Source: Escherichia phage vB_EcoM_ESCO45. Taken from it: a DNA stretch of 64,000 nucleotides. The position numbers were made by a program, and so were the translations under genes. The stretch lies in the sequence record OM386661.1, one strand, 5' to 3'. The notes below the pieces were generated by a model. That model was given only the letters and a program-made list of their open reading frames with translations. It was not told the DNA's origin and searched no databases. This document shows positions 1-64,000 of the stretch, piece by piece (position 1 is the first letter of the stretch; the number at the start of each line of letters is the position of its first letter).

Positions 1-10
1 AGTTGAGAAA

Positions 11-7958
<7,948 letters not shown>

Positions 7959-7960
7959 TA

Positions 7961-9109
7961 ATGGCAGTAGGTGAAATTCAAATTAGTGCCTTGCCTCAAG
8001 CAGCCTTACCGATTGACCTTAGTGATATCTTCCATCTTAAACAGGGTATCGAGGATAAGAGATGTACTCTTGAGCAATTACTTGCTCCACACTCAAGCCT
8101 AAGAAATAACCCTCATGGTGTTACTAAGACACAAATTGGTTTAGATAACGTTATTAATGCTCTCCAGTTAGTTGCTGAAAATAACTTATCAGACATTGTT
8201 AGTGTAGCTGAGGCAAGAGCAAATCTACAGATTATGTCTTCAGAAGAGGTTAATAATCTTATTCAACAGCATATTGATGATAAGAGTAACCCACACAACA
8301 CCACTAAGGCACAGGTTGGGTTAAGCAATGTTCAGAACTGGGTGACATCTAACCTTTATAATGAGGATGCAGATAAGTATGCTACAGCAAGAGCAGTAAA
8401 TAACTTGTACAAGGCTGTTCAGGCTTCTTATCCAGTAGGTACTATCCATCTCTCTATGAATCCTGCAAACCCTTCTACATATTTAATTTGTGGAGGTACT
8501 TGGGAGTTAGTTTCAAGAGGAAGAGCACTTGTAGGTTATGATAGTGCTTCTAGGCCAGTTGGTTCAACGTTTGGTTCGCAGACTACTGCACTGACAGTTA
8601 ACAACATTCCTGCACATACTCACTCAGTATACGTCACTGGTGGTGGTCACACACACGGTGCAACGGCATCTATCAGTGCTTTTGACTACGGTACTAAAGG
8701 GACTACAACGTTTGACTATGGAACAAAGACTGTATCTACTTATGACTATGGTAACAGAACAACCAGTGCTGCTGGTTTAACACAAACAACATTCATTAAT
8801 CGTGGTTATGCTGATGGTGGTTGGAGAGGTTTATCAGTTGAGGGGGCAAGCTATGACCCAAGAGCTACGCTGACAACAGCTAACAACCACACTCACTCTG
8901 TAGCAATTGGTGCGCATAATCACACAGTTGAGATTGGTGCTCACAGTCATTCTGTTGCAATTGGCTCCCACAACCACTCAGCAACAGTAACAGTAACCGG
9001 AGCAGGTGAGCATTCGCACTCTGGCACAACTGGCACAACTGGTTCTGGTCAAGCATTTAGCGTTGAACAGCCATCCTTCGTATTGTATGTATGGCAGAGA
9101 ACAGCTTAA
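7961..9109 (+). CDS. tail fibre protein with C-terminal His-x-His repeat tip
   Basis: 382 aa; C-terminal region contains repeated HTHS / AHNHT / AHSHS / SHNHS motifs and FDYGTK repeats, as in metal-binding receptor tips of T4 gp37-type fibres. Confidence 0.6.
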   Translation: MAVGEIQISALPQAALPIDLSDIFHLKQGIEDKRCTLEQLLAPHSSLRNNPHGVTKTQIGLDNVINALQLVAENNLSDIVSVAEARANLQIMSSEEVNNLIQQHIDDKSNPHNTTKAQVGLSNVQNWVTSNLYNEDADKYATARAVNNLYKAVQASYPVGTIHLSMNPANPSTYLICGGTWELVSRGRALVGYDSASRPVGSTFGSQTTALTVNNIPAHTHSVYVTGGGHTHGATASISAFDYGTKGTTTFDYGTKTVSTYDYGNRTTSAAGLTQTTFINRGYADGGWRGLSVEGASYDPRATLTTANNHTHSVAIGAHNHTVEIGAHSHSVAIGSHNHSATVTVTGAGEHSHSGTTGTTGSGQAFSVEQPSFVLYVWQRTA

Positions 9110-9117
9110 TTTCTTTA

Positions 9118-9140
9118 CAGGGGCTGTATAGCCCCTTTTA
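9118..9140 (+). terminator. rho-independent terminator between tail-fibre genes
   Basis: GGGGCT-gtat-AGCCCC followed by TTTTA. Confidence 0.5.
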
Positions 9141-9155
9141 AGAGGAAAATTTATA

Positions 9156-11510
9156 ATGGCAGATTACAAGTTGAGTGAATTAAACTCAATTGATACAATT
9201 CGTTCAGACGACCTTCTTCATGTCAGAGTTAAAAAGAGACCTGAAATGCTGGGTGATGAAGACCGTCGAATGACCTATCAAGACTTCTTAGCATCTTTTA
9301 AACTTGAAAGATTTGTTCAGATTGCTGGTAGCACTATGACGGGTGACTTAGGGATTGTTAAGTTACTTTATGGTGGTAAGGCAGTATTTGACCCAACAGG
9401 CTCTTCTGAGATTACTATTGGGGATGTTTTAAAGACTTTTAAAATTAACGCAAATGGTCTTAAACTAACTATTGCAGATGCTTCAAGGTCGGCAACTGTT
9501 TATCATACTTTGAATAAACCAAGTCCTAATGAACTTGGGATGAGAACTAATGAAGAAAATGATGCAAGATATGCAAGGCTTGCTGTAACAAACACATTCT
9601 CTGGGACTCAAAATATTCTCTCTGACAATGAAGCCCTTATTTTTAAGAATACCACACAAGGGATGCCACTCTATATTCGTGGTCAAGATGCAGATGGCAC
9701 TAACAGATGGTATCTAGGTAATGATAATAGAAACACAGACAACCTTGTTTTAAAAAACGTTAAATCTGGTGCATACGTAGCGATTTTAGCTAACCTAATC
9801 TCTGTGAATAAATCAATTCAAATCACTGGCCAAGTTCAACCTTCGGACTTCTCTAACTTAGATGCTAGATACTTCACTCAGACAGTAGCTAATCAGAGAT
9901 TTGCACAGTTAACTGCTGATAATACTTTTAGTGGCTCTAACACTTTCAACCAACTAAATGTTTTCAAAAAAGATGGTGAAGTAATTAGGCTACAGAATGC
10001 CAATGCTGCACAACCATTGTACATTAAAGCGATTGATAGCACAGGTGCCAACAGATGGTACATTGGTAATAATAATGGAGGTGATAACGTAGCTCTAGAA
10101 AACTACAAAACTAGTGGCAAAATTACTGTAGGGACAAGTGTTGATATCAATAAAACACTAACTGTAACTGGTCAAGTACAACCTTCCGATTGGGCTAACA
10201 TTGACTCTAGATACATTCCAGCAGCTACTTTGAGCAATCTTGCTAAGCTAAGCGATGTAAACACTTTCAGGTCTGCGCAAGTTATCAACCAGAATGGCTC
10301 ACTGTTACGGCTAAAGAACACCACACAAGATAATGAGCTATACATTGCTGGTCATAATGCTGATAATGCGAGAAGATGGTACATTGGTAGCGGGGAAAGA
10401 GACAACCCAACAAGGCTTATTATCCACAACGACAGAACTTTAACTACGATTTATATGCAAGATGATTTCTTGCTGAATAAAACTGTTAGAATTACTGGTC
10501 AAGTTCAACCATCTGATTGGTCTAACTTAGATGCTAGATACTTCACTCAGGCAGCAGCTAATCAGAGATTCATGGTTGCAGGTTCTACAGGAGAAGCTAC
10601 AGAGCAGAATGCAGATGGTGTGGCATGGAACGCTAAAACAGGCTTATATAATGTAACCTCAACAAATGCTGATTACACAGCACTTGTGTTTCAAATGTAT
10701 CAGGGGGTTAACTCTTCTACTGCCTGTGCGCAATTAAAGTTCCAGTATAAGAACGGTGGGATGTGGTACAGAACATCTGTAGATAGTAAAGGCTTTGAAG
10801 CTAAGTGGTCTAAGATTTACACAGAAGCACAGAAGCCAACACCTTCAGAGCTTGGTGCATACACTAAAGCAGAAACTGACCAGAAAATTGCACAGGCAGT
10901 AAGTGACTCTACAGACCTTAACAAAATCTATCCAGTAGGTATTGTAACGTGGTTTAACAGTAATGTTGACCCTAATACAGCACTGCCTGGTCTAACTTGG
11001 ACGTATCTGAACAACGGTGTTGGTAGAACTATCAGAATTGCAGCAGCAAACGGTTCAGATGTTGCTACAACAGGTGGTTCAGATTCTGTTACGTTAGCAG
11101 TTGGAAACTTACCTTCACACACTCATAGTTTCTCTGCGACTACCTCATCGTTTGACTACGGAACAAAAAACACTAACACGACTGGTGCTCACACCCACAC
11201 TGTAAGTGGTTCTGCTGCATCTGCTGGTAACCACAACCACGCTATCTCATGGATTGGTCAGAACTCTACACACTATTCTGGTGGTGGTGGTGGTAAAATC
11301 GGTACAGGACCGGGTTACACTGATTCTGCTGGTGCTCACACCCACACAATCTCTGGTACTGCTGCATCAAATGGTAACCATGCTCACAGTGTTGGTATTG
11401 GTGCTCACACCCATACAGTAAGCGGTAACACTGGCGGTACAGGTTCTGGTTCAGCATTTAGTGTTACTAACCAGTTCTATAAGTTAATGGCTTGGGTAAG
11501 AACTGCTTAA
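9156..11510 (+). CDS. long tail fibre protein with three internal ~115-aa repeats and His-x-His tip
   Basis: 784 aa; three copies of ITGQVQPSD(W/F)(S/A)N(L/I)D(A/S)RY...; C-terminal HTHS/AHTHT/NHNHA/NHAHS repeats homologous to tip of 7961-9109 product. Confidence 0.6.
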   Translation: MADYKLSELNSIDTIRSDDLLHVRVKKRPEMLGDEDRRMTYQDFLASFKLERFVQIAGSTMTGDLGIVKLLYGGKAVFDPTGSSEITIGDVLKTFKINANGLKLTIADASRSATVYHTLNKPSPNELGMRTNEENDARYARLAVTNTFSGTQNILSDNEALIFKNTTQGMPLYIRGQDADGTNRWYLGNDNRNTDNLVLKNVKSGAYVAILANLISVNKSIQITGQVQPSDFSNLDARYFTQTVANQRFAQLTADNTFSGSNTFNQLNVFKKDGEVIRLQNANAAQPLYIKAIDSTGANRWYIGNNNGGDNVALENYKTSGKITVGTSVDINKTLTVTGQVQPSDWANIDSRYIPAATLSNLAKLSDVNTFRSAQVINQNGSLLRLKNTTQDNELYIAGHNADNARRWYIGSGERDNPTRLIIHNDRTLTTIYMQDDFLLNKTVRITGQVQPSDWSNLDARYFTQAAANQRFMVAGSTGEATEQNADGVAWNAKTGLYNVTSTNADYTALVFQMYQGVNSSTACAQLKFQYKNGGMWYRTSVDSKGFEAKWSKIYTEAQKPTPSELGAYTKAETDQKIAQAVSDSTDLNKIYPVGIVTWFNSNVDPNTALPGLTWTYLNNGVGRTIRIAAANGSDVATTGGSDSVTLAVGNLPSHTHSFSATTSSFDYGTKNTNTTGAHTHTVSGSAASAGNHNHAISWIGQNSTHYSGGGGGKIGTGPGYTDSAGAHTHTISGTAASNGNHAHSVGIGAHTHTVSGNTGGTGSGSAFSVTNQFYKLMAWVRTA

Positions 11511-11515
11511 TCCCT

Positions 11516-11544
11516 TGTTGACTGATTGTTAAGATGGTGTTAAT
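11516..11544 (+). promoter_or_regulatory. sigma70-like promoter
   Basis: TTGACT-N17-TAATAT upstream of 11590 gene. Confidence 0.5.
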
Positions 11545-11589
11545 ATTCTTTATGGGTATTCTCACCATCTTGGCTGATGAGGTGATTAA

Positions 11590-11784
11590 ATGCCTACAAT
11601 CCTAGCAATTCTCCTAAAAAATCTAGGTAGCTTCTTCTGGAAGCTCATTTTATCCCTTCTAAGTGAATACATGATTGAGAAAGTGTTCTTTAAGCTTGCA
11701 AGATATCTTGCGAGTAAAACAGACACACCTATTGATGATGAGTTCGTAGACAACTTAGAAAAAGCTTTTAAGGGGGAGGAATAA
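11590..11784 (+). CDS. small hydrophobic protein (possible holin-like)
   Basis: 64 aa, hydrophobic N-terminal half, acidic C-terminus; preceded by sigma70-like promoter at 11516-11544 and RBS GAGGTGA. Confidence 0.35.
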   Translation: MPTILAILLKNLGSFFWKLILSLLSEYMIEKVFFKLARYLASKTDTPIDDEFVDNLEKAFKGEE

Positions 11785-12150
11785 ATGAAGTGGCTAGAGG
11801 AAGCTTTTAAAAACAATATTGGTGCAATTGTAGTTGGTATTTTTAGTGTTATCGGAATGTATACCACCATGCAAGTGTCAAGTGGTAAACAAGAGGTGTC
11901 TGTCAAAACAAAGTTACAACAGTTGGATAATTACACAAGTAGTAACTATTCAGCTATTCGTGATTTACAGTCTGACATGAGACTGCTTCAGTTAGGGATG
12001 GAGAACCAGAAAGTTCAGTTAGAGAATGTTAAGGGTGAAAACGCAAAACTTACCAAAACTCTTGATAAATTCTCTGACAGTGTGAATAATCTGGCTCAAT
12101 CAGTATCAGCCCTCCAAGCTATTACTGAGAAGAATACAGAAGAACACTGA
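11785..12150 (+). CDS. membrane-anchored coiled-coil protein (possible lysis/holin-related)
   Basis: 121 aa, one predicted TM segment (IGAIVVGIFSVIGMYTTMQV) then heptad-like region; strong terminator directly downstream. Confidence 0.3.
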   Translation: MKWLEEAFKNNIGAIVVGIFSVIGMYTTMQVSSGKQEVSVKTKLQQLDNYTSSNYSAIRDLQSDMRLLQLGMENQKVQLENVKGENAKLTKTLDKFSDSVNNLAQSVSALQAITEKNTEEH

Positions 12151-12162
12151 AAATAAAATTTT

Positions 12163-12192
12163 AAGGCTCCTTTTTACGGGAGCCTTTTTTGT
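12163..12192. terminator. bidirectional rho-independent terminator between convergent genes
   Basis: GGCTCC-loop-GGAGCC hairpin followed by TTTTTT on + strand and an A/T-rich run on - strand. Confidence 0.65.
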
Positions 12193-12193
12193 T

Positions 12194-13093
12194 TTACTTA
12201 CCTACTGACAAAGGTGCTTCAATCTTTCCTGCATGTTGGTAGTTGTTAATGCCACCAATAAAATCACTTGCAGTAAGGTGTTTTAGGTCACTTAGTGTGT
12301 TAAGCTGTACACCAATCTCAAAAGTAGGTGCATGAAACTCTTCATTGTTCATCAGTTCATAAACCTGTTTCATATGGTTCTGATAAATCTGAGTATCTCC
12401 GAAGACGCCTATCAAATATCGTGGAGTGTATCCAGTCATCTTACAAAGAACTTCCAGAATAAAACCATAAGATGCAATGTTAAATGGAAGTCCTAAAAAG
12501 GTGTCTACAGAACGTTGATACCATTGTAAGTCAACTTCACCTTCGTTAGTGATATAAATCTGAAACAGAACATGACAAGGTGCTAAAGCCATCGAGTTGG
12601 CTGCAATATCTGCTGCATTCCAAGCATTAACAAGCATGTAACGGTCTGTGATATCACCTTTCATCTTCGTTACTAAGGTCTCTAGTTGGTCTACAACACA
12701 ACCATTATGACCTTCGAAGTTTCTCCACTGAACCCCGTAGATTCTACCACCTGCATCTTCTAGCCAGTCTTGTTCAGAAGAATAGTTAGAGCTTAACCAG
12801 CGTTTAAAATCATCTGACCAGATAGTCCAGCGTTCCCCATCATTTTCACCCCAAGTACGATAACGGAGTTCACCAAGCTTATTCTCACCGTTCAGGAACC
12901 ATAAAGCTTCTCCAATAACTTGCCGTGTAAACACCTGTTTAGATGTTAAGAGTGGGAAACCAGTACGCATATCAAAACGAAATTGTGGTGGAGCAAATGC
13001 AGAGATAACGTCTCCAGTTCGTGTAGTACGCAGTTCGCCAACGGATAAAACATGGTTCAGGATATTTTTGTAACTCAAATCAGCTTGTGACAT
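12194..13093 (-). CDS. td: thymidylate synthase (ThyA family)
   Basis: 299 aa; YGVQWR, DQL, ALAPCH (catalytic Cys), WYQRSVDTFLGLPFNIASY, GDTQIYQNH motifs in ThyA order; Asn in FNIASY indicates dUMP substrate. Confidence 0.8.
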   Translation of the reverse strand: MSQADLSYKNILNHVLSVGELRTTRTGDVISAFAPPQFRFDMRTGFPLLTSKQVFTRQVIGEALWFLNGENKLGELRYRTWGENDGERWTIWSDDFKRWLSSNYSSEQDWLEDAGGRIYGVQWRNFEGHNGCVVDQLETLVTKMKGDITDRYMLVNAWNAADIAANSMALAPCHVLFQIYITNEGEVDLQWYQRSVDTFLGLPFNIASYGFILEVLCKMTGYTPRYLIGVFGDTQIYQNHMKQVYELMNNEEFHAPTFEIGVQLNTLSDLKHLTASDFIGGINNYQHAGKIEAPLSVGK

Positions 13094-13094
13094 A

Positions 13095-13640
13095 TCAAAA
13101 GTGTCCTTTTACTTGTGGAACATAAATCTCAAAGGTTGCTTTACCATCATCTGAGGGTCTTGACTGCACCTTTGCAAATACACGGCTATCATACAGTTTA
13201 TCGAAGAAGTTTTCAAAAGGTAAATGCACAGTGGCCTCTTCAGTAACTTTATGGAAAACTGTATGGAAAACTACATCAGCATACGGCAAAGCATCGACAA
13301 GAACACCTGCACCACCAATTACAAAGACGTCTTCATCAATAGAGCTATCAAGATACTTCAAAAATGCTCCAAAGGACTCTTTACTAGCCTTAGCATACAT
13401 TACATCGTCTTTGTCAAAGTCTATCCCAAAATATGGCACAGAGTTTGTTAAGATAAGATTTTCACGTTCTGGTAAAGGCTTACTACCTAGAGTCTTAAAA
13501 GTCTCATTACCCATAACTACCAAGTTGTCTTTAGTGAGTCTCTTAAACTCTTGCATATCTTGCTTATGTCGAGGCCACGGCATACCAGTTGGAGTACCAA
13601 ACTCCCCATTTTCACCACTTGCAAAGATTAATTTAATCAT
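13095..13640 (-). CDS. frd: dihydrofolate reductase
   Basis: 181 aa; N-terminal IKLIFA...GMPW and VVMGNETFKTLG pattern typical of DHFR; adjacent to td as in many phages. Confidence 0.7.
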   Translation of the reverse strand: MIKLIFASGENGEFGTPTGMPWPRHKQDMQEFKRLTKDNLVVMGNETFKTLGSKPLPERENLILTNSVPYFGIDFDKDDVMYAKASKESFGAFLKYLDSSIDEDVFVIGGAGVLVDALPYADVVFHTVFHKVTEEATVHLPFENFFDKLYDSRVFAKVQSRPSDDGKATFEIYVPQVKGHF

Positions 13641-13897
13641 TTTGTAAACCCTTTCTTAATAAACCAGTTGATAACATTCTTCACAGCTTTATTGCTATGG
13701 TAGATTAAGTGTGGTGTAGGTTGGTATAAACCATAAGCCCAGAAAGCAATGATTTCATTACATCCTGTACACCTTGTACTCTCTTCAGCAATATGACCGT
13801 TGACTATTTCACTTACCTCACCTTGTAAGTCTGTACACCCACAATGCGGACATCGGATAGGTGTTCCGTCAGACTCATAGCAGTGTTCAATTTTCAT
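13637..13897 (-). CDS. small zinc-ribbon protein
   Basis: 86 aa with CPHCGC ... CTGCNE (paired CxxC). Confidence 0.4.
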   Translation of the reverse strand: MKIEHCYESDGTPIRCPHCGCTDLQGEVSEIVNGHIAEESTRCTGCNEIIAFWAYGLYQPTPHLIYHSNKAVKNVINWFIKKGFTK

Positions 13898-14137
13898 CTA
13901 TTTAACCTCAAAAACTGGCTCAAGAACCAATATAAAGTCTACACAGTCATCTTCTTCATCCAGAATACCATCAAAGTTCTTAGGAACGAAGTCGAAGAGG
14001 CTCATAACAAAACCAGCTTCGTCGCCACATGTAACTATTTTAAAAGATGCTTCATTCTCATACTGTGAAGCCATAAGCTTTTTAAGCATCTCTTTAAGGA
14101 AATCTGCATGAGCATCTTGTAAGTAGACATCAATCAT
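13898..14137 (-). CDS. hypothetical acidic protein
   Basis: 79 aa ORF in co-directional array. Confidence 0.35.
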   Translation of the reverse strand: MIDVYLQDAHADFLKEMLKKLMASQYENEASFKIVTCGDEAGFVMSLFDFVPKNFDGILDEEDDCVDFILVLEPVFEVK

Positions 14138-14150
14138 AGTTAATCACCTA

Positions 14151-14510
14151 TTATGGGAACAGGCACTTAATGTCATCGTTTTTGAAAACAAAACTTGTGT
14201 AGTTATGACCGTCAACATCCAGCCAAACAGCCTGAACATCTACACCATCAAGATTCTGGTAAAGCTCTTTGATGAAGTGGTCTTTCACAATCTGACTGCT
14301 AGTGGTTTCCAGCTTAATGTTCGAGATTGCTGAACCTACAGCCATATAACCCATGACACGTTTCTTCTCAGTATGCTTAATCTTACCATCTTTGTAAGCC
14401 ATAATAAGATTGGAGAGAATCTTTACACCATAATACTTTTCAAGGTGAGTAGGCACACCATAAAAGCCTAATGCGAAGTTTTCAGAGTGGATAATGTTTT
14501 CACGTTTCAT
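14151..14510 (-). CDS. hypothetical protein
   Basis: 119 aa ORF. Confidence 0.4.
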   Translation of the reverse strand: MKRENIIHSENFALGFYGVPTHLEKYYGVKILSNLIMAYKDGKIKHTEKKRVMGYMAVGSAISNIKLETTSSQIVKDHFIKELYQNLDGVDVQAVWLDVDGHNYTSFVFKNDDIKCLFP

Positions 14511-14511
14511 A

Positions 14512-14841
14512 TTAGTCTGCCAACCTTAAATTGAAATTAACACCAAATTTTTCACACACTCCCAACATATACTCAAGGGAAACATTCCCAGTGAGGTGGA
14601 TTATGTTGGATACACGAGCCTGAGAGATACCACAAATTTTAGCAACTTGCTCTTGAGAAAGACCTCTGGATTTAATCTCTCTCTTAAAACGATGTGCAAC
14701 GAAATCTCTCATTTCGTCTACATCCATTGGACAAATATAACTCTCCATTTCAGCCTCTCTATCAGCCTCCCAATCATCTTGTGGGGCATAAGGGTCAAAA
14801 ACCTCATTCATCTTTCTTCTTCCGTTTGCGTGAAGTGTCAA
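14512..14841 (-). CDS. HTH (XRE-like) transcriptional regulator
   Basis: 109 aa; C-terminal LSQEQVAKICGISQARVSNI helix-turn-helix signature. Confidence 0.55.
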   Translation of the reverse strand: MTLHANGRRKMNEVFDPYAPQDDWEADREAEMESYICPMDVDEMRDFVAHRFKREIKSRGLSQEQVAKICGISQARVSNIIHLTGNVSLEYMLGVCEKFGVNFNLRLAD

Positions 14842-15016
14842 TTAATGAATCTATGTTTGTAGCCCTAACCTTTTCACGTTCATCGTTAAGATAATCATCA
14901 AGAGCCTTTTCAATCTGTGAATCATCTTGACAGATAACTGTAAAGACTGTAAAGCCGTCTGTATCATCAATTATCTTACCATAACCGCTTCTGGGATGTA
15001 ACTTTTTAAGAGCCAT
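14804..15016 (-). CDS. hypothetical protein
   Basis: 70 aa ORF between secreted-protein gene and HTH gene, overlaps HTH start. Confidence 0.3.
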   Translation of the reverse strand: MALKKLHPRSGYGKIIDDTDGFTVFTVICQDDSQIEKALDDYLNDEREKVRATNIDSLIDTSRKRKKKDE

Positions 15017-15017
15017 A

Positions 15018-15401
15018 TCAAATACCTGTGCAGCTTCTGTTTTCTAAGAAATACTCAACACCATACATAGCTTTTTGCATCAAATCTTCTTTAAACTGGA
15101 TACGGTGGTTGAGCATAGCCTGTACATCAATATCATCATGGTGTTTCTCTTTAATGTTTGCAGATTGCAGGAAATACTCTGCAAGAACACGATACTGGTA
15201 GTCAGTTACCTTATCAGTCATCTCTGTCAAAGACTCTTCAGAGATTGGTTTAAGCAGCTCACCTTTATATAGAGCAACACCTTTTACAATCTGGCAAGTG
15301 TCTTCTGGAACACCTGATAAGTCCACATTGGGAAGTTCTGTTGCATTGACTGGTAAATTCATTGCCATAACCGTTGCAGCAGCTAATAAAATCTTTTTCA
15401 T
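15018..15401 (-). CDS. secreted (periplasmic) protein, unknown function
   Basis: 127 aa; N-terminal Sec signal peptide MKKILLAAATVMAMNLPVNA followed by soluble domain. Confidence 0.5.
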   Translation of the reverse strand: MKKILLAAATVMAMNLPVNATELPNVDLSGVPEDTCQIVKGVALYKGELLKPISEESLTEMTDKVTDYQYRVLAEYFLQSANIKEKHHDDIDVQAMLNHRIQFKEDLMQKAMYGVEYFLENRSCTGI

Positions 15402-15901
15402 AATGACCTCAAAGTTATATTAAATTTTGTATTACGTTGAGTATAAAAATAAGCTATAACACCTGACTTGTCAACAGATTTTATAGCTTATTTGGCAGAT
15501 TTTTTATAAGGCTACTGCCATCCTTCCATACCAAACCTCACCTGACCTCGCCTAACCCTACCTTACCCCACCATACAGCACCTTATTAAAACACCCTGTT
15601 TAAAGACCTTTTAAAAAGGTAAGTCTCATTTTAATGTAGCTGAGACTAACTACCCATACCTCACCCTACCAGACCCTACCAGACCAGACCTTACCCTACC
15701 AGACCCTACCGAACATCACTTAAAAACCCTCTTAGAAGACTCTTAAGTGATGTAATCGAATTTTAATGTAGCTCCGATTAACTACCCATACCTCACCTCA
15801 CCCAACCATACCATGCCTTGCCAGACCGCACCTTACCTCATTAAAAGACCCTCTTAAAAGACCTTTTAAAAAGGAGCCTCCGAAGAGGCTACCTAGTCAA
15901 C
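15402..15901 (-). repeat. structured intergenic region 1: G-depleted C/A-rich tracts alternating with conserved hairpin modules
   Basis: ACCCTACCAGACCCTACC at 15663-15680 and 15693-15710; hairpin AGTCTCA-N12-TGAGACT at 15622-15647; variant hairpin with compensatory changes at 15754-15779; 10-bp inverted repeat CATCACTTAA/TTAAGTGATG at 15714-15752. Confidence 0.7.
15862..15892 (-). terminator. rho-independent terminator (minus strand) after gene 15902-16342
   Basis: AGCCTC-cgaa-GAGGCT hairpin with T5 run on minus strand. Confidence 0.55.
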
Positions 15902-16342
15902 TTAGAAAGGTTTTCTACGTTGCTTGTTAATGTTAGCTTTCATAGCAGCTAAATGGTTTTGCTGTTCAATCAGTCGTGAACGTTCTTGATGACTAAGCGC
16001 CATAGTGTTCACATTCTCAATTGCTTGAGTGGCTTGCTTTAAAGCTCGACCAATCTTACCAGACATTTTGCGTTTTGCAATAGTTGCTTGATGCTTAGGT
16101 TCAACCACACGATAACCAACACCCATTGAAGCAACCAGATAAATCTTCTCTTCTTTAAGAAGCTTTTCAATAAACTTCTCAAGTCGGTTTAGACGTGTAA
16201 GTGCATAAGCCTTCATTTCATCTTCGTACTTAACAATGTCACCTTGATAAGTTGGCTTCACAATACCTAAGAAGGTGTCCATCTCGGAATGTGATACAGT
16301 GTCGCCGTAACTAAACTTTGCTGCTAATGCTTTTGTATTCAT
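15902..16342 (-). CDS. hypothetical protein (cassette gene 2)
   Basis: 146 aa ORF; followed by hairpin-T5 terminator at 15862-15892. Confidence 0.45.
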   Translation of the reverse strand: MNTKALAAKFSYGDTVSHSEMDTFLGIVKPTYQGDIVKYEDEMKAYALTRLNRLEKFIEKLLKEEKIYLVASMGVGYRVVEPKHQATIAKRKMSGKIGRALKQATQAIENVNTMALSHQERSRLIEQQNHLAAMKANINKQRRKPF

Positions 16343-16344
16343 AA

Positions 16345-17351
<1,007 letters not shown>

Positions 17352-18452
17352 TTATTCATAATCTCGTATAACGAGACCAACAGGGAACTGTAAAGAACCC
17401 TTACGAGTCATCTTCTGGAACTGAACCGTTAAAGGCTTCCCGATAAACTCTTCAGGATGCTCAGCAAGATACTGTTTCTTCTCATGAGTAGTCTTCCATG
17501 AGACATCTACAAAGACGTTAGGAAGAGTCTCTACAACGAACTTACCGTGGCCACGTTTATCGGTCTTGACACCAGTCACTTTAAACTCTTCAGTGTGCAT
17601 CTTCTTATGCTTAATCAAGAAGTATGAACGGTGACCACACTCATAGAAGGAGTCTTCAGAGATTGAACGGTACATTGCACCTTCAAACTTAGCTTCAACC
17701 CACTTATCATGGGCTTCATCAAGCTCTTCCCAAGAATTTACACGGATAGTCTGTACAGGAACAACTCTACAGGTATCTCCAAGTTCAACAATGGGTGAGT
17801 TATCAATAACTTCACGACGCTCAGGCCAAGATTTTGAATTGTCACAGATATCATACCAGTAGAATTTAAGAAGGTGACGGTCTGGATTATCAGCATTCTT
17901 AATCATAGACACAATATCTTCTAAGTCCCAACCATGAGCATAAATCTCTCCATCAAAGTCTTCAACTTGTGGATGTAATTTAAGCAACAAAAGCAAATCT
18001 GGGATTAGTTCTGCTGGAACGTTGTAAACAGTATTCTCACGAGAATAAGCTGTGAAACTGACTGAATCAGCATCTCTTGAAATTCTACAACGTACACCAT
18101 CCAGTTTTGGTTGAGCATCAGCAGGGAACTTCAGATACTTTGCATGGCTAACCTTTGCAGCATCATGAGCAAGCTGTACACCTACCTTCTCAGTATTCTG
18201 TGCAGACTCTTTTGTGTAAGCATAACCTTTACGGTCAACTTGCTTTTTATACTTAGCAGCAACTTCAAAGAGAGCTTGCTGTTCAGCATTACGCTCATTC
18301 TTTTTACCGATATTTTTAGGTTCTGCTGTATACTCTTCAAACATCATCTTGCCATTTTCTTTACCGTAGGTTGTAATAACTTTGTCACCTACAGCAGCAC
18401 ATGACCAGACGTTGAAAGAACCATCTTTATTTTGTTTGTATAGTGTTGTCAT
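17352..18452 (-). CDS. ATP-dependent DNA ligase
   Basis: 366 aa; adenylation motif I PKLDGVRCRI (KxDG) and downstream nucleotidyltransferase-like motifs. Confidence 0.8.
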   Translation of the reverse strand: MTTLYKQNKDGSFNVWSCAAVGDKVITTYGKENGKMMFEEYTAEPKNIGKKNERNAEQQALFEVAAKYKKQVDRKGYAYTKESAQNTEKVGVQLAHDAAKVSHAKYLKFPADAQPKLDGVRCRISRDADSVSFTAYSRENTVYNVPAELIPDLLLLLKLHPQVEDFDGEIYAHGWDLEDIVSMIKNADNPDRHLLKFYWYDICDNSKSWPERREVIDNSPIVELGDTCRVVPVQTIRVNSWEELDEAHDKWVEAKFEGAMYRSISEDSFYECGHRSYFLIKHKKMHTEEFKVTGVKTDKRGHGKFVVETLPNVFVDVSWKTTHEKKQYLAEHPEEFIGKPLTVQFQKMTRKGSLQFPVGLVIRDYE

Positions 18453-18655
18453 TTTCTCTTACTACCAATTTCTACGTCGATAACTTGAACATCACCAGCA
18501 ACATCAAACTTATGAATGATGCTTTCCACAGTGTAAGTCCAACCCTCAATGCGAACAAACTCACCTTCTCGTGGGACGATTGGGTTACGTTGAGCTACGG
18601 TTGTAGTGGAGTGAACAACATCATAACGATAGGTATAGTTTACTAGGACTTCCAT
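18449..18655 (-). CDS. hypothetical protein
   Basis: 68 aa ORF, coupled to ligase start. Confidence 0.3.
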   Translation of the reverse strand: MEVLVNYTYRYDVVHSTTTVAQRNPIVPREGEFVRIEGWTYTVESIIHKFDVAGDVQVIDVEIGSKRK

Positions 18656-18664
18656 CGTTTTCCC

Positions 18665-18898
18665 TTAAAAGGATAAGTCAATATTAATACGTTCGCCCTT
18701 AAGGACTCCTGTACGGTCTCTTGCAATCTTGCCGTCAACAATAAGGATATGTGCAGACCTTAAAGCGTCACCATTAAAAGTTTTTACGAACTTACTAGGC
18801 ATCACTACAATGGGCATCTCCTGAATCATCTCTTGAGTATAGCAATTGTCGTGAAGTTGCTGAATAACGTCTGCAAGTGTCATTTTTGATGTCTCCAA
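18665..18898 (-). CDS. small protein, paralog A (shared GxKIAxDxTGxLKGER motif)
   Basis: 77 aa; ...ILIVDGKIARDRTGVLKGERINIDL...; paralogous to 19086-19304 product. Confidence 0.4.
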   Translation of the reverse strand: METSKMTLADVIQQLHDNCYTQEMIQEMPIVVMPSKFVKTFNGDALRSAHILIVDGKIARDRTGVLKGERINIDLSF

Positions 18899-19089
18899 TA
18901 TTCAATATCAATAAGTTCTTGTGCAATACTTTTCAGATTACCTTTCAAGAAAACCTTCTCAGAACCTGAAAGAGATGAATTGTCAATTAACCTGTTCATT
19001 CTCTCAAACAACTTCTGTTTACGGTTCTTGATAGTCTCCTTTGAAGCACCTTTCATCATCGCTGCATGGGTTCTTCCACGGTGGCTCAT
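18880..19089 (-). CDS. hypothetical basic protein
   Basis: 69 aa Lys/Arg-rich ORF between the two paralogs. Confidence 0.3.
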   Translation of the reverse strand: MSHRGRTHAAMMKGASKETIKNRKQKLFERMNRLIDNSSLSGSEKVFLKGNLKSIAQELIDIEYWRHQK

Positions 19090-19304
19090 AGCAAATTCTC
19101 GATGCCTACACGTTCACCTTTTAAGTACCCTGTCTTGTCTTTTGCAATTTTGCCTCCAGCAATAAAGATATCTACTCTACGCAGAAATTCAGGACTTACC
19201 TTCAAATTTCTGGAACCACTGCAAAGAACAATAAACATCCCTTCAATCTCTTTTTGAGAATAACCAGCACATTGCAACTGAACTTCAATCTCTGAAAGTG
19301 TCAT
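19086..19304 (-). CDS. small protein, paralog B (shared GxKIAxDxTGxLKGER motif)
   Basis: 72 aa; ...IFIAGGKIAKDKTGYLKGERVGIENL... Confidence 0.4.
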   Translation of the reverse strand: MTLSEIEVQLQCAGYSQKEIEGMFIVLCSGSRNLKVSPEFLRRVDIFIAGGKIAKDKTGYLKGERVGIENLL

Positions 19305-19355
19305 AAGTCCTCCTATACAAGATATAGTATAAGGTACTCTTCCCTGAGCACCTTG

Positions 19356-19859
19356 TCAACTTAGTTTTGCAAACTCTCCGTGGAGTTTAATAGCAGCTTC
19401 ACAGTAAGCTTTATGGGCTTCTTCAGGTGTGTCAAATAAACCAAGTGATGTCCTTTTACCTCTGCATGTTATAGCTGCCCTCCACTTATTGCAGTCTTTA
19501 AAGTAATATACACCCTTGTAACCTGATTTGTTAGTCGTCTGCTTTACTCTGTTTTGAGCGTTTCCATATTTATCGGCCTCTCTAAGATTAGAAATGTGGT
19601 TATTACTCCTATTACCATCAATGTGGTCTATCATCTTAGTAGGTTTGTAACCATGCTCAAACCACCAAACAAGGTGATGTACTTTTATTACAACACCTTT
19701 GAATTTAAGTACCCTGTAACCATAAGCATCACTTCCTCCGGCAACCTGACCAGCTTTAGCTTGCCTATTCCTGTCATACTTGTTGTAGAAGACCCCTTTG
19801 TCGGGGTCGTAAATAAAATTATCCTTGTAATCTTGAAGTGTTAGTGTACGGCGTACCAT
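19356..19859 (-). CDS. HNH homing endonuclease with AP2-type DNA-binding domain
   Basis: 167 aa; HHLVWWFEHGYKP...IDHIDGNRSNNHISNLR (HNH) followed by YKGVYY...WRAAI...LGLFDTPEEAHKAY (AP2-like). Confidence 0.8.
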   Translation of the reverse strand: MVRRTLTLQDYKDNFIYDPDKGVFYNKYDRNRQAKAGQVAGGSDAYGYRVLKFKGVVIKVHHLVWWFEHGYKPTKMIDHIDGNRSNNHISNLREADKYGNAQNRVKQTTNKSGYKGVYYFKDCNKWRAAITCRGKRTSLGLFDTPEEAHKAYCEAAIKLHGEFAKLS

Positions 19860-22540
19860 GTCTTACCTACCTTACCAGTGCCTGTAACAAGCGTCTTACT
19901 CTTTAATCCAAGATTTTTTGATGCTTGACCATACATTCTATCAATAATCTCCTTAACATCTGGTACATCTTTTGTTGGAACCTCTAAAGAAACTTCGTCG
20001 TGGTAACTACAGACCCATCTAGCACCAATAGCTGGTTTCCTACCATTTAGGACTGTAAGTTTTCGCTCTGTTAACTCTCTGTTAGCCAAGTTAATACCCT
20101 CATTCTGCACCTGCGCCTCACTGCCCATAAGTGTGTAATTCAATAACTTATGTGGAGATTTACACCATAACCACGCTCCAGCAACTTTGATATAACCACC
20201 TTTGGCAATTGCAGAAGTTTTTCCAAAAACCTCTTCAAGTGCTTTCTTAGTTGCTTTGAAGTCCTCCTCTAGTCTATCGAGCAGCTTTTTAATCTTAGGT
20301 AGACGCACAAAGTAAGTTTGTTTAGTCAATGCACCTTCTTCCGTAGATGATGCCTTGATAGTTTTCGCGAACTTCTCATCTCCGGCTCCAAATAACAGGG
20401 CGTAGATGCCATTTTTGCTCTTCTTACGGCCTTTTGTAATCTCGTGAAGAAGTTCCTCATCCTGTGTCTCCCTACAACGAACAATATCTTCTTCTTTGTT
20501 CAGACCAAAGTAAATACTGTTCAGTGTATGTGCATCAGTCCCTGTGTAGACTTCATAGAGGTCATTTTCAGCATCATAACGCAGATACTTGTCAGTTTCT
20601 GGGTTAAGATACTTGTCAAGATGCTTACAGTAGTATCTACCATCATCTTGCTTAGTGAACTCTACTGACTCTTTACCCTCAGTTACCGCTTTAGTGAAGT
20701 CTTCATCACCCATAAAGTTACAAAGAAGAACTAGCTGGGCTGAGTTTTGGTCTACGGAGATGATATCTGTACCATCTTCACAAGTCCACACCTCCCTCAT
20801 AGGTGCTCCATAAACAGCAGCACCAGACGGTACGTTTACAATACCATATTGTGTCATACGTCCAGTTGAAGTACCAAACACCATTGCACCAGCACTAAGG
20901 CGACCATCTGGACGAATCTGGTTCAACCAACCTTTTTCATCATCCTTTGAGTTCTCAATAGTTCTGCGTCGGTGCATCAAAGTATAGTATTTAGCAATCT
21001 TCTGTCCAAGTTCACCTTCAATCGTATCATAAGATGATTCAGTAAGTTTTGGTGAAGTACGGATTAAGCAAGGCTCAAGCAAATCTGTGTATTTCTTCAC
21101 AGACCAGTTATGCTCAATGTACTGGACACCTTCATGTTCAACATAACTCAAACCACACTGCTCAACCATTTCCTGCCACTTAGGATGTTTTGTAATCATC
21201 TTTTTATTGTCTTTGAAACGACAAACTTTGACAGGGCGACCGTCTGAGTCTTTCTTGTAGTTCCAGTCATCTGGAATCCAACCAACTGATTTCAAGTAGT
21301 CTTTAACAACTGCTACCTGAGTCATACGAGAAACTTCAAACTCAATTGGTGTATACGGTGCATCAATCAAACCTGTGTAGCGACTTGACTCAAGTTCAAA
21401 GTGGTTAACAACGTGGCTGTTATAATACTTCACAGTTTTGACTGTTTTTACTGGCTTCCAGTCTTTGCACTTCTTACCAATCTTTGCATTCAACTCGTTG
21501 CAAATTGCACGAGCATCCTTCATTGCTACAAAACCTTCCTTGTACTCTTCACCAGTTACAGAGTTGGTTGGTGTATAGCAATTCCTTTTTTCAATGTTAA
21601 AAATCTTTGTAGTTGGCTTACCAAATGGTTTGATTTCGTATGTCTGCACCTCACCATTACGTACCTGCTGACGATACTTTGTCTTAGGGTACTTGGTAAT
21701 TCTTTTCAGTCCATCTGCATGACCAAATGTTTCAACATACTCATTCCAAGCTTTTGCAAACTCTTCTCCAGTGACTTTACCTTTGGTCTTAATAGTTGGA
21801 GGAAGATGTGGTTCAACTTCTGAAGCAAGCTCATTAGTCAACTTGTCAAGTTCCTTTACATGGAACTCCATAAGCTCTTTATCAGCTTTCCAGCCATTGA
21901 TAGCTTGTTGACTCATCCAGAAAGATGTTTCTTTAGCTCGCATGTAGGTTTCATAAGTGTCTATGCCACACTTCTTAAGCTTGAGATACTCGTTATCAAG
22001 TGCCCGTTTAGTTTTGGCGTTAATACGGATATCATCTACAACACGAGTGAAGATTTCTGCATTCCACACACCCCAATGCTCAATCTCTGGCTTACGAACA
22101 CCAACACGAGCACCCCATGCAGCCAAACCATGAGCACCTTTATAACCCTTTGGAGTTGGCCTATCCATCCACTGAACACGAGACTGGATAAGAGAATCCT
22201 GAAAGAAATTACTCCACGGCTTACATTTTGGATTATCAAAGTTCCATAAATCAGGTGCAATGTGATTGAAAACCCACCAGTCATAACCGAGACCATTATG
22301 GATGCAAAGACGTTTCGCCTTTAACGCAAACTCAACACCTTCACGTAAACCACCTTTAAGGTACTTAGTGTACTTGTGACCGAGGATAGGCTCATCTGTA
22401 AAGACCCATACAGGTGGCTCTTCATCGTCAGATTTATAGTCTGCGAAAGCCATTACGTGCACTTTAGTGAACTCAAGGAGCAAACCATCAGTTTCTGTAT
22501 CGCCAACTAAATGTAAGTTTTTAAAATCTACGTTTTCCAT
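19841..22540 (-). CDS. DNA polymerase, family A, with 3'-5' exonuclease domain
   Basis: Exo I motif VGDTETDG near N-terminus; C-terminal motif C YHDE and ...GKTWYAVH terminus; start set at Met11 (22540) which has RBS GAGGGAG; longest ORF starts 22570. Confidence 0.85.
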   Translation of the reverse strand: MENVDFKNLHLVGDTETDGLLLEFTKVHVMAFADYKSDDEEPPVWVFTDEPILGHKYTKYLKGGLREGVEFALKAKRLCIHNGLGYDWWVFNHIAPDLWNFDNPKCKPWSNFFQDSLIQSRVQWMDRPTPKGYKGAHGLAAWGARVGVRKPEIEHWGVWNAEIFTRVVDDIRINAKTKRALDNEYLKLKKCGIDTYETYMRAKETSFWMSQQAINGWKADKELMEFHVKELDKLTNELASEVEPHLPPTIKTKGKVTGEEFAKAWNEYVETFGHADGLKRITKYPKTKYRQQVRNGEVQTYEIKPFGKPTTKIFNIEKRNCYTPTNSVTGEEYKEGFVAMKDARAICNELNAKIGKKCKDWKPVKTVKTVKYYNSHVVNHFELESSRYTGLIDAPYTPIEFEVSRMTQVAVVKDYLKSVGWIPDDWNYKKDSDGRPVKVCRFKDNKKMITKHPKWQEMVEQCGLSYVEHEGVQYIEHNWSVKKYTDLLEPCLIRTSPKLTESSYDTIEGELGQKIAKYYTLMHRRRTIENSKDDEKGWLNQIRPDGRLSAGAMVFGTSTGRMTQYGIVNVPSGAAVYGAPMREVWTCEDGTDIISVDQNSAQLVLLCNFMGDEDFTKAVTEGKESVEFTKQDDGRYYCKHLDKYLNPETDKYLRYDAENDLYEVYTGTDAHTLNSIYFGLNKEEDIVRCRETQDEELLHEITKGRKKSKNGIYALLFGAGDEKFAKTIKASSTEEGALTKQTYFVRLPKIKKLLDRLEEDFKATKKALEEVFGKTSAIAKGGYIKVAGAWLWCKSPHKLLNYTLMGSEAQVQNEGINLANRELTERKLTVLNGRKPAIGARWVCSYHDEVSLEVPTKDVPDVKEIIDRMYGQASKNLGLKSKTLVTGTGKVGKTWYAVH

Positions 22541-22600
22541 TTTTACTCCCTCTACAATCATTAACCTCATACATTACTGCAAAAAATTATAAAAAGCAAG

Positions 22601-22629
22601 TTGACAATGTACTTGACAAGGTGTTAATC
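22601..22629 (+). promoter_or_regulatory. candidate sigma70-like promoter in divergent control region
   Basis: Tandem TTGACA boxes (22601, 22614); TTGACA-N17-TTAATC; weak -10. Confidence 0.3.
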
Positions 22630-22797
22630 TTTGCGAAGTGGGTTTTTACTTAAAAGGTTACTTAACAGTTTAACTATACAGATACTTTAAAACTCTTAAA
22701 AGATTATTTAATAGCTTTTAAAAAGCTTTAAAGTATAACGTATAGAATACGTTAAGATAAAAGATTAAAACTTAATAGTTACTTAAAAGAGGCTTAC

Positions 22798-23220
22798 ATG
22801 CAGAAAATGTTTGTTCACCCAGACATAGCTGACTTTGTTAGAGCTTTGCAGAAGTTGGAAGAACTTGACATTGCTGCTCAACGGGAATATGCTCACCATC
22901 ACAGGAGAATGGTTGATATACAACATGAAATAGAGTTGTCTGAAAACTATGAAGATGACTTAAAATGCTCTGTATTTGAGCATATGAAAGATGTTGCTAC
23001 AGCGAGACGTAAAGCTAAAGACACAGTTGCTTTACTAGATTCTCTTAAAAAGAGGTTGCAAAGTGGTACAGACCTGTGTAATCTAGCGTCACTGATTAAT
23101 GATGTTGAAACTTCTTGGGATAGGCACTATTATCCACGTTCTGAAAAGACACTTGACTTTTCTTCATCCGAAAACTTAAAATGTTCTAGAAAGAAACTTA
23201 ACCAACTGAGAGAGAAATAA
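22798..23220 (+). CDS. hypothetical protein
   Basis: 140 aa ORF, first gene of + strand block after AT-rich divergent control region. Confidence 0.4.
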   Translation: MQKMFVHPDIADFVRALQKLEELDIAAQREYAHHHRRMVDIQHEIELSENYEDDLKCSVFEHMKDVATARRKAKDTVALLDSLKKRLQSGTDLCNLASLINDVETSWDRHYYPRSEKTLDFSSSENLKCSRKKLNQLREK

Positions 23221-23221
23221 T

Positions 23222-24022
23222 ATGAATATCAATGTAGAAAAGATGCTTGAAGAAAAGGGTATTGACGAAGCGTTCTTAATCAATGCCGTAGAAAGTATGG
23301 CTATGATTCTTCGTGGGAACAACTACACAGAACAGTTTATGCCTGCAAGCTACAATCTGCCTAAAGACAAGTCTGATAACGATGCTTTTGCAGAACAGGT
23401 TAACATGATGTTGACAGACACTACACTTGCTCTGGCATCTATTGCGGTTGGTGTTGATGCACTTGCTGAGTTCATTTTTTATGAAATGCAAAAGAATGAC
23501 TATATCAGGATGTCAGACGAAGATAAGGAACTGCTGCTGACTAAGGACACTGATTTCATTATTGATACGCTTATCTCATCAACGAGTGCTGTTATGGCTG
23601 TTCTTGAGAAGCGTATGGAAGAAAAGCTGTCACGATATGAAAAGCTTGATTGGGGTGTAGAAGAACTAAACCCACGAATCAAAGAGATTATCCAGCAAAC
23701 CAAAGAGTCTTTGGAAGAAGCTGTGGAGAATGACTTTGTAGCTGATATAGAGCCGCTTCAGGTGAAAGTTGCACTGATGATTCCAGCTATCTCTACAATG
23801 ATGAATATCGTTGCACTAATCCAACTTTCACAGGTGATGGGTGTGAGTATGGAGTTCATTGAGGAGATGACTGGTGGTGTTAGTATGCAAGCAATCAATG
23901 ATGTTTTGGTGAACATTGGTGCTTCAATCATTGAAGAGAAACTACGCATTAACTTCGGTGATGATTTTGTGAAGCAACTCTCAGCTATGGCTGAAAAAGA
24001 GTCTGCTGAGCAACTGCACTAA
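23222..24022 (+). CDS. hypothetical protein
   Basis: 266 aa acidic ORF; terminator-like hairpin at 24041-24066. Confidence 0.4.
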   Translation: MNINVEKMLEEKGIDEAFLINAVESMAMILRGNNYTEQFMPASYNLPKDKSDNDAFAEQVNMMLTDTTLALASIAVGVDALAEFIFYEMQKNDYIRMSDEDKELLLTKDTDFIIDTLISSTSAVMAVLEKRMEEKLSRYEKLDWGVEELNPRIKEIIQQTKESLEEAVENDFVADIEPLQVKVALMIPAISTMMNIVALIQLSQVMGVSMEFIEEMTGGVSMQAINDVLVNIGASIIEEKLRINFGDDFVKQLSAMAEKESAEQLH

Positions 24023-24040
24023 GTCTTTATAAATCTTACA

Positions 24041-24066
24041 AGCCTCCTTAGTTGGGGGCTTTTTAG
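24041..24066 (+). terminator. rho-independent terminator
   Basis: AGCCTCC-loop-GGGGGCT followed by TTTTT. Confidence 0.45.
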
Positions 24067-24083
24067 TAATTAAGGGAGATAAA

Positions 24084-24827
24084 ATGAGTAAAATCATTGC
24101 ATTTACTGGAAAGGCACGTTCTGGAAAAGACACCTCATGTTCTATTGTGAAGAACACCTTAGAGGATGAGTATGGCTACAATGTTGAAGTAATGGCCTTT
24201 GCAGACAACCTTAAACTATCTGCATCAAAGATATTTGACTTGACTTGGAATGACCTGTACGGTGAAACTAAAGAGACTCCACAGGTATTTGACTTATCAT
24301 ATCCTGAACTGATGTTTAAAGTTACGGAAGCTATGGAGTTTACCTTCAAAGGTGAACGTTATCACACGGACTTTAAACTTGTGTCGGAATTGACAGGACG
24401 CTTAATCATGGAGCTTAAGAAGGTTGCTAAACCGACTCTATTGACACGTCTGGGGTTTAGCAAAAAGTATAAATTCTCATCAAGACAAATTCAACAGATT
24501 TGGGGCACTGAAGTTATCCGTAAAGTTATGGGTGACAAGTTCTGGGCTAAAGACCTTGAAAAACGAATGGCTCGCTTCTTTGAATCTTGTTCACTTAGAA
24601 ATCAAGAAGGTGTTGTTTTAATCAGTGATTTAAGATTTGACTCTGAAGCTGAGTGGCTGAGTAGATTTGCACACCAAACTATTGAAGTAAAAAGAGACAA
24701 TGTGGGCAAAGTTTCATCACATGTTTCAGAAAATGGCATTTCTACAAAATATGAGCGTGACATTATTCATAATAATGGTACTATTGAAGACCTTGAGAGC
24801 AAGCTAAGAGCTATCCTGAAGATTTAA
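24084..24827 (+). CDS. deoxynucleoside monophosphate kinase
   Basis: 247 aa; N-terminal IIAFTGKARSGKDT P-loop as in T4 gp1 dNMP kinase (FLSGVKRSGKDT); RBS AGGGAG. Confidence 0.65.
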   Translation: MSKIIAFTGKARSGKDTSCSIVKNTLEDEYGYNVEVMAFADNLKLSASKIFDLTWNDLYGETKETPQVFDLSYPELMFKVTEAMEFTFKGERYHTDFKLVSELTGRLIMELKKVAKPTLLTRLGFSKKYKFSSRQIQQIWGTEVIRKVMGDKFWAKDLEKRMARFFESCSLRNQEGVVLISDLRFDSEAEWLSRFAHQTIEVKRDNVGKVSSHVSENGISTKYERDIIHNNGTIEDLESKLRAILKI

Positions 24828-24835
24828 AAGAGAGA

Positions 24836-25036
24836 ATGAAGATGAGAGTAAAAGACAATTTTAAAGTGATTGACCACCGTTTAGTGGAACTCTCATCTCT
24901 TTCCAATGAGGTAATGATTGAACGTCTTAAGAGAGTTGAATCACGAAGGAAAGAGATTGCAGATGAAATTCATGAACTGGACAAGATTGAAAATGGACTG
25001 AAGGTAGAACTACAACGAAGAGGTGCTAATGTCTAA
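24836..25036 (+). CDS. hypothetical small coiled-coil protein
   Basis: 66 aa ORF. Confidence 0.3.
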   Translation: MKMRVKDNFKVIDHRLVELSSLSNEVMIERLKRVESRRKEIADEIHELDKIENGLKVELQRRGANV

Positions 25037-27014
25037 AGGTCGTAAATTGAAAGAGGCTGGTCAGTTTATTGGTCATTGTGCATGTCCACGTTGTGGTTCA
25101 TCAGATGCTGGTTCAATCTATCATCATGATGATGATTCTTATTCGATGACTTGCTTTAGTTGTAACAAAGGTTTCCCAGAGTGGGATTTTGATAAAGGAC
25201 AAATCGTGAGCGCTTATTCTACTGGTTCAGACAATAAAAACCGTACTTTCCGTGGGATGGATTTAGACGATGTGAAAGAAAACCTTGAAGCAATGGACTT
25301 AAAGGACAGGAAGATTCCTGCAAAAGTCCTTGAACGCTTAGGTATCAAGGTTGACATTGACAGTGACGGTGAAATTGATGCGCACTTCTATCCGACTTAC
25401 AAACGTAATGAAGATGGCAAGCTAGAGCATGTTGGCTACCGTGTTCGTCACCGTTACCCAGAAGACCATCCAAAAGAGCACCTACGTGGTAAGTTAAAAG
25501 ACTTTTCAGGTGGTGTTGGAGACATTAAAGGTGAACTGGCAATGTTCGGTTCATGGATTGCTCCAGAAGGCGGTAACCGTCTATTCATCTGGGAAGGTGA
25601 GATGGAATGTGCGACAGCAATCTATATGACTTCTTTGGCGATTAAAGATAAGTCTCGTCGTAAGAATTACTGTCACGTATCTGTTCCATCAGGTGCAAAC
25701 ATTAAGTCTATCAAAGACAACTACCAGTACATCACATCATTTGATGAGATTTACTTGTGCTTTGATAACGATGAAGCAGGTGCTAAAGCCACTAAAGAGG
25801 CTGCTGGTATCCTACCCATTGAGAAGGTTCGTTTATTCCAGTATCCAGAAGGTGTAAAAGACCTTAACGAGTGGTGGACAAAGTTCTATAAAGAGAAAGA
25901 TACAGTTCTGGAAGGATTTAAGCAGCGTATCTACAATGCACCTCGTTACTGCCCTGCTGGTATCAAGAACTTCGCAGATGGTTTTGAGGCAATGAAGAAT
26001 CGTGGTCAGATTCCATTGATTCCTTTCCCAGAATCTTTCGGAGATTTGAACAGGCTGACTTATGGCGGTTATGGTTTAGGTGAGATTACAACTCTGGCAG
26101 CACCATCTTCAGTGGGTAAATCTGCATACACTCGTGAAATGATTTATACTGCTTGGAAAGATACCGATTACAACATTGGTGTAATTCCTGTAGAAGATAC
26201 CTATGAAGAGTTGATGGAGATGCTCTGTGCAATCCACCTGAGCAAGCAGATTTCTGAGATTCCTTATGACGAACGTGATTGGGATGAATTGAAGGAGGCA
26301 CACGCAGAACTGTCTAAAGGTCGTCGTATCCACATCGTTGACCATCAAGGGGCAATTGACCAAGATAACTTGCTGGAATTTGTTGACTATCTTGTTAACA
26401 GTTTAGACTGTAAGATTATTATTCTTGACCCTATTACGTTGGCTCTGTCACGTTCAGATACGGATGAAGAGGAAGTTTTGTCTGAGCTATTGCGTCGTTG
26501 CAAACGCTACCAGTATGCACAGGTAAACGTCTGTCACGTTCGTAAGAGTGCAGGTGGTCAGAAGGCTAACTCTGAAGGTGGAGATATCTCTGAAGAGGAT
26601 ATTAAAGGCTCTGGTGCGTATTTCCAGATTTCTATGAACAACATTCTGTTAATGCGTAACAAGGTTGACCCAGACCCTGTTAAGAAAAACTTGACAAAAA
26701 TCAAGTTAACTAAATGTCGTCGTCACGGTAAGTCAACGGGTATTGCTGGTCATACTTGGTACAATCCAGATACAGGGCGTCTTATCAAAGCATCTGGTTG
26801 CGGAGTTGACATTGACGGTGCAGCAGAAAATATTCGCCAACAGTTTGGCATTGGTGAAGCTGAAGACCATTACGATGACTCTTTGCCACATTATGAGGAT
26901 GAAGTGTTTGACCGTGATACTGGTGAAGTCTATACTGAAGAGCAGCGTCAAAGCTCAACGATTCCACCTGTATTAAGTGAGGATGCAGATGACTGCCCGT
27001 TCGAAACTGAGTGA
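25029..27014 (+). CDS. bifunctional DNA primase-helicase (T7 gp4-like)
   Basis: N-terminal Zn finger CACPRCG...CFSCNKG, TOPRIM-like FDNDEAGAKA, helicase Walker A APSSVGKSAYT and Walker B IIILDP; ATG 25029 preferred over GTG 25023. Confidence 0.8.
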   Translation: MSKGRKLKEAGQFIGHCACPRCGSSDAGSIYHHDDDSYSMTCFSCNKGFPEWDFDKGQIVSAYSTGSDNKNRTFRGMDLDDVKENLEAMDLKDRKIPAKVLERLGIKVDIDSDGEIDAHFYPTYKRNEDGKLEHVGYRVRHRYPEDHPKEHLRGKLKDFSGGVGDIKGELAMFGSWIAPEGGNRLFIWEGEMECATAIYMTSLAIKDKSRRKNYCHVSVPSGANIKSIKDNYQYITSFDEIYLCFDNDEAGAKATKEAAGILPIEKVRLFQYPEGVKDLNEWWTKFYKEKDTVLEGFKQRIYNAPRYCPAGIKNFADGFEAMKNRGQIPLIPFPESFGDLNRLTYGGYGLGEITTLAAPSSVGKSAYTREMIYTAWKDTDYNIGVIPVEDTYEELMEMLCAIHLSKQISEIPYDERDWDELKEAHAELSKGRRIHIVDHQGAIDQDNLLEFVDYLVNSLDCKIIILDPITLALSRSDTDEEEVLSELLRRCKRYQYAQVNVCHVRKSAGGQKANSEGGDISEEDIKGSGAYFQISMNNILLMRNKVDPDPVKKNLTKIKLTKCRRHGKSTGIAGHTWYNPDTGRLIKASGCGVDIDGAAENIRQQFGIGEAEDHYDDSLPHYEDEVFDRDTGEVYTEEQRQSSTIPPVLSEDADDCPFETE

Positions 27015-27084
27015 TAGTTATAAAAGAGAGGGGTTCACACCCTTCTTTGAAGAAAAAAGTTTAAATAAATTTCAGGAAGAGTGT

Positions 27085-27113
27085 TTGACAAAGCTTGATA
27101 GGTTCTATAGAAT
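27085..27113 (+). promoter_or_regulatory. sigma70-like promoter
   Basis: TTGACA-N17-TAGAAT. Confidence 0.55.
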
Positions 27114-27266
27114 GCTCCTCATGAAATGCGATGGGGAAGTTGAGGTAAAAGAAGATTTCCACCAAAGCATGATTACAGTCATTATTTCACTGCATCAGCA
27201 TAACATTAGCTGGCTGTTTATAATGAAAGAAAACGTGTTTGAATATCAAGTATATCGGAGAATATC

Positions 27267-27416
27267 ATGAAACACTCTAAAGCATTTGAAAAAGTTTTTG
27301 GGGATTCCTTAAAAGCCACTGCTGGAAAACCAGCAAAATACTATGAAGAAAAACGTGTAAGAACTGGAAAAACTGCACGTAAAGCAGCTTCTAAAGATAA
27401 GCACAACTTCCAGTAA
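27267..27416 (+). CDS. possible small basic protein (49 aa)
   Basis: Short ORF with RBS GGAG 8 nt upstream, between two consensus-like promoters; below ORF-track size cutoff. Confidence 0.2.
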   Translation: MKHSKAFEKVFGDSLKATAGKPAKYYEEKRVRTGKTARKAASKDKHNFQ

Positions 27417-27423
27417 TTAGTAT

Positions 27424-27452
27424 TTGACAATAGAGTATCAACAAACTAGAAT
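27424..27452 (+). promoter_or_regulatory. sigma70-like promoter upstream of SSB gene
   Basis: TTGACA-N17-TAGAAT, 37 nt upstream of ATG 27489. Confidence 0.6.
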
Positions 27453-27488
27453 TGGTACTCTTCATAAATTGAGATAGAGGTTTAAATA

Positions 27489-28343
27489 ATGTCTAAAGTT
27501 GTTAAAATGAAAGCTCCGGTAGAGAAGTACAACGGTACTGAACGTCAAACTCTGCGTTACCTGCTGAAAGATGTCTGGTTTTATTACTTGAATACTTCAC
27601 CACGTCCGGGGAAAGGTAAGTCTATTGATAAGAAATTCCCAGGCAAAGACTGTAACTACAGCGTATCAATTCTGGCAGAAGACGGTAACAAACTATTTAA
27701 AGAGTTTACTAAGTCTAAGAAGAACCCAGAAGGTTGGGATAAAGTTACTACTGAAGCAGTTGATGCAGATGACTTCGAAGAGAAGTTTGGTTGCAAACCA
27801 CCTTTTGAAGCAGACACTTACCACATCTTGAAAGTAAGTCGTGCAGCAGCTTATAAAGATGGTGCTGTATGGACAGCTAAACAGTCATTCCCTGTAATGC
27901 TGATTGAAGAAGTAAATGGTAAGCGTGTAGCTGTTAAACAGCCGATGAAGAAAATCAAAGCTCAAGCATCTGATAAACATGAAGATGACAAGAACTATGA
28001 TGTAATTCATCCAGATATTGCAGTTGGTAACGGTTCTTTTGGTAGTGTGATTCTTTCTACTCACTTCTACACTTTTGAGAACAATGTTCTGACAAAACCT
28101 ATTCAGGAACAGTTTATCATTGATACTCTTGTACCTTACGCTGGCGGTAACGGTGCTAATGGTGAACCTGAACTGGATGAAGATGAACTGGCTATGCTTG
28201 GTCTTGACGGTGTTGAAGATAACGGTGAAATCACTGAAGAAGACGCAACAGACCACAAACCTTCGAATGATTCTGATGATGATGAAGAAGATTTGCCAGA
28301 CCCAGATGACGAAGAAGATGAAGACTTCGATACAGAAGACTAA
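27489..28343 (+). CDS. single-stranded DNA-binding protein (T7 gp2.5-like, acidic C-terminal tail)
   Basis: 284 aa; strongly acidic C-terminus ...DEEDEDFDTED with terminal aromatic, hallmark of gp2.5-type SSBs; sits between helicase and exonuclease. Confidence 0.5.
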   Translation: MSKVVKMKAPVEKYNGTERQTLRYLLKDVWFYYLNTSPRPGKGKSIDKKFPGKDCNYSVSILAEDGNKLFKEFTKSKKNPEGWDKVTTEAVDADDFEEKFGCKPPFEADTYHILKVSRAAAYKDGAVWTAKQSFPVMLIEEVNGKRVAVKQPMKKIKAQASDKHEDDKNYDVIHPDIAVGNGSFGSVILSTHFYTFENNVLTKPIQEQFIIDTLVPYAGGNGANGEPELDEDELAMLGLDGVEDNGEITEEDATDHKPSNDSDDDEEDLPDPDDEEDEDFDTED

Positions 28344-28360
28344 TCTCTAAAAGTTACTTT

Positions 28361-28390
28361 AAAGCCCTGTACTCAGTATGGGGCTTTTTC
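28361..28390 (+). terminator. rho-independent terminator after SSB gene
   Basis: AAAGCCC-loop-GGGCTTT followed by TTTTC. Confidence 0.45.
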
Positions 28391-28405
28391 ATATGGAGAG
28401 CCATA

Positions 28406-29446
28406 ATGGAGAAGTACACATTAACAAAACTTCCCGATTCAGTTACACATGTTTTTATTGACTCTGACAGTATCGCCTATAAAGGTGCTTGTGTAGTTGA
28501 GAAAGCAAAGTATAAATACGTCAATAAACTCACAGCAGAAGAATCTGAGCCATTTGATAATGCGAAAGATGCTGCAAGATGGTTAGCAGACCAGAGAATC
28601 CTTGTGGAAGAACTTGGCCTGACATTTGATGAAGATGAATGGGAAAGACAGACTTGGAAAGAAGCTAAGAGCGAAAAAGAAGCTATCATGGCTACTCAAC
28701 AGGTTCTTCAGGAATGGCTTAAGGTTGTTGGTAAAGAGAGAACTTGGGTAGGCTATTTAACAGAGAAAGGTGTGCATAAACATAAAGACGTTAAAGGTCT
28801 TGAGCACCAATATCAAGGTAACCGCAAAGATGCTGTCACACCAACACACTTAGTTGCTTGTCGTGAATATCTTTTATCCAGACCAGAGTTCAAACTAATT
28901 CTTGATGGATTTGAAGCCGACTCTATCGTTATTGCTAAAGCTGAAAAGATGGGTAAAAAGGCTGCCTTAATGAGTATTGATAAAGACCTTCGCCAAGCTG
29001 AAGGAACTTACTGCATTGATATGACCTATGAAAAGTCACCTTTGATTTTCATTGCTGATAACAACGTTGGTGAAATTTGGGATTGCCCAATAAAATCAAC
29101 ACCAAAAGCTAAGAAGACAGTTGGTGTAGGTTTTAAATTCCTTTGTTACCAAGCTGTGGCTGGTGATAACGCGGATAATTATTTTGGTTTAAAGGGCGTT
29201 GGTAAGGCTACTGTAATGAAAGCACTTGAAGGTAAAACCACCTACAAAGAGTGTCTTGATGCAATTTATGAGCTTTATGCTAAGAAAGAGTCATACACTT
29301 ATGTCTCGTGGGATGGTCAAACAATCACCAGAACACCTTTAGAGTTAATGCAGCAACACTTTTTCTTAGCTTATCAGGAAAGAAACAAGAAAGACGATTT
29401 CACTTTTAAGAAATATAATTGGGAGCCGTGTATGAATGAAGATTAA
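28406..29446 (+). CDS. 5'-3' exonuclease (FEN / T7 gp6-like)
   Basis: 346 aa; N-terminal VFIDSDSIAY acidic cluster and SIDKDLRQ...WDCPIKS similar to T7 gene 6 exonuclease layout. Confidence 0.55.
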   Translation: MEKYTLTKLPDSVTHVFIDSDSIAYKGACVVEKAKYKYVNKLTAEESEPFDNAKDAARWLADQRILVEELGLTFDEDEWERQTWKEAKSEKEAIMATQQVLQEWLKVVGKERTWVGYLTEKGVHKHKDVKGLEHQYQGNRKDAVTPTHLVACREYLLSRPEFKLILDGFEADSIVIAKAEKMGKKAALMSIDKDLRQAEGTYCIDMTYEKSPLIFIADNNVGEIWDCPIKSTPKAKKTVGVGFKFLCYQAVAGDNADNYFGLKGVGKATVMKALEGKTTYKECLDAIYELYAKKESYTYVSWDGQTITRTPLELMQQHFFLAYQERNKKDDFTFKKYNWEPCMNED

Positions 29447-29933
29447 AGGATTTGGCAATTGCCCTACCTATGGTCATTGGGTATCTTTATGTGGGGAAGT
29501 TGACCCCACTAAACATTTTGGCTTTGTCTATTTAGTACACTGTAAGAAGACTGGACAATATTATATCGGAAAGAAACAGCTTAACAGTGTGACCAAAAGA
29601 AAAGTTGCTGGGAAGACTCGGAAGAAGGTAGTCACTAAGGAAAGTGATTGGCTGACTTACGAGACTTCTTCTGAGTATATTAAAAAAGATATTGAAAGCT
29701 TTGGAAAGGAATCTTTTGACTTTTACATTATTCAGACCTACTACACAAAAGGTGGCCTAGTCTATGGTGAAGCAAACCTTCAACATAAATTCGATGTAAT
29801 GACAAAAAGGATTGACTCTAAGCTCAGACTCTTCTACAATGCCAACATTGCAGCAATTAAGTTTATTACTAAAGAAACTTATGAAGATGCTGAAAAAAGA
29901 ATCCATAAGGTAATGAAAGCAAATTGTGCTTGA
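29436..29933 (+). CDS. GIY-YIG-like nuclease domain protein
   Basis: 165 aa; FGFVYLVHCKKTGQYYIGKK resembles GIY-(10-11 aa)-YIG spacing followed by basic segment. Confidence 0.35.
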   Translation: MKIKGFGNCPTYGHWVSLCGEVDPTKHFGFVYLVHCKKTGQYYIGKKQLNSVTKRKVAGKTRKKVVTKESDWLTYETSSEYIKKDIESFGKESFDFYIIQTYYTKGGLVYGEANLQHKFDVMTKRIDSKLRLFYNANIAAIKFITKETYEDAEKRIHKVMKANCA

Positions 29934-29939
29934 CAACTA

Positions 29940-30203
29940 TTGAGAGAGATTAAAATGTTTAACAAAAGTAAGGCTGTGAGTCATGTAGCGAAAGTTGACA
30001 GCAAGATTGAAGAACTTGAGCGCATCCTTGCAAATGCTAGAGAGTCAATAATTAAAGAAGTTGAAGCTGTTGAATCTCAAATGCAGCACCTAATTCTTAA
30101 ACGTCAAGAGTTACGTGAGCATCTAGAATATATTGAAACACGAGAGCTAAAGGTTAACAAATATTTTAAGGAGTCCAAATGTTTAACTCAAGAGAATCAG
30201 TAA
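29940..30203 (+). CDS. hypothetical coiled-coil protein
   Basis: 87 aa ORF; alternative start ATG at 29955. Confidence 0.35.
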   Translation: MREIKMFNKSKAVSHVAKVDSKIEELERILANARESIIKEVEAVESQMQHLILKRQELREHLEYIETRELKVNKYFKESKCLTQENQ

Positions 30204-30934
30204 AAAACTGGAACCTTCGTTGTGGAAACACTCAAAAGCAACCTTATAGTGATGAGTATTGGGAATCTTTAAAATCTCAATCTCTGTGTATGCTTGAAGA
30301 AGCAAAAGAGCTTGTAAAAGCAATTGAAGAGAAAGACCCCATTGAGACACTGGATGCTCAGGCAGATTTGCAATATGTTCTTGACGGTTTGATTTACCTG
30401 TCACAACATGACCATAGTGGTGCTATGAAAGCTGTTTGCCATAATAACGACCTGAAGTACACAGATGACTATGAAGAGGCTTTAAAACGTCTTGCAGACA
30501 TTGAAAAGCGTACTGGTCAAGAGTGTACTATCAGAATGTCAGTAGTTGATGGTAAAGAGTGGTATGCGATTGTTCGTGCAGCCGATGGGAAGATTATGAA
30601 GCAATCAAATCTCCCTAAAGTACAGCTTGGTGAATACATTGTAGAGCTTGAAAGCCAAGAACTTTTTGTGGTAGTATCTGAGACATGCGTTATCTGCAAA
30701 GGTCTTGTAGGTAGCTTAAAGGATTTGGGTGTAGATGGTTTTGTAGAAGTTAATCCAATTACCTCTAAAGCAGATAAAGACTTCTGTAAAGAGAATGGAC
30801 TATGGATTGCAGATATTGTCTACTATGATGGTGAACAGTTCCATGTAACCTCATACCCGAAACTGAATTATGATGCTAATAACCTGAAGTGCTGGTTAAA
30901 AGGGGTTGGTTATAATGGATTCACAGAACATTAA
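30179..30934 (+). CDS. hypothetical protein (N-terminal region weakly MazG-like)
   Basis: 251 aa; RBS AAGGAG; EEAKELVKAIEEKDPIETLDAQADLQYVLDGL loosely resembles all-alpha NTP pyrophosphohydrolase motif; weak. Confidence 0.35.
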   Translation: MFNSRESVKNWNLRCGNTQKQPYSDEYWESLKSQSLCMLEEAKELVKAIEEKDPIETLDAQADLQYVLDGLIYLSQHDHSGAMKAVCHNNDLKYTDDYEEALKRLADIEKRTGQECTIRMSVVDGKEWYAIVRAADGKIMKQSNLPKVQLGEYIVELESQELFVVVSETCVICKGLVGSLKDLGVDGFVEVNPITSKADKDFCKENGLWIADIVYYDGEQFHVTSYPKLNYDANNLKCWLKGVGYNGFTEH

Positions 30935-31238
30935 TAAAGAGGGTGTGGCTCAGAAGAGCCACTTCTCAAACTACAATATTTCTATGACGGTGTTTATGAA
31001 TGACCCGTTACTTGAAAAGTATGGTGAGACTCCAGATACACTTCTGGATAATGAACAAGTTTTAAAAGCAGTCCTGTACAAATACGGGATTGACATTGAG
31101 AAAGAGTATTCTTTTGAAATCTGCCAACACAGGAATACCTTTGGTAAAGTTGTGATGGCTCCGCTCTTTATGGGTGTAGAAAGGACTGACTATGGTTGGC
31201 TGTATCTGAAAAGAAACTTGGAGAGATACTGTGTCTAA
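30906..31238 (+). CDS. hypothetical protein
   Basis: 110 aa ORF. Confidence 0.3.
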   Translation: MVIMDSQNINKEGVAQKSHFSNYNISMTVFMNDPLLEKYGETPDTLLDNEQVLKAVLYKYGIDIEKEYSFEICQHRNTFGKVVMAPLFMGVERTDYGWLYLKRNLERYCV

Positions 31239-31569
31239 AACAAAAAAGCTATCTTATGATAATATTATCTCAGGTGCTAAGTTAGGTGTTGATAGTATCG
31301 GACAAGATGTTAAGCACGGAGACACAGTTATGTACTGTGATGACCGAAGAGGCAGAAGTGCAATCTTGTTTGGAAGAATTGTTTGCAAGATGCGAGGTAA
31401 TTACGTTGTTGCAGACATGGATGTGAACGCTACACAAAAACTTGAAACACTTAGGGATGATAATACATCATCATGGTTCTCCCTGAATTGTATGCACACC
31501 TCTTCAGTCACAAAAGTAAGTGATAAGTTTTACGATATGTGGCAGAATGAGCAAATTTTCAAGATTTAA
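31231..31569 (+). CDS. hypothetical protein
   Basis: 112 aa ORF followed by terminator 31574-31598. Confidence 0.35.
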   Translation: MSKTKKLSYDNIISGAKLGVDSIGQDVKHGDTVMYCDDRRGRSAILFGRIVCKMRGNYVVADMDVNATQKLETLRDDNTSSWFSLNCMHTSSVTKVSDKFYDMWQNEQIFKI

Positions 31570-31573
31570 ACTA

Positions 31574-31598
31574 GGGAGCCTCTTCGGAGGCTCTTTTC
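31574..31598 (+). terminator. rho-independent terminator upstream of nrdA
   Basis: GAGCCTC-ttcg-GAGGCTC followed by TTTTC. Confidence 0.6.
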
Positions 31599-31615
31599 AT
31601 CTGTAGGATTCGAAA

Positions 31616-33850
31616 ATGATTAAGACAATTAAAAAATCAAACGGTACAGTAGCAAGCTTTGACCCAGAAAGACTGAATAAGTGGGCATCATGGGCAGATA
31701 AACGTGGAATTATCTGGTCAGAAGTTACTATGGAAGCTATGAAACGCGTCTATGAAGGTTGCACTACAAAAGAGATGCACCAAGCCATGATTGATGTTTG
31801 TGTTGACAAACAAACTCAAGAATACTCAGATATGGCTGGGCGGCTACTTTTGGGTATCATCTACAAAGAAGCCTTTGGAGGCTTTACTAAGGTTCCTACG
31901 CTGGTTACCTTCGTTAAAAATATGGAAAGAGCAGGACTTTGGGAGAAGATGGATTATTCACAGGAAGAGCTTGAATACCTGCAAGGTTACATCGTGCACT
32001 CAAAAGATATCTCTTACGGTTATGCAGTCTTGAAACAGTTCAGAGACAAGTACGGTATCCGTGATATTAAAACTGGAAGACTTTTTGAGTCACCACAATT
32101 TATGTTTATAGGTATGGCTATGAAAGCCTTTGAGAAGCAACCAAAGCACCGTAGACTGCAAGATGTTATCAAGCTGTACACTTACCTATCTGACCTGAAG
32201 ATTAACGCTCCTACGCCTTATTTAAACGGTTTAAGAGCCACCAAGTCAGGCTATGCGTCATGCTGTTTGATTAAGGCAAATGATACTGCTGAATCACTTG
32301 GTATTGCTGCAAAGGTTGCTTATGATATGACTACAAAGCAAGCTGGTATCGGTATGCTGATGGAGACTCGCACTATTGGTGATGGTATCCGTCAAAACAC
32401 GATTGAGCACATGGGTAAGCTACCTTATTACAAGCTTGTACGTTCATCTGTAGAGGCAAACAAACAGAAGAGTCGTGGTGGTTCAGCTAATAACTTCTAC
32501 ACTGCTCTAGACCCGCAGATTGAAGATTTACTGCGTTTGAAGCACCCTACAACGGTTCCTTCTAAACGTATTAATGAGATGGACTACTCATTCGGCACAA
32601 ACGATTATTTCTGGCAGTGTGTTCAGTATGATACAGATTGGTTGCTATTCTCTTACAAAGATGCACCAAAACTCTATGACATGTTCTACACAGCATCTGC
32701 TGATGAGTTTGCTATGGCAGTTGGTCACGCAGTACATTCAGGAGTTAAGCACAGACGAGTAAAGGCTCGTGAAATTGCTAAGCTGTTTATTCAACAGCGT
32801 TATGCTACAGGTCGTGTGTATCCATTCTTCACTAACAATGCGAACACACATACACCATTTAAAGAGCCTTTGAAGATGTCAAATCTTTGTATGGAAATTG
32901 TGTTGCCAGTGTATGGTTTTGAGAAAGAGACAGACCTTTACAGAGACGACGCTGTGAAAGAGGATGGTGAGGTGGCTCTTTGCTTCCTAGCTAGTTTGGT
33001 TGCAGGGAGAATTTCAGAAGATGAATACGCTGACGTTGCTTATTATGCTCTTGCAATGGTTGACTCCGTTATTGACCTTATGGATTATCCGTATCCGTCG
33101 ATGCGTAACCATGTACAGAAGCGTCGTTCTGTTGGGATTGGCCTTACAAATGTGGCTCATTACCTTGCGAAGAACTACGTGAACTACTCTTCACGAGCAG
33201 GTAAAACGAAACTTCATGAACTTGCAGAGATGCACTCTTACTATCTGCATGAAGCCTCTCTGAGACTTGCTAAAGAGCGTGGTGTTCCAGAGTACATGAA
33301 GTTCACTAAGTATCCTGAAGGCTGGATTCCTCCAAAGACAGCTAACAAGAAGATTGATGAAAAGCATGATGCAAAACTACGATATGATTGGGATGACTTA
33401 GCACAACGTATCAAAGAGAATGGTGGAATCCGAAACTCTGTATTAGAAGCTTACATGCCTAATGAGAGTTCTTCACTAGCAACTAATACGACAAATGGCT
33501 TGTACCCAATTCGTGACTTTATTTTAACTAAAAAGTCTGCAACTGGTAACGTGCTGTTTATTGTTCCAGATTATGAAGAGTTGAAGTATGTATATGAAAT
33601 TGCTTGGGATATCGACACCTTTGATATGATTGACTGTTATGCAATTGTTCAAAAGTTCACTGGTCAAGCTATTTCTTCAGACTTCTATGTTGACTATGCA
33701 AAGTCTAAAAAGGTATCATTGGCTCAAGCTCTGAAGTACATGATTTATGCCAACTCGGTAGGTATGAAAACCATGTACTACCTTAACAGTCGCATTGGTG
33801 TAGGTAAATCTGCACTGCAAGATGCTTATTGCGAGGGTTGTGGTGTTTAG
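31616..33850 (+). CDS. nrdA: ribonucleotide reductase class Ia large subunit
   Basis: 744 aa; N-terminal ATP-cone, catalytic SNLCMEI motif, C-terminal Cys pair (YCEGCGV). Confidence 0.9.
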   Translation: MIKTIKKSNGTVASFDPERLNKWASWADKRGIIWSEVTMEAMKRVYEGCTTKEMHQAMIDVCVDKQTQEYSDMAGRLLLGIIYKEAFGGFTKVPTLVTFVKNMERAGLWEKMDYSQEELEYLQGYIVHSKDISYGYAVLKQFRDKYGIRDIKTGRLFESPQFMFIGMAMKAFEKQPKHRRLQDVIKLYTYLSDLKINAPTPYLNGLRATKSGYASCCLIKANDTAESLGIAAKVAYDMTTKQAGIGMLMETRTIGDGIRQNTIEHMGKLPYYKLVRSSVEANKQKSRGGSANNFYTALDPQIEDLLRLKHPTTVPSKRINEMDYSFGTNDYFWQCVQYDTDWLLFSYKDAPKLYDMFYTASADEFAMAVGHAVHSGVKHRRVKAREIAKLFIQQRYATGRVYPFFTNNANTHTPFKEPLKMSNLCMEIVLPVYGFEKETDLYRDDAVKEDGEVALCFLASLVAGRISEDEYADVAYYALAMVDSVIDLMDYPYPSMRNHVQKRRSVGIGLTNVAHYLAKNYVNYSSRAGKTKLHELAEMHSYYLHEASLRLAKERGVPEYMKFTKYPEGWIPPKTANKKIDEKHDAKLRYDWDDLAQRIKENGGIRNSVLEAYMPNESSSLATNTTNGLYPIRDFILTKKSATGNVLFIVPDYEELKYVYEIAWDIDTFDMIDCYAIVQKFTGQAISSDFYVDYAKSKKVSLAQALKYMIYANSVGMKTMYYLNSRIGVGKSALQDAYCEGCGV

Positions 33851-33905
33851 TTTTAACAACTATGAGGGTCGTAAAAGACCCTCTAAAAATAACTTTGGAG
33901 AGACC

Positions 33906-34163
33906 ATGAAAGACTTAATAGAAAAACATGAGCGACCTATATACTTGCTTCACAAGCCTCGGAAAACGATGTACTATGTGAGTAGCACAGATATGATGAT
34001 AAAACAAAAAGATGACTCATGGGTTACTGGTATCTCTTACATCTCTACAGCAGATGGTAAAATCTACGCAAGACCTTATGAGATGTTTAACAAAGAAAAT
34101 TGGGAAGTTTTAGACAGAAAACAAGCCTCAGAAATGATAAAGAAAGGAGAAATCACACTATGA
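33906..34163 (+). CDS. hypothetical protein between nrdA and nrdB
   Basis: 85 aa from ATG 33906 (RBS GGAGAG); stop overlaps nrdB start (ATGA). Confidence 0.35.
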   Translation: MKDLIEKHERPIYLLHKPRKTMYYVSSTDMMIKQKDDSWVTGISYISTADGKIYARPYEMFNKENWEVLDRKQASEMIKKGEITL

Positions 34164-35233
34164 TTAACCAGCACCCAATCTTTTTAGGTGGTGAGAGAAA
34201 AACTTTTGACTCACTTAATAAACACTACCCAAAAATCTTTGAACTTTATAAACAACAAAAAGCACAAGACTGGTCAGAAGATGAGTTCCCTTTTGAACAA
34301 TCACGTCTTGATTTTGAGAGTGTCCCAGCATCTATGTCAGGTGTAATGCTTGAGATTCTTAAGTGGCAATGGGAAGCAGACACTCAAGTTGCTAAGAGCT
34401 TGGCATTTGCCTTTGCACCCTTTATCTCTGACGACATCTATGCAACTGCAATTATGAAGCAGTCTGAGATTGAAAACCTACATGCTCTTACTTACTCAGA
34501 GATTGTAAGACAATGTATTAAAAACCCTGAAACAATCTTAGATGAGATTAACCAGAATGTTGCTGTACAAGACCGATTAAAAACTGTGAATCGTGTTCTT
34601 GAAGAATTACTGGATGAAGGTATAAACTATCGTCTGAGTTATGTGCGTGACTCACTTCTGGACAAAGACCCTTTACACTTCCATAAAGTGATTCTGAAAG
34701 GTCTATTTGCAGTGACTGCACTGGAAGGTATATCTTTTATGGCATCCTTTGCATGTACCTTTGCACTTGATGCTCAAGATAAATTTCAGGGTATTGCTCA
34801 AGCTGTCCAGAAAATTATGCTTGACGAAATCCTTCACACTAAAATTGATATTGAAGTTTTAAAAGAAACTTTAAGAGACGATGAGTGGCAGAAAGCTTTT
34901 CAACAAATTCTTCCAGAGATTAAAGTAATCTTAGATGAAGTAGTTGAAAGTGAAGAGAAATGGTCGTATTATATCTTCTCCGAAGGACGTGCTGTAGTTG
35001 GCTTAAATACAAAGCTTCTTCATGAGTGGGTTTACTATAATGCTGCCCCGCTGTATGATATGTTTGGTATTCAAAGAGATTTTGTAGCTCCTAAAGAACC
35101 ACCTTTGAAGTACATGATTAAGAAGATGGAAATTGATAAAGAGCAGAATGCTAATCAGGAGCAACAGAACGGTGCGTACCTATTGAATACTGTTGTAGAC
35201 GATTTGAATAGTGGATTTTTAGAGGTTCCTTAA
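34160..35233 (+). CDS. nrdB: ribonucleotide reductase class Ia small subunit
   Basis: Start at ATG 34160 with RBS AAAGGAGA; contains ferritin-like EGISFMASFA and MLDEILHTK motifs. Confidence 0.85.
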   Translation: MINQHPIFLGGERKTFDSLNKHYPKIFELYKQQKAQDWSEDEFPFEQSRLDFESVPASMSGVMLEILKWQWEADTQVAKSLAFAFAPFISDDIYATAIMKQSEIENLHALTYSEIVRQCIKNPETILDEINQNVAVQDRLKTVNRVLEELLDEGINYRLSYVRDSLLDKDPLHFHKVILKGLFAVTALEGISFMASFACTFALDAQDKFQGIAQAVQKIMLDEILHTKIDIEVLKETLRDDEWQKAFQQILPEIKVILDEVVESEEKWSYYIFSEGRAVVGLNTKLLHEWVYYNAAPLYDMFGIQRDFVAPKEPPLKYMIKKMEIDKEQNANQEQQNGAYLLNTVVDDLNSGFLEVP

Positions 35234-35475
35234 TGACTTATGTAATTTACTCCAAAACTGGATGCCCTCAGTGTGAGACTGCAAAGAATTTTGCAAAAGC
35301 CCGTGGTATTGACCATGTTGTGAGAATGTTAGGGCAGGATTATGAGCTATCAGAACTAATGGATATTGCACAGATGCCAGTTCGTCAGATGCCATTCATC
35401 ATGAAAACTGATGGACAAAACCTAAAACCTGTTGGGACGCTACAGAATTTTATGGCAGAGGTGAATAATGCTTAA
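35233..35475 (+). CDS. glutaredoxin-like protein (NrdH/Grx)
   Basis: 80 aa; redox motif CPQC near N-terminus (YSKTGCPQCETAK). Confidence 0.7.
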   Translation: MTYVIYSKTGCPQCETAKNFAKARGIDHVVRMLGQDYELSELMDIAQMPVRQMPFIMKTDGQNLKPVGTLQNFMAEVNNA

Positions 35476-35674
35476 ACACATTTGGGAAGGTTTGGTTGTT
35501 GATGCACCAGCTATTGTGATTGGTATACTTATTGTTAACCTATTTACTGACTTTGAACAAGGTTCGTTGTTTGGAGCCATGTTACTATGGGTTATCTTTG
35601 AAATATTAGAGATACAGTTAGGTATCACTGAAAAACTAAGAGAACTCTTTGCGAAGTTTTCTAAAAAGATTTAA
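35468..35674 (+). CDS. small membrane protein
   Basis: 68 aa with two hydrophobic helices; terminator at 35681-35704. Confidence 0.35.
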   Translation: MLKHIWEGLVVDAPAIVIGILIVNLFTDFEQGSLFGAMLLWVIFEILEIQLGITEKLRELFAKFSKKI

Positions 35675-35680
35675 AATGAA

Positions 35681-35704
35681 AGGGTCTCTTCGGAGACCTT
35701 TTTA
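35681..35704 (+). terminator. rho-independent terminator between nrd operons
   Basis: GGTCTC-ttcg-GAGACC followed by TTTTT. Confidence 0.6.
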
Positions 35705-35722
35705 GAATGTAAAGGGGCAATA

Positions 35723-37867
35723 ATGAACAAAGTACAGATTATTAAAAAGAATGGCTCACTCGAAGAACCTGATATCAAAAAAGTTTTAACAGCAGTCACA
35801 AAGTCAGCTAACAGAGTTGGTTATAAAGAGCTTCCACCAGATGTTACCCAAGCTCTTGAGTCAGCATTTATGAGGGTTCTGGTAAAATCCACTAAGCAGA
35901 ATAATTTACTCATTTCAGTAAATGATATTCACAGTATTGTTGAGGGTGCTTTGGCAGAAGTCAACCACGAGATTTATGAGTCTTACTCAACATATAGAAA
36001 TTACCGTAAAGAAGTTGCTCAAAATTGGGATGAACTTTACCAGAAGACCAAAGATACACTCTTCTTAGGTGACAGAGAGAATGCTAACTTTGACAGCAGT
36101 TTAATTTCTACAAAAGGCTCAATTATTCGTGGTTATCTGACTAAAGAAATCTTTAAACAGTACCATTTAACACCAGAGGAACTTGAAGCCATTGAAAAAG
36201 GGTTTATCTATATCCATGATTTAAGAGACCTAATTTTTGGTGGTATCAACTGTTGTCTGTTTGACATTGGTAAAGTCCTGAAAGGTGGCTTTGAAATGTC
36301 TGGCATTGAATATTGTGAACCGAAGTCTGTACTGTCAGCCTTACAGGTTATTGGTGACGTAGTTCTTTCAGCAACTGCACAGCAATTTGGTGGTTTTACT
36401 TTAGCAGAGATTGATAAGGTACTTGTGCCGTATGCTAAGAAGTCTCTACGCTATCATGCTGAGAAAGCAGCATCTTATGGTATTCCTAAAGAACATTACC
36501 ACAATTATGTCATGGAACAGCTACAGATTGAACTGACTCAAGGTTTCCAGTCACTTGAAATGAAACTAAATACTGTACCTTGTAGTCGTGGGGATTTTGC
36601 ATTCACAACTTTGACATTCGGGTTACTTGACTCAGATATGTCTAATGAAGATAACCGACTGCAATACATGATTGCGAGCACTCTCCTAGATGTTCGTATG
36701 AATGGACAAGGTAAGAGCAAGAAGCCTGTTGTATTTCCTAAACTGGTTTATATTTATGACCAGAAGAGACACGATGAGAATATCTGTCAAGGACACCTGT
36801 ACAGTAAAGCCATTGAGTGTTGCTCTAAAGCAATGTATCCAGATTTCTTAAGTGTATCTGGTCATGGTGCTGTAGCAGAGGCTTTTGAGCGTTCTGGTAA
36901 GGTTATTTCACCGATGGGTTGCAGAGCCTTCTTATCTCCATATTTTAACGAGAATGGGGAAGAGTTCTACGTTGGTCGTGCTAACATTGGTGCTGTCTCT
37001 TTGAACTTACCAATGATTTATCAGTACACCAAAGAGAATGGTTTAGATTTCTGGAAAGAGCTTGATAAGTACCTAGAGATGATTCGCAGCTTCCACAAGA
37101 AACGTTACGAAATGATTGCTAATATGCCAGCAAGTTCTAACCCTCTTGCATTTACACAAGGTGGTCTGTATAAAGGTACTAAGAAGCCTACTGACAAGGT
37201 TGGTTGGGATATCGTGAAATCTTTCACAGCCTCTTTTGGGGTTACTGCGCTTGATGAGCTATCTGTTCTTGCTGAGGGTAAACGACTCCATGAAGTTGGA
37301 AGCTGTAGTTTTGCATATGATGTTCTGGCATACATTAACATGAAAACTGAAGAGTTTAAGAACGAAGATGGCTTCTTGTATGCGGTATATGGCACTCCAG
37401 CAGAATCACTTTGTGGAACTCAGTTAAAACAGTTCAGAGATATGTTTGGCGTTATTAAAGGTGTCTCTGACAAGGAATACTTTACAAACAGTTTCCATAT
37501 GAATGTTGCAGCAGATATTACACCATTTGAGAAGCAGGACTTAGAAGAACCCTTCTTCCATATCTGTAGAGGCGGCAGAATCCAGTATGTAAGGGTAGCT
37601 AATCCAGAAAACTTATCAGCACTTAAAAGTTGTATTACAAGGGGGATGTTGAAAGGTTTCTATCAGGGACTTAACTTTGACTTAGCAATCTGTGAACATT
37701 GTGGTAACAGACCAAAGGCTGATGTTGAAGAATGTGAGGTTTGTCATTCACACGATATCTCTGTGATTAACAGGGTGTGCGGGTACTTGTCATTCACAAA
37801 AATTAAAGGTCAGTCTCGAATGAATGACGCTAAGATGGCAGAAATTAAGGATAGGGTTTCTATGTAA
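35723..37867 (+). CDS. nrdD: anaerobic ribonucleoside-triphosphate reductase (class III)
   Basis: 714 aa; N-terminal ATP-cone, C-terminal Zn site CEHCGN...CEVCHS and glycyl-radical motif RVCGYLS. Confidence 0.9.
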   Translation: MNKVQIIKKNGSLEEPDIKKVLTAVTKSANRVGYKELPPDVTQALESAFMRVLVKSTKQNNLLISVNDIHSIVEGALAEVNHEIYESYSTYRNYRKEVAQNWDELYQKTKDTLFLGDRENANFDSSLISTKGSIIRGYLTKEIFKQYHLTPEELEAIEKGFIYIHDLRDLIFGGINCCLFDIGKVLKGGFEMSGIEYCEPKSVLSALQVIGDVVLSATAQQFGGFTLAEIDKVLVPYAKKSLRYHAEKAASYGIPKEHYHNYVMEQLQIELTQGFQSLEMKLNTVPCSRGDFAFTTLTFGLLDSDMSNEDNRLQYMIASTLLDVRMNGQGKSKKPVVFPKLVYIYDQKRHDENICQGHLYSKAIECCSKAMYPDFLSVSGHGAVAEAFERSGKVISPMGCRAFLSPYFNENGEEFYVGRANIGAVSLNLPMIYQYTKENGLDFWKELDKYLEMIRSFHKKRYEMIANMPASSNPLAFTQGGLYKGTKKPTDKVGWDIVKSFTASFGVTALDELSVLAEGKRLHEVGSCSFAYDVLAYINMKTEEFKNEDGFLYAVYGTPAESLCGTQLKQFRDMFGVIKGVSDKEYFTNSFHMNVAADITPFEKQDLEEPFFHICRGGRIQYVRVANPENLSALKSCITRGMLKGFYQGLNFDLAICEHCGNRPKADVEECEVCHSHDISVINRVCGYLSFTKIKGQSRMNDAKMAEIKDRVSM

Positions 37868-37931
37868 AACTTGACAAGGTGGTGTGGGTTTTGATAGGCT
37901 TACATCACCTTTTTATTGGTGAGGTAACTAG

Positions 37932-38417
37932 ATGAATTACATGGATATTAGACCATTTGATACAGCTAATGGTGAAGGGGTTCGTGTAAGCCTCTTCGTA
38001 GCTGGTTGTAAGCATCACTGCGAAGGCTGCTTTAACAGGGAGTCTTGGAAGTTTAATGCTGGTAAAGAGTTTACTTATGCAAACCTCTACGGAATCATCC
38101 AACTAATGGGTGATAATGCTGTCAGTGGTTTGTCAATACTTGGTGGAGAACCTCTGGATGATAGAAATGTTCAAGAGGTTACCAATATATGTAAACGTAT
38201 TAAAACTATTTATCCAGAGAAGTCTATATGGCTTTGGACAGGTTTTCAACTACACGAAAAAATTCACCTTGATGTGATGAAATACATTGACGTGGTGATT
38301 GATGGCAAGTATGATTTATCTAAACCAACAACTAAACCATATCGTGGTTCTGATAACCAAATTCTCTGGAGAAAAGAGTATGGATGGCAAGGTGATTGTC
38401 AGTGGAGAGCAGAGTAA
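37932..38417 (+). CDS. nrdG: anaerobic RNR activating enzyme (radical SAM)
   Basis: 161 aa; CKHHCEGC (Cx3Cx2C) radical-SAM cluster motif. Confidence 0.8.
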   Translation: MNYMDIRPFDTANGEGVRVSLFVAGCKHHCEGCFNRESWKFNAGKEFTYANLYGIIQLMGDNAVSGLSILGGEPLDDRNVQEVTNICKRIKTIYPEKSIWLWTGFQLHEKIHLDVMKYIDVVIDGKYDLSKPTTKPYRGSDNQILWRKEYGWQGDCQWRAE

Positions 38418-38540
38418 ATCTCGTTGTAAAGTAGGTTATCGGTAAAGACCACTTTACAATGTTCTACAGAACAAACTTAACCATTGGTCTCACTGAAGGA
38501 GAACTTAAAACATTTGTGAAAAGATTGAGAGAGATATGAA

Positions 38541-38798
38541 ATGGGACTCTGGAATAGTTTTAAATCAAAAGTAAAAGCAGCACTAGCTTCATTAGGTATG
38601 CTCACTGGTGTTGATGTGACTCATCTTATGCAGAACTTTAAGATGGAGGAGAAGCTGGCTAATGAGGTTATGAAAAGTATCTATGTAGGCCGTGATAAAG
38701 GTGGTAAGAAACAAGCCCACCGTCCGTCTGGTGCAGCAGCTATTAAACGAGCAGCTAAGAAAGCTCGTAACCATAAACGTAATAAGAAGGCTAAATAA
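38541..38798 (+). CDS. hypothetical protein with highly basic C-terminus
   Basis: 85 aa; C-terminal KRAAKKARNHKRNKKAK. Confidence 0.3.
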   Translation: MGLWNSFKSKVKAALASLGMLTGVDVTHLMQNFKMEEKLANEVMKSIYVGRDKGGKKQAHRPSGAAAIKRAAKKARNHKRNKKAK

Positions 38799-38800
38799 TC

Positions 38801-39121
38801 ATGGGCAAAGTTTATAACACTCGCAAATTACAGATTTTCGTACTGTGTCAGTTTATGGCTAAAGAATACAATTTCTACTATTGTGGCACAGGTTTTATTA
38901 GCGATGATGATGGCTCATACCTCCCATTCAAAGAAGCTGTAAAGCTCTTTAATGAAGAGGAAAGCTCTAAGAAAGATATTGAAAAGGTTAAGCTAACCTA
39001 TAGCAAGAAAGATAAGAAGATTATCTGCCTAGATAACTTTGTAAAAGTTACTGGAGAAGCAAAAGAGTTTATGGATGAGAGTGAGATTTCATTCACAAGC
39101 ATCTTGAAAGTGGCTCAGTAA
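38801..39121 (+). CDS. hypothetical protein
   Basis: 106 aa ORF. Confidence 0.3.
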   Translation: MGKVYNTRKLQIFVLCQFMAKEYNFYYCGTGFISDDDGSYLPFKEAVKLFNEEESSKKDIEKVKLTYSKKDKKIICLDNFVKVTGEAKEFMDESEISFTSILKVAQ

Positions 39122-39165
39122 ACAGATAGTGGTGTTAAGAAATCTGCCGTTGGTGGTGTACACCT

Positions 39166-39333
39166 ATGTGGGATGGTGATAAGCTGAAAGCTGTAGATGG
39201 CTATGGACTCCAGAGTTTTGCAGATGTACTTGACCACCCAGCTTGTGCTTTACGTTTAGTCTTTAGTGACTCTGAGCAGTTTGGTTACACAACTCTTGGC
39301 GATATTCGAAACAATATTGACAAGCAGCTTTAA
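39166..39333 (+). CDS. possible small protein (55 aa)
   Basis: Short ORF ending 14 nt before terminator 39347-39370; weak RBS; below ORF-track cutoff. Confidence 0.25.
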   Translation: MWDGDKLKAVDGYGLQSFADVLDHPACALRLVFSDSEQFGYTTLGDIRNNIDKQL

Positions 39334-39346
39334 AAGTATATGATAA

Positions 39347-39370
39347 GAGGCTCCTACGGGAGCCTTTTTA
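39347..39370 (+). terminator. rho-independent terminator
   Basis: GGCTCC-tacg-GGAGCC followed by TTTTT. Confidence 0.6.
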
Positions 39371-39386
39371 ATTTCTGGAGAAGACT

Positions 39387-39722
39387 ATGAGAATCAAAGA
39401 AATGAACATTAGCGTTGTCCTAGAAGAACGTTGGGAAAACATTAAGAAGCCTGAAGATGGTAAAAAGTTTCTTAACAAAATTTTAGTAGCAGCTAAAGAA
39501 GAACTGACTGGCAAGATTGCAGCAGCAATCACAATAAAGGTTTGTGTAAAAGGTCTCCCAGACAATCACCAATTTGCTCTTGATGAGTTTAAAGAAAGCT
39601 TCTACAATCCAAACAAACAGATGCTTGAAAGTAACTTTGCAGTATCTACAAGTATCGTCCATGACAGAAGCTTTATCCTTTACAAAAATATGAGAGGTGA
39701 GTCATGCAAGCATATTGGATAG
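39387..39722 (+). CDS. hypothetical protein
   Basis: 111 aa ORF after terminator. Confidence 0.35.
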   Translation: MRIKEMNISVVLEERWENIKKPEDGKKFLNKILVAAKEELTGKIAAAITIKVCVKGLPDNHQFALDEFKESFYNPNKQMLESNFAVSTSIVHDRSFILYKNMRGESCKHIG

Positions 39723-39880
39723 AAATTTTGCTGTCACTTGGTAGCGTAGCAATCTTTGTTTACCTTCTTTGCAATTACTATGCAGAGCACAAGAAATGTT
39801 ACTACTGTAATGGAGAAGGCTATACAAGAGCAGGTTGTTGCCCTATGTGTGGCGGCTCTGGTAAAATGTTTAATAAGTAA
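39704..39880 (+). CDS. small membrane-anchored DnaJ-type zinc-finger protein (58 aa)
   Basis: Not in ORF track (<60 aa). RBS GAGGTGA; N-terminal TM helix WIEILLSLGSVAIFVYLL then CYYCNGEG and CPMCGGSG (two CxxCxGxG repeats). Confidence 0.4.
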   Translation: MQAYWIEILLSLGSVAIFVYLLCNYYAEHKKCYYCNGEGYTRAGCCPMCGGSGKMFNK

Positions 39881-39908
39881 TTTAACAGTAAACTAAGAGG
39901 GAAATATT

Positions 39909-42275
39909 ATGCGCATGGTAAACGACCACGCAGAAGTGATTAAGAGTTCAACTTCTTTGGAGACATCTCAAGCACAGATTATAATGACACCTGAAATGTT
40001 CAGTCTCCTGAGTTCTGATGTATATACCTTTAAAGAAAGAGCAGTGATTCGTGAACTATCGTGTAATGCAGTAGATGCTCAGAAAGAAGTTGGAAAAGAG
40101 AACATCCCATTCCATGTGCATTTACCTACTCGATTTGAGCCTTACTTTGAAGTCCGTGACTTTGGAACTGGTTTAACCCATGACAAAGTAATGAATTTGT
40201 ATCTGAACTATGGGGCTTCTACGAAGAATGATTCTAATGACTACATTGGTGCAATGGGTATCGGCTCAAAGTCACCGTTTGCGATTGCTCAGTCATTCAC
40301 AGTGTCTAGCTATGTTGATGGTGTTGTTAATAAATACTCTGTTTACCTTGAGAATGATATCCCTCAAGTAACTAAGCTTACTACTAACCAAACAAATGAA
40401 CCTAATGGATTAGCTGTACGTGTGGCTGTTGCTGACCATCGTATTTCAAAGTTCTTTGAAGAGGCTGGTCACGTATACTCATACTTTGCTGTAAAACCAG
40501 AAAGTAATATTGTATATGATGACGTGTTAGCAGATATGAACGTCATTGCCCGTGAAGAAGGTGTTTATGATGCCATGATTCATAAGCAAAGCTGGCGTTC
40601 CAGTATTAACAGAACAGGGTTTAATGTGGTGATGGGTAATATTGCCTATCCAGTTAATATGGAAGCATTACTTGGCGATGATTTCTTCAAGGTCTTGCCA
40701 GAATTTTTCCGTAGAAGTGTAGACCTTGTAAACATCTACATGCCTATTGGTTCAGTTGCTATTGCAGCTTCTCGTGAAGCATTGCAGATGAATGATACGA
40801 CAAAAAATGTTATCATTGAGGCTACTAAAAAGATAACTGAAGCAATTACAAGGGACGTTATTAAGGGGGTTAATAGCCAACCTACACTTATGGATGCTGC
40901 ACAGGCTTATGCAGAGCTACGCTTGAACTCACGAGAAATGTTTAATGCTGTGTGTCCAAAGCTAGAGTGGGGAGGTGTTAAGCTTGACTCTCTGGAAAAA
41001 GAATTGTTAAACATTCGTCGTGGAATTATCTACGCAGAAGATGGCTCAGTCATCTATGAACGTGACGGCAAAGGTAATATTAAGGTTGATAAGAACGGAA
41101 ACAACATCCCTAAAGTAGATTATCTTTATAGCCCAGTTGCTTATGTTAAGTTTAACTCTTTAGAGAGTAAGATTCGTGCAACAGCACTTTCCTACACTCA
41201 AGAGGCAAGTATGTTCAATATCTTTGGTGCAATGCGTAAAAGCCAAGTTGAACAGTTTTTGTTTGTTATTAATGACCGTCGCAATAAAAACGGTACTGAG
41301 AAGACTGTAGGACGCAATCAAATCTTGCGTGGTGCATGTCGAGACTACGCCAACGAGTCAAATCTGTTTCACAGATACAATGGTATTGTGTTTGTATTCT
41401 CGACTGAAAAAGAGTTAGATGATTTAATCAATCTACACAAACTTGATAAAAGCTTGTTAAAGATTGTGAAAATGTCTGATAAGGAACACCATTACCAGCG
41501 TAAAGAAGCTGTAAGAGGTGTTGTAAAACTCTGGAAAGCAGTTCCGGCAGAAGGTGTAGCCTCCTACAAAGAGGTGTCAGAAGACTTAGACACAATTGAG
41601 GAGCCTCAGCTTTACATTAAGGCAGTTGGTGACACAGTTGATGGTGAATGTTTTTGCTCATCTCCAGAAGATGTAGCTAAGTCAGTTGCTAATGTTACAG
41701 GGAAGACAGTCTATGTTTTCCGAAAAGCAAATTGGAAAAAGATACCAGAAGGCTGGATTGAAGTAGATGAGAAGCTCTTGAACGACAGCTTAACTGATGT
41801 TCATTGGATTAATCATAACAGGTATATGACACGCATCTACATGAATGGTGTTCTTGACCTTACAAGCAGTTGGATTATTGCCAGAAACTTTACATTCAAT
41901 AACAGGAAGATTTCTCGTGGTTATTGCTATTCACGAGATACTAACAAAACTATCTTCCTAGAAGGTAATGAGGATGCTGTAGAGGCAATTTTCGGTAAAA
42001 TCCAGTATGTTGCTGCACCATTTGCATACACTTACACTATTAGTGTCTTGCAAACTCTGAAAGGGTGTCTTGACAATAACACAAAGCTTTACAAGAAAAT
42101 CAGGAAAGCTGGTGACCGTATGGTTATTAAGGTGACAAACTACCTTTCAAAAAGAAAACAAGAAAATTTCTTGCTTTCCCATTTAGATTGGAATAAAGTG
42201 TCACCTATTGAAGTGAGTAAGCTCTTAGGCTTTGATGTGAAGTGTGTTCCAGAAGGTACAACACTTTACGATTAA
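39909..42275 (+). CDS. rIIA: rIIA-like protein (GHKL-type ATPase N-terminal domain)
   Basis: 788 aa; Bergerat-fold motifs IRELSCNAVDAQ (N box), DFGTGLT (G1), GAMGIGSKSPF (G2); size and pairing with downstream rIIB-like gene. Confidence 0.55.
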   Translation: MRMVNDHAEVIKSSTSLETSQAQIIMTPEMFSLLSSDVYTFKERAVIRELSCNAVDAQKEVGKENIPFHVHLPTRFEPYFEVRDFGTGLTHDKVMNLYLNYGASTKNDSNDYIGAMGIGSKSPFAIAQSFTVSSYVDGVVNKYSVYLENDIPQVTKLTTNQTNEPNGLAVRVAVADHRISKFFEEAGHVYSYFAVKPESNIVYDDVLADMNVIAREEGVYDAMIHKQSWRSSINRTGFNVVMGNIAYPVNMEALLGDDFFKVLPEFFRRSVDLVNIYMPIGSVAIAASREALQMNDTTKNVIIEATKKITEAITRDVIKGVNSQPTLMDAAQAYAELRLNSREMFNAVCPKLEWGGVKLDSLEKELLNIRRGIIYAEDGSVIYERDGKGNIKVDKNGNNIPKVDYLYSPVAYVKFNSLESKIRATALSYTQEASMFNIFGAMRKSQVEQFLFVINDRRNKNGTEKTVGRNQILRGACRDYANESNLFHRYNGIVFVFSTEKELDDLINLHKLDKSLLKIVKMSDKEHHYQRKEAVRGVVKLWKAVPAEGVASYKEVSEDLDTIEEPQLYIKAVGDTVDGECFCSSPEDVAKSVANVTGKTVYVFRKANWKKIPEGWIEVDEKLLNDSLTDVHWINHNRYMTRIYMNGVLDLTSSWIIARNFTFNNRKISRGYCYSRDTNKTIFLEGNEDAVEAIFGKIQYVAAPFAYTYTISVLQTLKGCLDNNTKLYKKIRKAGDRMVIKVTNYLSKRKQENFLLSHLDWNKVSPIEVSKLLGFDVKCVPEGTTLYD

Positions 42276-42280
42276 AGTGC

Positions 42281-42310
42281 TTGACAAGGGGCTTTGAAGC
42301 CCCTTAGAAT
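42281..42310 (+). promoter_or_regulatory. sigma70-like promoter with hairpin embedded in spacer (upstream of rIIB-like gene)
   Basis: TTGACA-N18-TAGAAT; spacer contains inverted repeat AAGGGGCTT/AAGCCCCTT. Confidence 0.45.
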
Positions 42311-42355
42311 AGCCTCACAAAATGAGTTATTAACTAAAAAAGAGAGAGTAATAAG

Positions 42356-43465
42356 ATGACTACTAAAACTAAAGCACAGATTGACGCAGAAATTTACAAA
42401 CTGGTTAAAGAGGGCAAGCTGACTAAAACAGCTATTGCACAGAAATTTAACACCTCAACCCGTTCAGTCGGTCGTGCTGTAGAGCGTCATGAAGCAACCT
42501 TAAAAGGGAATAAAAAGGCAACTTCTACACCAGCTACGAAGACTTTAAAGCAAGTTGCTAAGACCTTTAAAAAGAAAGCTGATAAGCCAGTTAAAAAGGC
42601 TGTTAAAGAGGATGTACAGAAAGCTCCGGTAAATAAACTGCATGAAGCTATGCAGAATGGCAACCAGATTGAGTACATGATTACCGGCGACTCTGTTATC
42701 ATGATTTTCGGTGCAGACTCTGAAATCGTTGAATCTACCCATCCGAACTACAAAGAAATCGTGATGGCTGTTATATCCGGTGAATATAAGAAAGCTTTCG
42801 AACTGATGAACATTCGTAAGTCTATCGAAAACTTCACTCAGGGTGCTATCACCATCAAAGGTGACAAGTTATTCTATGGTGCTGTTGAGATGCGTTCTAC
42901 TCTGGTTGACCGTATTCTTCACATGATGAAGACTGGAGATAAAGGTTTTGAACGACTTGTAATGTTCTTTGAAAAACTGATGGAAAACCCATCTAAAGAC
43001 TCTGTAGAACAACTTTGGGGCTTCGTATCCCACCTTGATGTTGAAATTGATGAAGAAGGTTACATCATTGGTTGGAAGAAAGTATCTACTCGTGAAGGTA
43101 AGCTGGTTGACTCCCGCACCTGCAAAGTACCTAATGATTTGGGTAACATTGTAGAAATGCCACGTTGGATGGTTGATAATGACCGTAACGTGACTTGCTC
43201 TCAAGGTCTTCACGTTGGTGCTTGGGATTATGTTCGTTACTTCTCAGGCGATACAATTCTGAAGGTTCGTGTCCATCCACGAGATGTTGTGTCCGTACCA
43301 ACTGATTACAACGATATGAAGATGCGTTCATCACGTTATGAAGTTGCAGCAATCGTTGATAATCAACGTAAAGTGCTGAAAGAATGGGATGGTAAGACTG
43401 AAGCTTTGCATGTCATCGTTGGCACTGCTGGTGAACTTATCTCTCAGCGTAAACGTGAAATCTAA
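42356..43465 (+). CDS. rIIB: rIIB-like protein
   Basis: 369 aa immediately after rIIA-like gene; C-terminal half resembles rIIB as recalled (GDKLFYGAVEMRS..., CSQGLHVG..., VHPRDVVSVPTDYNDMKMR); not database-verified. Confidence 0.45.
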   Translation: MTTKTKAQIDAEIYKLVKEGKLTKTAIAQKFNTSTRSVGRAVERHEATLKGNKKATSTPATKTLKQVAKTFKKKADKPVKKAVKEDVQKAPVNKLHEAMQNGNQIEYMITGDSVIMIFGADSEIVESTHPNYKEIVMAVISGEYKKAFELMNIRKSIENFTQGAITIKGDKLFYGAVEMRSTLVDRILHMMKTGDKGFERLVMFFEKLMENPSKDSVEQLWGFVSHLDVEIDEEGYIIGWKKVSTREGKLVDSRTCKVPNDLGNIVEMPRWMVDNDRNVTCSQGLHVGAWDYVRYFSGDTILKVRVHPRDVVSVPTDYNDMKMRSSRYEVAAIVDNQRKVLKEWDGKTEALHVIVGTAGELISQRKREI

Positions 43466-43480
43466 TAAGTAATTTCTTAA

Positions 43481-43507
43481 AAGGCTGCTTCGGCGGCCTT
43501 TTTTATT
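43481..43507 (+). terminator. rho-independent terminator after rIIB-like gene
   Basis: AAGGCTGC-ttcg-GCGGCCTT followed by TTTTTATTT. Confidence 0.55.
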
Positions 43508-43534
43508 TGTATTTTGTGCAGAGTGCTGTATAAT
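43506..43534 (+). promoter_or_regulatory. sigma70-like promoter upstream of SLT gene
   Basis: perfect -10 TATAAT at 43529-43534 with TG two nt upstream; weak -35 TTTGTA. Confidence 0.4.
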
Positions 43535-43565
43535 TGTTGTTACGATAAACTAAACAGGAGAACCA

Positions 43566-44114
43566 ATGAAGAAATTGATTCTAGGTTTGTGCTTAATGTT
43601 TATAGCACACTTATCTTATGCAGTTGACTGCCCAGAGCTATCAATTAGTCAAAAAGTAAACATGTTAAAAGCTTACCAGTATGGTGAGAATAACATGGGT
43701 AAAGGTTGGGGTATCACTCTAGCTGCTATAGCCTTACAAGAGTCAGAGTTAGGTCTGAAGGTAGAGAATAAAAAGACACACGATTATGGTATTTTCCAGA
43801 ATCACTTGAAGACTGTTGTAAAGCGTAACAAAATTAGTCCTAATGTGGCTAAAAAGAAACTTTTAAAAGACTTTAACTATGCTGCGAAGGAAACTCACAA
43901 AGAGCTTGAGTTTTGGACAAAGGTACATGGTCAGCCAAAGTCAAAGAAGACTTTACAAAAAGTTTTAGCATCTTATAATGCTGGTTATTCGTACAGAATC
44001 CCTAAAGCTAAGAAGTATTCTCAAGATGTCTATAACAATATGAGAGTTATTGCTCAATGTGAATTTGCAACAAACATTTCTAAGGTAAATCATGAAAAAA
44101 TTAAGAAAGTCTGA
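43566..44114 (+). CDS. secreted lytic transglycosylase (SLT domain) with signal peptide
   Basis: 182 aa; signal peptide MKKLILGLCLMFIAHLSYA; SLT motifs ALQESELG (catalytic Glu), YGIFQ, SYNAGYSY. Confidence 0.55.
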   Translation: MKKLILGLCLMFIAHLSYAVDCPELSISQKVNMLKAYQYGENNMGKGWGITLAAIALQESELGLKVENKKTHDYGIFQNHLKTVVKRNKISPNVAKKKLLKDFNYAAKETHKELEFWTKVHGQPKSKKTLQKVLASYNAGYSYRIPKAKKYSQDVYNNMRVIAQCEFATNISKVNHEKIKKV

Positions 44115-44787
44115 TGAAGTCTTGTGTCATGCTTATGACTTACATCCTCATGAGTTAGGTATTGATTCCTTTGCATGGACTCCAGAACAGTGCAGGGATT
44201 TTGAAGACACTGCGAGAGAAGTTGTATGTTCACTTGAAGAGTTCCACACATCAGAGCCAATTGTGAATGTTGTAGATAAAGAGACTGGACAAACTATAGG
44301 CGTAAGCCGTGATAGCTTAGTCATAGTCAATAAAGACCTTGTAGAAAAAGGGAATCTCATCTTAGCAGATATTGATGGTATTCTTACAAATTTTAATCAC
44401 GAAGATTGTTCAACGGAGTTGACTGATGGGTCATTTTCACAGTACACTAATCTTCTTGATTCTGTAAGAGCAAAACCAACGTATGTTTTCAATATCATTA
44501 ATGCAATTGCTAATCATGCTGCTGTTGGACTCTTGACAGCCAGAGGTGAATCTCAGAGAATACCTACTGAGATGTTTTTAAGGCATAACATAGAGCATGA
44601 CTACATGCTTTTTATGCGTGGTTTTGGGGCTAACTCTATAAGTGCAGAAAGTTTGAAAGTGAGGATGATTCAGTCTTGCATTCTGCCTTACTTTAATATA
44701 GTATGTTTTATAGAAGATACAGAGAAGAATGTGCAGAAGGTGAACAGAATCCTTCCACACATCAAAACCATGTTAGTTAAACATTGA
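44092..44787 (+). CDS. HAD-superfamily-like hydrolase (putative phosphatase)
   Basis: 231 aa; LILADIDGIL resembles HAD motif I (DxDG); later motifs uncertain. Confidence 0.3.
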   Translation: MKKLRKSDEVLCHAYDLHPHELGIDSFAWTPEQCRDFEDTAREVVCSLEEFHTSEPIVNVVDKETGQTIGVSRDSLVIVNKDLVEKGNLILADIDGILTNFNHEDCSTELTDGSFSQYTNLLDSVRAKPTYVFNIINAIANHAAVGLLTARGESQRIPTEMFLRHNIEHDYMLFMRGFGANSISAESLKVRMIQSCILPYFNIVCFIEDTEKNVQKVNRILPHIKTMLVKH

Positions 44788-44797
44788 GAGAAAACTT

Positions 44798-45262
44798 ATG
44801 AACAACATTATCACGGTAGCACTGGACGTTACGGCAAACAAATCTGAAGTGGTTCGTAACATTATCAAGAACAACTTTGAGGGTAAAATCTTCCGCGCTG
44901 TCAATGTAAAAGCAGACGGTAACATCCGGGAGTATCGTGCTCTCTTAAATGTTAAAAAACATGTAAAAGGTGCTGGTTCAACGACTGCACACAAAGAAAA
45001 CCTGATGACTATCTATGATATGGGTAAGGCTTCAGAGTTAGGTGCTGAAGGTATCGTTAAAGAAGGTGCTCCGTATCGCTCTTTCAATCTGGAAACTGCT
45101 CTTATGCTTTCCTTTACAAGTGGTTCTAAAACAATCACTTATCTCTTTACTGATGCTGCAACGGTATCTGCTATTAAGGATAGCACTGTCAAAGCTGGCG
45201 TAGTTGCTGCTGCAAAAGCTTCTTCGATGGCTGCAAATATCCTTGCTAAAGTCCTCGGTTAA
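44798..45262 (+). CDS. hypothetical protein
   Basis: 154 aa ORF followed by strong terminator 45273-45296. Confidence 0.4.
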   Translation: MNNIITVALDVTANKSEVVRNIIKNNFEGKIFRAVNVKADGNIREYRALLNVKKHVKGAGSTTAHKENLMTIYDMGKASELGAEGIVKEGAPYRSFNLETALMLSFTSGSKTITYLFTDAATVSAIKDSTVKAGVVAAAKASSMAANILAKVLG

Positions 45263-45272
45263 GGTTAAGATA

Positions 45273-45296
45273 CAGGCTCCTTCGGGAGCCTTTTTA
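45273..45296 (+). terminator. rho-independent terminator upstream of dam
   Basis: GGCTCC-ttcg-GGAGCC followed by TTTTT. Confidence 0.65.
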
Positions 45297-45312
45297 AATT
45301 CAAGGAGTGCTA

Positions 45313-46197
45313 ATGAAACCAATGTTTAAGTATCTTGGTGGTAAAACAAGAATACTGAAAGAATATGAGCGTTTAGGTGTCTTTCCAGACAACTGTGAAA
45401 ACTTCTATGACCTGTTTTCAGGTGGTGGCTCAGTAGCTATCTGGGCTTATGATAAGTACCCAGAGGCAAAAATATTTATTAATGAAATAAACAAACATAT
45501 CATAGAACTTTACATAACCTTCAGGGATGATTACGACAAATTCATGGAAGAATTTCGACACTTGGCAAAAAGGTACTTAGCATTACCTATGCAGGAAGAG
45601 TACACTATGAAGGGGCAACGCCATAACCGATTACGTTATAAGATGTACTACAGTGTAAGAGATGAGCTTCTCACTCTTGGTGAATCTGGTGTCTATGACT
45701 ACAGATACTATGCCAGACAGTTTTTCCTTCAGAAACTAAGTTTTGGTGGTGTATGGCAGACAACTAAAGAGATGAAAGGGCACTATGCAACACCTTGCGG
45801 CTATTTGATGGAAGAAGAAGTTTTCTTTACAAAGACTGAAGAAGCACTAAAGGAGTTCTATAACTTCATCACTGATGAGAGGGTTGTCCTTAGCAGTAAT
45901 TCTTATGATATGGTTGATATAAAGCATGGAGAAGGGACAGTCATTTACTGTGACCCACCATATATAAACACCAACCAGAAATATGGCGCAAAGTTTGACG
46001 TTTCAATGTCTGTGAAATTGTGCAAAGACATATCTGATTGGGGGGAGTTAGGCTCTAAGGTGCTGATGTCAAACTCTCAGTGGGACGGATGGTCAAACCT
46101 AATTCCTGAAAATTTTCACTTGACAGAGGTTAATCATTCATACACAATACACGCACAGGGAAGCAAAGGTATTAACGAAGTAATTATCCACAACTAA
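45313..46197 (+). CDS. dam: DNA N6-adenine methyltransferase (Dam-like)
   Basis: KYLGGK motif near N-terminus, FSGGGSV SAM-binding loop, catalytic DPPY; start at ATG 45313 with RBS AAGGAG (track start 45307 is GTG). Confidence 0.75.
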   Translation: MKPMFKYLGGKTRILKEYERLGVFPDNCENFYDLFSGGGSVAIWAYDKYPEAKIFINEINKHIIELYITFRDDYDKFMEEFRHLAKRYLALPMQEEYTMKGQRHNRLRYKMYYSVRDELLTLGESGVYDYRYYARQFFLQKLSFGGVWQTTKEMKGHYATPCGYLMEEEVFFTKTEEALKEFYNFITDERVVLSSNSYDMVDIKHGEGTVIYCDPPYINTNQKYGAKFDVSMSVKLCKDISDWGELGSKVLMSNSQWDGWSNLIPENFHLTEVNHSYTIHAQGSKGINEVIIHN

Positions 46198-46208
46198 GGT
46201 ATAAAGTT

Positions 46209-47021
46209 ATGTCAAGTAGCATCAATGTAGCACTGAACGGTAAAGTTGTTAAAATGCACACTAAGATTATCAGTGTTGAGGATTTCCTTAACGAGAGACG
46301 CTACAAAGAAAATCCTCGTCAGCGAAATACACTGAAACGTCTGAAGAGTAAGCACCTCAATGGTGCTGTATCACCAGACCAAACAGTAGTCCATGTAGCT
46401 AAGTTTGGCAGTTCACTGTTTATTATTGATGGACACTCACGCCGAGAGGCATGGAAGGTAGGCAACCTGACACGACCAGAGAACCTGATTGCAGTTATAT
46501 ACCATGTGAACTCTATATTGGATGTCACAGACTTGTATACCCATTTTGACTCTGAATTAGCAAGAGAGAAGCCTTCTGAAGTTTATTACGGGAATATGAA
46601 GATGATTTCTTTCAATCCAGAATCAGAACTGATGAAAGCATCTTGGGCTACTGCCATTAAGTATGTTGCTGCATACTATGGTGTGCAACAGGTATCTAAC
46701 ACCGAAACAGTTAAATACCTTAATGATTTTAAGAATGAGTTGGAACAAATTGATTCTCTTGAAGTACAGCTTAAAGGTGTAGTAAACGCAAAACGCAAAT
46801 ACTCTTCTGGTATCCGTGCAGCAATGCTAATAACATTACGCCTATATGGTGATGCTGCATTCTCCTTTTGGGAGGATTATAACGATTACTGTGAAGGTAT
46901 GTCTAACAAATATGTTACAGAGTTATACCAACTAGCATTACAAGCTGGTCGCGGAGCACAGGCTGATAAGCTGTTGATGAATCAAGCAATTTCACTTGTC
47001 AACTATTACAGTCAAGAGTAA
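46209..47021 (+). CDS. ParB-like nuclease domain protein
   Basis: 270 aa; FIIDGHSRREAW resembles ParB/DUF262 DGxxR catalytic loop; directly downstream of Dam gene. Confidence 0.4.
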   Translation: MSSSINVALNGKVVKMHTKIISVEDFLNERRYKENPRQRNTLKRLKSKHLNGAVSPDQTVVHVAKFGSSLFIIDGHSRREAWKVGNLTRPENLIAVIYHVNSILDVTDLYTHFDSELAREKPSEVYYGNMKMISFNPESELMKASWATAIKYVAAYYGVQQVSNTETVKYLNDFKNELEQIDSLEVQLKGVVNAKRKYSSGIRAAMLITLRLYGDAAFSFWEDYNDYCEGMSNKYVTELYQLALQAGRGAQADKLLMNQAISLVNYYSQE

Positions 47022-47040
47022 TATACAGGCTCCTTCTGGA
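47016..47040 (+). terminator. rho-independent terminator after ParB-like gene
   Basis: GGCTCC-ttct-GGAGCC followed by TTTTCC. Confidence 0.55.
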
Positions 47041-47067
47041 GCCTTTTCCATTTTAGGAGATTGTTAA

Positions 47068-47415
47068 ATGACATTTAAAGAGTTCTGTCAAGCTACTTTC
47101 ATAATTGTTTTCTTAGTTGGGGCAGGTGTCTGGGGAGGATACTCTTACAGAGACTATCAAGTTGCTGAAGCTGAGCTAAACAATGAAAAGCTCATAAGTG
47201 TTGCTAAAGATGCTTATCAGGAAGGGTTAGCCACACTGAGCACCAATTACAAAAATGATTTGAAAGATGTGCTTGCTAAGAATAAGCATACAAAAGAGGT
47301 ACTAACATATGAAAAAACTAAGCCAGAGTTTTATAATGTTTGTGTTACTGATAACTATGTCAGGGTGTTCAACGAACAAAGTGAGCAGTACATTCAAAAA
47401 CTCCCAAGTAAGTGA
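47068..47415 (+). CDS. i-spanin (inner-membrane spanin subunit)
   Basis: 115 aa type-II membrane topology: N-terminal TM (FIIVFLVGAGVWGGY) then coiled-coil periplasmic domain; o-spanin gene embedded in +1 frame at 3' end. Confidence 0.45.
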   Translation: MTFKEFCQATFIIVFLVGAGVWGGYSYRDYQVAEAELNNEKLISVAKDAYQEGLATLSTNYKNDLKDVLAKNKHTKEVLTYEKTKPEFYNVCVTDNYVRVFNEQSEQYIQKLPSK

Positions 47416-47578
47416 GAGTGATAAGTACACTCAAGAAGAATCACGGTATATCATCAAAGGTAACACAGGCAGTGATGTAGCAGCAGCACTTGAGTTCTAT
47501 CGTGACGGCTTTTACCAGTGCACAATCAAAGCTAACAACCTTATTGACATGATTTTATTAGGGAATAAGCAGCAATGA
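47309..47578 (+). CDS. o-spanin (outer-membrane lipoprotein spanin subunit)
   Basis: 89 aa; lipoprotein signal with lipobox ITMSGC; starts inside i-spanin gene in a different frame; RBS AAAGAGGT. Confidence 0.45.
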   Translation: MKKLSQSFIMFVLLITMSGCSTNKVSSTFKNSQVSESDKYTQEESRYIIKGNTGSDVAAALEFYRDGFYQCTIKANNLIDMILLGNKQQ

Positions 47579-47844
47579 CAGAGAATCAAGATACTTTCTA
47601 TGTAGAGGGTTACTTACTGTTACCACGACCAAAAGAAACTTATATGCGAATTGATTTCTCACCAACCATTATGGATAATGTGATGTGCCATATCTTTATG
47701 CAAGGTGTCACAGCACAGCTTAAGCATGTTGGTAAAGAGTGCAAAATAAAGGTTGACACTCATCCAGAAATCAAAGAAAATCACTACACATGGTTCTTAC
47801 CAGACTCTAAAGAAATCTTAGCAGTTCTTAAAACGAGGAAGTAA
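47575..47844 (+). CDS. hypothetical protein
   Basis: 89 aa ORF, ATGA overlap with upstream gene. Confidence 0.35.
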   Translation: MTENQDTFYVEGYLLLPRPKETYMRIDFSPTIMDNVMCHIFMQGVTAQLKHVGKECKIKVDTHPEIKENHYTWFLPDSKEILAVLKTRK

Positions 47845-47846
47845 CT

Positions 47847-48170
47847 ATGCAGATTAATGGAAGAGACTTTGTAGCCGTTTACTACGAGAAAGATAAAGAG
47901 GTTGGTGTAGCACAAGTAACTTATGGCAATGGTAAGTGGCTATATGGGACAATTGCAGTAGTCGGAACAAGAAGTGATACAAAAACCTTTAAAGATTGTG
48001 TTGACCTTCTTGAAGAATCCATCAAGAATCATTGGTGTCTGATATGGATGACTGCCAACGAAGTGATAGAACGTTTCAAAAAGATTGATATCAACATTGA
48101 CAGCATTGAGCATGTTGATTTATATGAACTAACCGAAAAGGTAAGCTATGAAAGCTCTAGAGGTAATTGA
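47847..48170 (+). CDS. hypothetical protein
   Basis: 107 aa ORF. Confidence 0.35.
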   Translation: MQINGRDFVAVYYEKDKEVGVAQVTYGNGKWLYGTIAVVGTRSDTKTFKDCVDLLEESIKNHWCLIWMTANEVIERFKKIDINIDSIEHVDLYELTEKVSYESSRGN

Positions 48171-48375
48171 TAAAGACACTGGAGAAGTCACGTCAGCATG
48201 TGTTTTCGTGAGTCACGACACAGTGATACCCTTTTACAGCCTTGACAGTTTTAGTTTTACAGGGACAACTCCAGAGGAATACTTTGAAGACCTCACCTTT
48301 GCCAGAATCTCTATAGACACATTCTATAAATGCTTCTATGATGAAGGTAAAGAGTTACGAGAAACCGAACTATAA
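48148..48375 (+). CDS. hypothetical protein
   Basis: 75 aa ORF. Confidence 0.3.
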   Translation: MKALEVIDKDTGEVTSACVFVSHDTVIPFYSLDSFSFTGTTPEEYFEDLTFARISIDTFYKCFYDEGKELRETEL

Positions 48376-48387
48376 GGTGTATATTAT

Positions 48388-48588
48388 ATGGCTGACTTCT
48401 GCAAAGACTGTTCTATCGAAATGTTTGGACGTGATACAGGTGACTTAAAAGGTCTTATCACTGAAGATGACTTTAAAGCTGGTTATGCAATGCCAGTAAT
48501 CTGTGAAGGCTGTGGGTGCATCTGGGTAGACCACGAAGGGCAACGTGTAAAGCCTTCAGAAGATAAAGAATCTTGGGAGAGGTGTTAA
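48388..48588 (+). CDS. small zinc-ribbon protein
   Basis: 66 aa; CKDC ... CEGCGC pairs. Confidence 0.35.
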   Translation: MADFCKDCSIEMFGRDTGDLKGLITEDDFKAGYAMPVICEGCGCIWVDHEGQRVKPSEDKESWERC

Positions 48589-49374
48589 ATGGGTATTGTA
48601 AAAATCATCAATGGTGATATCTTTGACGCCTTTGATAAAGGTAAGTTTGACATCATTGGTCACGGTTGCAACTGTATGAATTTAATGGGTGCAGGTATCG
48701 CTGACAAGATTTCTAAACTTTACCCAAAAGCATATGAGACCGATACAGAAGTTTACATCTATGCAGGTGGTACAGGTCACAAACCCTGTGAAAATTTACT
48801 GGGTAATTTCTCTGTAGCACGTTTAAAACAAGGTCGTATAGCTAACCTTTACACTCAGCTTAAGACTGGTAAAGACGCCCGATACAGTGCTTTAGAGTCA
48901 TCTTTGAAGCAACTTAACAGATACTGTGAAGTTAACCAGTTGAAGAAAGTTGGTTTACCTATGATTGGTGCAGGTATCGGTGGACTTGACCCTCAAGCTG
49001 TCACAGTTATCATCAATCAGGTTATGAAGAGCGTAGATGTTTATCTGTATGTCTACGAGACAGAGATGTGCAACAAGTTACACTCAGGTTGGAAAAACTA
49101 CTGTGAACCAGAATACTTTGCAGGTGTAGTTGTGTCCACAGATAATGCAGTTACCCTCTTCAGACGAAGAAAAGGTAAGATACATCAAAGTAACCCTCCG
49201 GTTGAAAAGATGTCTCTAAGTAACGCTCTAGTTACCCACCTGTCGAAGAGCAATCACAGAATTGCTGTGACATTTGGTAGTGATGCCGATGCTTACATTT
49301 ATGCAAGAACTGATGAGGATATCAAGACGGTTTTCTCTTCACCAGAAGTTACCTTCTTAGACGCAAAGAGCTAA
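48589..49374 (+). CDS. macro-domain-like (ADP-ribose binding/processing) protein
   Basis: 261 aa; N-terminal INGDIFDA...DIIGHGCNCMNLMGAGIADKI resembles macro-domain Gly-rich ADP-ribose binding loop; C-terminal ~100 aa extension of unknown function. Confidence 0.45.
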   Translation: MGIVKIINGDIFDAFDKGKFDIIGHGCNCMNLMGAGIADKISKLYPKAYETDTEVYIYAGGTGHKPCENLLGNFSVARLKQGRIANLYTQLKTGKDARYSALESSLKQLNRYCEVNQLKKVGLPMIGAGIGGLDPQAVTVIINQVMKSVDVYLYVYETEMCNKLHSGWKNYCEPEYFAGVVVSTDNAVTLFRRRKGKIHQSNPPVEKMSLSNALVTHLSKSNHRIAVTFGSDADAYIYARTDEDIKTVFSSPEVTFLDAKS

Positions 49375-49443
49375 GAAACTCTGTAGAATATTCACAATAG
49401 ACTAAGCCTTTCTTATCTGGTAAATTTTTCAGGTAAGGGGGCT

Positions 49444-49625
49444 TTTTCATTTCAGAATTGTGCAGGCATATTTCTATAGAGAAACCTGTAGAGAAAATCT
49501 TGAACTCCAAAGAGAAAATTCATTTTCAAACTGTGCAGGTAATCTCCAAAGAGCTTTTTCATTTTCAAAACGTGCAGAGAAAAATCAGGTCGGGCAAGAA
49601 AAATCATTTTAGAATTGTGCAGGTA
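49444..49625. repeat. iteron-like direct repeat array (4 copies of ~20-bp unit TTCATTTTCARAAYTGTGCAGG)
   Basis: Copies at ~49446, 49519, 49558, 49604; copies 2 and 3 are parts of a 39-bp tandem duplication beginning CTCCAAAGAG (49505-49543 / 49544-49582). Confidence 0.6.
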
Positions 49626-49801
49626 GGCGGGTCTAGGCGGGGATGTCGCCATTTCTCACAATGCTACCACATCCAAAAAGAAAAGTCAACAGAAAAATTT
49701 GTAGCGGATTGAAAAATAATTCTTGACTATAGTTCTGTTTTGTGGTATTCGCGTGCGCCCGTTTCATTACATTTTTGCCAAAAATATTTTTAAAATTTTT
49801 A

Positions 49802-49830
49802 TTGACTATTTGAACGGGGTTATCTAGTAT
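49802..49830 (+). promoter_or_regulatory. sigma70-like promoter upstream of small-gene cluster
   Basis: TTGACT-N17-TAGTAT; second candidate TTGACT at 49723. Confidence 0.5.
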
Positions 49831-49883
49831 TTGCATCAGACAGGGCGACAAGCCCAATAGCCTTAAACTAGGAGAATCTAAAA

Positions 49884-50090
49884 ATGCTATACGGTCGTGA
49901 ATTGATGGTCACAACTAACGTCAACACAAATGCAAAACGTTTTTACATGCAAATTTGCGGCGCATGGTCTAGAATATCAGAATCTGACTATTGCAATTAT
50001 GTAGAAACGGCTATAGACTCTAATTGCTACCTTACAAGAAACACAAGAAAGCACATAAGACAGACAGCAGTTTACTACTACGAAATCTAA
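49884..50090 (+). CDS. hypothetical small protein
   Basis: 68 aa; preceded by promoter 49802-49830 and conserved RBS context CTAGGAGA. Confidence 0.4.
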   Translation: MLYGRELMVTTNVNTNAKRFYMQICGAWSRISESDYCNYVETAIDSNCYLTRNTRKHIRQTAVYYYEI

Positions 50091-50092
50091 TA

Positions 50093-50178
50093 AAGTGCTT
50101 TACAAGGTGCTTATAGTTCGATAAAGTAAGCACCAGATAAAGAGCTTTATCACTAAACCTAAACTGGAGAACTTAAAA
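50093..50178 (+). promoter_or_regulatory. repeated promoter/stem-loop/RBS cassette, family A copy 1
   Basis: AAAGTGCTTTACAAGGTGCTTATAGTTCGATAAAGTAAGCACCAGATAAAGAGCTTTATCAC...GGAGA...ATG; contains TTTACA-N17-TAAAGT, hairpin GGTGCTTA/TAAGCACC and palindrome GATAAAGAGCTTTATC. Confidence 0.55.
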
Positions 50179-50559
50179 ATGGCATATCGTGCACCTAAAT
50201 TCATCAATAAAGAAAATTTCCGTAATGCACTGGAGAAGTCACTTGGTGAGAATTTTACAGGTCAGATTATTGTTGTTCACGCATACAATTTCAAGTATGA
50301 TATCAACGGGAACAGAATCAATCATTACACGGCAACAATGTTAGATGGCGCGCTTTCAAGTGAAAAAGCCGTACTAAATGCACTTGCAGGACGTGGTAAA
50401 AATCTGATAAGATGCGACAAAAGACGCTATCAGGGCGGCGCATATGGTTATGATGATGCTGTTTATCATCTTGAAAATATGGGCTATCAAGTAGAAAAAG
50501 CTGGAGTCTCTCAAATCATCGGGAGCGATGGCTATGTAACTATCTTCAAAAATAACTGA
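50179..50559 (+). CDS. hypothetical small protein
   Basis: 126 aa; preceded by family-A cassette. Confidence 0.45.
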   Translation: MAYRAPKFINKENFRNALEKSLGENFTGQIIVVHAYNFKYDINGNRINHYTATMLDGALSSEKAVLNALAGRGKNLIRCDKRRYQGGAYGYDDAVYHLENMGYQVEKAGVSQIIGSDGYVTIFKNN

Positions 50560-50561
50560 TA

Positions 50562-50647
50562 AAGTGCTTTACAAGGTGCTTATAGTTCGATATAGTAAGC
50601 ACCAGATAAAGAGCTTTATCACTAAACCCTAGACTGGAGATTCAAAA
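50562..50647 (+). promoter_or_regulatory. family A cassette copy 2
   Basis: Near-identical to copy 1 (one substitution ATAAAG to ATATAG). Confidence 0.55.
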
Positions 50648-51160
50648 ATGAAAACTATAGACGCAACCTTTGAAGTTGTAAAAGAAAAATTTTCAATCAT
50701 TTATGAAGCTGTTACTTGGTATGAACCAAGTCATGCCCTTGAAAATTGGGAGTTTACAGATGACCATCAAGGCGGTGTGACTATTAAAAATCCTAACTAT
50801 CGAGGCAATGAATTTAAATATGCAATCCCTTTACATTACAGCTTGAAACAGCTTTCAAGTGACTATGCAAAACAAGGCCGGGAAAATCCATCCCGTGAGG
50901 CTTACATGAGCTTACAGGAAGAGCTAAAAAGGGATTTAGAGGCTTCAGATTATTACCTATCTGCAAAAGTTGTAGACGCAAACGGGAAAACGGTTTTAGA
51001 TAGTTTTTCTATTGGTTACGCTTTCGATTGGAGCTATAGCGACGGCGTTGATTTAGAAGATAGACTAAAAGAGGAGGTGAGCAATTCAGGCGCAGAATCT
51101 GAAGTTATGGAACAACTAGAAGCCTTAAAAGATTCAGTGATGAATATCTTTAAAAATTAA
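50648..51160 (+). CDS. hypothetical small protein
   Basis: 170 aa; preceded by family-A cassette. Confidence 0.45.
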   Translation: MKTIDATFEVVKEKFSIIYEAVTWYEPSHALENWEFTDDHQGGVTIKNPNYRGNEFKYAIPLHYSLKQLSSDYAKQGRENPSREAYMSLQEELKRDLEASDYYLSAKVVDANGKTVLDSFSIGYAFDWSYSDGVDLEDRLKEEVSNSGAESEVMEQLEALKDSVMNIFKN

Positions 51161-51176
51161 ATTAAGAGGAAACACC

Positions 51177-51509
51177 ATGTTAATGATGGGAATCACTGCA
51201 ATCATCGCCATTATAGCACTTTATAAGGCTTACAGCGCCTATAATTTAGCAGATAAGGCAATTACACAACAGGTTAATAATAGCCTTGTAGAAAGCTTTC
51301 TGGAGCGTTTAAGCGATGAGCAAATAAAGAGGCTAGAGATGAGTTTCAGATTTAAAGCGAAAACTTATCAGATTAGTGACATTTTCAAAGATGACTATCA
51401 ACTGATTGATGATTATAACTCTCTACTAAATGCTTTGAATATCAGTGACTTAAAAGACTACTACGCTGTAATTGCTCAAGAAATGAGCAAACGAAAAAAT
51501 TTCTCTTGA
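51177..51509 (+). CDS. hypothetical membrane-anchored protein
   Basis: 110 aa; N-terminal TM MLMMGITAIIAIIALY. Confidence 0.4.
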   Translation: MLMMGITAIIAIIALYKAYSAYNLADKAITQQVNNSLVESFLERLSDEQIKRLEMSFRFKAKTYQISDIFKDDYQLIDDYNSLLNALNISDLKDYYAVIAQEMSKRKNFS

Positions 51510-51598
51510 ATTTGGTTTTTAAAACAAGTAAATTACTAATCAACGGGGAGGGCATGACCTCCCCACTAAATAAAACCCTTAAACTAGGAGATTCAAAA
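51510..51598 (+). promoter_or_regulatory. repeated promoter/stem-loop/RBS cassette, family B copy 1
   Basis: TTGAAT-N17-TAAATT then CAACGGGGAGGGCATGACCTCCCCACTAAATAAAACCCTTAAACTAGGAGATTCAAAAATG; hairpin GGGGAGG/CCTCCCC. Confidence 0.55.
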
Positions 51599-51871
51599 AT
51601 GTATACTACTAACAACGGGCGAACCCTAAATGTAACCCTACGCCACTATGTGAACGGCATAATGCACTTTGAGGATTTACAAGCGGAACAACATATTCTG
51701 GATTGGCAAGTAGCAGGACTGCAAAAAACTACTACCGGATATGGGAAAAAGATACCAACGAGCTGGAAAGTACACTATAAAGGACGTTTGCGCAGAATTT
51801 ATCAGGATGTATATAGCAATAGCGCATCAAGTTACATCATGGTGAAAGGTAAAAAGCTGCATTTAGTGTAA
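51599..51871 (+). CDS. hypothetical small protein
   Basis: Start moved to ATG 51599 after family-B cassette RBS; track ORF 51506 begins with TTG inside the repeat. Confidence 0.4.
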   Translation: MYTTNNGRTLNVTLRHYVNGIMHFEDLQAEQHILDWQVAGLQKTTTGYGKKIPTSWKVHYKGRLRRIYQDVYSNSASSYIMVKGKKLHLV

Positions 51872-51957
51872 AGTGCTTTACAAGGTGCTTACAGTTCGAT
51901 AAAGTAAGCACCAGATAAAGAGCTTTATCAAATAACCCTAAACTGGAGAACTTAAAA
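51871..51957 (+). promoter_or_regulatory. family A cassette copy 3
   Basis: Same module, CTTACAGTTCG variant. Confidence 0.55.
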
Positions 51958-52362
51958 ATGGCTATTAATAACCGTGAGTTATTAATCTTAAAAGCACGTT
52001 TGACCATTAATCGAATTAATGTGATGACATCAGCAGCACCAGATGAAACCTTATATAATATTATTGGGAAGATTCAAAGTGCTATCTTAGACGTTGAAAG
52101 CGTAAAAACCTCACTGATTGACGTTGCAGCGGGTATCACGCTAGACGGCGCACAATATGAAATGGCTGACATGTTGGGCAAATCTAAGGTAATGAATAAA
52201 GAACTTGATTTAAAAATATTCAGATTCGCCGTGAAAGTATGGTTATCCATCGAGTATGATGCCAATTATGCAATCGCTGATTTTTTCGCCACTTGGTTAC
52301 AACGTAATTTAACAAGTCATGTTTTTCGTGATGTATGTGATGCAATTTATGCAGAACTATAA
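51958..52362 (+). CDS. hypothetical small protein
   Basis: 134 aa; preceded by family-A cassette. Confidence 0.45.
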   Translation: MAINNRELLILKARLTINRINVMTSAAPDETLYNIIGKIQSAILDVESVKTSLIDVAAGITLDGAQYEMADMLGKSKVMNKELDLKIFRFAVKVWLSIEYDANYAIADFFATWLQRNLTSHVFRDVCDAIYAEL

Positions 52363-52368
52363 AAAAAT

Positions 52369-52464
52369 TTGTTGACACCGGTTTTTAAAACAAGTAAATT
52401 ACTAATCAACGGGGAGGGCATGACCTCCCCACTAAATAAAACCCTTAAACTAGGAGATTCAAAA
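52369..52464 (+). promoter_or_regulatory. family B cassette copy 2
   Basis: TTGACA-N17-TAAATT + GGGGAGGGCATGACCTCCCC hairpin + RBS. Confidence 0.55.
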
Positions 52465-52662
52465 ATGGCTATTATTAACGGTTTAAACATTGAGACTACT
52501 CACATCAAAGACATTAAAGCCGGTGATATAGTCCTTTCCCACGGCGTAGAAAAAACCGTCACCGAAAAAGATATCAAGGAGGATTCATTCATGGGTCGGA
52601 CCCTCTTTGGTGATTCCTATTGCTTAGGCTATCTTGCTGTTTTAAAAGTTGTAAAAAAATAA
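52465..52662 (+). CDS. hypothetical small protein
   Basis: 65 aa from ATG 52465 after family-B cassette; track start 52369 is TTG inside the repeat. Confidence 0.35.
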   Translation: MAIINGLNIETTHIKDIKAGDIVLSHGVEKTVTEKDIKEDSFMGRTLFGDSYCLGYLAVLKVVKK

Positions 52663-52667
52663 CTGAT

Positions 52668-52756
52668 AAAGTGCTTTACAAGGTGCTTATAGTTCGATAA
52701 AGTAAGCACCAGATAAAGAGCTTTATCACTCAATCCTTAAACTAGGAGATTCAAAA
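52668..52756 (+). promoter_or_regulatory. family A cassette copy 4
   Basis: Same module as copy 1. Confidence 0.55.
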
Positions 52757-53299
52757 ATGAAATGCTTTCACGGTACTACTCAAGAAAATTTTATCAACCT
52801 GATTAATAACGGCGATAAGCCATCAGGTGCATGGAATTGCTCGGACATGGACGGCAATTTTTACGTGTATCCAGAAAATAAAATCTATGGCGACGATGAG
52901 CAAGAAATAATATCTGAAGGTATCCATCAGGCGTTAGGCAATGCCGCTATAACCGCAGCTTTCCAGATGAAAACCCAAAATCTTGTTATCTTGGAACTCG
53001 ATATTCCAGAAGATGACCTAAATGATGATTATTCTTGCGATAATATGTCTGGCGCAGCAAGTTTTACAGAGTATTTTGATATAAGCTGGATTAAAAAAGT
53101 TTACATCACTGAATTTAATGCTATGTTTTCACCTTTTTGTCTTCCTTCACTGGATAACCCGAATTTAAACTATATTGAGGAGCCTCTTGAACTTCTCGCT
53201 AAAAGTATTCAGCAGGCGGACAGTATTCAGGTTTTTTGTGACATCATGGACACACTGACAGAAAACATTGTAGAAAGAGATTTAAAGAGCTTTTTCTAG
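52757..53299 (+). CDS. hypothetical acidic protein
   Basis: 180 aa; preceded by family-A cassette. Confidence 0.45.
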   Translation: MKCFHGTTQENFINLINNGDKPSGAWNCSDMDGNFYVYPENKIYGDDEQEIISEGIHQALGNAAITAAFQMKTQNLVILELDIPEDDLNDDYSCDNMSGAASFTEYFDISWIKKVYITEFNAMFSPFCLPSLDNPNLNYIEEPLELLAKSIQQADSIQVFCDIMDTLTENIVERDLKSFF

Positions 53300-53467
53300 A
53301 AACCTATACAATCACCTTATAAACACTATTTAGCACCTTGTAGGTGCTTCTAGAGTGCTTTAATTATGCTTACAACCGTTTACCTCATCCTTTCCACCTG
53401 TAATGGGGGGGGTATTTATGTGACTTTAAGATAAAATCATCATTAAAAAAGACTAGACAAGCCAGAT

Positions 53468-53548
53468 AAAAATCTGTAAATTATCAATCAACGGGGAGGG
53501 TATAACCTCCCCACTAAATAAAACCCTTAAACTAGGAGATTCAAAAAA
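53468..53548 (+). promoter_or_regulatory. family B cassette copy 3
   Basis: TAGACA-N17-TAAATT + GGGGAGGGTATAACCTCCCC hairpin + RBS. Confidence 0.5.
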
Positions 53549-53890
53549 ATGGCTTATGTAACCGTAGTTACCGATAAAGAGGATTCATCTTGGTCAACTC
53601 AAGTAAGTGACAAGATGACACCTATGCAGTGCCTAAAATACTTTGAGCAATGGAATAAAGGCGAGGATGTAAGTCCCTTCCAAGTAATGCAAATTATACA
53701 TGTGGACAATGAAGGCAATAAAACGGTTTTAAATAGTGAGTACTATGCAAACCGATTTGAAACGAGATGTAAAACGATGAAGCTTCTACGTGAATCCGGC
53801 TATTCTCATATCGCCGCGTTAATTTGGGATGACTTGCTAAAAAGTCAACGTATCAGCTACGTAAAACCTGAAAAAATATTTATAAGCTAA
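53549..53890 (+). CDS. hypothetical small protein
   Basis: 113 aa; preceded by family-B cassette. Confidence 0.45.
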   Translation: MAYVTVVTDKEDSSWSTQVSDKMTPMQCLKYFEQWNKGEDVSPFQVMQIIHVDNEGNKTVLNSEYYANRFETRCKTMKLLRESGYSHIAALIWDDLLKSQRISYVKPEKIFIS

Positions 53891-53923
53891 TCAATAACTT
53901 ACAAAAAACTTTCAAAAAAGTAT

Positions 53924-53952
53924 TGACAACGCCCCTTGACATTGATAATGTT
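53924..53952 (+). promoter_or_regulatory. sigma70-like promoter
   Basis: TTGACA-N17-TAATGT; second TTGACA 7 nt downstream. Confidence 0.4.
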
Positions 53953-54019
53953 GTTCGAGGGGGTTTATCTAAAAGGGATTAACTTAAAAGATTTCTTTAT
54001 AGATAAACTTAAAAAATTA

Positions 54020-54111
54020 CTTGCAATCAGATATCAAACCAAGTAAATTACTAACCAACGGGAGGGATGACCTCCCCACTACATAAAACCCTTAAACTAG
54101 GAGATTCAAAA
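54020..54111 (+). promoter_or_regulatory. family B cassette copy 4
   Basis: TTGCAA-N17-TAAATT + GGGAGGGATGACCTCCCC hairpin + RBS. Confidence 0.5.
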
Positions 54112-54642
54112 ATGAATAAATTCAAAGCTATCAATTATATTCGTTCAAATGCTGTAATGTCTAAACCTGTCAAAGATACATATGAATTTCGCTGCAATGG
54201 TGTACATTTTGCAACTATCACTAAATCAGGAAAAGGTGCTTATTATGTCCATCGTCGTAATGTTGCAACCGTTGTAGTCTCTCATTTCATGCAAGCTGTC
54301 GCAAAATTATTACCGTTATTCTTAGGGATTTACTTAGATGAGTGCAAAAACGTTCGCAACCACGTTAAAAACCTTCTAAACGGTTATAAAATGGCTTACG
54401 AACGTTCAATCAAGTCATTGAACAAATTTTATAAAGCACCTGTAAATACTGTTTCAATGGCTTACAATGTAAATGGTGAGCTGGTTAGTCTCTTTGAAGT
54501 GGAAGAAATTGAACTATATAACTCACGCCCTAAAGGTTACTCTAAAACATTGGGAGAGGGTTTATCTTTCAATATCAAGAATTTAGAAAAAACTTTAAAA
54601 GATATTGAAAAGGATATCGATGAGATAATCAAAAATCTGTAA
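54112..54642 (+). CDS. hypothetical protein
   Basis: 176 aa from ATG 54112 after family-B cassette (track start 54067 lies in the stem-loop). Confidence 0.45.
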   Translation: MNKFKAINYIRSNAVMSKPVKDTYEFRCNGVHFATITKSGKGAYYVHRRNVATVVVSHFMQAVAKLLPLFLGIYLDECKNVRNHVKNLLNGYKMAYERSIKSLNKFYKAPVNTVSMAYNVNGELVSLFEVEEIELYNSRPKGYSKTLGEGLSFNIKNLEKTLKDIEKDIDEIIKNL

Positions 54643-54695
54643 ATTGTCAATCAACGGGGAGGGTATGACCTCCCCACTAAATAAAACCCTATTGA
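54633..54695 (+). promoter_or_regulatory. orphan family B stem-loop copy (no downstream gene)
   Basis: TAAATTGTCAATCAACGGGGAGGGTATGACCTCCCCACTAAATAAAACCCT without following RBS/ATG. Confidence 0.5.
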
Positions 54696-56400
54696 TTCGA
54701 TAGAGTCTATCCCATAGGTGCTTTTTTACGTCTATCAAATCCTTATGCAATCCCTTTCCCTCACCTTTCTAGAATCTCCCCACTGATTCAATAGAGTTTA
54801 TCTCATACCTTAAAAAGCAATAACTCTATAGCTTACCCTATAGCCTTTTATCAAATCAACTTAAATATAAGCCCATAACCCGAGAGGGAAGGGCAACCCT
54901 TTAAACGCCCTATAACGCCCTATAACAGCATTATCAATATAACTTAAGGGATTGCATTACCTCACCTTAAAAAGCACTTTATAAGGCTTTACAGAGCCTT
55001 AAAAGAATCTTTTAAGGGTATAAGCTTATAGGCTGACTAGTATCATGTGAACTGCTAAAAAGTGCTTGATAGTGTCTTAAAAGTATGTTATAGGTGCTAT
55101 AAAGTTACTCAAAAGCTACTCAAAAGTTACTCAAAAGTTACGTAAATGCTAGCCCCCTTAACATTTTCTTAACAATTTCTTAACAAATCCTACATAGTTA
55201 TACTTTCAAGACACTTGTTAACAACTTGTTAGACCCTTGTTAAATCTCTGTTAAGACCACGTAAAAGCTATGTAAAAGCCTTTGGCATAGCCTTAAAAGC
55301 ACTGTAAAGCACTATAAAGAGCTATTCATACATTTGAGGGGCAAATACTAGGGAGAGACTAAAAAGAGCCTATACAGAGCTATAGAGAGCTTTTAAAAGG
55401 TATGTTTAAGGTATCACTAAGAAAGGAAAGGGAACGATAAGAAAAGAGTAGTGACCATGTTAATAGCTTGTTAAAAAGGTTAAATACTTGTTAGGAACTT
55501 GTTAATTATCTAATTGGTATTGTTACCAATCCCTAACAAAATAACCCTTTAAAATTAACTTGTTAGCTCTTGTTAATCATCTGTTAAACCTCTGTAAAGC
55601 CTATGTATCACTTGTTAGAGACTTGTTACCCTCTTGTTAAAACTATTAAGAATCTGTTAAGACCTTTGGAGAGATGTTAAGAGCTTGAGAGAGTTGTTAA
55701 GAGTTTGTTAATGATATTTTAAAATTTTGCAAAGGGGATGTTACAGAGCTGTTAAGGGCTACCAAACAGATATACATCCTAATCAGATATTTTTCAGTTC
55801 CTTCAAAGACCCTAAAAAATGACTTGACAGTCCTATTTTATAAAAAAATTAAAATTCTGAATAATTACCTATACAGTCTTTCTAAAATACAGGCATAAAC
55901 AGGCTTATAAGATACCTTGTTAGTACCGTGTTAGGCCTTGTGAGATAAGGTCTGTAAAGATATTCCTGTTAAGTTTGTTAAAACAGTCTATATAGAGGCT
56001 TAGTAGTGCCTAGTGAACACCTATAGAGAGTGTCATAGCTAACATAGAGATTAAGAGGTGTATAGGAGCTTCTAAGAGGGTATAGAGGGATGGTTAAGGT
56101 GATTGTATAGGTTATTAAGAAGGCTTGTTAGAAGAGTGTTTAGAGGGCTTGTTAGAGGGCTTGTTAGAAGGGTTATACAGAGGGGCTACTAAGACCACTA
56201 GATAGTTACTAAGATACTATATAATACTATATAACTATATAGAGAGTAAGATTAAGAAGGTTGTTAAGAAGGATAGATATTTTATTCACATATGATGGTG
56301 ACCCAGAGGTTGGGACAACCGATAAAATTTTATAAAAATTATAAATTTCGTAAATTTTACTCAATAAAAAGCCCCCAATTAAGGAGGCTCTTAAGATATT
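54643..56400. repeat. 1.75-kb ORF-free repeat-dense region (TTGTTA-core degenerate repeats and short tandem repeats)
   Basis: No ORF of 60 aa or more in any frame; many CTTGTTA(A/G), TGTTAAG copies (55200-55700); tandem CTCAAAAGYTAC x3 (~55096-55135), GGGCTTGTTAGA x3 (~56108-56160), CGCCCTATAA x2 (54907-54925), ACTATATA x3 (~56205-56235). Confidence 0.7.
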
Positions 56401-57006
56401 TTAAATCAGACTTTCTAAAACTGTCTTCAATGATGACTTGGTTGTCTGATAAAAATGAGTAAATCCACCATTGATATCGAATATCTGCATCATAACAGCA
56501 TCTCCCTTGATTGGATACACTCGGATATCATAGTGAAACCCATTAAAGACAGCAGAACCATTACAGAGTGCACTAAAATCATCAATTGAGATATACTCTT
56601 CATGCCCTGTGATTTTTATACAGACACCCTTACTTGGTCTCTTAGGATTGATATCTTCCATCACAGACATACTCTGTCCACCAAGAGACACCATAGTGAC
56701 CACTTTACGGTTCTTCTGTTTAAAGTACATTTTAACTTTCTGTAAAGTGTCTTCATAGAACGGATAAGACTTCTCTACAAAGATTCCTTCAAGTGGCTCT
56801 TTACCATTCCTAACTTCTCTGATATGTCGTACTGAGAAGATAAGCTGCTCTAGTATGTCAAGGCTTTCTTTGGATAATGCTTCTCGAATATCACTCCAGT
56901 CAAGGACTAGGTAGTTACCTTCAACTTCTTTTAAGTTATCTTTTTCCATAGCTATCACACCATTATCGTAAAACTTGGTAGTCTGGTACTGCAAACTTGT
57001 TGTCAT
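56401..57006 (-). CDS. hypothetical protein
   Basis: 201 aa; last gene of minus block before repeat-dense non-coding region. Confidence 0.4.
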   Translation of the reverse strand: MTTSLQYQTTKFYDNGVIAMEKDNLKEVEGNYLVLDWSDIREALSKESLDILEQLIFSVRHIREVRNGKEPLEGIFVEKSYPFYEDTLQKVKMYFKQKNRKVVTMVSLGGQSMSVMEDINPKRPSKGVCIKITGHEEYISIDDFSALCNGSAVFNGFHYDIRVYPIKGDAVMMQIFDINGGFTHFYQTTKSSLKTVLESLI

Positions 57007-57373
57007 TGTTTTTAATGAGGTCTTCTTCTGTTACTAAGAATGTAAGACCGCACAAGTGTGTATAGCGGCTATCATATTCAAATATTTTAAGTAAGTATTT
57101 ACCATCATGATAGACAGACTCTACTACACCTTTTGCAACAATCTTTCCAGTCTTGAAGTCTTTAAGACGGTATACATTACCAACTTTAGGGACTGTTTTC
57201 ACTTCAGGTTCTTTTAGATTCTCACCAGCTTCTGAGCATTCCCAAATAAAACAATGTACAAGAACCTTAGCAGCATGTCTTGAGCAATTCAGCTTATCAC
57301 AAATGTCATTGTACATTTCATCTTTAGTTGAGTTGTCAAGCATTGCTTTTTGAACGACTTCATGAATCTTCAT
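56963..57373 (-). CDS. hypothetical protein
   Basis: 136 aa ORF. Confidence 0.35.
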   Translation of the reverse strand: MKIHEVVQKAMLDNSTKDEMYNDICDKLNCSRHAAKVLVHCFIWECSEAGENLKEPEVKTVPKVGNVYRLKDFKTGKIVAKGVVESVYHDGKYLLKIFEYDSRYTHLCGLTFLVTEEDLIKNNDNKFAVPDYQVLR

Positions 57374-57426
57374 ATTCGCTACCTTCTAAGTTTCTACAAA
57401 GGGGCTATCAAGTAACCCCTAAGTTA

Positions 57427-57651
57427 TTACTCAGACTTTTCAGTCTTCTTATCGGATTTCTTACTAGTCTTCTTCTCAGCTTTCTGTTCAGGTTCCTTCT
57501 CAGGAGTTGCCTTGATAACCATATCAAGAAGCTCTGATAAGTCACTCTTCAGCAAAGTAACAGGCTGCTCATTGTAGAAGTTTTTGTCAAGATAAACTTT
57601 AAACTCTTCTATAGAAGGAAATCCAAAAATTGGTACAGGTGTCTTAATCAT
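57427..57651 (-). CDS. hypothetical protein with Lys-rich C-terminal tail
   Basis: 74 aa ORF. Confidence 0.3.
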   Translation of the reverse strand: MIKTPVPIFGFPSIEEFKVYLDKNFYNEQPVTLLKSDLSELLDMVIKATPEKEPEQKAEKKTSKKSDKKTEKSE

Positions 57652-57727
57652 TACTTAGTCTCTCCATAGGCATCTTTTAAGATTGCCTTGTTAATCATTT
57701 CAGCGATTGCAAAACGAACATATAAAG

Positions 57728-58261
57728 CTATAATTGTAGGTTGCATTCTTTACTTACCTCTTCAAGTTTAACCTCAGAGTCCTTAAGTCGTTTCTTATGA
57801 ACTCTGAACCTCATTAGTGAGATGATGATACCAGCTAAAGGAACAACATACAAGTACCAGATATCATGTAGCTTTGCAGTAATCTGTGTAATTGTCAAAT
57901 CTTGAGCTATGCAGCTAATTACTGATACTGTCAGTAACATTGCTAAGAAGAACGCCAGTACCATAACAATACTTAGGCAACCTCTGGCACGGTGTTCATG
58001 CTTAATGCACTTATTCTTTTCGTCAACAAGCCTGTTGTAGTCATTTGTAAAGTCTCTGTAGAAAGCTTTCAGGTATTCTTGAGTGTAGCCTTCAAAGCAA
58101 CCTGTACCATACCAATAATCACCACCAAAATGTGCTATGATACCGGTATCTCCATTCGGTTTTGTTACTCTTAGGGAGACATGATGACCAGTCTTCTGGT
58201 AATCTATTTTGTATCTTTCTTCGTAAATCATTTTCCAAACCCTCTCAATCGTTTGTTCCAT
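57728..58261 (-). CDS. membrane protein (soluble N-domain, two C-terminal TM helices)
   Basis: 177 aa; TM segments LSIVMVLAFFLAMLLTVSVISCI and YLYVVPLAGIIISLM. Confidence 0.4.
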   Translation of the reverse strand: MEQTIERVWKMIYEERYKIDYQKTGHHVSLRVTKPNGDTGIIAHFGGDYWYGTGCFEGYTQEYLKAFYRDFTNDYNRLVDEKNKCIKHEHRARGCLSIVMVLAFFLAMLLTVSVISCIAQDLTITQITAKLHDIWYLYVVPLAGIIISLMRFRVHKKRLKDSEVKLEEVSKECNLQL

Positions 58262-58446
58262 TCAAGGTCAACAAGCCTATGTAGGACTTTACCTCTAGGT
58301 GTTACACCTTTTAAATCTGCATCATAGCAATGGTAAAAGTCACATTCAGCGTGTCTACCATAGCATTTTCTGATATTCTGGCTTCTGCGATACTGTTCTA
58401 ACAAGGACAGTTTGTAGTAATCTTCAACTGTAGTTAATTTTTTCAT
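58228..58446 (-). CDS. hypothetical protein
   Basis: 72 aa Cys/His-containing ORF. Confidence 0.3.
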   Translation of the reverse strand: MKKLTTVEDYYKLSLLEQYRRSQNIRKCYGRHAECDFYHCYDADLKGVTPRGKVLHRLVDLEWNKRLRGFGK

Positions 58447-59027
58447 TCTTTCACCATAGCATTTCTGAACTGGCGTTGTGTTTCTCTTGTAATTTCGTTT
58501 GGGGTAAACCCTGCTTTTAGCATATCTCTGAAAAGAACTTCTAAGTGGTTCCTCTCAATGATGTAAATGGCATTCTGAATAGCTGTTTTACGCTCCTTCA
58601 GGTCACTACTAAGCTCTTCGCACTTGCTTGTAAGTTCTGTGTCAACTTTCTTATAGACTGGCATAACATGTGCGTAACAACCTTTATTGGTCTCTATGAA
58701 GAATTTAAAAGATTCCTCAGAGTCCTTTAAAGCAATCCCTATAAAGTTTTTGTAAGCACCTGTGAAAGATAAGGACTCAATCTCAGCGGTTGAGTATACA
58801 ATCCCTGCACACAGTCTTGCAGGAGAACTGAATGTGTGGTTTGGTGTTGTGTCAAAGTCTAAGTTCTTCAGTGGTCGAAAATAAACTGTTCCATTGTGTG
58901 AGATGTGTGTTACAACAGCCTCAACACTCTTTGAAGGATTCTGTTTAACATACAAAATAATTTTATCGTGTTCTTTCACTTTAGCCATATCTATTCTCCA
59001 GAAACTAAAAAGGGAACTATCTCTCAA
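58443..59027 (-). CDS. hypothetical protein
   Basis: 194 aa ORF. Confidence 0.4.
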   Translation of the reverse strand: MRDSSLFSFWRIDMAKVKEHDKIILYVKQNPSKSVEAVVTHISHNGTVYFRPLKNLDFDTTPNHTFSSPARLCAGIVYSTAEIESLSFTGAYKNFIGIALKDSEESFKFFIETNKGCYAHVMPVYKKVDTELTSKCEELSSDLKERKTAIQNAIYIIERNHLEVLFRDMLKAGFTPNEITRETQRQFRNAMVKE

Positions 59028-59060
59028 TAGCTCCCATCATAATCAGTTTTGTATACTCGG

Positions 59061-59642
59061 TCAAGAGTATTTTTTAGGCAGTAATGCACTGCGCTTGTTA
59101 CTCTCTTCACTCAATAGTGCAATGAAATCGTCACTTTTACCCTTCCACGGACTAAATGTGGGGATGTGTTCTCTGATAGCATCAATCACTGTTTTAAGTG
59201 CTGTGTTCTTCATCCACCAATCAGAATCTGCTGATGCTACCACGTAGTATCCACCGTCATCAGTTAAAATTGGCTCTGAAATACATGGTGAAATCAAAGT
59301 GGTGATGATTGAACCGTTATTCATGTAATATGTGCGTTTCATAACCTTTTCAAGAAGCTTGTGAAGGTCACCAAATAGTGTTACAAGTTCTTTGTGGTCA
59401 ATATCTTTTTCGAGGCTTGCTCGATACTTCAATAGTGCAGCATCAACCTCTCTGTCATTAAACTTGAAATATTGAACTTCTTCCACAAGGCAAACACTGA
59501 TATTGTTAACATTCATAGTCAACTTGCAAACTTTTGCAGGAGAGTTGATACTTGGTTGAAAAAGTGCAATACACCCTTCAATATTTCCAAAATGTTGTAC
59601 CAGTGTTACTTGTGGAATGATATCCTGTTGCTCTTCGGACAT
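59061..59642 (-). CDS. hypothetical protein
   Basis: 193 aa ORF. Confidence 0.4.
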   Translation of the reverse strand: MSEEQQDIIPQVTLVQHFGNIEGCIALFQPSINSPAKVCKLTMNVNNISVCLVEEVQYFKFNDREVDAALLKYRASLEKDIDHKELVTLFGDLHKLLEKVMKRTYYMNNGSIITTLISPCISEPILTDDGGYYVVASADSDWWMKNTALKTVIDAIREHIPTFSPWKGKSDDFIALLSEESNKRSALLPKKYS

Positions 59643-59986
59643 TACAGTTTCCTCATTAAATACTTTTTAAGTTGTGTGTTAGGTTTCTCAAAAACTTCTA
59701 TAGAAGATATCTTAACAGATTCACCACGCATACCAGTATGTTTGAATATGTAATACTCTAACATTCCTATGTCCTTTGCTGGTAAGTCATGCTTGACATA
59801 CACCGTCACAGAGTCTTCAAATTCAACAACCTTTGTACCACCTTTGTAGTTAAACTCTTTAGGGTGTTCGTAGTTGTCTATGTCATACATTAAAAAGAGC
59901 CTTTTACGTTGTAAGTCAAGCTTATTTGTTAAAGACTCTTTGATATCTGAGAAGTTTTTGTACACTGTGACATGGAGCTTACTCAT
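59642..59986 (-). CDS. hypothetical protein
   Basis: 114 aa ORF. Confidence 0.4.
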   Translation of the reverse strand: MSKLHVTVYKNFSDIKESLTNKLDLQRKRLFLMYDIDNYEHPKEFNYKGGTKVVEFEDSVTVYVKHDLPAKDIGMLEYYIFKHTGMRGESVKISSIEVFEKPNTQLKKYLMRKL

Positions 59987-60272
59987 CGTTAAACTCTCTG
60001 ACGAAGAAATAGTTGACTTTGTTATTACCTACCATAAGGTCAAAGCAGGTATTCTCAAAAGGTTTGTTGTAGGCATCGTATGAAACATATGGGTCAGCTA
60101 CTTGCTTAGTGCTTAACTTCTTACTTGATGGGTTTAAGAGGCCACCATATAGCTTCTTGATAGCCTCTTCTACAACAGACCAGATAATTTCGTCAGTAAT
60201 TTCTTCGTACAGGTCAAGTTCACGCTCTAGTGAGAAGTCACAAATAGGGAAAATAACCTGTACTTTACTCAT
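59979..60272 (-). CDS. hypothetical protein
   Basis: 97 aa ORF. Confidence 0.35.
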   Translation of the reverse strand: MSKVQVIFPICDFSLERELDLYEEITDEIIWSVVEEAIKKLYGGLLNPSSKKLSTKQVADPYVSYDAYNKPFENTCFDLMVGNNKVNYFFVREFNDE

Positions 60273-60667
60273 TAGCGAATGACCTGTGTGACTTGAATTG
60301 CTTCAGTTACAGACAAATCCCCTACTTTATCTTCTGTGATAAAGGTGAAGGTGAGTTCAACAGGTTCTTGCTCTTCTTGCTCAACTGGAACACCATTAAG
60401 CTCATCAAAGATTGATTGAGTAGTCCAGTCTTCTCCACCATCTGGGTAGTGGATTGCGTAAAGAGGGAACTCTAAATTATACCAAGCAAAAACAGGGCAA
60501 CCATCTGCATCATCTCGACATCTGTGGAGATATGTGTTTGTACCTTCGAAGTGCAGATGGAGATTACCATTCTTCTCAAATAGAATAGCATCTCGCAGGT
60601 CTAATTCTTCATTTTCGCTGTAACGGCTAACATCGACTTTAACTTTAATCTGACTGATATTATTCAT
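60272..60667 (-). CDS. hypothetical protein
   Basis: 131 aa ORF. Confidence 0.4.
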   Translation of the reverse strand: MNNISQIKVKVDVSRYSENEELDLRDAILFEKNGNLHLHFEGTNTYLHRCRDDADGCPVFAWYNLEFPLYAIHYPDGGEDWTTQSIFDELNGVPVEQEEQEPVELTFTFITEDKVGDLSVTEAIQVTQVIR

Positions 60668-61058
60668 AAAAACCTCTCTCTGCTAGTTTTATCTTTTCTT
60701 TGAGTGTTTCACAACGCTCTATGTGATATTTTGCTTCACACTCGTGGGTTGCTAACTCTCTTTCAAGTAGAGTTTTATAATAACCTGACAATTGCTCTGC
60801 TGTCAATGGGTGTTCAGAAATAATATCTAATCCACTCTCTCCAAGAGGGTTGAACCGACCGTACTCATCTACTTTGTAAATCTCGAACCTGAAAAACCCA
60901 TTTTTAGCACGGGTAATAGGTGATAGTTCAGCTAACTCTACAGTGAACTTTGTACAAACCTCATCACCACTTACTACAATCTGGCTGCCAATAATCCTCA
61001 CCATTGAACCATCACGAGTGTACTTAAAAGTTCCAAAGTCACTAGCCCAAAGTTTCAT
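60660..61058 (-). CDS. hypothetical protein
   Basis: 132 aa ORF. Confidence 0.4.
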   Translation of the reverse strand: MKLWASDFGTFKYTRDGSMVRIIGSQIVVSGDEVCTKFTVELAELSPITRAKNGFFRFEIYKVDEYGRFNPLGESGLDIISEHPLTAEQLSGYYKTLLERELATHECEAKYHIERCETLKEKIKLAERGFYE

Positions 61059-61075
61059 AGTTTTCTCCTTAGAAA

Positions 61076-61098
61076 ATAAAAAGGCTCCCGAAGGAGCC
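61076..61098 (-). terminator. rho-independent terminator (minus strand) after endolysin gene
   Basis: GGCTCC-ttcg-GGAGCC on minus strand followed by TTTTATTTT. Confidence 0.55.
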
Positions 61099-61108
61099 TA
61101 TGAAGATA

Positions 61109-61573
61109 TTACTTTGGGTATACACTGTCAAGATAAATGTCAGCTTCCATTCTACGTCTGTTTTTCAGTCCGTTTGAAGTGACCTTCTTACCTTTGACTG
61201 TAACCTTGTTCCACCACTGCATAGCTTCTGCACAACCGACCTTATTACCAGCATTGTGGCGCTTGATAAACGTAGAGTCCTGCATAGCCGTGATACCAAT
61301 GTTGTATGTTTCACTTACAAGTGCGTCAAACTCATTCTGAGAAGTTGGAACCTTGATGGCTTTGTTAACTGCTGCAACGAACTTTTCAACATCTTCGAGA
61401 AGATACTGTTCAGCTTGTCCAGCGGTAATCTTCATACCCATCTTAACAGGTTTGCCAGAAATACGGATTGTTCCGTACCCAATTGTGGGGATTCCAGCAG
61501 AATCTTCGTAAGCCTCTAGCTTAAGACCTTCAAAGAACTTAATAGCTTCTAAGCCTTTTCTTGAGAGTTGCAT
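61109..61573 (-). CDS. endolysin, T4-lysozyme-like muramidase (GH24)
   Basis: 154 aa; FEGLKLEAYEDSAGIPTIGYG matches GH24 lysozyme catalytic region; minus-strand terminator at 61076-61098. Confidence 0.75.
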   Translation of the reverse strand: MQLSRKGLEAIKFFEGLKLEAYEDSAGIPTIGYGTIRISGKPVKMGMKITAGQAEQYLLEDVEKFVAAVNKAIKVPTSQNEFDALVSETYNIGITAMQDSTFIKRHNAGNKVGCAEAMQWWNKVTVKGKKVTSNGLKNRRRMEADIYLDSVYPK

Positions 61574-62706
61574 TATGCCTCCCCTGCTGGGTTAACTGTA
61601 ACTGCTGCTGCATCAGATGTTACAGAGCCACCTGCACCAGTAACTACACAGGTGTAGCTTCCTGTATCAGCAGCGGTTGCATCTTCTTTGGTGTAAGTTG
61701 CAGCAGTTGCATCGAGGATGTCTTCCTCACCTTTCTTCCACTGGTAGCCTGTTGCACCAGTTGCCACAACACTCAGCGTTAAGGTATCACCTTCAGTGAT
61801 TTCTTGATTGGTTGGCTGCTGAGTGATTACCGGAAGTGCATTCACAGTAACTGTTGCAGCATCAGATTCCACAGAACCACCTGCACCTGTTACAACGCAA
61901 GTGTATGAACCTGCATCTGCTGGAAGCGCACCAGACTTGCTATAGGTAGCCTCTGTAGCCGAAGGAATGTCAGAGCCATCTTTCTTCCACTGATAGCCTG
62001 TTGCACCTGTTGCAGTCACTTCCAAGTTAATGTTTCCACCCTCATTGATGGTCTGGCTAGAAGGTTGCTGTGTAATCACAGGCAGTGCGTTGACAGTAAC
62101 TGTTGCCGCATCTGAGGTAACACTTGTACCAGCCTCTCCAGACACAACACAAGTATAAGAACCAGCATCAGCAGTGGTTGCACTTTCTTTGGTGTAAGTT
62201 GCAGATGTGGCACTAGTGATATCCTCACCATCCTTTTTCCATTGATATCCAGTGGCATTCGTTGCAACAACACTTAGGGTAAGCGTACCACCTTCATTTA
62301 CTGTTTGATTGGTTGGCTGCTGAGTGATTACTGGTGGCTTGATAGCATCCTTCAACTTAGCATTCAGCATTGAGAATGGTTTAACTCTTGCCAACCATTC
62401 ACAATAAACCGTATCAACATCTTTATCATTGATAATTGCATATTGTAGGTCCATGAAGAAGTCAGAAGTCCTCATTTGAGCACCGATGCTGTAAAGTAAC
62501 TCATCACTAAATGGAACTTTGTAGTCTGGCTCGTAGTCAAACTCCTCAACTTCTGCAATATCAGCTTCAGGCCAATATGAGCTATAGGTAAGCGGTAAAA
62601 TAGCCTCCTGATATGTTCTAAAATCATATCTCTTACCAGCCTTTACATTTGCAACGAAGCCATTCACAAACTCTTTGAAGTCTGGGTAAGTCTTTGCTTT
62701 AATCAT
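61573..62706 (-). CDS. Ig-like domain repeat protein (three tandem Ig-like modules)
   Basis: 377 aa; three ~85-aa repeats (PVITQQP(T/S)NQ...GATGYQWKKDG...GSYTCVV...TVTVNALPVITQQP) typical of Ig-like/Big modules; N-terminal ~120 aa paralogous to 62699-63073 product. Confidence 0.6.
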   Translation of the reverse strand: MIKAKTYPDFKEFVNGFVANVKAGKRYDFRTYQEAILPLTYSSYWPEADIAEVEEFDYEPDYKVPFSDELLYSIGAQMRTSDFFMDLQYAIINDKDVDTVYCEWLARVKPFSMLNAKLKDAIKPPVITQQPTNQTVNEGGTLTLSVVATNATGYQWKKDGEDITSATSATYTKESATTADAGSYTCVVSGEAGTSVTSDAATVTVNALPVITQQPSSQTINEGGNINLEVTATGATGYQWKKDGSDIPSATEATYSKSGALPADAGSYTCVVTGAGGSVESDAATVTVNALPVITQQPTNQEITEGDTLTLSVVATGATGYQWKKGEEDILDATAATYTKEDATAADTGSYTCVVTGAGGSVTSDAAAVTVNPAGEA

Positions 62707-63073
62707 TTCTTTCAGCCTCTAAATGTGCGTTTAGTCTAAAATAACCTTTGTGATGCGGAGATACATCACCAACAACAATACCTTTAACCTCATAACCTTC
62801 ACCAATTACATACTGGATATCCATAAGAAATCTTCCAAGACCAACAATATGGAACATTGGATATAATAGATTCTCAGAGTCTGGAATATTGATTTCAGGA
62901 TTGTAGGTACACTGTTCGCTTGTTGGTGTGATTTCTTCTTCAGGCCATTTATCGAGCCTCCATGTCAAAGGTGTTGGGATAACATCATTAAGGTTGTACC
63001 TTTCACCATTTTTCACGGAATTGATATAGGTTTGTAGGAAGCAATAAAAGTCTTTTGCACTCTTAGCTTTCAT
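62699..63073 (-). CDS. hypothetical protein, paralog of N-domain of Ig-like protein
   Basis: 124 aa; shared pattern AK(S/T)xxDFxxFxxxxxxxVKxGxRY...FMDLQY(A/V)I. Confidence 0.45.
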   Translation of the reverse strand: MKAKSAKDFYCFLQTYINSVKNGERYNLNDVIPTPLTWRLDKWPEEEITPTSEQCTYNPEINIPDSENLLYPMFHIVGLGRFLMDIQYVIGEGYEVKGIVVGDVSPHHKGYFRLNAHLEAERND

Positions 63074-63120
63074 TAAATACCCTTATAAATAGTTAAAGGG
63101 GCATTAGCCCCTATTCACAC

Positions 63121-63711
63121 TTAAGTTTTGGTCTTAAGTAGGTTCTTAAGTTTTTTAAGATTCATACTCTCATCAAACTTAAAACCAAATCCATTGACAT
63201 AATCAATGAACTCGGATTTCTTACTGAGTGACAATGCGTAACTCATATCAAAGTTCTTACTTGTTTCTGCGTCTGGACTAGAGTTCACATCAAATGAAAT
63301 TTTTGTAGGTTCTTGCTTACTTTTTCTCATATTATCAACCAACAAACATGTATAGTTTGCTGGATAGAAGTTTACACTACCATCAACGTAGCTGTACTTA
63401 TTATTATGGATAAGGTTGGAAAATACCTTAAGAAATGTTTCTGAGTCGTGGCAAACAAGTTTGAATTGGCTGCTCTCTCCAAGCGCAACTAATGAGTACG
63501 GACTTTCACTATCAAAGTTATAATTTGGATTCGATGTCGTCACTGTTATACGCATCAAGTTATTAGCAATAGTCTTCTGTTTAAAAGAAGTTGGAACATA
63601 GTGAAGACCTCTACAGCACTGATTAACTAACTCTTTCAATAGGTCATTTGCATACGGTGAATTAATTGATACAGAGCCATCACTATTGTAATTAAAACTT
63701 ACTGTTAACAT
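63121..63711 (-). CDS. hypothetical protein
   Basis: 196 aa ORF. Confidence 0.4.
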   Translation of the reverse strand: MLTVSFNYNSDGSVSINSPYANDLLKELVNQCCRGLHYVPTSFKQKTIANNLMRITVTTSNPNYNFDSESPYSLVALGESSQFKLVCHDSETFLKVFSNLIHNNKYSYVDGSVNFYPANYTCLLVDNMRKSKQEPTKISFDVNSSPDAETSKNFDMSYALSLSKKSEFIDYVNGFGFKFDESMNLKKLKNLLKTKT

Positions 63712-63938
63712 TTTTCAGTTCTCCTGCGGTTTATAATTTTGCTGCAATAGAGAAACGAAGTAAACTCACTGGAAGAAACCATTAAGTGTTGTTCACTAGA
63801 TTGAGCCATTGCCCTGAAATACATTCCAGTCAAAGCATCATAGTGACTATTCTTTCCAATTGAGGTTATATAGCCATGACTCTTTGCAGTTTGATATAAA
63901 TCTATAATATCTGCGATTTCTAATTGGGAACTACACAT
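63705..63938 (-). CDS. hypothetical protein
   Basis: 77 aa ORF. Confidence 0.3.
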   Translation of the reverse strand: MCSSQLEIADIIDLYQTAKSHGYITSIGKNSHYDALTGMYFRAMAQSSEQHLMVSSSEFTSFLYCSKIINRRRTEKC

Positions 63939-64000
63939 AGATAATCCTCTTGTCTTCTGTAATTTTGAAAGAACAGGTACAGACCAATTTCAGAGGATGA

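Follow-up and report, generated by a model that had tools for sequence, protein, structure and literature searches.

A run of eight G's in the early region of a FelixO1-like phage genome lies within the decayed remnant of a small gene that related phages keep intact. In our judgement, at a probability of roughly 0.78, this G8 tract is a lineage-specific mutational scar inside the dead gene of an otherwise unsampled Felixounavirus lineage, which is represented by one sequence only. The window (the whole stretch of DNA that was analysed, 64 kb in length) comes from a FelixO1-like myophage of the genus Felixounavirus (Ounavirinae): megablast searches with the surroundings of the tract and with 24 kb around it matched about 240-266 FelixO1-like myophages of Escherichia, Salmonella, Shigella and Citrobacter, most of them Felixounavirus, with a best identity to deposited relatives of ~89-91%. 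The block of small plus-strand genes that holds the site is part of the transcription unit given in the FelixO1 genome paper as genes 97-131/1-23 (PMC3185647).

The history that we propose starts from an ancestor that would have carried, between the terminator of a 180-aa gene and the promoter cassette of a 113-aa gene, a 234-nt early gene encoding 77 aa and belonging to the family phrog_4640. Its Gly14 codon, GGG, would have gained five G's, most plausibly by replication slippage, which we infer to run faster as the tract lengthens; short AA/AAG microhomologies would have flanked the loss of a 148-nt segment; and the ribosome-binding site would have drifted, the order of these events being presumptive. 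With the coding constraint gone, a long slippage-prone run may have been tolerated here while the densely coding remainder of the genome avoids such runs. The features on which this history rests are collected in Table 1.

Table 1. Features at and around the G8 tract, with window coordinates
Feature	Position	Strand	Basis
Upstream intact gene, 180 aa, phrog_3303, unknown function	52757..53299	+	ORF list, PHROG match (E=4.5e-88)
Terminator-type hairpin AGCACCT-TGT-AGGTGCT after the 180-aa gene	53332..53348	+	Alignments, fold
Pseudogene, 91-nt remnant of the 234-nt phrog_4640 gene, ATG to ancestral TAG	53366..53456	+	Alignments, translation
Wobble-rich hairpin, AUCCUUUCCA paired with UGGGGGGGGU, followed by a U-rich tail	53387..53413	+	Terminator scan
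G8 tract, ancestral Gly14 codon plus five extra G's	53405-53412	+	
Junction of the 148-nt deletion	53427..53428	+	Single gap in optimal global alignment against ESCO50; multiple alignment agrees
Predicted sigma-70-like promoter: TAGACA, 17-nt spacer, TAAATT	53454..53482	+	Scan, conservation
Cassette hairpin GGGGAGG-GTATAA-CCTCCCC, expected to lie at the transcript's 5' end	53493..53512	+	Fold, copies of the pattern
Conserved leader and Shine-Dalgarno CCTTAAACTAGGAGATTC (contains AGGAG), with A-run before ATG	53525..53548	+	Repeat count
Downstream intact gene, 113 aa, phrog_4318, unknown function	53549..53890	+	ORF list, PHROG match (E=1.8e-74)

The G-run and the gene remnant that contains it

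The first-pass annotation had pointed to a G8 homopolymer in an otherwise AT-rich genome, and both parts of that description are borne out: the plus-strand sequence around the tract reads cctgtaatGGGGGGGGtatttatg, with eight G's at exactly the positions given in Table 1, and the G+C content of the window is 38.7%. When all runs were counted, the tract proved to be the sole homopolymer of at least 8 of any base in the 64 kb, the next-longest runs of G or C being one G6 (46040-46045) and one C6 (316-321). Runs of at least 8 would be expected 0.13 times for G on the plus strand and 0.21 times for G or C if bases were independent and identically distributed, and context models of order 1 to order 4, with the tract masked, put the expected number of such G runs at 0.03-0.10. 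As a chance event the tract is moderately improbable, without being strikingly so. Long runs of A and T are depleted across the window, with 4.6 A runs of at least 8 expected and none observed, and 8.8 T runs of at least 7 expected and none observed, and against this background the G8 is an outlier. The one long run in the window falls within the one stretch of it that is shown to be a gene remnant, and toleration of a run only where constraint has gone would fit the genome-wide depletion of long A and T runs.

In relatives the site is occupied by a gene. A 234-nt coding sequence is annotated between the same two neighbours in Tribble, ESCO50, Barry and skuden, and belongs to a small early gene of Ounavirinae (phrog_4640 or VOG1510; examples are skuden_89, Tribble_005, Barry_0020 and ESCO50_00003). 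Its 77-aa product matches phrog_4640, a PHROG family without known function, over positions 1-77 (E=1.6e-42), and in tblastn searches a single piece covered at least 80% of the protein in 232 of the 232 phage records with any match. Among 18 relatives the variable alignment columns are distributed over codon positions 1, 2 and 3 as 15, 11 and 59, a pattern which indicates that the gene is under purifying selection in these phages.

Sequence searches with the 77-aa protein returned zero matches in Pfam, NCBIfam and PDB. The protein (for example at 2164-2397 of relative L002) opens with a short hydrophobic stretch whose last residue is Cys (MLTTVYLILSIC) and which may loosely resemble a short signal or lipobox-like segment, with no claim that it is one; three more conserved Cys follow, and then an acidic C-terminal half. 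The lost protein may have been a small secreted or membrane-anchored one.

Two alignments, one built iteratively with 19 relatives (16 of them IMG/VR loci) and one a global alignment with affine gaps against the ESCO50 gene, agree on what is left of this gene in the window. Both show that the ATG (53366) and the first 13 codons are kept and are followed by five extra G's at codon 14 (Gly); the 15 nt after the run are collinear with the relatives, a single 148-nt gap then takes out roughly codons 21-70 (~49 codons), and collinearity resumes over the last 29 nt, which take in the ancestral TAG (53454-53456). The edges of the deletion share an AA/AAG microhomology, so that the junction can slide by 2-3 nt, and outside the two indels the flanking parts of the remnant are ~93% identical in the global alignment. 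An initial MAFFT alignment of four sequences had instead given two deletions (132 and 11 nt), with the G run at a deletion junction; it calls for more events and gives poorer local identity, and the five-base insertion with a single 148-nt deletion was preferred because it is the more parsimonious.

Like the phrog_4640 genes of relatives, the stretch is homologous to the gene in nucleotide sequence, over its initial ~60 nt and its final ~29 nt, and has the same neighbours, lying between the phrog_3303 and phrog_4318 genes; unlike them, it has lost 148 nt and gained five G's, and the full-length ORF of ~77 aa that a functional member would have is not found. Read from its sequence, the stretch is a decayed phrog_4640 gene, dead in every frame. 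The two intact genes are spaced by 249 nt (53300-53548), as against ~390 in relatives. The site had been called intergenic, which holds in that no intact gene is present and fails in that the stretch is no plain spacer. The remnant shows that at least one lineage can do without the phrog_4640 gene, and it carries a caution for annotation, as an apparent long spacer with an odd homopolymer can be a decayed gene that is otherwise universal in Ounavirinae.

The ancestral state of the tract can be read from codon 14. This codon is GGG (in the context AAT GGG TAT) in ESCO50, ESCO56 and ESCO49, the closest relatives here, and GGT, GGC or GGA elsewhere, so that relatives carry G2-G3 where the window has G8 and a change from G3 to G8 would be the simplest history. 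Such a jump would take a series of slippage steps or else a single insertion of an unusual kind, and intermediates of G4-G7 were seen at the site in none of the relatives. From the ATG, the frame in the window reads MLTTVYLILSTCNGGGIYVTLR and then a stop, a total of 22 codons (53366-53434), of which only the first 14 residues match the family. With G7 the reading would become ...NGGVFM followed by a stop, and with G9 a peptide of ~35 aa; no tract length restores the protein, because ~49 codons are deleted. A change from GAGGG to GAGTG has weakened the remnant's Shine-Dalgarno sequence, and no further ORFs of at least 20 codons are present between the flanking genes on either strand. Divergence of the remnant is ~7%, compared with ~9% for its flanks, with no clear excess.

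Neither the tract nor the deletion was encountered elsewhere. The exact 23-mer containing G8 is absent from viral contigs, the flanks of the tract with a variable gap gave no match in viral contigs or GTDB genomes, and a 20-mer across the deletion junction is absent from viral contigs and related sequences; its sole match, in metagenome contig L028, is an unrelated chance match in AT-rich sequence. The 19 aligned relatives have neither feature, and the site is not conserved as a tract, the gene being uninterrupted in all of the 232 tblastn-matched records. Among 190 phage records that match the stretch, the 60 listed all do so in two pieces spanning 261-268 nt, which implies that the full gene is present in those 60.

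A possible sequencing error, and G-run expansion in the genus

Because homopolymers are classic sites of error, we considered that the extra G's, the deletion or both are technical and that the true genome has a shorter run or an intact gene. That both features are absent from every other sequence in the collections searched would be expected of an artefact, and exact-protein look-ups of the two flanking genes found zero independent assemblies on record. Homopolymer errors usually amount to plus or minus 1-2 bases, and a gain of five is atypical of them; both sides of the run are collinear with relatives, unlike poly-G artefacts at read ends. The weakened Shine-Dalgarno sequence, together with a compensated change in the stem of the upstream terminator (see below), represents independent point changes that are consistent with real divergence, and the 148-nt deletion alone kills the gene at any tract length. 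Further, of the 95 skuden ORFs that have a match in the window, 84 are present at full length and in a single frame, which argues against a generally poor, frameshift-riddled assembly; the others are accounted for by the window edges or by differences in accessory genes. We regard a technical origin as unlikely.

One such accessory-gene difference from skuden is seen at ~38300-39330, where nadV (nicotinamide phosphoribosyltransferase) is reduced to its last ~58-70 codons and the block with ribose-phosphate pyrophosphokinase (prs) is absent from the window. Phage vB_EcoM_ESCO56 shares this truncation (98.2% identity over 2.1 kb), which identifies it as a natural deletion of accessory genes. To judge by such comparisons, the genome is a mosaic relative of the ESCO49, ESCO50 and ESCO56 phages and no poor assembly. 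These three phages, its nearest relatives so far known, were obtained from horse dung.

The genus offers a second long G run for comparison. The complete genome of skuden (MN850585.1) contains exactly one, a G9 (20334-20342) that lies where a small ORF close to the DNA polymerase gene has its Shine-Dalgarno region; relatives have G5 (GE_vB_7A), G4 (CL1), GGGAG (Seyj1-1) or GTGG (pinkbiff) at that site. The ORF is unannotated in skuden and annotated in CL1 and Seyj1-1. Like the tract in the window, the skuden run is a lineage-specific expansion, by 4-6 bases from G3-G5, under no strong coding constraint; unlike it, it lies at another locus and outside any gene remnant, and the skuden region was not found in the window. 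Sporadic, lineage-specific expansion of G runs in weakly constrained DNA thus seems ordinary for these phages, and the G8 tract is most probably a genuine but unremarkable scar left by slippage in a pseudogene, and matters little by itself. A bolder version, in which recurrent jumps of about +4 to +6 G's in unconstrained DNA would be a slippage signature of the replication machinery of Felixounavirus and the tract may have taken on a role as a weak back-up terminator, or as a hypermutable spacer ahead of an early promoter, we hold to be quite improbable. A literature search returned no papers on Felixounavirus in combination with homopolymers. Given reads, the site would be a convenient and presumably neutral reporter of the rates of G-run slippage in the genus.

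The tract in relation to the neighbouring promoter and terminator

The gene downstream of the tract is preceded by a cassette of promoter, hairpin and Shine-Dalgarno sequence at 53454-53548, and the earlier placement of the tract upstream of such a cassette is correct. The -35 hexamer of the predicted promoter (53454-53459) overlaps the ancestral stop of the dead gene, and the -10 hexamer is at 53477-53482; both are invariant in 18 closer relatives while the spacer varies, the distant L022 being the remaining aligned row. The hairpin of the cassette folds at -16.3 kcal/mol (z=-4.25, with 0 of 200 shuffles as good) and its pattern has four exact copies in the window against 0 expected, and the element of leader and Shine-Dalgarno sequence has six copies against 0.01 expected. 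The ATG of the cassette at 53549 is one of several with a like layout ahead of them, the others being at 51599, 52465 and 54112, where the promoters read TTGAAT, TTGACA or TTGCAA, then N17, then TAAATT. An A-rich stretch immediately precedes the -35 in four of four cassettes.

The repeated early-gene cassette as a whole consists of this A-rich stretch, the -35, a 17-nt spacer, TAAATT, ~10 nt, the hairpin (CAACGGGGAGGG-loop-CCTCCCCAC) and the leader (CCTTAAACTAGGAGATTCAAAAATG). Copies are located at 51490-51598, 52360-52464, 53440-53548 and 54000-54111, with a hairpin-only copy at 54653-54677. The hairpin may act as a 5' stabiliser, as a processing site or as an attenuator. Runs of G6-G7 or C6-C7 in relatives mostly fall within the G/C-rich arms of cassette hairpins, the cassettes differing by phage (among the examples are L009 2171-2177, L013/L014 4521-4527 and L030 16801-16807), as where GGGGAGGG has become GGGGGGG. 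The FelixO1 genome paper gives only the promoter part of the cassette, as a 39-bp direct repeat (PMC3185647).

The first-pass annotation had proposed that slippage in the tract could modulate the downstream promoter. The tract stops 41 nt ahead of the predicted -35, beyond the A-rich stretch, and occupies roughly -84 to -77 relative to the expected start, predicted at about 53489; as it lies outside both, a change in its length cannot shift the -35/-10 spacing or the A-rich stretch. Modulation of the promoter by slippage therefore has no anatomical support.

This bears on a broader reading, in which the tract would be a contingency locus whose slippage reversibly alters the downstream promoter or a set of short peptides sharing the hydrophobic N-terminus MLTTVYLILSTCNG. 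Phase-variable poly-G and poly-C tracts are known from Neisseria, Haemophilus, Campylobacter and Bordetella, and poly-G tracts also from Campylobacter phages. The known switches either toggle the reading frame of an intact ORF from within or occupy the spacer between -35 and -10 or another defined regulatory distance. The classical length for slippage of G/C runs is about 7-8 or more, and the earlier remark that a G8 is prone to slip holds in principle. A recent preprint proposes contingency loci in phages T2/T4 and in the BASEL collection; its operational definition of a putative phage contingency locus is a homopolymer of at least 6 bp (bioRxiv 10.1101/2025.10.21.683753). By length, the tract falls within that definition; every other run in the window is shorter, and skuden, where the G9 falls in a small ORF's Shine-Dalgarno region, supplies a second long G run in the genus. 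Like homopolymeric contingency loci, then, it sits in a phage genome and is long enough (at least 6) to slip; unlike them, it has a host gene that is dead in all frames, and it is outside the (predicted) promoter and unconserved. No frame restores the protein after the deletion of ~49 codons, the remnant has a weakened Shine-Dalgarno sequence, the tract stands clear of the -35 and the A-rich stretch, and its absence from all relatives implies that it is not a conserved device. A contingency locus is therefore very improbable here. Judged by its position, the tract gates no reading frame, lies outside the neighbouring promoter and has no demonstrable function; for catalogues of phage contingency loci that are based on homopolymer length, it is an example that has the length and lacks the functional attributes.

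On its other side, the remnant is preceded by the 180-aa gene, whose product is 86-92% identical to its counterpart in related loci, and by the terminator-type hairpin that follows this gene. The relatives have GCCCC..GGGGC and then TTTT at this site, and the annotations of phages Tribble and Barry give the counterpart of the hairpin as a terminator. Compared with all close relatives, the window has a compensatory pair of changes, C>A and G>T (GCACC..GGTGC), that keeps the stem, and its T-run is interrupted, from TTTT to TTCT (site 53332-53355), so that in the window the hairpin falls short of the T-run that the terminator scan demands. The stability of the stem is preserved because of the compensatory change, with a fold of -10.8 kcal/mol compared with -11.7 for the ESCO50 counterpart.

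With the TTTT tail of the upstream terminator lost, the G8 tract could have created a new one, by pairing with the pyrimidine run at 53387-53396 ahead of a U-rich tail and so backing up the degraded terminator at 53332-53348. The resulting hairpin is the only terminator-like match of the consensus scan in 52600-54300, and its -10.6 kcal/mol compares with -3.5 for the homologous ESCO50 segment without the run. Against this, its stability is that of shuffled sequence (z=+0.58, equalled or bettered by 137 of 200 shuffles) and the centroid structure is unstructured; four of the ten pairs of its stem are G-U and only four are G-C; the one terminator-like site found compares with an average of 1.4 in shuffles; and the upstream hairpin retains its stability at -10.8 kcal/mol. 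As in intrinsic terminators, a hairpin and a U-rich tail can be drawn with the tract; unlike theirs, the stem is rich in wobble pairs and no stabler than shuffles, and the conserved terminator of this position is the one at 53332-53348. We consider a new terminator highly improbable, more so than a contingency locus. A G-quadruplex was rejected on inspection, there being no additional G runs nearby.

A scan of 51000-56000 against Rfam, with E up to 1, found nothing relevant, its three weak matches lying elsewhere and far below gathering scores.

A repeat-rich gap downstream

Downstream of the cassettes, ~1.6 kb (54700-56300) is free of ORFs of at least 40 codons and dense in short direct repeats with an 11-nt spacing. 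Repeat units CTTGTTAA/CTTGTTAG occupy 55201-55269 and 55609-55655, AGTTACTCAAA occurs four times at 55092-55146, and several long inverted repeats are present in the region. It sits at a change of sign in GC skew, between blocks of plus-strand and minus-strand genes, and this architecture is iteron- or origin-like. The homologous gap in skuden carries a repeat_region annotation.

Follow-up and report, generated by a model that had tools for sequence, protein, structure and literature searches.

The ORF-free region at positions 54643-56400 of the window (the whole 64,000-nucleotide stretch of Escherichia phage vB_EcoM_ESCO45 DNA analyzed here; OM386661.1) very probably corresponds to the genome terminus, or concatemer junction, of a Felixounavirus-type phage (Ounavirinae), in which circular closure of the assembly has collapsed two copies of a direct terminal repeat (DTR) into one. 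As judged by comparison with related genomes, the single remaining copy would span 616 bp (55150-55765). A terminal repeat is already documented in close relatives, and the region is in that respect mostly ordinary. A packaging region, or a terminus joined in a circular assembly, had been among the candidates raised by an earlier sequence-only reading of this DNA, and it is this candidate that is strongly supported by homology to the mapped termini of relatives.

The longest ORFs touching the region encode 51, 31, 45 and 56 amino acids, which bears out the earlier observation that it is devoid of ORFs of 60 residues or more. It is bounded, as had also been noted, by a plus-strand ORF on the left (54067-54642) and a minus-strand ORF on the right (56401-57006). 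No known domains were found in the eight proteins flanking the region, and all of the flanking genes are without known function. The window begins within the tape-measure gene, and TerL lies outside it. The G+C content is 0.32-0.35 in the region compared with ~0.39 elsewhere.

Immediately after the last plus-strand gene, a stem-loop of the pattern AACGGGGAGG-N6-CCTCCCCA is present at 54653-54676 (plus strand; fold of -16.3 kcal/mol, z = -2.2) and is likely to be a terminator or an RNA-end hairpin. It had been described as an orphan copy, which proved to be wrong: four exact-pattern copies were found, with 0 expected, and these identical-type hairpins at 51542, 52408, 53490 and 54653 each lie directly after a plus-strand gene. 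On the opposite side, the minus-strand block is ended by an intrinsic terminator (56372-56386, minus strand) with five pairs and a T-run (fold of -15.2 kcal/mol, z = -3.3); this was the sole exception in a terminator scan that otherwise revealed no enrichment in the region. A σ70 promoter scan also revealed no enrichment in the region (12 promoter-like sites versus 13.8 ± 3.3 expected). The earlier description of two gene blocks converging on the region holds for the assembled or concatemeric form of the DNA but not for the packaged linear genome, in which the blocks would lie at opposite ends; the apparent convergence would arise because the assembly was circularly closed.

Matches to the region were found in 282 phage records, nearly all from Felixounavirus and other members of the Ounavirinae, with coverage of 80% or more in 206 records. 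The closest record is that of ESCO56, with an identity of ~93%. Relatives share the same ORF-free gap, with the same flanking gene families in the same orientation, between outward-reading terminal gene blocks. In Salmonella phage UAB_69 (OL656108), the DTR of which has been reported (PMC11350853), a 618-bp GenBank “DTR” feature lies inside the homologous region and begins and ends at bases that correspond to 55150 and 55765 of the window. In the record of Erwinia phage vB_EamM-M7 (M7), the two ends share an exact terminal redundancy of 444 bp (100% identity), the start and stop of which are homologous in sequence to these two positions of the window. For UAB_Phi87, Bal31 digestion and run-off sequencing located a DTR of 608 bp (PMC4837284). 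Given the positions of the SpeI sites that flank the homologous region in this phage, terminal fragments of 2749 and 4437 bp are expected, in approximate agreement (70-115 bp off) with the Bal31-sensitive SpeI fragments of 2819 and 4322 bp reported in the same study. Motif spacing gives a length of 618 bp for this DTR compared with the published 608 bp, and its boundaries may be offset by tens of bases.

Both boundary motifs were found 574-662 bp apart in 15 further relatives from four Ounavirinae lineages and 443 bp apart in M7. Near-identical edges, TAGCCCCCTTAACATTTTCTTAACAA on the left and GGGCTACCAA followed across the boundary by (A/G)CAGATATACA on the right, are present in UAB_69, SUSP2, Moogle, VpaE1 and ESCO56, and both are recognizable in M7. 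In addition, the independent GenBank records of BPS15Q2, REP10, mistaenkt and EcSzw_1 open or close within ~50 bp of one boundary. DTR-type linear genomes have been assigned to Felixounavirus isolates by PhageTerm (PMC11737134), the Felix O1-type TerL falls in a DTR cluster (PMC4837284, the UAB_Phi87 paper), and short-read assemblers collapse DTRs and place them mid-contig (PMC10438801). Small ORFs called inside the repeat by some records are probably spurious. No description of an origin or repeat region in Felix O1 was found in the literature, and nothing on this gap was found in a Bas63 knockout screen.

A location for the DTR in the tRNA cluster, where the UAB_Phi87 record has identical 542-bp ends, was considered and rejected because three lines of evidence, namely the UAB_69 feature, the terminal identity in the M7 record and the SpeI fragments, point to the non-coding region. 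The 542-bp overlap is attributed to an assembly artifact, given that 87,603 - 542 + 608 yields the published UAB_Phi87 length of 87,669 bp.

The region can be divided into the DTR and two unique non-coding arms, and all of the repeats named in the sequence-only reading were found within it. In the arm at 54643-55149, which would lie beside the right genome end, 30 nt are directly repeated (54687-54716 and 54778-54807), and 2.3 copies of AACGCCCTAT (54904-54926) and 3.7 copies of the 11-bp unit AAAGTTACTCA (55101-55141) follow, the latter of which abuts the DTR boundary. A ..AAAGTTACGTAAA(T/A)GC motif directly outside this boundary is kept in five relatives. The DTR opens with TAGCCCCCTTAACA and closes with GGGCTACCAA, beyond which ACAGATATACA follows. 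Its left edge (55150-55186, minus strand) consists of TAGCCCCC and then three TTAACA elements, which represent minus-strand TGTTA at 11-bp spacing. This is the best-conserved block of the DTR (~0.9-1.0 per column), with 1-2 differences in five relatives and a recognizable counterpart in M7. A run of four TTGTTA copies at 55213-55254 (plus strand) provides four TGTTA cores at an exact spacing of 11 bp, with conserved cores and variable spacers.

The central DTR (55260-55455) is devoid of TGTTA and is occupied by 10-bp phased units of the TGTAA/TATAA/TATAG type, including arrays with a 10-bp period at 55296-55319 and 55354-55390; a purine-rich tract lies at 55420-55452. Seventeen further plus-strand TGTTA cores are located at 55457-55755, mostly spaced by 11 bp with some steps of 20-21 bp. 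A 20-bp unit present in 2.7 copies (55655-55707) was detected here by TRF, and its 20-bp-spaced core triple is also found in M7, where the spacing 322/342/362 corresponds to 506/526/546 in the DTR of the window. The right edge and cut-site neighborhood (55716-55776), which extends from ATTTTAAAATTTTGCAAAGG through GGGCTACCAA to ACAGATATACA, is nearly invariant across relatives, and ~55650-55776 is the sole part of the region that can still be aligned with Erwinia phages by blastn. The second arm (55766-56400), predicted to lie beside the left genome end, holds 4.5 copies of a 12-bp GGCTTGTTAGA-type unit at 76% match (56118-56171), ~3 copies of ATACTATAT (56214-56241), two copies of CAGATAT and TGTTA pairs at 55918-55934. 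AT-rich blocks are present at 55710-55735, 55835-55868 and 56326-56360.

TGTTA occurs 37 times on the two strands of 54643-56400, compared with 6.0 ± 2.4 (maximum of 15) in 1000 dinucleotide shuffles. Thirty copies are on the plus strand and seven on the minus strand, and 26 fall within the DTR, where they form an array of 21 + 5 cores with a spacing of 11 bp. The pair TGTTA-N6-TGTTA, in which two cores are exactly 11 bp apart, was found 13 times in the region versus 0.01 in shuffles and just 3 times in the other 62 kb. The base autocorrelation at lag 11 reached 0.39 over 54643-56400 as a whole and 0.46 within 55150-55765, compared with 0.267 ± 0.011 (maximum of 0.294) for 30 control windows. 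In the left arm (54643-55149) the lag-11 value was 0.36, and in the right arm (55766-56400) values of 0.35-0.38 were obtained at lags 11-12. Echoes were observed at lags of ~21-22, 31-32 and 42, and the average period is therefore near one helical turn.

Conservation was 92% for the TGTTA cores versus 80% for spacers and other DTR positions (Mann-Whitney p about 5e-8). Both the position and the repeats are conserved among the relatives compared, with nearly invariant edges and 18-23 cores per DTR in Felixounavirus-, Moogle- and SUSP2-type phages. M7 has 13 + 7 cores, which it keeps although the remainder of the DTR no longer aligns with it. These comparisons suggest that the TGTTA array is under selection. 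The binding-site array that had been listed among the early candidates is compatible with the terminal repeat and would probably be a part of it, the phased cores being conserved more than their spacers.

The 11-bp spacing would align ~26 identical contacts along a single face of the helix, as a putative loading array for a sequence-specific, junction-marking or end-synapsing protein. A small-terminase-like or end-binding phage protein is the candidate for this function, possibly with help from a host factor. Felix O1-type phages have been reported with TerL only (PMC3185647), and the 66-aa gene upstream of TerL in Bas63 is without known function. Comparison of 18 window ORFs with Pfam or PHROGs revealed a single DNA-binding domain, a Cro/C1-type HTH, and no other. 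Reading of direct repeats is not expected of a Cro/C1-type HTH. Simple consensus searches for DnaA, IHF, PhoP, PmrA, CpxR, PhoB and OmpR sites revealed no arrays.

The DTR most likely serves in terminase recognition and cutting, in duplication of the repeat and in concatemer formation, via an array of protein on one face of the DNA; involvement of the repeats in packaging is an inference. The scheme follows T7-type DTR packaging, which is well established. Virion DNA would carry a DTR at both ends, with the plus-strand block (ending at 54642) and the minus-strand block (ending at 56401) at opposite ends, reading outward and each ended by a hairpin. Replication would generate head-to-tail concatemers containing one DTR per junction. 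The terminase would then recognize the two conserved edges, TAGCCCCC on one side and GGGCTACCAA abutting ACAGATATACA on the other, and cut or nick the DNA there, after which strand-displacement synthesis would duplicate the DTR to leave a copy at both ends of each packaged genome. Following injection, the repeats would allow the ends to recombine or anneal, such that concatemers are rebuilt.

The DTRs of UAB_Phi87 (608 bp), UAB_69 (618 bp) and vB_EamM-M7 (444 bp), which represent Felixounavirus and Kolesnikvirus, are homologous in sequence to the present repeat, with identical or near-identical edges. They likewise lie between the same gene blocks and are similar in length and TGTTA content. 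By contrast, circular permutation of the assembly leaves just one, internal copy of the repeat here. The parts of the published accounts available to us give the length and position of these DTRs and do not describe their internal repeat architecture. A comparable case is roseophage SIO1, in which an ORF-free stretch lying exactly between two gene modules of the deposited genome proved to be a collapsed DTR (PMC6775973). However, SIO1 belongs to an unrelated phage group, and its DTR is much shorter (159-173 bp), with no phased motif array described.

T7-type phages (Autographiviridae) likewise possess a short, exact, ORF-free DTR, one copy per concatemer junction, and employ site-specific terminase cutting and second-copy synthesis (PMC10438801), as is proposed here. 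The present DTR differs in being four times longer (616 versus 160 bp) and in consisting itself of a phased core of 5 bp. The terminase of this myovirus is unrelated to that of T7 and is without a recognized small subunit, and the genes at the two ends of the phage genome are directed outward, whereas all T7 genes run from left to right. Dunn and Studier are said to have described, in 1983, short imperfect repeat arrays (SRL and SRR) flanking the T7 repeat, and these resemble the 10-12-bp arrays that flank this DTR. In lambda cosB (R sites), P1 pac (hexamers) and SPP1 pacL/pacR (boxes), several copies of a short element flank the terminase cut site and serve as binding sites for the small terminase or PacA, often with DNA bending and host factors. 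Such sites serve here as the working model for the TGTTA array. They comprise 3-7 elements and have a known binding protein, however, compared with ~26 elements and a putative binding protein here, and the ends of the present genome would be exact DTRs, not of the cos or headful kind.

A replication origin in the DTR, or in the region as a whole, is considered unlikely, although it may add to the role as a terminus. The TGTTA repeats would in that case act as iterons near AT-rich unwinding elements, which is in keeping with phased direct repeats of one short unit, an AT-rich and ORF-free setting and the AT-rich blocks listed above. An IMG/VR scan for four TGTTA cores at 11-bp spacing identified short, near-exact, iteron-type 11-bp tandem arrays in >100 unrelated viral contigs; ~20 degenerate TGTTA copies within 1 kb were found in Felix O1-type loci only. 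The cumulative GC skew also peaks at the region, but this turn merely tracks the switch of gene strand that occurs there. Furthermore, no initiator gene adjoins the region, the eight flanking proteins being those without a known domain, and the polymerase and primase/helicase genes are 20-30 kb distant. DnaA-box-like matches, one in the region and ten in the window, are not clearly enriched, and nothing ties the replication starts of Ounavirinae to genome ends.

It is also quite improbable that the TGTTA array is a set of candidate ArcA-P sites, through which ends or junctions would sense the anaerobic or redox state or would soak up ArcA-P and thereby lift repression of respiratory genes. ArcA-P sites are composed of 10-bp direct repeats with a TGTTA core and a center-to-center distance of 11 bp, with 2-5 elements per site (PMC3798270, PMC4173790). 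The phage array resembles them in its core, direct orientation and runs of several elements, with 13 pairs at exactly 11 bp, and in scores that reach 22.7 bits. These scores were obtained with an 18-bp matrix derived from 115 ChIP-derived Escherichia coli ArcA boxes (published Table S3), for which the training sites scored 9.6-21.5 bits (mean of 15.7). In the 1.76 kb of the region, 21 boxes reach 10 bits or more; a score of 15 bits or more is reached by 9 boxes there compared with 2 in the other 62 kb. Two boxes, at 22.5 and 22.7 bits, lie above the best training site (21.5 bits), and both are in the left edge (55150-55186). High-scoring boxes were present in 17 of 17 DTRs examined, that of the Erwinia phage included, and TGTAA variants, which are tolerated by ArcA (PMC4173790), also occur in the region.

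However, the phage element has a signature of its own, TTGTTAAGA. A G follows TGTTAA in 46% of phage elements versus 8% of ArcA sites, a C precedes the core in 22% versus 3%, and the phage spacers are richer in G+C. Skipped steps measure 20-21 bp in phage DTRs compared with 22 bp in ArcA sites (PMC3798270), and one extra base is reported not to be tolerated by ArcA-P (PMC4173790). The array comprises 26 elements in 616 bp as opposed to at most five per host site, and it does not overlap a promoter. Indeed, no promoter or gene is positioned for regulation, promoter-like sites being at the expected level with no gene downstream. The TGTTA arrays at 11-bp spacing in >100 unrelated IMG/VR contigs reduce the weight given to ArcA; such arrays are common in unrelated phages whose hosts have very different G+C, and the match in the core may be a coincidence. 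In the literature searched, no link was found between ArcA and Felix O1-type phages or terminal repeats. A more specific proposal, judged distinctly improbable, is that the DTR has evolved into a ~26-site ArcA-P array that coats ends and junctions in the anaerobic gut and gates packaging or replication or titrates ArcA-P. Were it true, titration across hundreds of replicating copies would de-repress host respiratory and tricarboxylic acid cycle (TCA) genes and so fuel phage production, and the terminal repeat carried by the phage would amount to a DNA “sponge” that captures a host transcription factor.

A locus for a structured non-coding RNA, or for a small RNA, transcribed from the gap found no support and is highly improbable; the former had also been entertained in the sequence-only reading. 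Compared with shuffles, the minus strand of the DTR has a slight folding advantage (z = -2.4), but this signal is explained by the inverted TAACA/TGTTA arrays; the plus strand gave z = +0.55, and no convincing structure emerged from RNA folding of either strand of the DTR. The best Rfam match at a permissive threshold was IMES-5, at 25.6 versus the 96.1 bits needed, ARAGORN identified no tRNA or tmRNA genes in the region, promoter-like sites are not enriched there, and conservation follows the 11-bp repeat at the DNA level and not paired columns. Almost no credence can be given to a reading of the region as functionless, decayed intergenic sequence or as the terminator zone of two convergent operons: both gene blocks are indeed ended by hairpins and almost none of the GenBank records annotate anything in the region, but a 1.6-1.8-kb region is kept in >200 genomes, the DTR edges are nearly invariant with motif cores conserved above spacers across genera, and the region coincides with the mapped termini of relatives.

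With a terminal repeat as the preferred assignment, the genome would be annotated not as circular but as linear, with predicted ends at ~55150 and 55765. In the papers available to us, no description was found of the internal make-up of the repeat, with its ~26 cores on one face of the helix, reversed in orientation at the left edge and shared by four genera. The array may offer a handle on how the packaging site is marked in a myovirus without a recognized small terminase, and it provides a testable link to the host regulator ArcA.

The longest ORF found within 54643-56400 by a scan of the window is 56 aa, and the flanking ORFs, at 54067-54642 on the + strand and 56401-57006 on the − strand, end at 54642 and 56401. 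The ORF-free gap between two gene blocks described in the sequence-only reading was thus borne out, and all of the repeats named there were found in the region, which has a G + C content of 0.32-0.35 compared with ~0.39 for the window. An intrinsic terminator identified by terminator scan and folding (56372-56386) closes the − strand block. The stem-loop at the left edge, previously taken for an orphan, proved to be one of four copies of a hairpin, AACGGGGAGG-N6-CCTCCCCA (51542-51565, 52408-52431, 53490-53513 and 54653-54676), each located just 3' of a + strand gene; none would be expected in the window by chance. Given that a T-run is missing from all four, they may be RNA-end or processing hairpins instead of classical terminators.

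The homologous gap of Salmonella phage UAB_69 contains a 618-bp GenBank repeat_region labelled as a direct terminal repeat (DTR), reported in PMC11350853. Its first base corresponds to window position 55150 (acgtaaatgc|TAGCCCCCTTAACA) and its last to 55765 (GGGCTACCAA|acagatataca). Independently of this feature, the two ends of the Erwinia phage vB_EamM-M7 record share 444 bases at 100% identity; this redundancy starts at T|TAGCCACTTTTACA and stops at GGCCACTAA|GTAGATATACA, the same two edges as those of the UAB_69 DTR. In 15 other relatives the two edge motifs are again present, separated by 574-662 bp, and several GenBank records start or stop within ~50 bp of a DTR edge. DTR-type ends were assigned to Felixounavirus isolates by PhageTerm (PMC11737134). 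For phage UAB_Phi87, a 608-bp DTR had been obtained by Bal31 digestion and run-off sequencing, and the Bal31-sensitive fragments were reported as 2819 and 4322 bp (PMC4837284); end fragments calculated from the SpeI sites on each side of the homologous gap would be 2749 and 4437 bp. Positions 1-542 and 87062-87603 of the UAB_Phi87 record (JN225449) are identical and lie inside a tRNA cluster, and a DTR at that location was considered and rejected. Given that 87,603 − 542 + 608 = 87,669, the published genome size, this 542-bp identity appears to be an assembly overlap and not the published DTR.

On the basis of homology to the mapped termini of relatives, 55150-55765 is assigned as a direct terminal repeat and its flanks as unique non-coding arms inside the right and left genome ends. 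Among the four candidates initially put forward, it is therefore the genome terminus joined in a circular assembly that is strongly supported. The DTR would be present once in the window because the assembly closed a linear genome; collapse of DTRs and their mid-contig placement by assemblers are documented (PMC10438801). The two gene blocks, described at first as converging, would do so only in concatemers (and in the closed assembly); in virion DNA they would lie at opposite ends and read outward. Phage SIO1 offers a parallel, in that an ORF-free gap separating two of its gene modules turned out to be a DTR (PMC6775973). In relatives, the last + strand gene is separated from the non-coding arm by one or two additional short genes of ~83-88 aa (such as UAB69_gp026 at 2547-2865 of the UAB_69 locus L005; skuden_85/86 at 3373-3950 of locus L001). 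The window lacks these genes, so the right-end arm is a place where genes are gained or lost.

Database searches matched the region to 255-282 phage records, nearly all Felixounavirus or other Ounavirinae, with Escherichia, Salmonella, Shigella, Citrobacter and Erwinia as hosts. At least 80% of the region was covered in 206 records, mostly at 80-90% identity, the best match being ESCO56 (~93%). Most records have nothing annotated in the gap, or a few tiny hypothetical ORFs. Those of UAB_69 (3748-3825 and 3894-4043 of L005) and UAB_Phi87 (8018-8167 and 8236-8313 of its locus L130), of 25-49 aa and within or across the DTR, sit in phased-repeat DNA, and other records have up to five "hypothetical proteins" so placed. 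Such ORFs are probably spurious calls.

The repeat content of the region is far above chance. Counting both strands, there are 37 copies of TGTTA compared with 6.0 ± 2.4 in dinucleotide shuffles; TGTTA-N6-TGTTA is present 13 times, whereas shuffles gave 0.01 and the remaining 62 kb only 3. At lag 11, base autocorrelation was 0.39 across the region and 0.46 within its core, against 0.267 ± 0.011 in 30 control windows, with echoes close to lags 21-22, 31-32 and 42; therefore, all 1.76 kb are phased at approximately one helical turn. The left edge of the DTR is TAGCCCCC, after which come three TTAACA elements (TGTTA on the − strand) spaced 11 bp apart. Next are four + strand TGTTA cores at 55213-55254, then a central 200 bp that lacks TGTTA but contains a purine tract and TGTAA/TATAA-type units phased at 10 bp, and seventeen further + strand cores at 55457-55755 in steps of 11 bp or 20-21 bp.

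This plan is conserved across lineages. Felixounavirus-, Moogle- and SUSP2-type DTRs have 18-23 forward and 3-6 reverse cores, and the M7 DTR, with 13 + 7, shares the left reverse-oriented cluster and a 20-bp-spaced triple close to the right end. By blastn, alignment of the DTR with the Erwinia phages is confined to its right part, near the edge (~55650-55776). When 15 distinct DTRs were aligned, conservation was 92% for cores, compared with 80% both for 6-nt spacers and for the other positions (p ~5e-8, the aligned sequences being related), and both edges were nearly invariant. The arms flanking the M7 DTR (~1980-2550 of locus L009; 445-700 of locus L008) have phased short repeats of their own, with CTTCTAA(A/G) runs in one arm and CTTCTCAG x3 in the other. 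An architecture of DTR plus flanking 10-12-bp arrays is common to M7 and the window, whereas the flank units differ.

A replication origin, in addition to the terminus role, is possible, although nothing specific supports it: an initiator gene is absent, a domain search found no known domain in the eight proteins flanking the gap, DnaA boxes are not clearly enriched in the region and the GC-skew turn tracks gene strand. It is unlikely that the array comprises sites for ArcA-P, the phosphorylated E. coli response regulator. The direct TGTTA elements at 11-bp spacing in the DTR have the architecture published for ArcA-P sites in E. coli (direct orientation, 11 bp centre-to-centre; PMC3798270, PMC4173790). 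With a matrix built from 115 ChIP-derived boxes, nine boxes of the region scored at least 15 bits compared with two elsewhere in the window; two, at 22.5-22.7 bits, exceeded every training site, and high-scoring boxes are kept in all relatives examined. By contrast, the phage elements have distinct flanks, TTGTTAAGA, and G + C-richer spacers; G follows TGTTAA in 46% of them compared with 8% of ArcA sites, and skipped steps are 20-21 bp rather than 22 bp. Moreover, judging by a promoter scan, the array has no promoter to regulate, short 11-bp TGTTA arrays are common among unrelated viral contigs and a literature search returned no paper tying ArcA to these phages. The proposed structured RNA locus was not supported by Rfam covariance models, a tRNA scan or folding of the DTR, and a reading as decayed spacer DNA conflicts with the conservation of the region, cores and edges.

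Across window positions 1-64000 there are no GATC sites, compared with 182 ± 13 in dinucleotide shuffles and ~223 by Markov estimate, and seven 6-bp palindromes are absent (CTGCAG, ATGCAT, CAGCTG, CCATGG, GAATTC, GGTACC and GAGCTC; 6-23 of each expected). The pattern suggests that restriction or Dam/MutH-type targets are strongly avoided.

The comparisons with relatives establish homology to mapped termini, conserved edges and conserved phased cores. Under the T7-type scheme for DTR packaging, which is established knowledge (summarised in PMC10438801), concatemers would hold one DTR per junction, terminase would cut at the DTR edges, synthesis would duplicate the DTR and, after injection, the repeats would let the ends recombine. 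We infer, indirectly, that the TGTTA cores might form a loading array, on one helix face, for a sequence-specific protein marking the junction or pairing the ends. Felix O1-type phages are reported to be without a recognisable small terminase (PMC3185647). Only 1 of 18 ORFs scanned has a DNA-binding domain, a 109-aa Cro/C1-type HTH protein (14512-14841, − strand; Pfam HTH_3, E = 3e-9; PHROG "transcriptional regulator") encoded in the nucleotide-metabolism and replication block.

The terminus is already documented for this phage group; the internal TGTTA architecture of the DTR and its resemblance to ArcA sites are undescribed as far as the literature found, and both are cheap to test. Elsewhere in the window a single TGTTA run scores highly, TTGTTGACTGATTGTTAAGATGGTGTTAA at 11515-11543, located directly after a tail-fibre ORF (stop 11510) and overlapping a sigma-70-like TTGACT-17-TAATAT. 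A protein that recognizes the DTR array, should there be one, might act at this promoter as well.

Follow-up and report, generated by a model that had tools for sequence, protein, structure and literature searches.

An Ig-repeat protein encoded beside the endolysin gene of Escherichia phage vB_EcoM_ESCO45 is a probable hexamer-center capsid decoration, and its upstream neighbor a paralog of the capsid anchor alone

Two cryo-EM studies have described capsid decorations closely related to the protein considered here: gp20 of the Shigella phage Sf14, a Mooglevirus (PDB 9C2D/9C3A chain S; Commun Biol 2025, PMC11821841), and Hex-Dec of Bas63, Escherichia phage JohannRWettstein (PDB 9NCF chain S; Sci Adv 2025, PMC12609058). 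In both, the N-terminal domain sits in the centers of the pentamer-proximal hexamers of a T=9 head, and flexible Ig domains project from the head as in T4 Hoc. This capsid-binding domain (CapBD) consists of two similar lobes, related by a pseudo-two-fold, in the solved structures. In Sf14, its residues R79 and R107 make salt bridges with Asp221 of the major capsid protein (MCP), and in the hexamers on the 3-fold axes the Asp221 residues that would pair with these arginines are displaced (PMC11821841). Where a hexamer lies on an icosahedral 3-fold axis, averaging over the symmetry would blur the density of a single bound monomer. Mass spectrometry (MS) has detected proteins of this kind in virions, namely Felix O1 gp36 (14 peptides, 44% coverage), the ortholog in Sf14 (PMC11821841) and, to judge by passages of the VpaE1 paper, probably the VpaE1 ortholog as well. 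Across the genus, the number of Ig copies ranges from 1 to 4 (PMC12609058), and the position of the gene away from the structural module has been remarked upon both in the Felix O1 genome paper (PMC3185647) and in the Bas63 structure paper (PMC12609058).

T4 Hoc is alike in being a non-essential monomer at the hexamer center, from which a string of Ig-like domains projects as an acidic fiber (PMC12609058, PMC11821841). However, its capsid-binding domain is C-terminal, whereas that of Hex-Dec is N-terminal, and the domain displays a distinct topology and minimal sequence similarity to that of Bas63 (PMC12609058). In T5 pb10 (PDB 5LXK, 8ZVI), the Ig domain is detectably homologous to the protein studied here (E about 1e-11), but the match is confined to the Ig region (query residues 215–292); pb10 has a single Ig domain, and no pb10 chain was matched by the CapBD-like paralog discussed below. 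A distant CapBD homolog, gp38 of the Erwinia phage phiEa21-4 (Kolesnikvirus; labeled 'conserved structural protein'), occupies the same position, between a homolog of the 196-aa gene and the endolysin gene. It differs in carrying a bacterial Ig domain of the Big_2 type instead of I-set repeats, and no CapBD-only paralog adjoins it.

The window, by which we mean the whole 64,000-nt stretch of DNA analyzed here, is from a Felixounavirus: its DNA is 98% identical to that of Escherichia phage vB_EcoM_ESCO49, and it is matched by 249 Felix O1-like records. An earlier, sequence-only reading had singled out a 377-aa protein in which three tandem Ig-like repeats follow an N-terminal domain paralogous to the product of a 124-aa ORF immediately upstream, encoded in a group of small genes adjoining the endolysin gene. 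The ORFs were confirmed at the stated positions (Table 1), beside the endolysin gene and away from the structural genes. Three stretches of the 377-aa protein match Ig families in Pfam (Ig_3, E=3e-33; I-set, 2e-25; Ig_2, 1.5e-24). The paralogy likewise holds: BLASTP aligns the 124-aa protein with the N-terminal domain at 35% identity over 92 aa (E=1e-14), and the two can be aligned end to end (aa 1–122) at 32–34% identity.

Table 1. Features of the paralog/Hex-Dec/endolysin block in the window
Feature	Position	Strand	Basis
124-aa paralog of Hex-Dec CapBD, without Ig	62699..63073	-	phrog_4463
Probable Hex-Dec ORF, 377 aa	61573-62706	-	CapBD and three Ig repeats
CapBD (capsid-binding domain), aa 1-123 of Hex-Dec, with R79 and R107	62338..62706	-	identity to solved chains
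Ig-like (I-set) repeat 1, aa 125-208	62083..62334	-	Pfam Ig_3, I-set, Ig_2; repeat family D1; ortholog of Bas63 Ig1, 90% aa
Ig-like (I-set) repeat 2, aa 209-291	61834..62082	-	Pfam; repeat family; ortholog of Bas63 Ig2, 96% aa
Ig-like (I-set) repeat 3 and short tail, aa 292-377	61576..61833	-	Pfam; ortholog of Bas63 Ig4, 87% aa
Endolysin, GH24, T4-lysozyme type, 154 aa	61109..61573	-	Pfam Phage_lysozyme E=1.3e-40; phrog_7 endolysin E=8.8e-57
Intrinsic terminator, AGGCTCCTTCGGGAGCCT then T run, end of three-gene block	61082..61099	-	terminator scan and sequence; terminator annotated at same place in wV8
GC hairpin AGGGGC-TAAT-GCCCCT, between 196-aa upstream gene and paralog	63097..63112	-	sequence; Rho-independent terminator annotated at equivalent wV8 site

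In phmmer searches of the PDB, the 377-aa protein matched 9ncf_S (E=2e-277) and 9c2d_S (E=2e-168), both collinearly from residue 1. Its CapBD is 95% identical in amino acid sequence to that of Bas63 and 87% identical to that of Sf14, and in the alignment to the solved chains it carries Arg79 and Arg107, both of which are conserved in Sf14 gp20. Judged by these alignments, it is the ortholog of Bas63 Hex-Dec (9NCF chain S) and of Sf14 gp20 (9C2D chain S). The likeness to Bas63 extends to Ig1, Ig2 and the terminal Ig domain (87–96%) and to the gene neighborhood, in which the paralog gene precedes and the endolysin gene follows. However, Bas63 Hex-Dec has four Ig domains versus three here, and the window protein is more acidic, with a net charge of −7 on its CapBD as compared to −1 in Bas63. 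Sf14 gp20 has three Ig domains and the same gene order, but its Ig domains are only ~63–70% identical to those in the window, and a small gap rather than an overlap precedes the endolysin gene. We consider it very probable that the 377-aa protein is the Felixounavirus Hex-Dec, a capsid decoration of the Sf14 gp20-like, Hoc-like kind, and that the 124-aa ORF encodes a homolog of its CapBD. With respect to T4 Hoc, it is a functional analog and not a family member; no T4 Hoc entry was present among the best 60 of the 106 PDB sequence matches to the full protein, or among all 4 matches to the paralog. The decoration of virions implied by the sequence-only reading is borne out in relatives, by cryo-EM (9NCF, 9C2D) and by virion MS (Felix O1, Sf14 and presumably VpaE1).

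In this phage, the CapBD (the N-terminal ~120 aa, mostly helical, with pseudo-two-fold symmetry) would plug as a monomer into the 60 pentamer-proximal hexamer centers of a T=9 head, Arg79 and Arg107 would anchor the protein through salt bridges to Asp221 of the MCP, and the three I-set Ig domains would extend outward as a flexible acidic fiber. By analogy with T4 Hoc, this fiber would probably mediate a weak attachment to host cells, mucus or surfaces, or else control the aggregation of particles. The MCP gene, sought on account of Asp221, was not found in the 64,000-nt window, of which the large ORFs were listed and ten were classified.

Current labels in GenBank and PHROG make the protein a tail or major tail protein: phrog_3995 is called 'tail protein' and Felix O1 gp36 'major tail protein', and many major tail proteins, for instance those in phrog_158 and phrog_853, do carry C-terminal Ig domains of the same type. 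However, the similarity to tail proteins is limited to the Ig repeats (stretches 120–208 only), and the N-terminal domain of the orthologs has been modeled into hexamer-center density of the capsid in two independent cryo-EM studies. We give the tail reading next to no credence; it is effectively refuted, and the 'tail protein' labels are misannotations.

As the sequence-only reading had pointed out, the Ig repeats are visible in the DNA, where a seed-and-extend comparison finds three copies of 206 nt at spacings of 249 and 252 nt with 64–74% identity. Tandem Repeats Finder, run on positions 60000–64000, did not report the ~250-nt period because the repeat is too diverged. Detectability at the DNA level, together with a repeat number that varies from 1 to 4 within the genus, might suggest a recent tandem duplication in this phage lineage, as the same reading had proposed. 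The units themselves tell otherwise. Pairwise, they are 67–78% identical in amino acid and 65–75% in nucleotide sequence, whereas the Bas63 orthologs of window Ig1, Ig2 and Ig3 are Ig1, Ig2 and Ig4, respectively, and each window unit is 87–96% identical in amino acid sequence to the ortholog at the corresponding position in wV8 and Bas63. Moreover, nucleotide identity between units (65–74%) is no higher than amino acid identity (67–77%). Since the units have diverged more from each other than from their orthologs, the synonymous divergence is large and the triplication older than these phages, and a recent duplication is extremely improbable, being refuted by this comparison. The variation in number looks as if whole units had been gained or lost; Bas63 Ig3, for one, has no counterpart in the window protein. 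What is said here of repeat number rests on individual loci and the Bas63 paper (PMC12609058), as a word-indexed protein search with the CapBD only returned almost only 210-aa single-Ig forms and was unsuited to a census of repeat number.

The Hex-Dec gene belongs to a small, translationally coupled block, comprising the genes for the paralog, Hex-Dec and the endolysin, that is bounded by hairpins and lies far from the head genes. The tail module is found at positions 11–11510 of the window, which begins inside the tape-measure gene. The endolysin start and the Hex-Dec stop overlap by 1 nt, and the paralog and Hex-Dec genes overlap by 8 nt here, by 4 nt in wV8, Bas63, Sf14 and VpaE1, and by 1 nt in a metagenomic lineage. 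A programmed frameshift fusing the paralog to Hex-Dec was considered and rejected because these differences in overlap length change the frame relation between lineages, with only the coupling being kept. The GC hairpin ahead of the paralog gene, which is the upstream boundary of the block, has a weak T tract, and the terminator scan made no call there. A scan for sigma-70 promoters upstream of the paralog yielded nothing convincing (3 hits versus 6.8 expected). The order paralog, Hex-Dec, endolysin is also seen in wV8, Bas63, Sf14, VpaE1 and an 87-kb metagenomic contig. Instead of being atypical, as the sequence-only reading had it, the arrangement is conserved in some 230 Ounavirinae genomes.

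The paralog resembles the capsid anchor in both sequence and predicted fold. Its PHROG family and that of the 377-aa protein match each other with E values of about 1e-14 to 1e-15, and a phmmer search of the PDB retrieved 9c2d_S (5.5e-11) and 9ncf_S (1.3e-10). A first AF2 model built from 24 close sequences had a pLDDT of 52 and was unusable; when distant family members from a scan of 1.84 billion proteins were added, the pLDDT rose to 80, with a pTM of 0.79. In a Foldseek search with this model, the only significant PDB matches were 9c2d_S (TM 0.74/0.76, E=1e-5) and 9ncf_S (TM 0.72), the next having E>1; as CapBD sequences were part of the AF2 alignment, the agreement in fold is to some extent tied to the homology in sequence. 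According to the model, the paralog keeps the CapBD fold. The arginine anchors fare differently: R79 aligns to Gly78, which is invariant in the paralogs, and R107 to His, Gln or Asn in most of them, Arg being present in P0043 and the distant metagenomic P0098.

Orthologs of the paralog include Felix O1 gp37, wV8 gp42, Bas63 bas63_0125 and Sf14 FDI99_gp021. It is present at at least 80% coverage in 232 of 252 phage records; these intact copies range over Felixounavirus, Mooglevirus and the SUSP phages and reach a lineage that is only 43–48% identical. In ~20 of the 252 records it is pseudogenized, and SP116, REP10 and Tf share one deletion. Within a 14-sequence alignment (A1), 66 of 124 columns are invariant. 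The dN/dS ratio of 0.07–0.27 (at dS 0.7–2.6) points to purifying selection; the corresponding values for the CapBD are 0.04–0.12, and dN of the paralog is 2–5 times higher. An NJ tree weakly groups the Erwinia-type CapBD with the paralog clade on a short internal branch, and the duplication is dated only as older than the divergence of Felixounavirus, Mooglevirus and the metagenomic lineage. The 124-aa gene is best read as an old duplicate of the CapBD alone. Its product has probably kept the fold and the hydrophobic core, but both Arg anchors are gone, and the gene itself can be lost.

In the literature searched the paralog is unreported, the 377-aa Hex-Dec itself being already known. Expression of ORF 36 and of ORF 37 in Felix O1 is late, with a peak at 60 min for each. 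The product of the latter, gp37, is absent from the virion MS list; as this list was cut off at 25% coverage and at the top 17 proteins, the absence is weak evidence. The paralog is also absent from the Sf14 gene-product table and supplement (PMC11821841), and the passages of the VpaE1 text on virion MS name no protein like it. Both Sf14 and Bas63 encode an intact paralog; the two cryo-EM papers (PMC11821841, PMC12609058) do not mention it or assign density to it.

That the paralog binds capsid or procapsid hexamers in any form is a low-confidence guess, at somewhat below an even chance; a transient form of this, in which it would be a weak or short-lived binder of hexamer centers, for instance on procapsids or at sites without Hex-Dec, is a more tentative guess. 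We think it unlikely that the paralog is a second, Ig-less decoration stably present in virions, where it would either fill the 20 3-fold hexamers left free by Hex-Dec or, as a competitor of Hex-Dec, set the density of fibers. The modeled fold does match the capsid anchor over its full length, both genes are late in Felix O1, and their translational coupling is kept in every lineage examined. Given the displacement of the Asp221 partners at the 3-fold hexamers, a binder there would need no Arg anchors, and symmetry averaging could hide a stable paralog. However, no density is reported at other hexamers in Sf14 and Bas63, the protein is missing from the Felix O1, Sf14 and (in the passages concerned) VpaE1 virion data, both arginines are lost, and the SP116 clade dispenses with the gene.

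A role on Hex-Dec itself seems just as unlikely. The paralog might be translated together with Hex-Dec as its partner or chaperone, pairing with the pseudo-symmetric CapBD to hold Hex-Dec soluble or inactive until heads mature, as would suit a gene directly upstream of, coupled to and co-expressed with that of Hex-Dec; a CapBD made of two similar lobes might accommodate a homologous domain as a pairing partner. Yet phages without the paralog keep an intact Hex-Dec (210–293 aa) with a CapBD that is near-identical by eye, so that Hex-Dec is not obligatorily dependent on it. Loss in ~20 records, faster protein evolution than that of the CapBD and absence from the virion data could also mark a functionless remnant of a tandem duplication that is heading to loss, but the intact gene in 232 records, including the most distant lineage, the low dN/dS at considerable dS and the invariant columns make this highly unlikely. 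On the low-confidence guess of hexamer binding, the paralog would be a late, non-essential accessory rather than a stable virion component. A bolder proposal, that it is an Ig-less 'blank plug', a third capsid-interacting protein of Felix O1-type phages that acts at 3-fold hexamers, on procapsids or in competition with Hex-Dec, we regard as rather doubtful.

For the Ig protein, the analysis adds little that is new, since its structure, location, presence in virions, off-module position and variation in repeat number were published between 2010 and 2025; the practical gain is that the labels 'tail protein' and 'major tail protein', which are widespread, can be corrected. The paralog poses a modest question, that of a conserved, selected and late-expressed copy of a capsid anchor only, which the natural null clade (SP116, REP10, Tf) and the K-12-infecting phage Bas63 make easily testable. 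Were the 'blank plug' proposal true, the paralog would set where and how densely the Ig fibers are shown, and would be an encoded regulator of occupancy; we know of no such regulator for T4 Hoc or T5 pb10. If the paralog touches the capsid at all, it would bear on the design of phage-display scaffolds from the CapBD anchor and on why Hex-Dec fills only 60 of the 80 hexamers.

In a PDB sequence search, the 377-aa Ig-repeat protein encoded in the window overwhelmingly matched chain S of 9NCF (E=2e-277), deposited for phage Bas63 as "Immunoglobulin-like domain protein", as well as chain S of 9C2D/9C3A (E=2e-168), which comes from Shigella phage Sf14 and is labelled "tail protein", and it was collinear with these chains from residue 1 onward. 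The Hoc-like decoration protein is gp20 in Sf14 and Hex-Dec, the name used here, in Bas63; a capsid-binding domain (CapBD) spans its N-terminal ~118 aa and occupies, as a monomer, the centre of pentamer-proximal hexamers in the T=9 head (PMC11821841, PMC12609058). The Sf14 and Bas63 maps show no CapBD density in hexamers that lie on 3-fold axes, the flexible Ig domains have no resolved density, and both groups put forward Hoc-like roles in adhesion and aggregation control by analogy (PMC11821841, PMC12609058). In Sf14, Arg79 and Arg107 form salt bridges to Asp221 of three capsid subunits, and gp20 was found in particles by mass spectrometry (PMC11821841). The Felix O1 ortholog, gp36, was identified in virions with 14 peptides at 44% coverage, at that time under the mistaken label "major tail protein" (PMC3185647). 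The Bas63 gene lies more than 10 kb from the structural module, and across Felixounavirus species the conserved CapBD bears between one and four Ig domains (PMC12609058).

All features of the Hex-Dec/gp20 family that are open to sequence testing were found in the window protein. Both R79 and R107 are present, and its CapBD is 95% identical to that of Bas63 and 87% to that of Sf14. With its three Ig domains it is an ordinary family member, like gp41 of phage wV8. In the orthologs, CapBD has been shown to plug the hexamer centre through Arg–Asp salt bridges with the Ig string pointing outward, and the window protein would do likewise. The full-length protein has a pI of 4.2, and the acidic Ig fibre might, by analogy with T4 Hoc, provide weak, multivalent adhesion or aggregation control. 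T4 Hoc works alike, but the 377-aa protein does not belong to its family, as the domain order is reversed and the capsid-binding domains are unrelated; no T4 Hoc entry appeared among the PDB matches listed (best 60 of 106 for the full protein, all 4 for the paralog discussed below). Architecture and Ig homology are shared with T5 pb10, whereas the anchor differs.

Many database records label Hex-Dec "tail protein" or "major tail protein", and the name "S-layer homolog protein" occurs as well. The "tail protein" label in GenBank and PHROGs derives from Ig-domain similarity and is wrong, contradicting the cryo-EM capsid assignments.

Pfam placed three Ig_3, I-set, and Ig_2 stretches on the 377-aa ORF, with E values down to 3e-33, and the DNA contains three 206-nt copies spaced by 249 and 252 nt. 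The tandem Ig-like repeats proposed in the sequence-only reading, visible also at the DNA level, are thereby borne out together with their coordinates; TRF did not report the DNA repeat, its divergence being too great. The units share 67–78% amino-acid and 65–75% nucleotide identity. Within the protein, nucleotide identity between units (65–74%) does not exceed amino-acid identity (67–77%); together with the closer match of each unit to its orthologs, this means that the units split long ago under purifying selection. The recent duplication that had been proposed does not hold, as units are 67–77% identical to one another at the amino-acid level versus 87–96% to their Bas63 orthologs. Ig1, Ig2, and Ig3 correspond to Bas63 Ig1, Ig2, and Ig4 (90%, 96%, and 87% identity), Bas63 Ig3 has no window counterpart (best identity 71%), and every unit is 90% identical to the same-numbered wV8 unit. 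Judging from these alignments, Ig copy number appears to vary through gain or loss of whole units.

Three co-oriented minus-strand ORFs occupy positions 61109–63073. Both hairpins bounding this block are annotated as terminators at the equivalent wV8 sites. The paralog, Hex-Dec, and endolysin genes are translationally coupled in all lineages examined, with differing overlaps, which reflect coupling rather than frameshifting. Escherichia phage vB_EcoM_ESCO49 shares 98% DNA identity with the window in this region, and matches were found in 249 Felix O1-like records; the window therefore belongs to a Felixounavirus genome. It runs from the tape-measure gene through baseplate, tail-fibre, and replication genes and rIIA to small leftward genes with the Hex-Dec locus, and no head genes lie within its 64 kb. 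A "Staphylococcus phage" record among the matches, with SA1 named in a VpaE1 annotation note, is probably mislabelled or contaminated rather than a true host jump. The 196-aa gene upstream keeps its synteny with the decoration gene even in the distant Erwinia phage phiEa21-4 (gp39) and in the metagenomic lineage, and may belong functionally with the block.

Features of the Hex-Dec locus, its surroundings, and paralog pseudogenes
Feature	Position	Strand	Remarks
Tape measure	11-2170		Window layout
Two tail-fibre genes	7961-11510		Window layout
Other layout genes	11-11510, 17352-27014, 39909-42275		Also baseplate hub and wedge, DNA ligase, DNA polymerase, primase-helicase, ribonucleotide reductase, rIIA-like gene
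Strong intrinsic terminator	61082-61099	-	Downstream of three-gene block; scan and sequence
Endolysin ORF, 154 aa	61109-61573	-	Pfam Phage_lysozyme, E=1.3e-40; start and Hex-Dec stop overlap by 1 base
Hex-Dec ORF, 377 aa	61573-62706	-	ATG 8 nt inside paralog ORF end
CapBD of Hex-Dec	62338-62706	-	N-terminal part of Hex-Dec ORF
Ig units of Hex-Dec	aa 125-208, 209-291, 292-377
Paralog ORF, 124 aa	62699-63073	-	No Pfam match
GC hairpin	63097-63112	-	Upstream of three-gene block; sequence
196-aa gene	63121-63711	-	phrog_4034, label without function
REP10 paralog pseudogene	L002:2306-2497		Syntenic to 62699-63073
SP116 paralog pseudogene	L009:1306-1497		Syntenic to 62699-63073
Tf paralog pseudogene	L010:1306-1497		Syntenic to 62699-63073

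The 124-aa protein encoded directly upstream aligns end to end with Hex-Dec residues 1–122, at 35% identity by BLASTP (E=1e-14) and 32–34% in a MAFFT alignment, and the PHROG families of the two proteins cross-hit reciprocally, confirming the proposed paralogy with the N-terminal domain. With a deeper alignment, AlphaFold2 modelled the paralog at pLDDT 80 and pTM 0.79; in Foldseek against the PDB the model matched only the two solved CapBDs (TM 0.72–0.76, E about 1e-5; next hit E>1), a match to be read with the presence of CapBD sequences in the AlphaFold2 input alignment in mind. Columns that the two families have in common hold mainly hydrophobic or aromatic residues, Pro, or Gly, which we read as core conservation. 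The position of R79 is an invariant Gly in paralogs; that of R107 varies among His, Gln, and Asn in the majority, and two paralogs, P0043 and the distant P0098, have Arg there. Where dS is unsaturated, dN/dS is 0.07–0.27 for the paralog versus 0.04–0.12 for CapBD, and in the same phage pairs dN of the paralog is 2–5 times that of CapBD. The highest dN/dS observed, 0.43 for the window–wV8 paralog pair, has few changes behind it. Net charge is −6 in the window paralog versus +2 in wV8 and −7 versus −3 for CapBD, an acidic shift through Lys/Arg to Glu/Asn/Cys substitutions. Some 124-aa paralogs carry the name "Tail protein" in UniRef.

When 1.84 billion representative proteins were scanned exhaustively with a profile, only 12 CapBD family members emerged, in which the domain is fused to I-set Ig or Big_2, carries a Lys/Ser-rich tail, or stands alone; the capsid anchor is a swappable module. 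Among distant homologs (phiEa21-4 gp38, L008:2336-2950, and proteins P0100–P0104), the I-set repeats are replaced by Big_2, in Erwinia phages and metagenomic proteins, by a different Ig type, or by the Lys/Ser-rich tail. Among 252 phage records with CapBD-like sequence, 232 contain the paralog at a coverage of at least 80%, in Felixounavirus, Mooglevirus, and SUSP phages. On an 87-kb metagenomic contig it is 43–48% identical with gene order unchanged; phiEa21-4 (Kolesnikvirus) has one CapBD gene at the syntenic site, the Big_2 fusion, without a paralog. In a neighbour-joining tree, paralogs and Hex-Dec CapBDs form separate clades, each with its own metagenomic member, and the duplication is therefore older than the metagenomic split. 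Natural null mutants occur, as about 20 of the 252 records lack an intact paralog. SP116, REP10, and Tf have a paralog pseudogene that bears one common lesion (ATG to ATA, a 1-nt deletion with frameshift, and an internal deletion of ~225 nt by eye), and Hex-Dec with its CapBD is intact in all three.

Bas63 (bas63_0125) and Sf14 (FDI99_gp021) both encode an intact paralog immediately upstream of their decoration gene; we found no mention of it in the Sf14 paper and supplement, in the Bas63 paper, or by literature searches. Felix O1 microarray data put the expression peak of ORFs 36 and 37 (Hex-Dec and paralog) at 60 min and that of the lysin ORF 35 at 25 min, and gp37 is missing from the proteins identified in virions (PMC3185647). 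The text on the VpaE1 virion proteome names no equivalent (gp040 in that phage). The different peak times of Felix O1 genes within one apparent transcription unit hint that the block contains a further promoter or that its mRNA differs in stability along its length; our promoter scan gave no convincing candidate.

We lean weakly towards the paralog being a real, selected, late, non-essential protein that has kept the anchor fold and lost the anchors. That it binds capsid or procapsid hexamers in any form is plausible, at somewhat below an even chance. Within that estimate, transient or weak binding is in itself rather unlikely, and a stable place in the virion is improbable: published maps and mass spectrometry lists speak against stable decoration, while detection cut-offs, together with icosahedral averaging where hexamers lie on 3-fold axes, leave some room for it. 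A role as partner or chaperone of Hex-Dec also seems improbable, and the natural null clade speaks against an obligatory chaperone. A new, unrelated function is possible but on the unlikely side, and a functionless remnant very improbable.

With this CapBD-only paralog, undescribed in the literature searched, as its one loose end, the Ig-repeat finding is real, yet already explained by published work.
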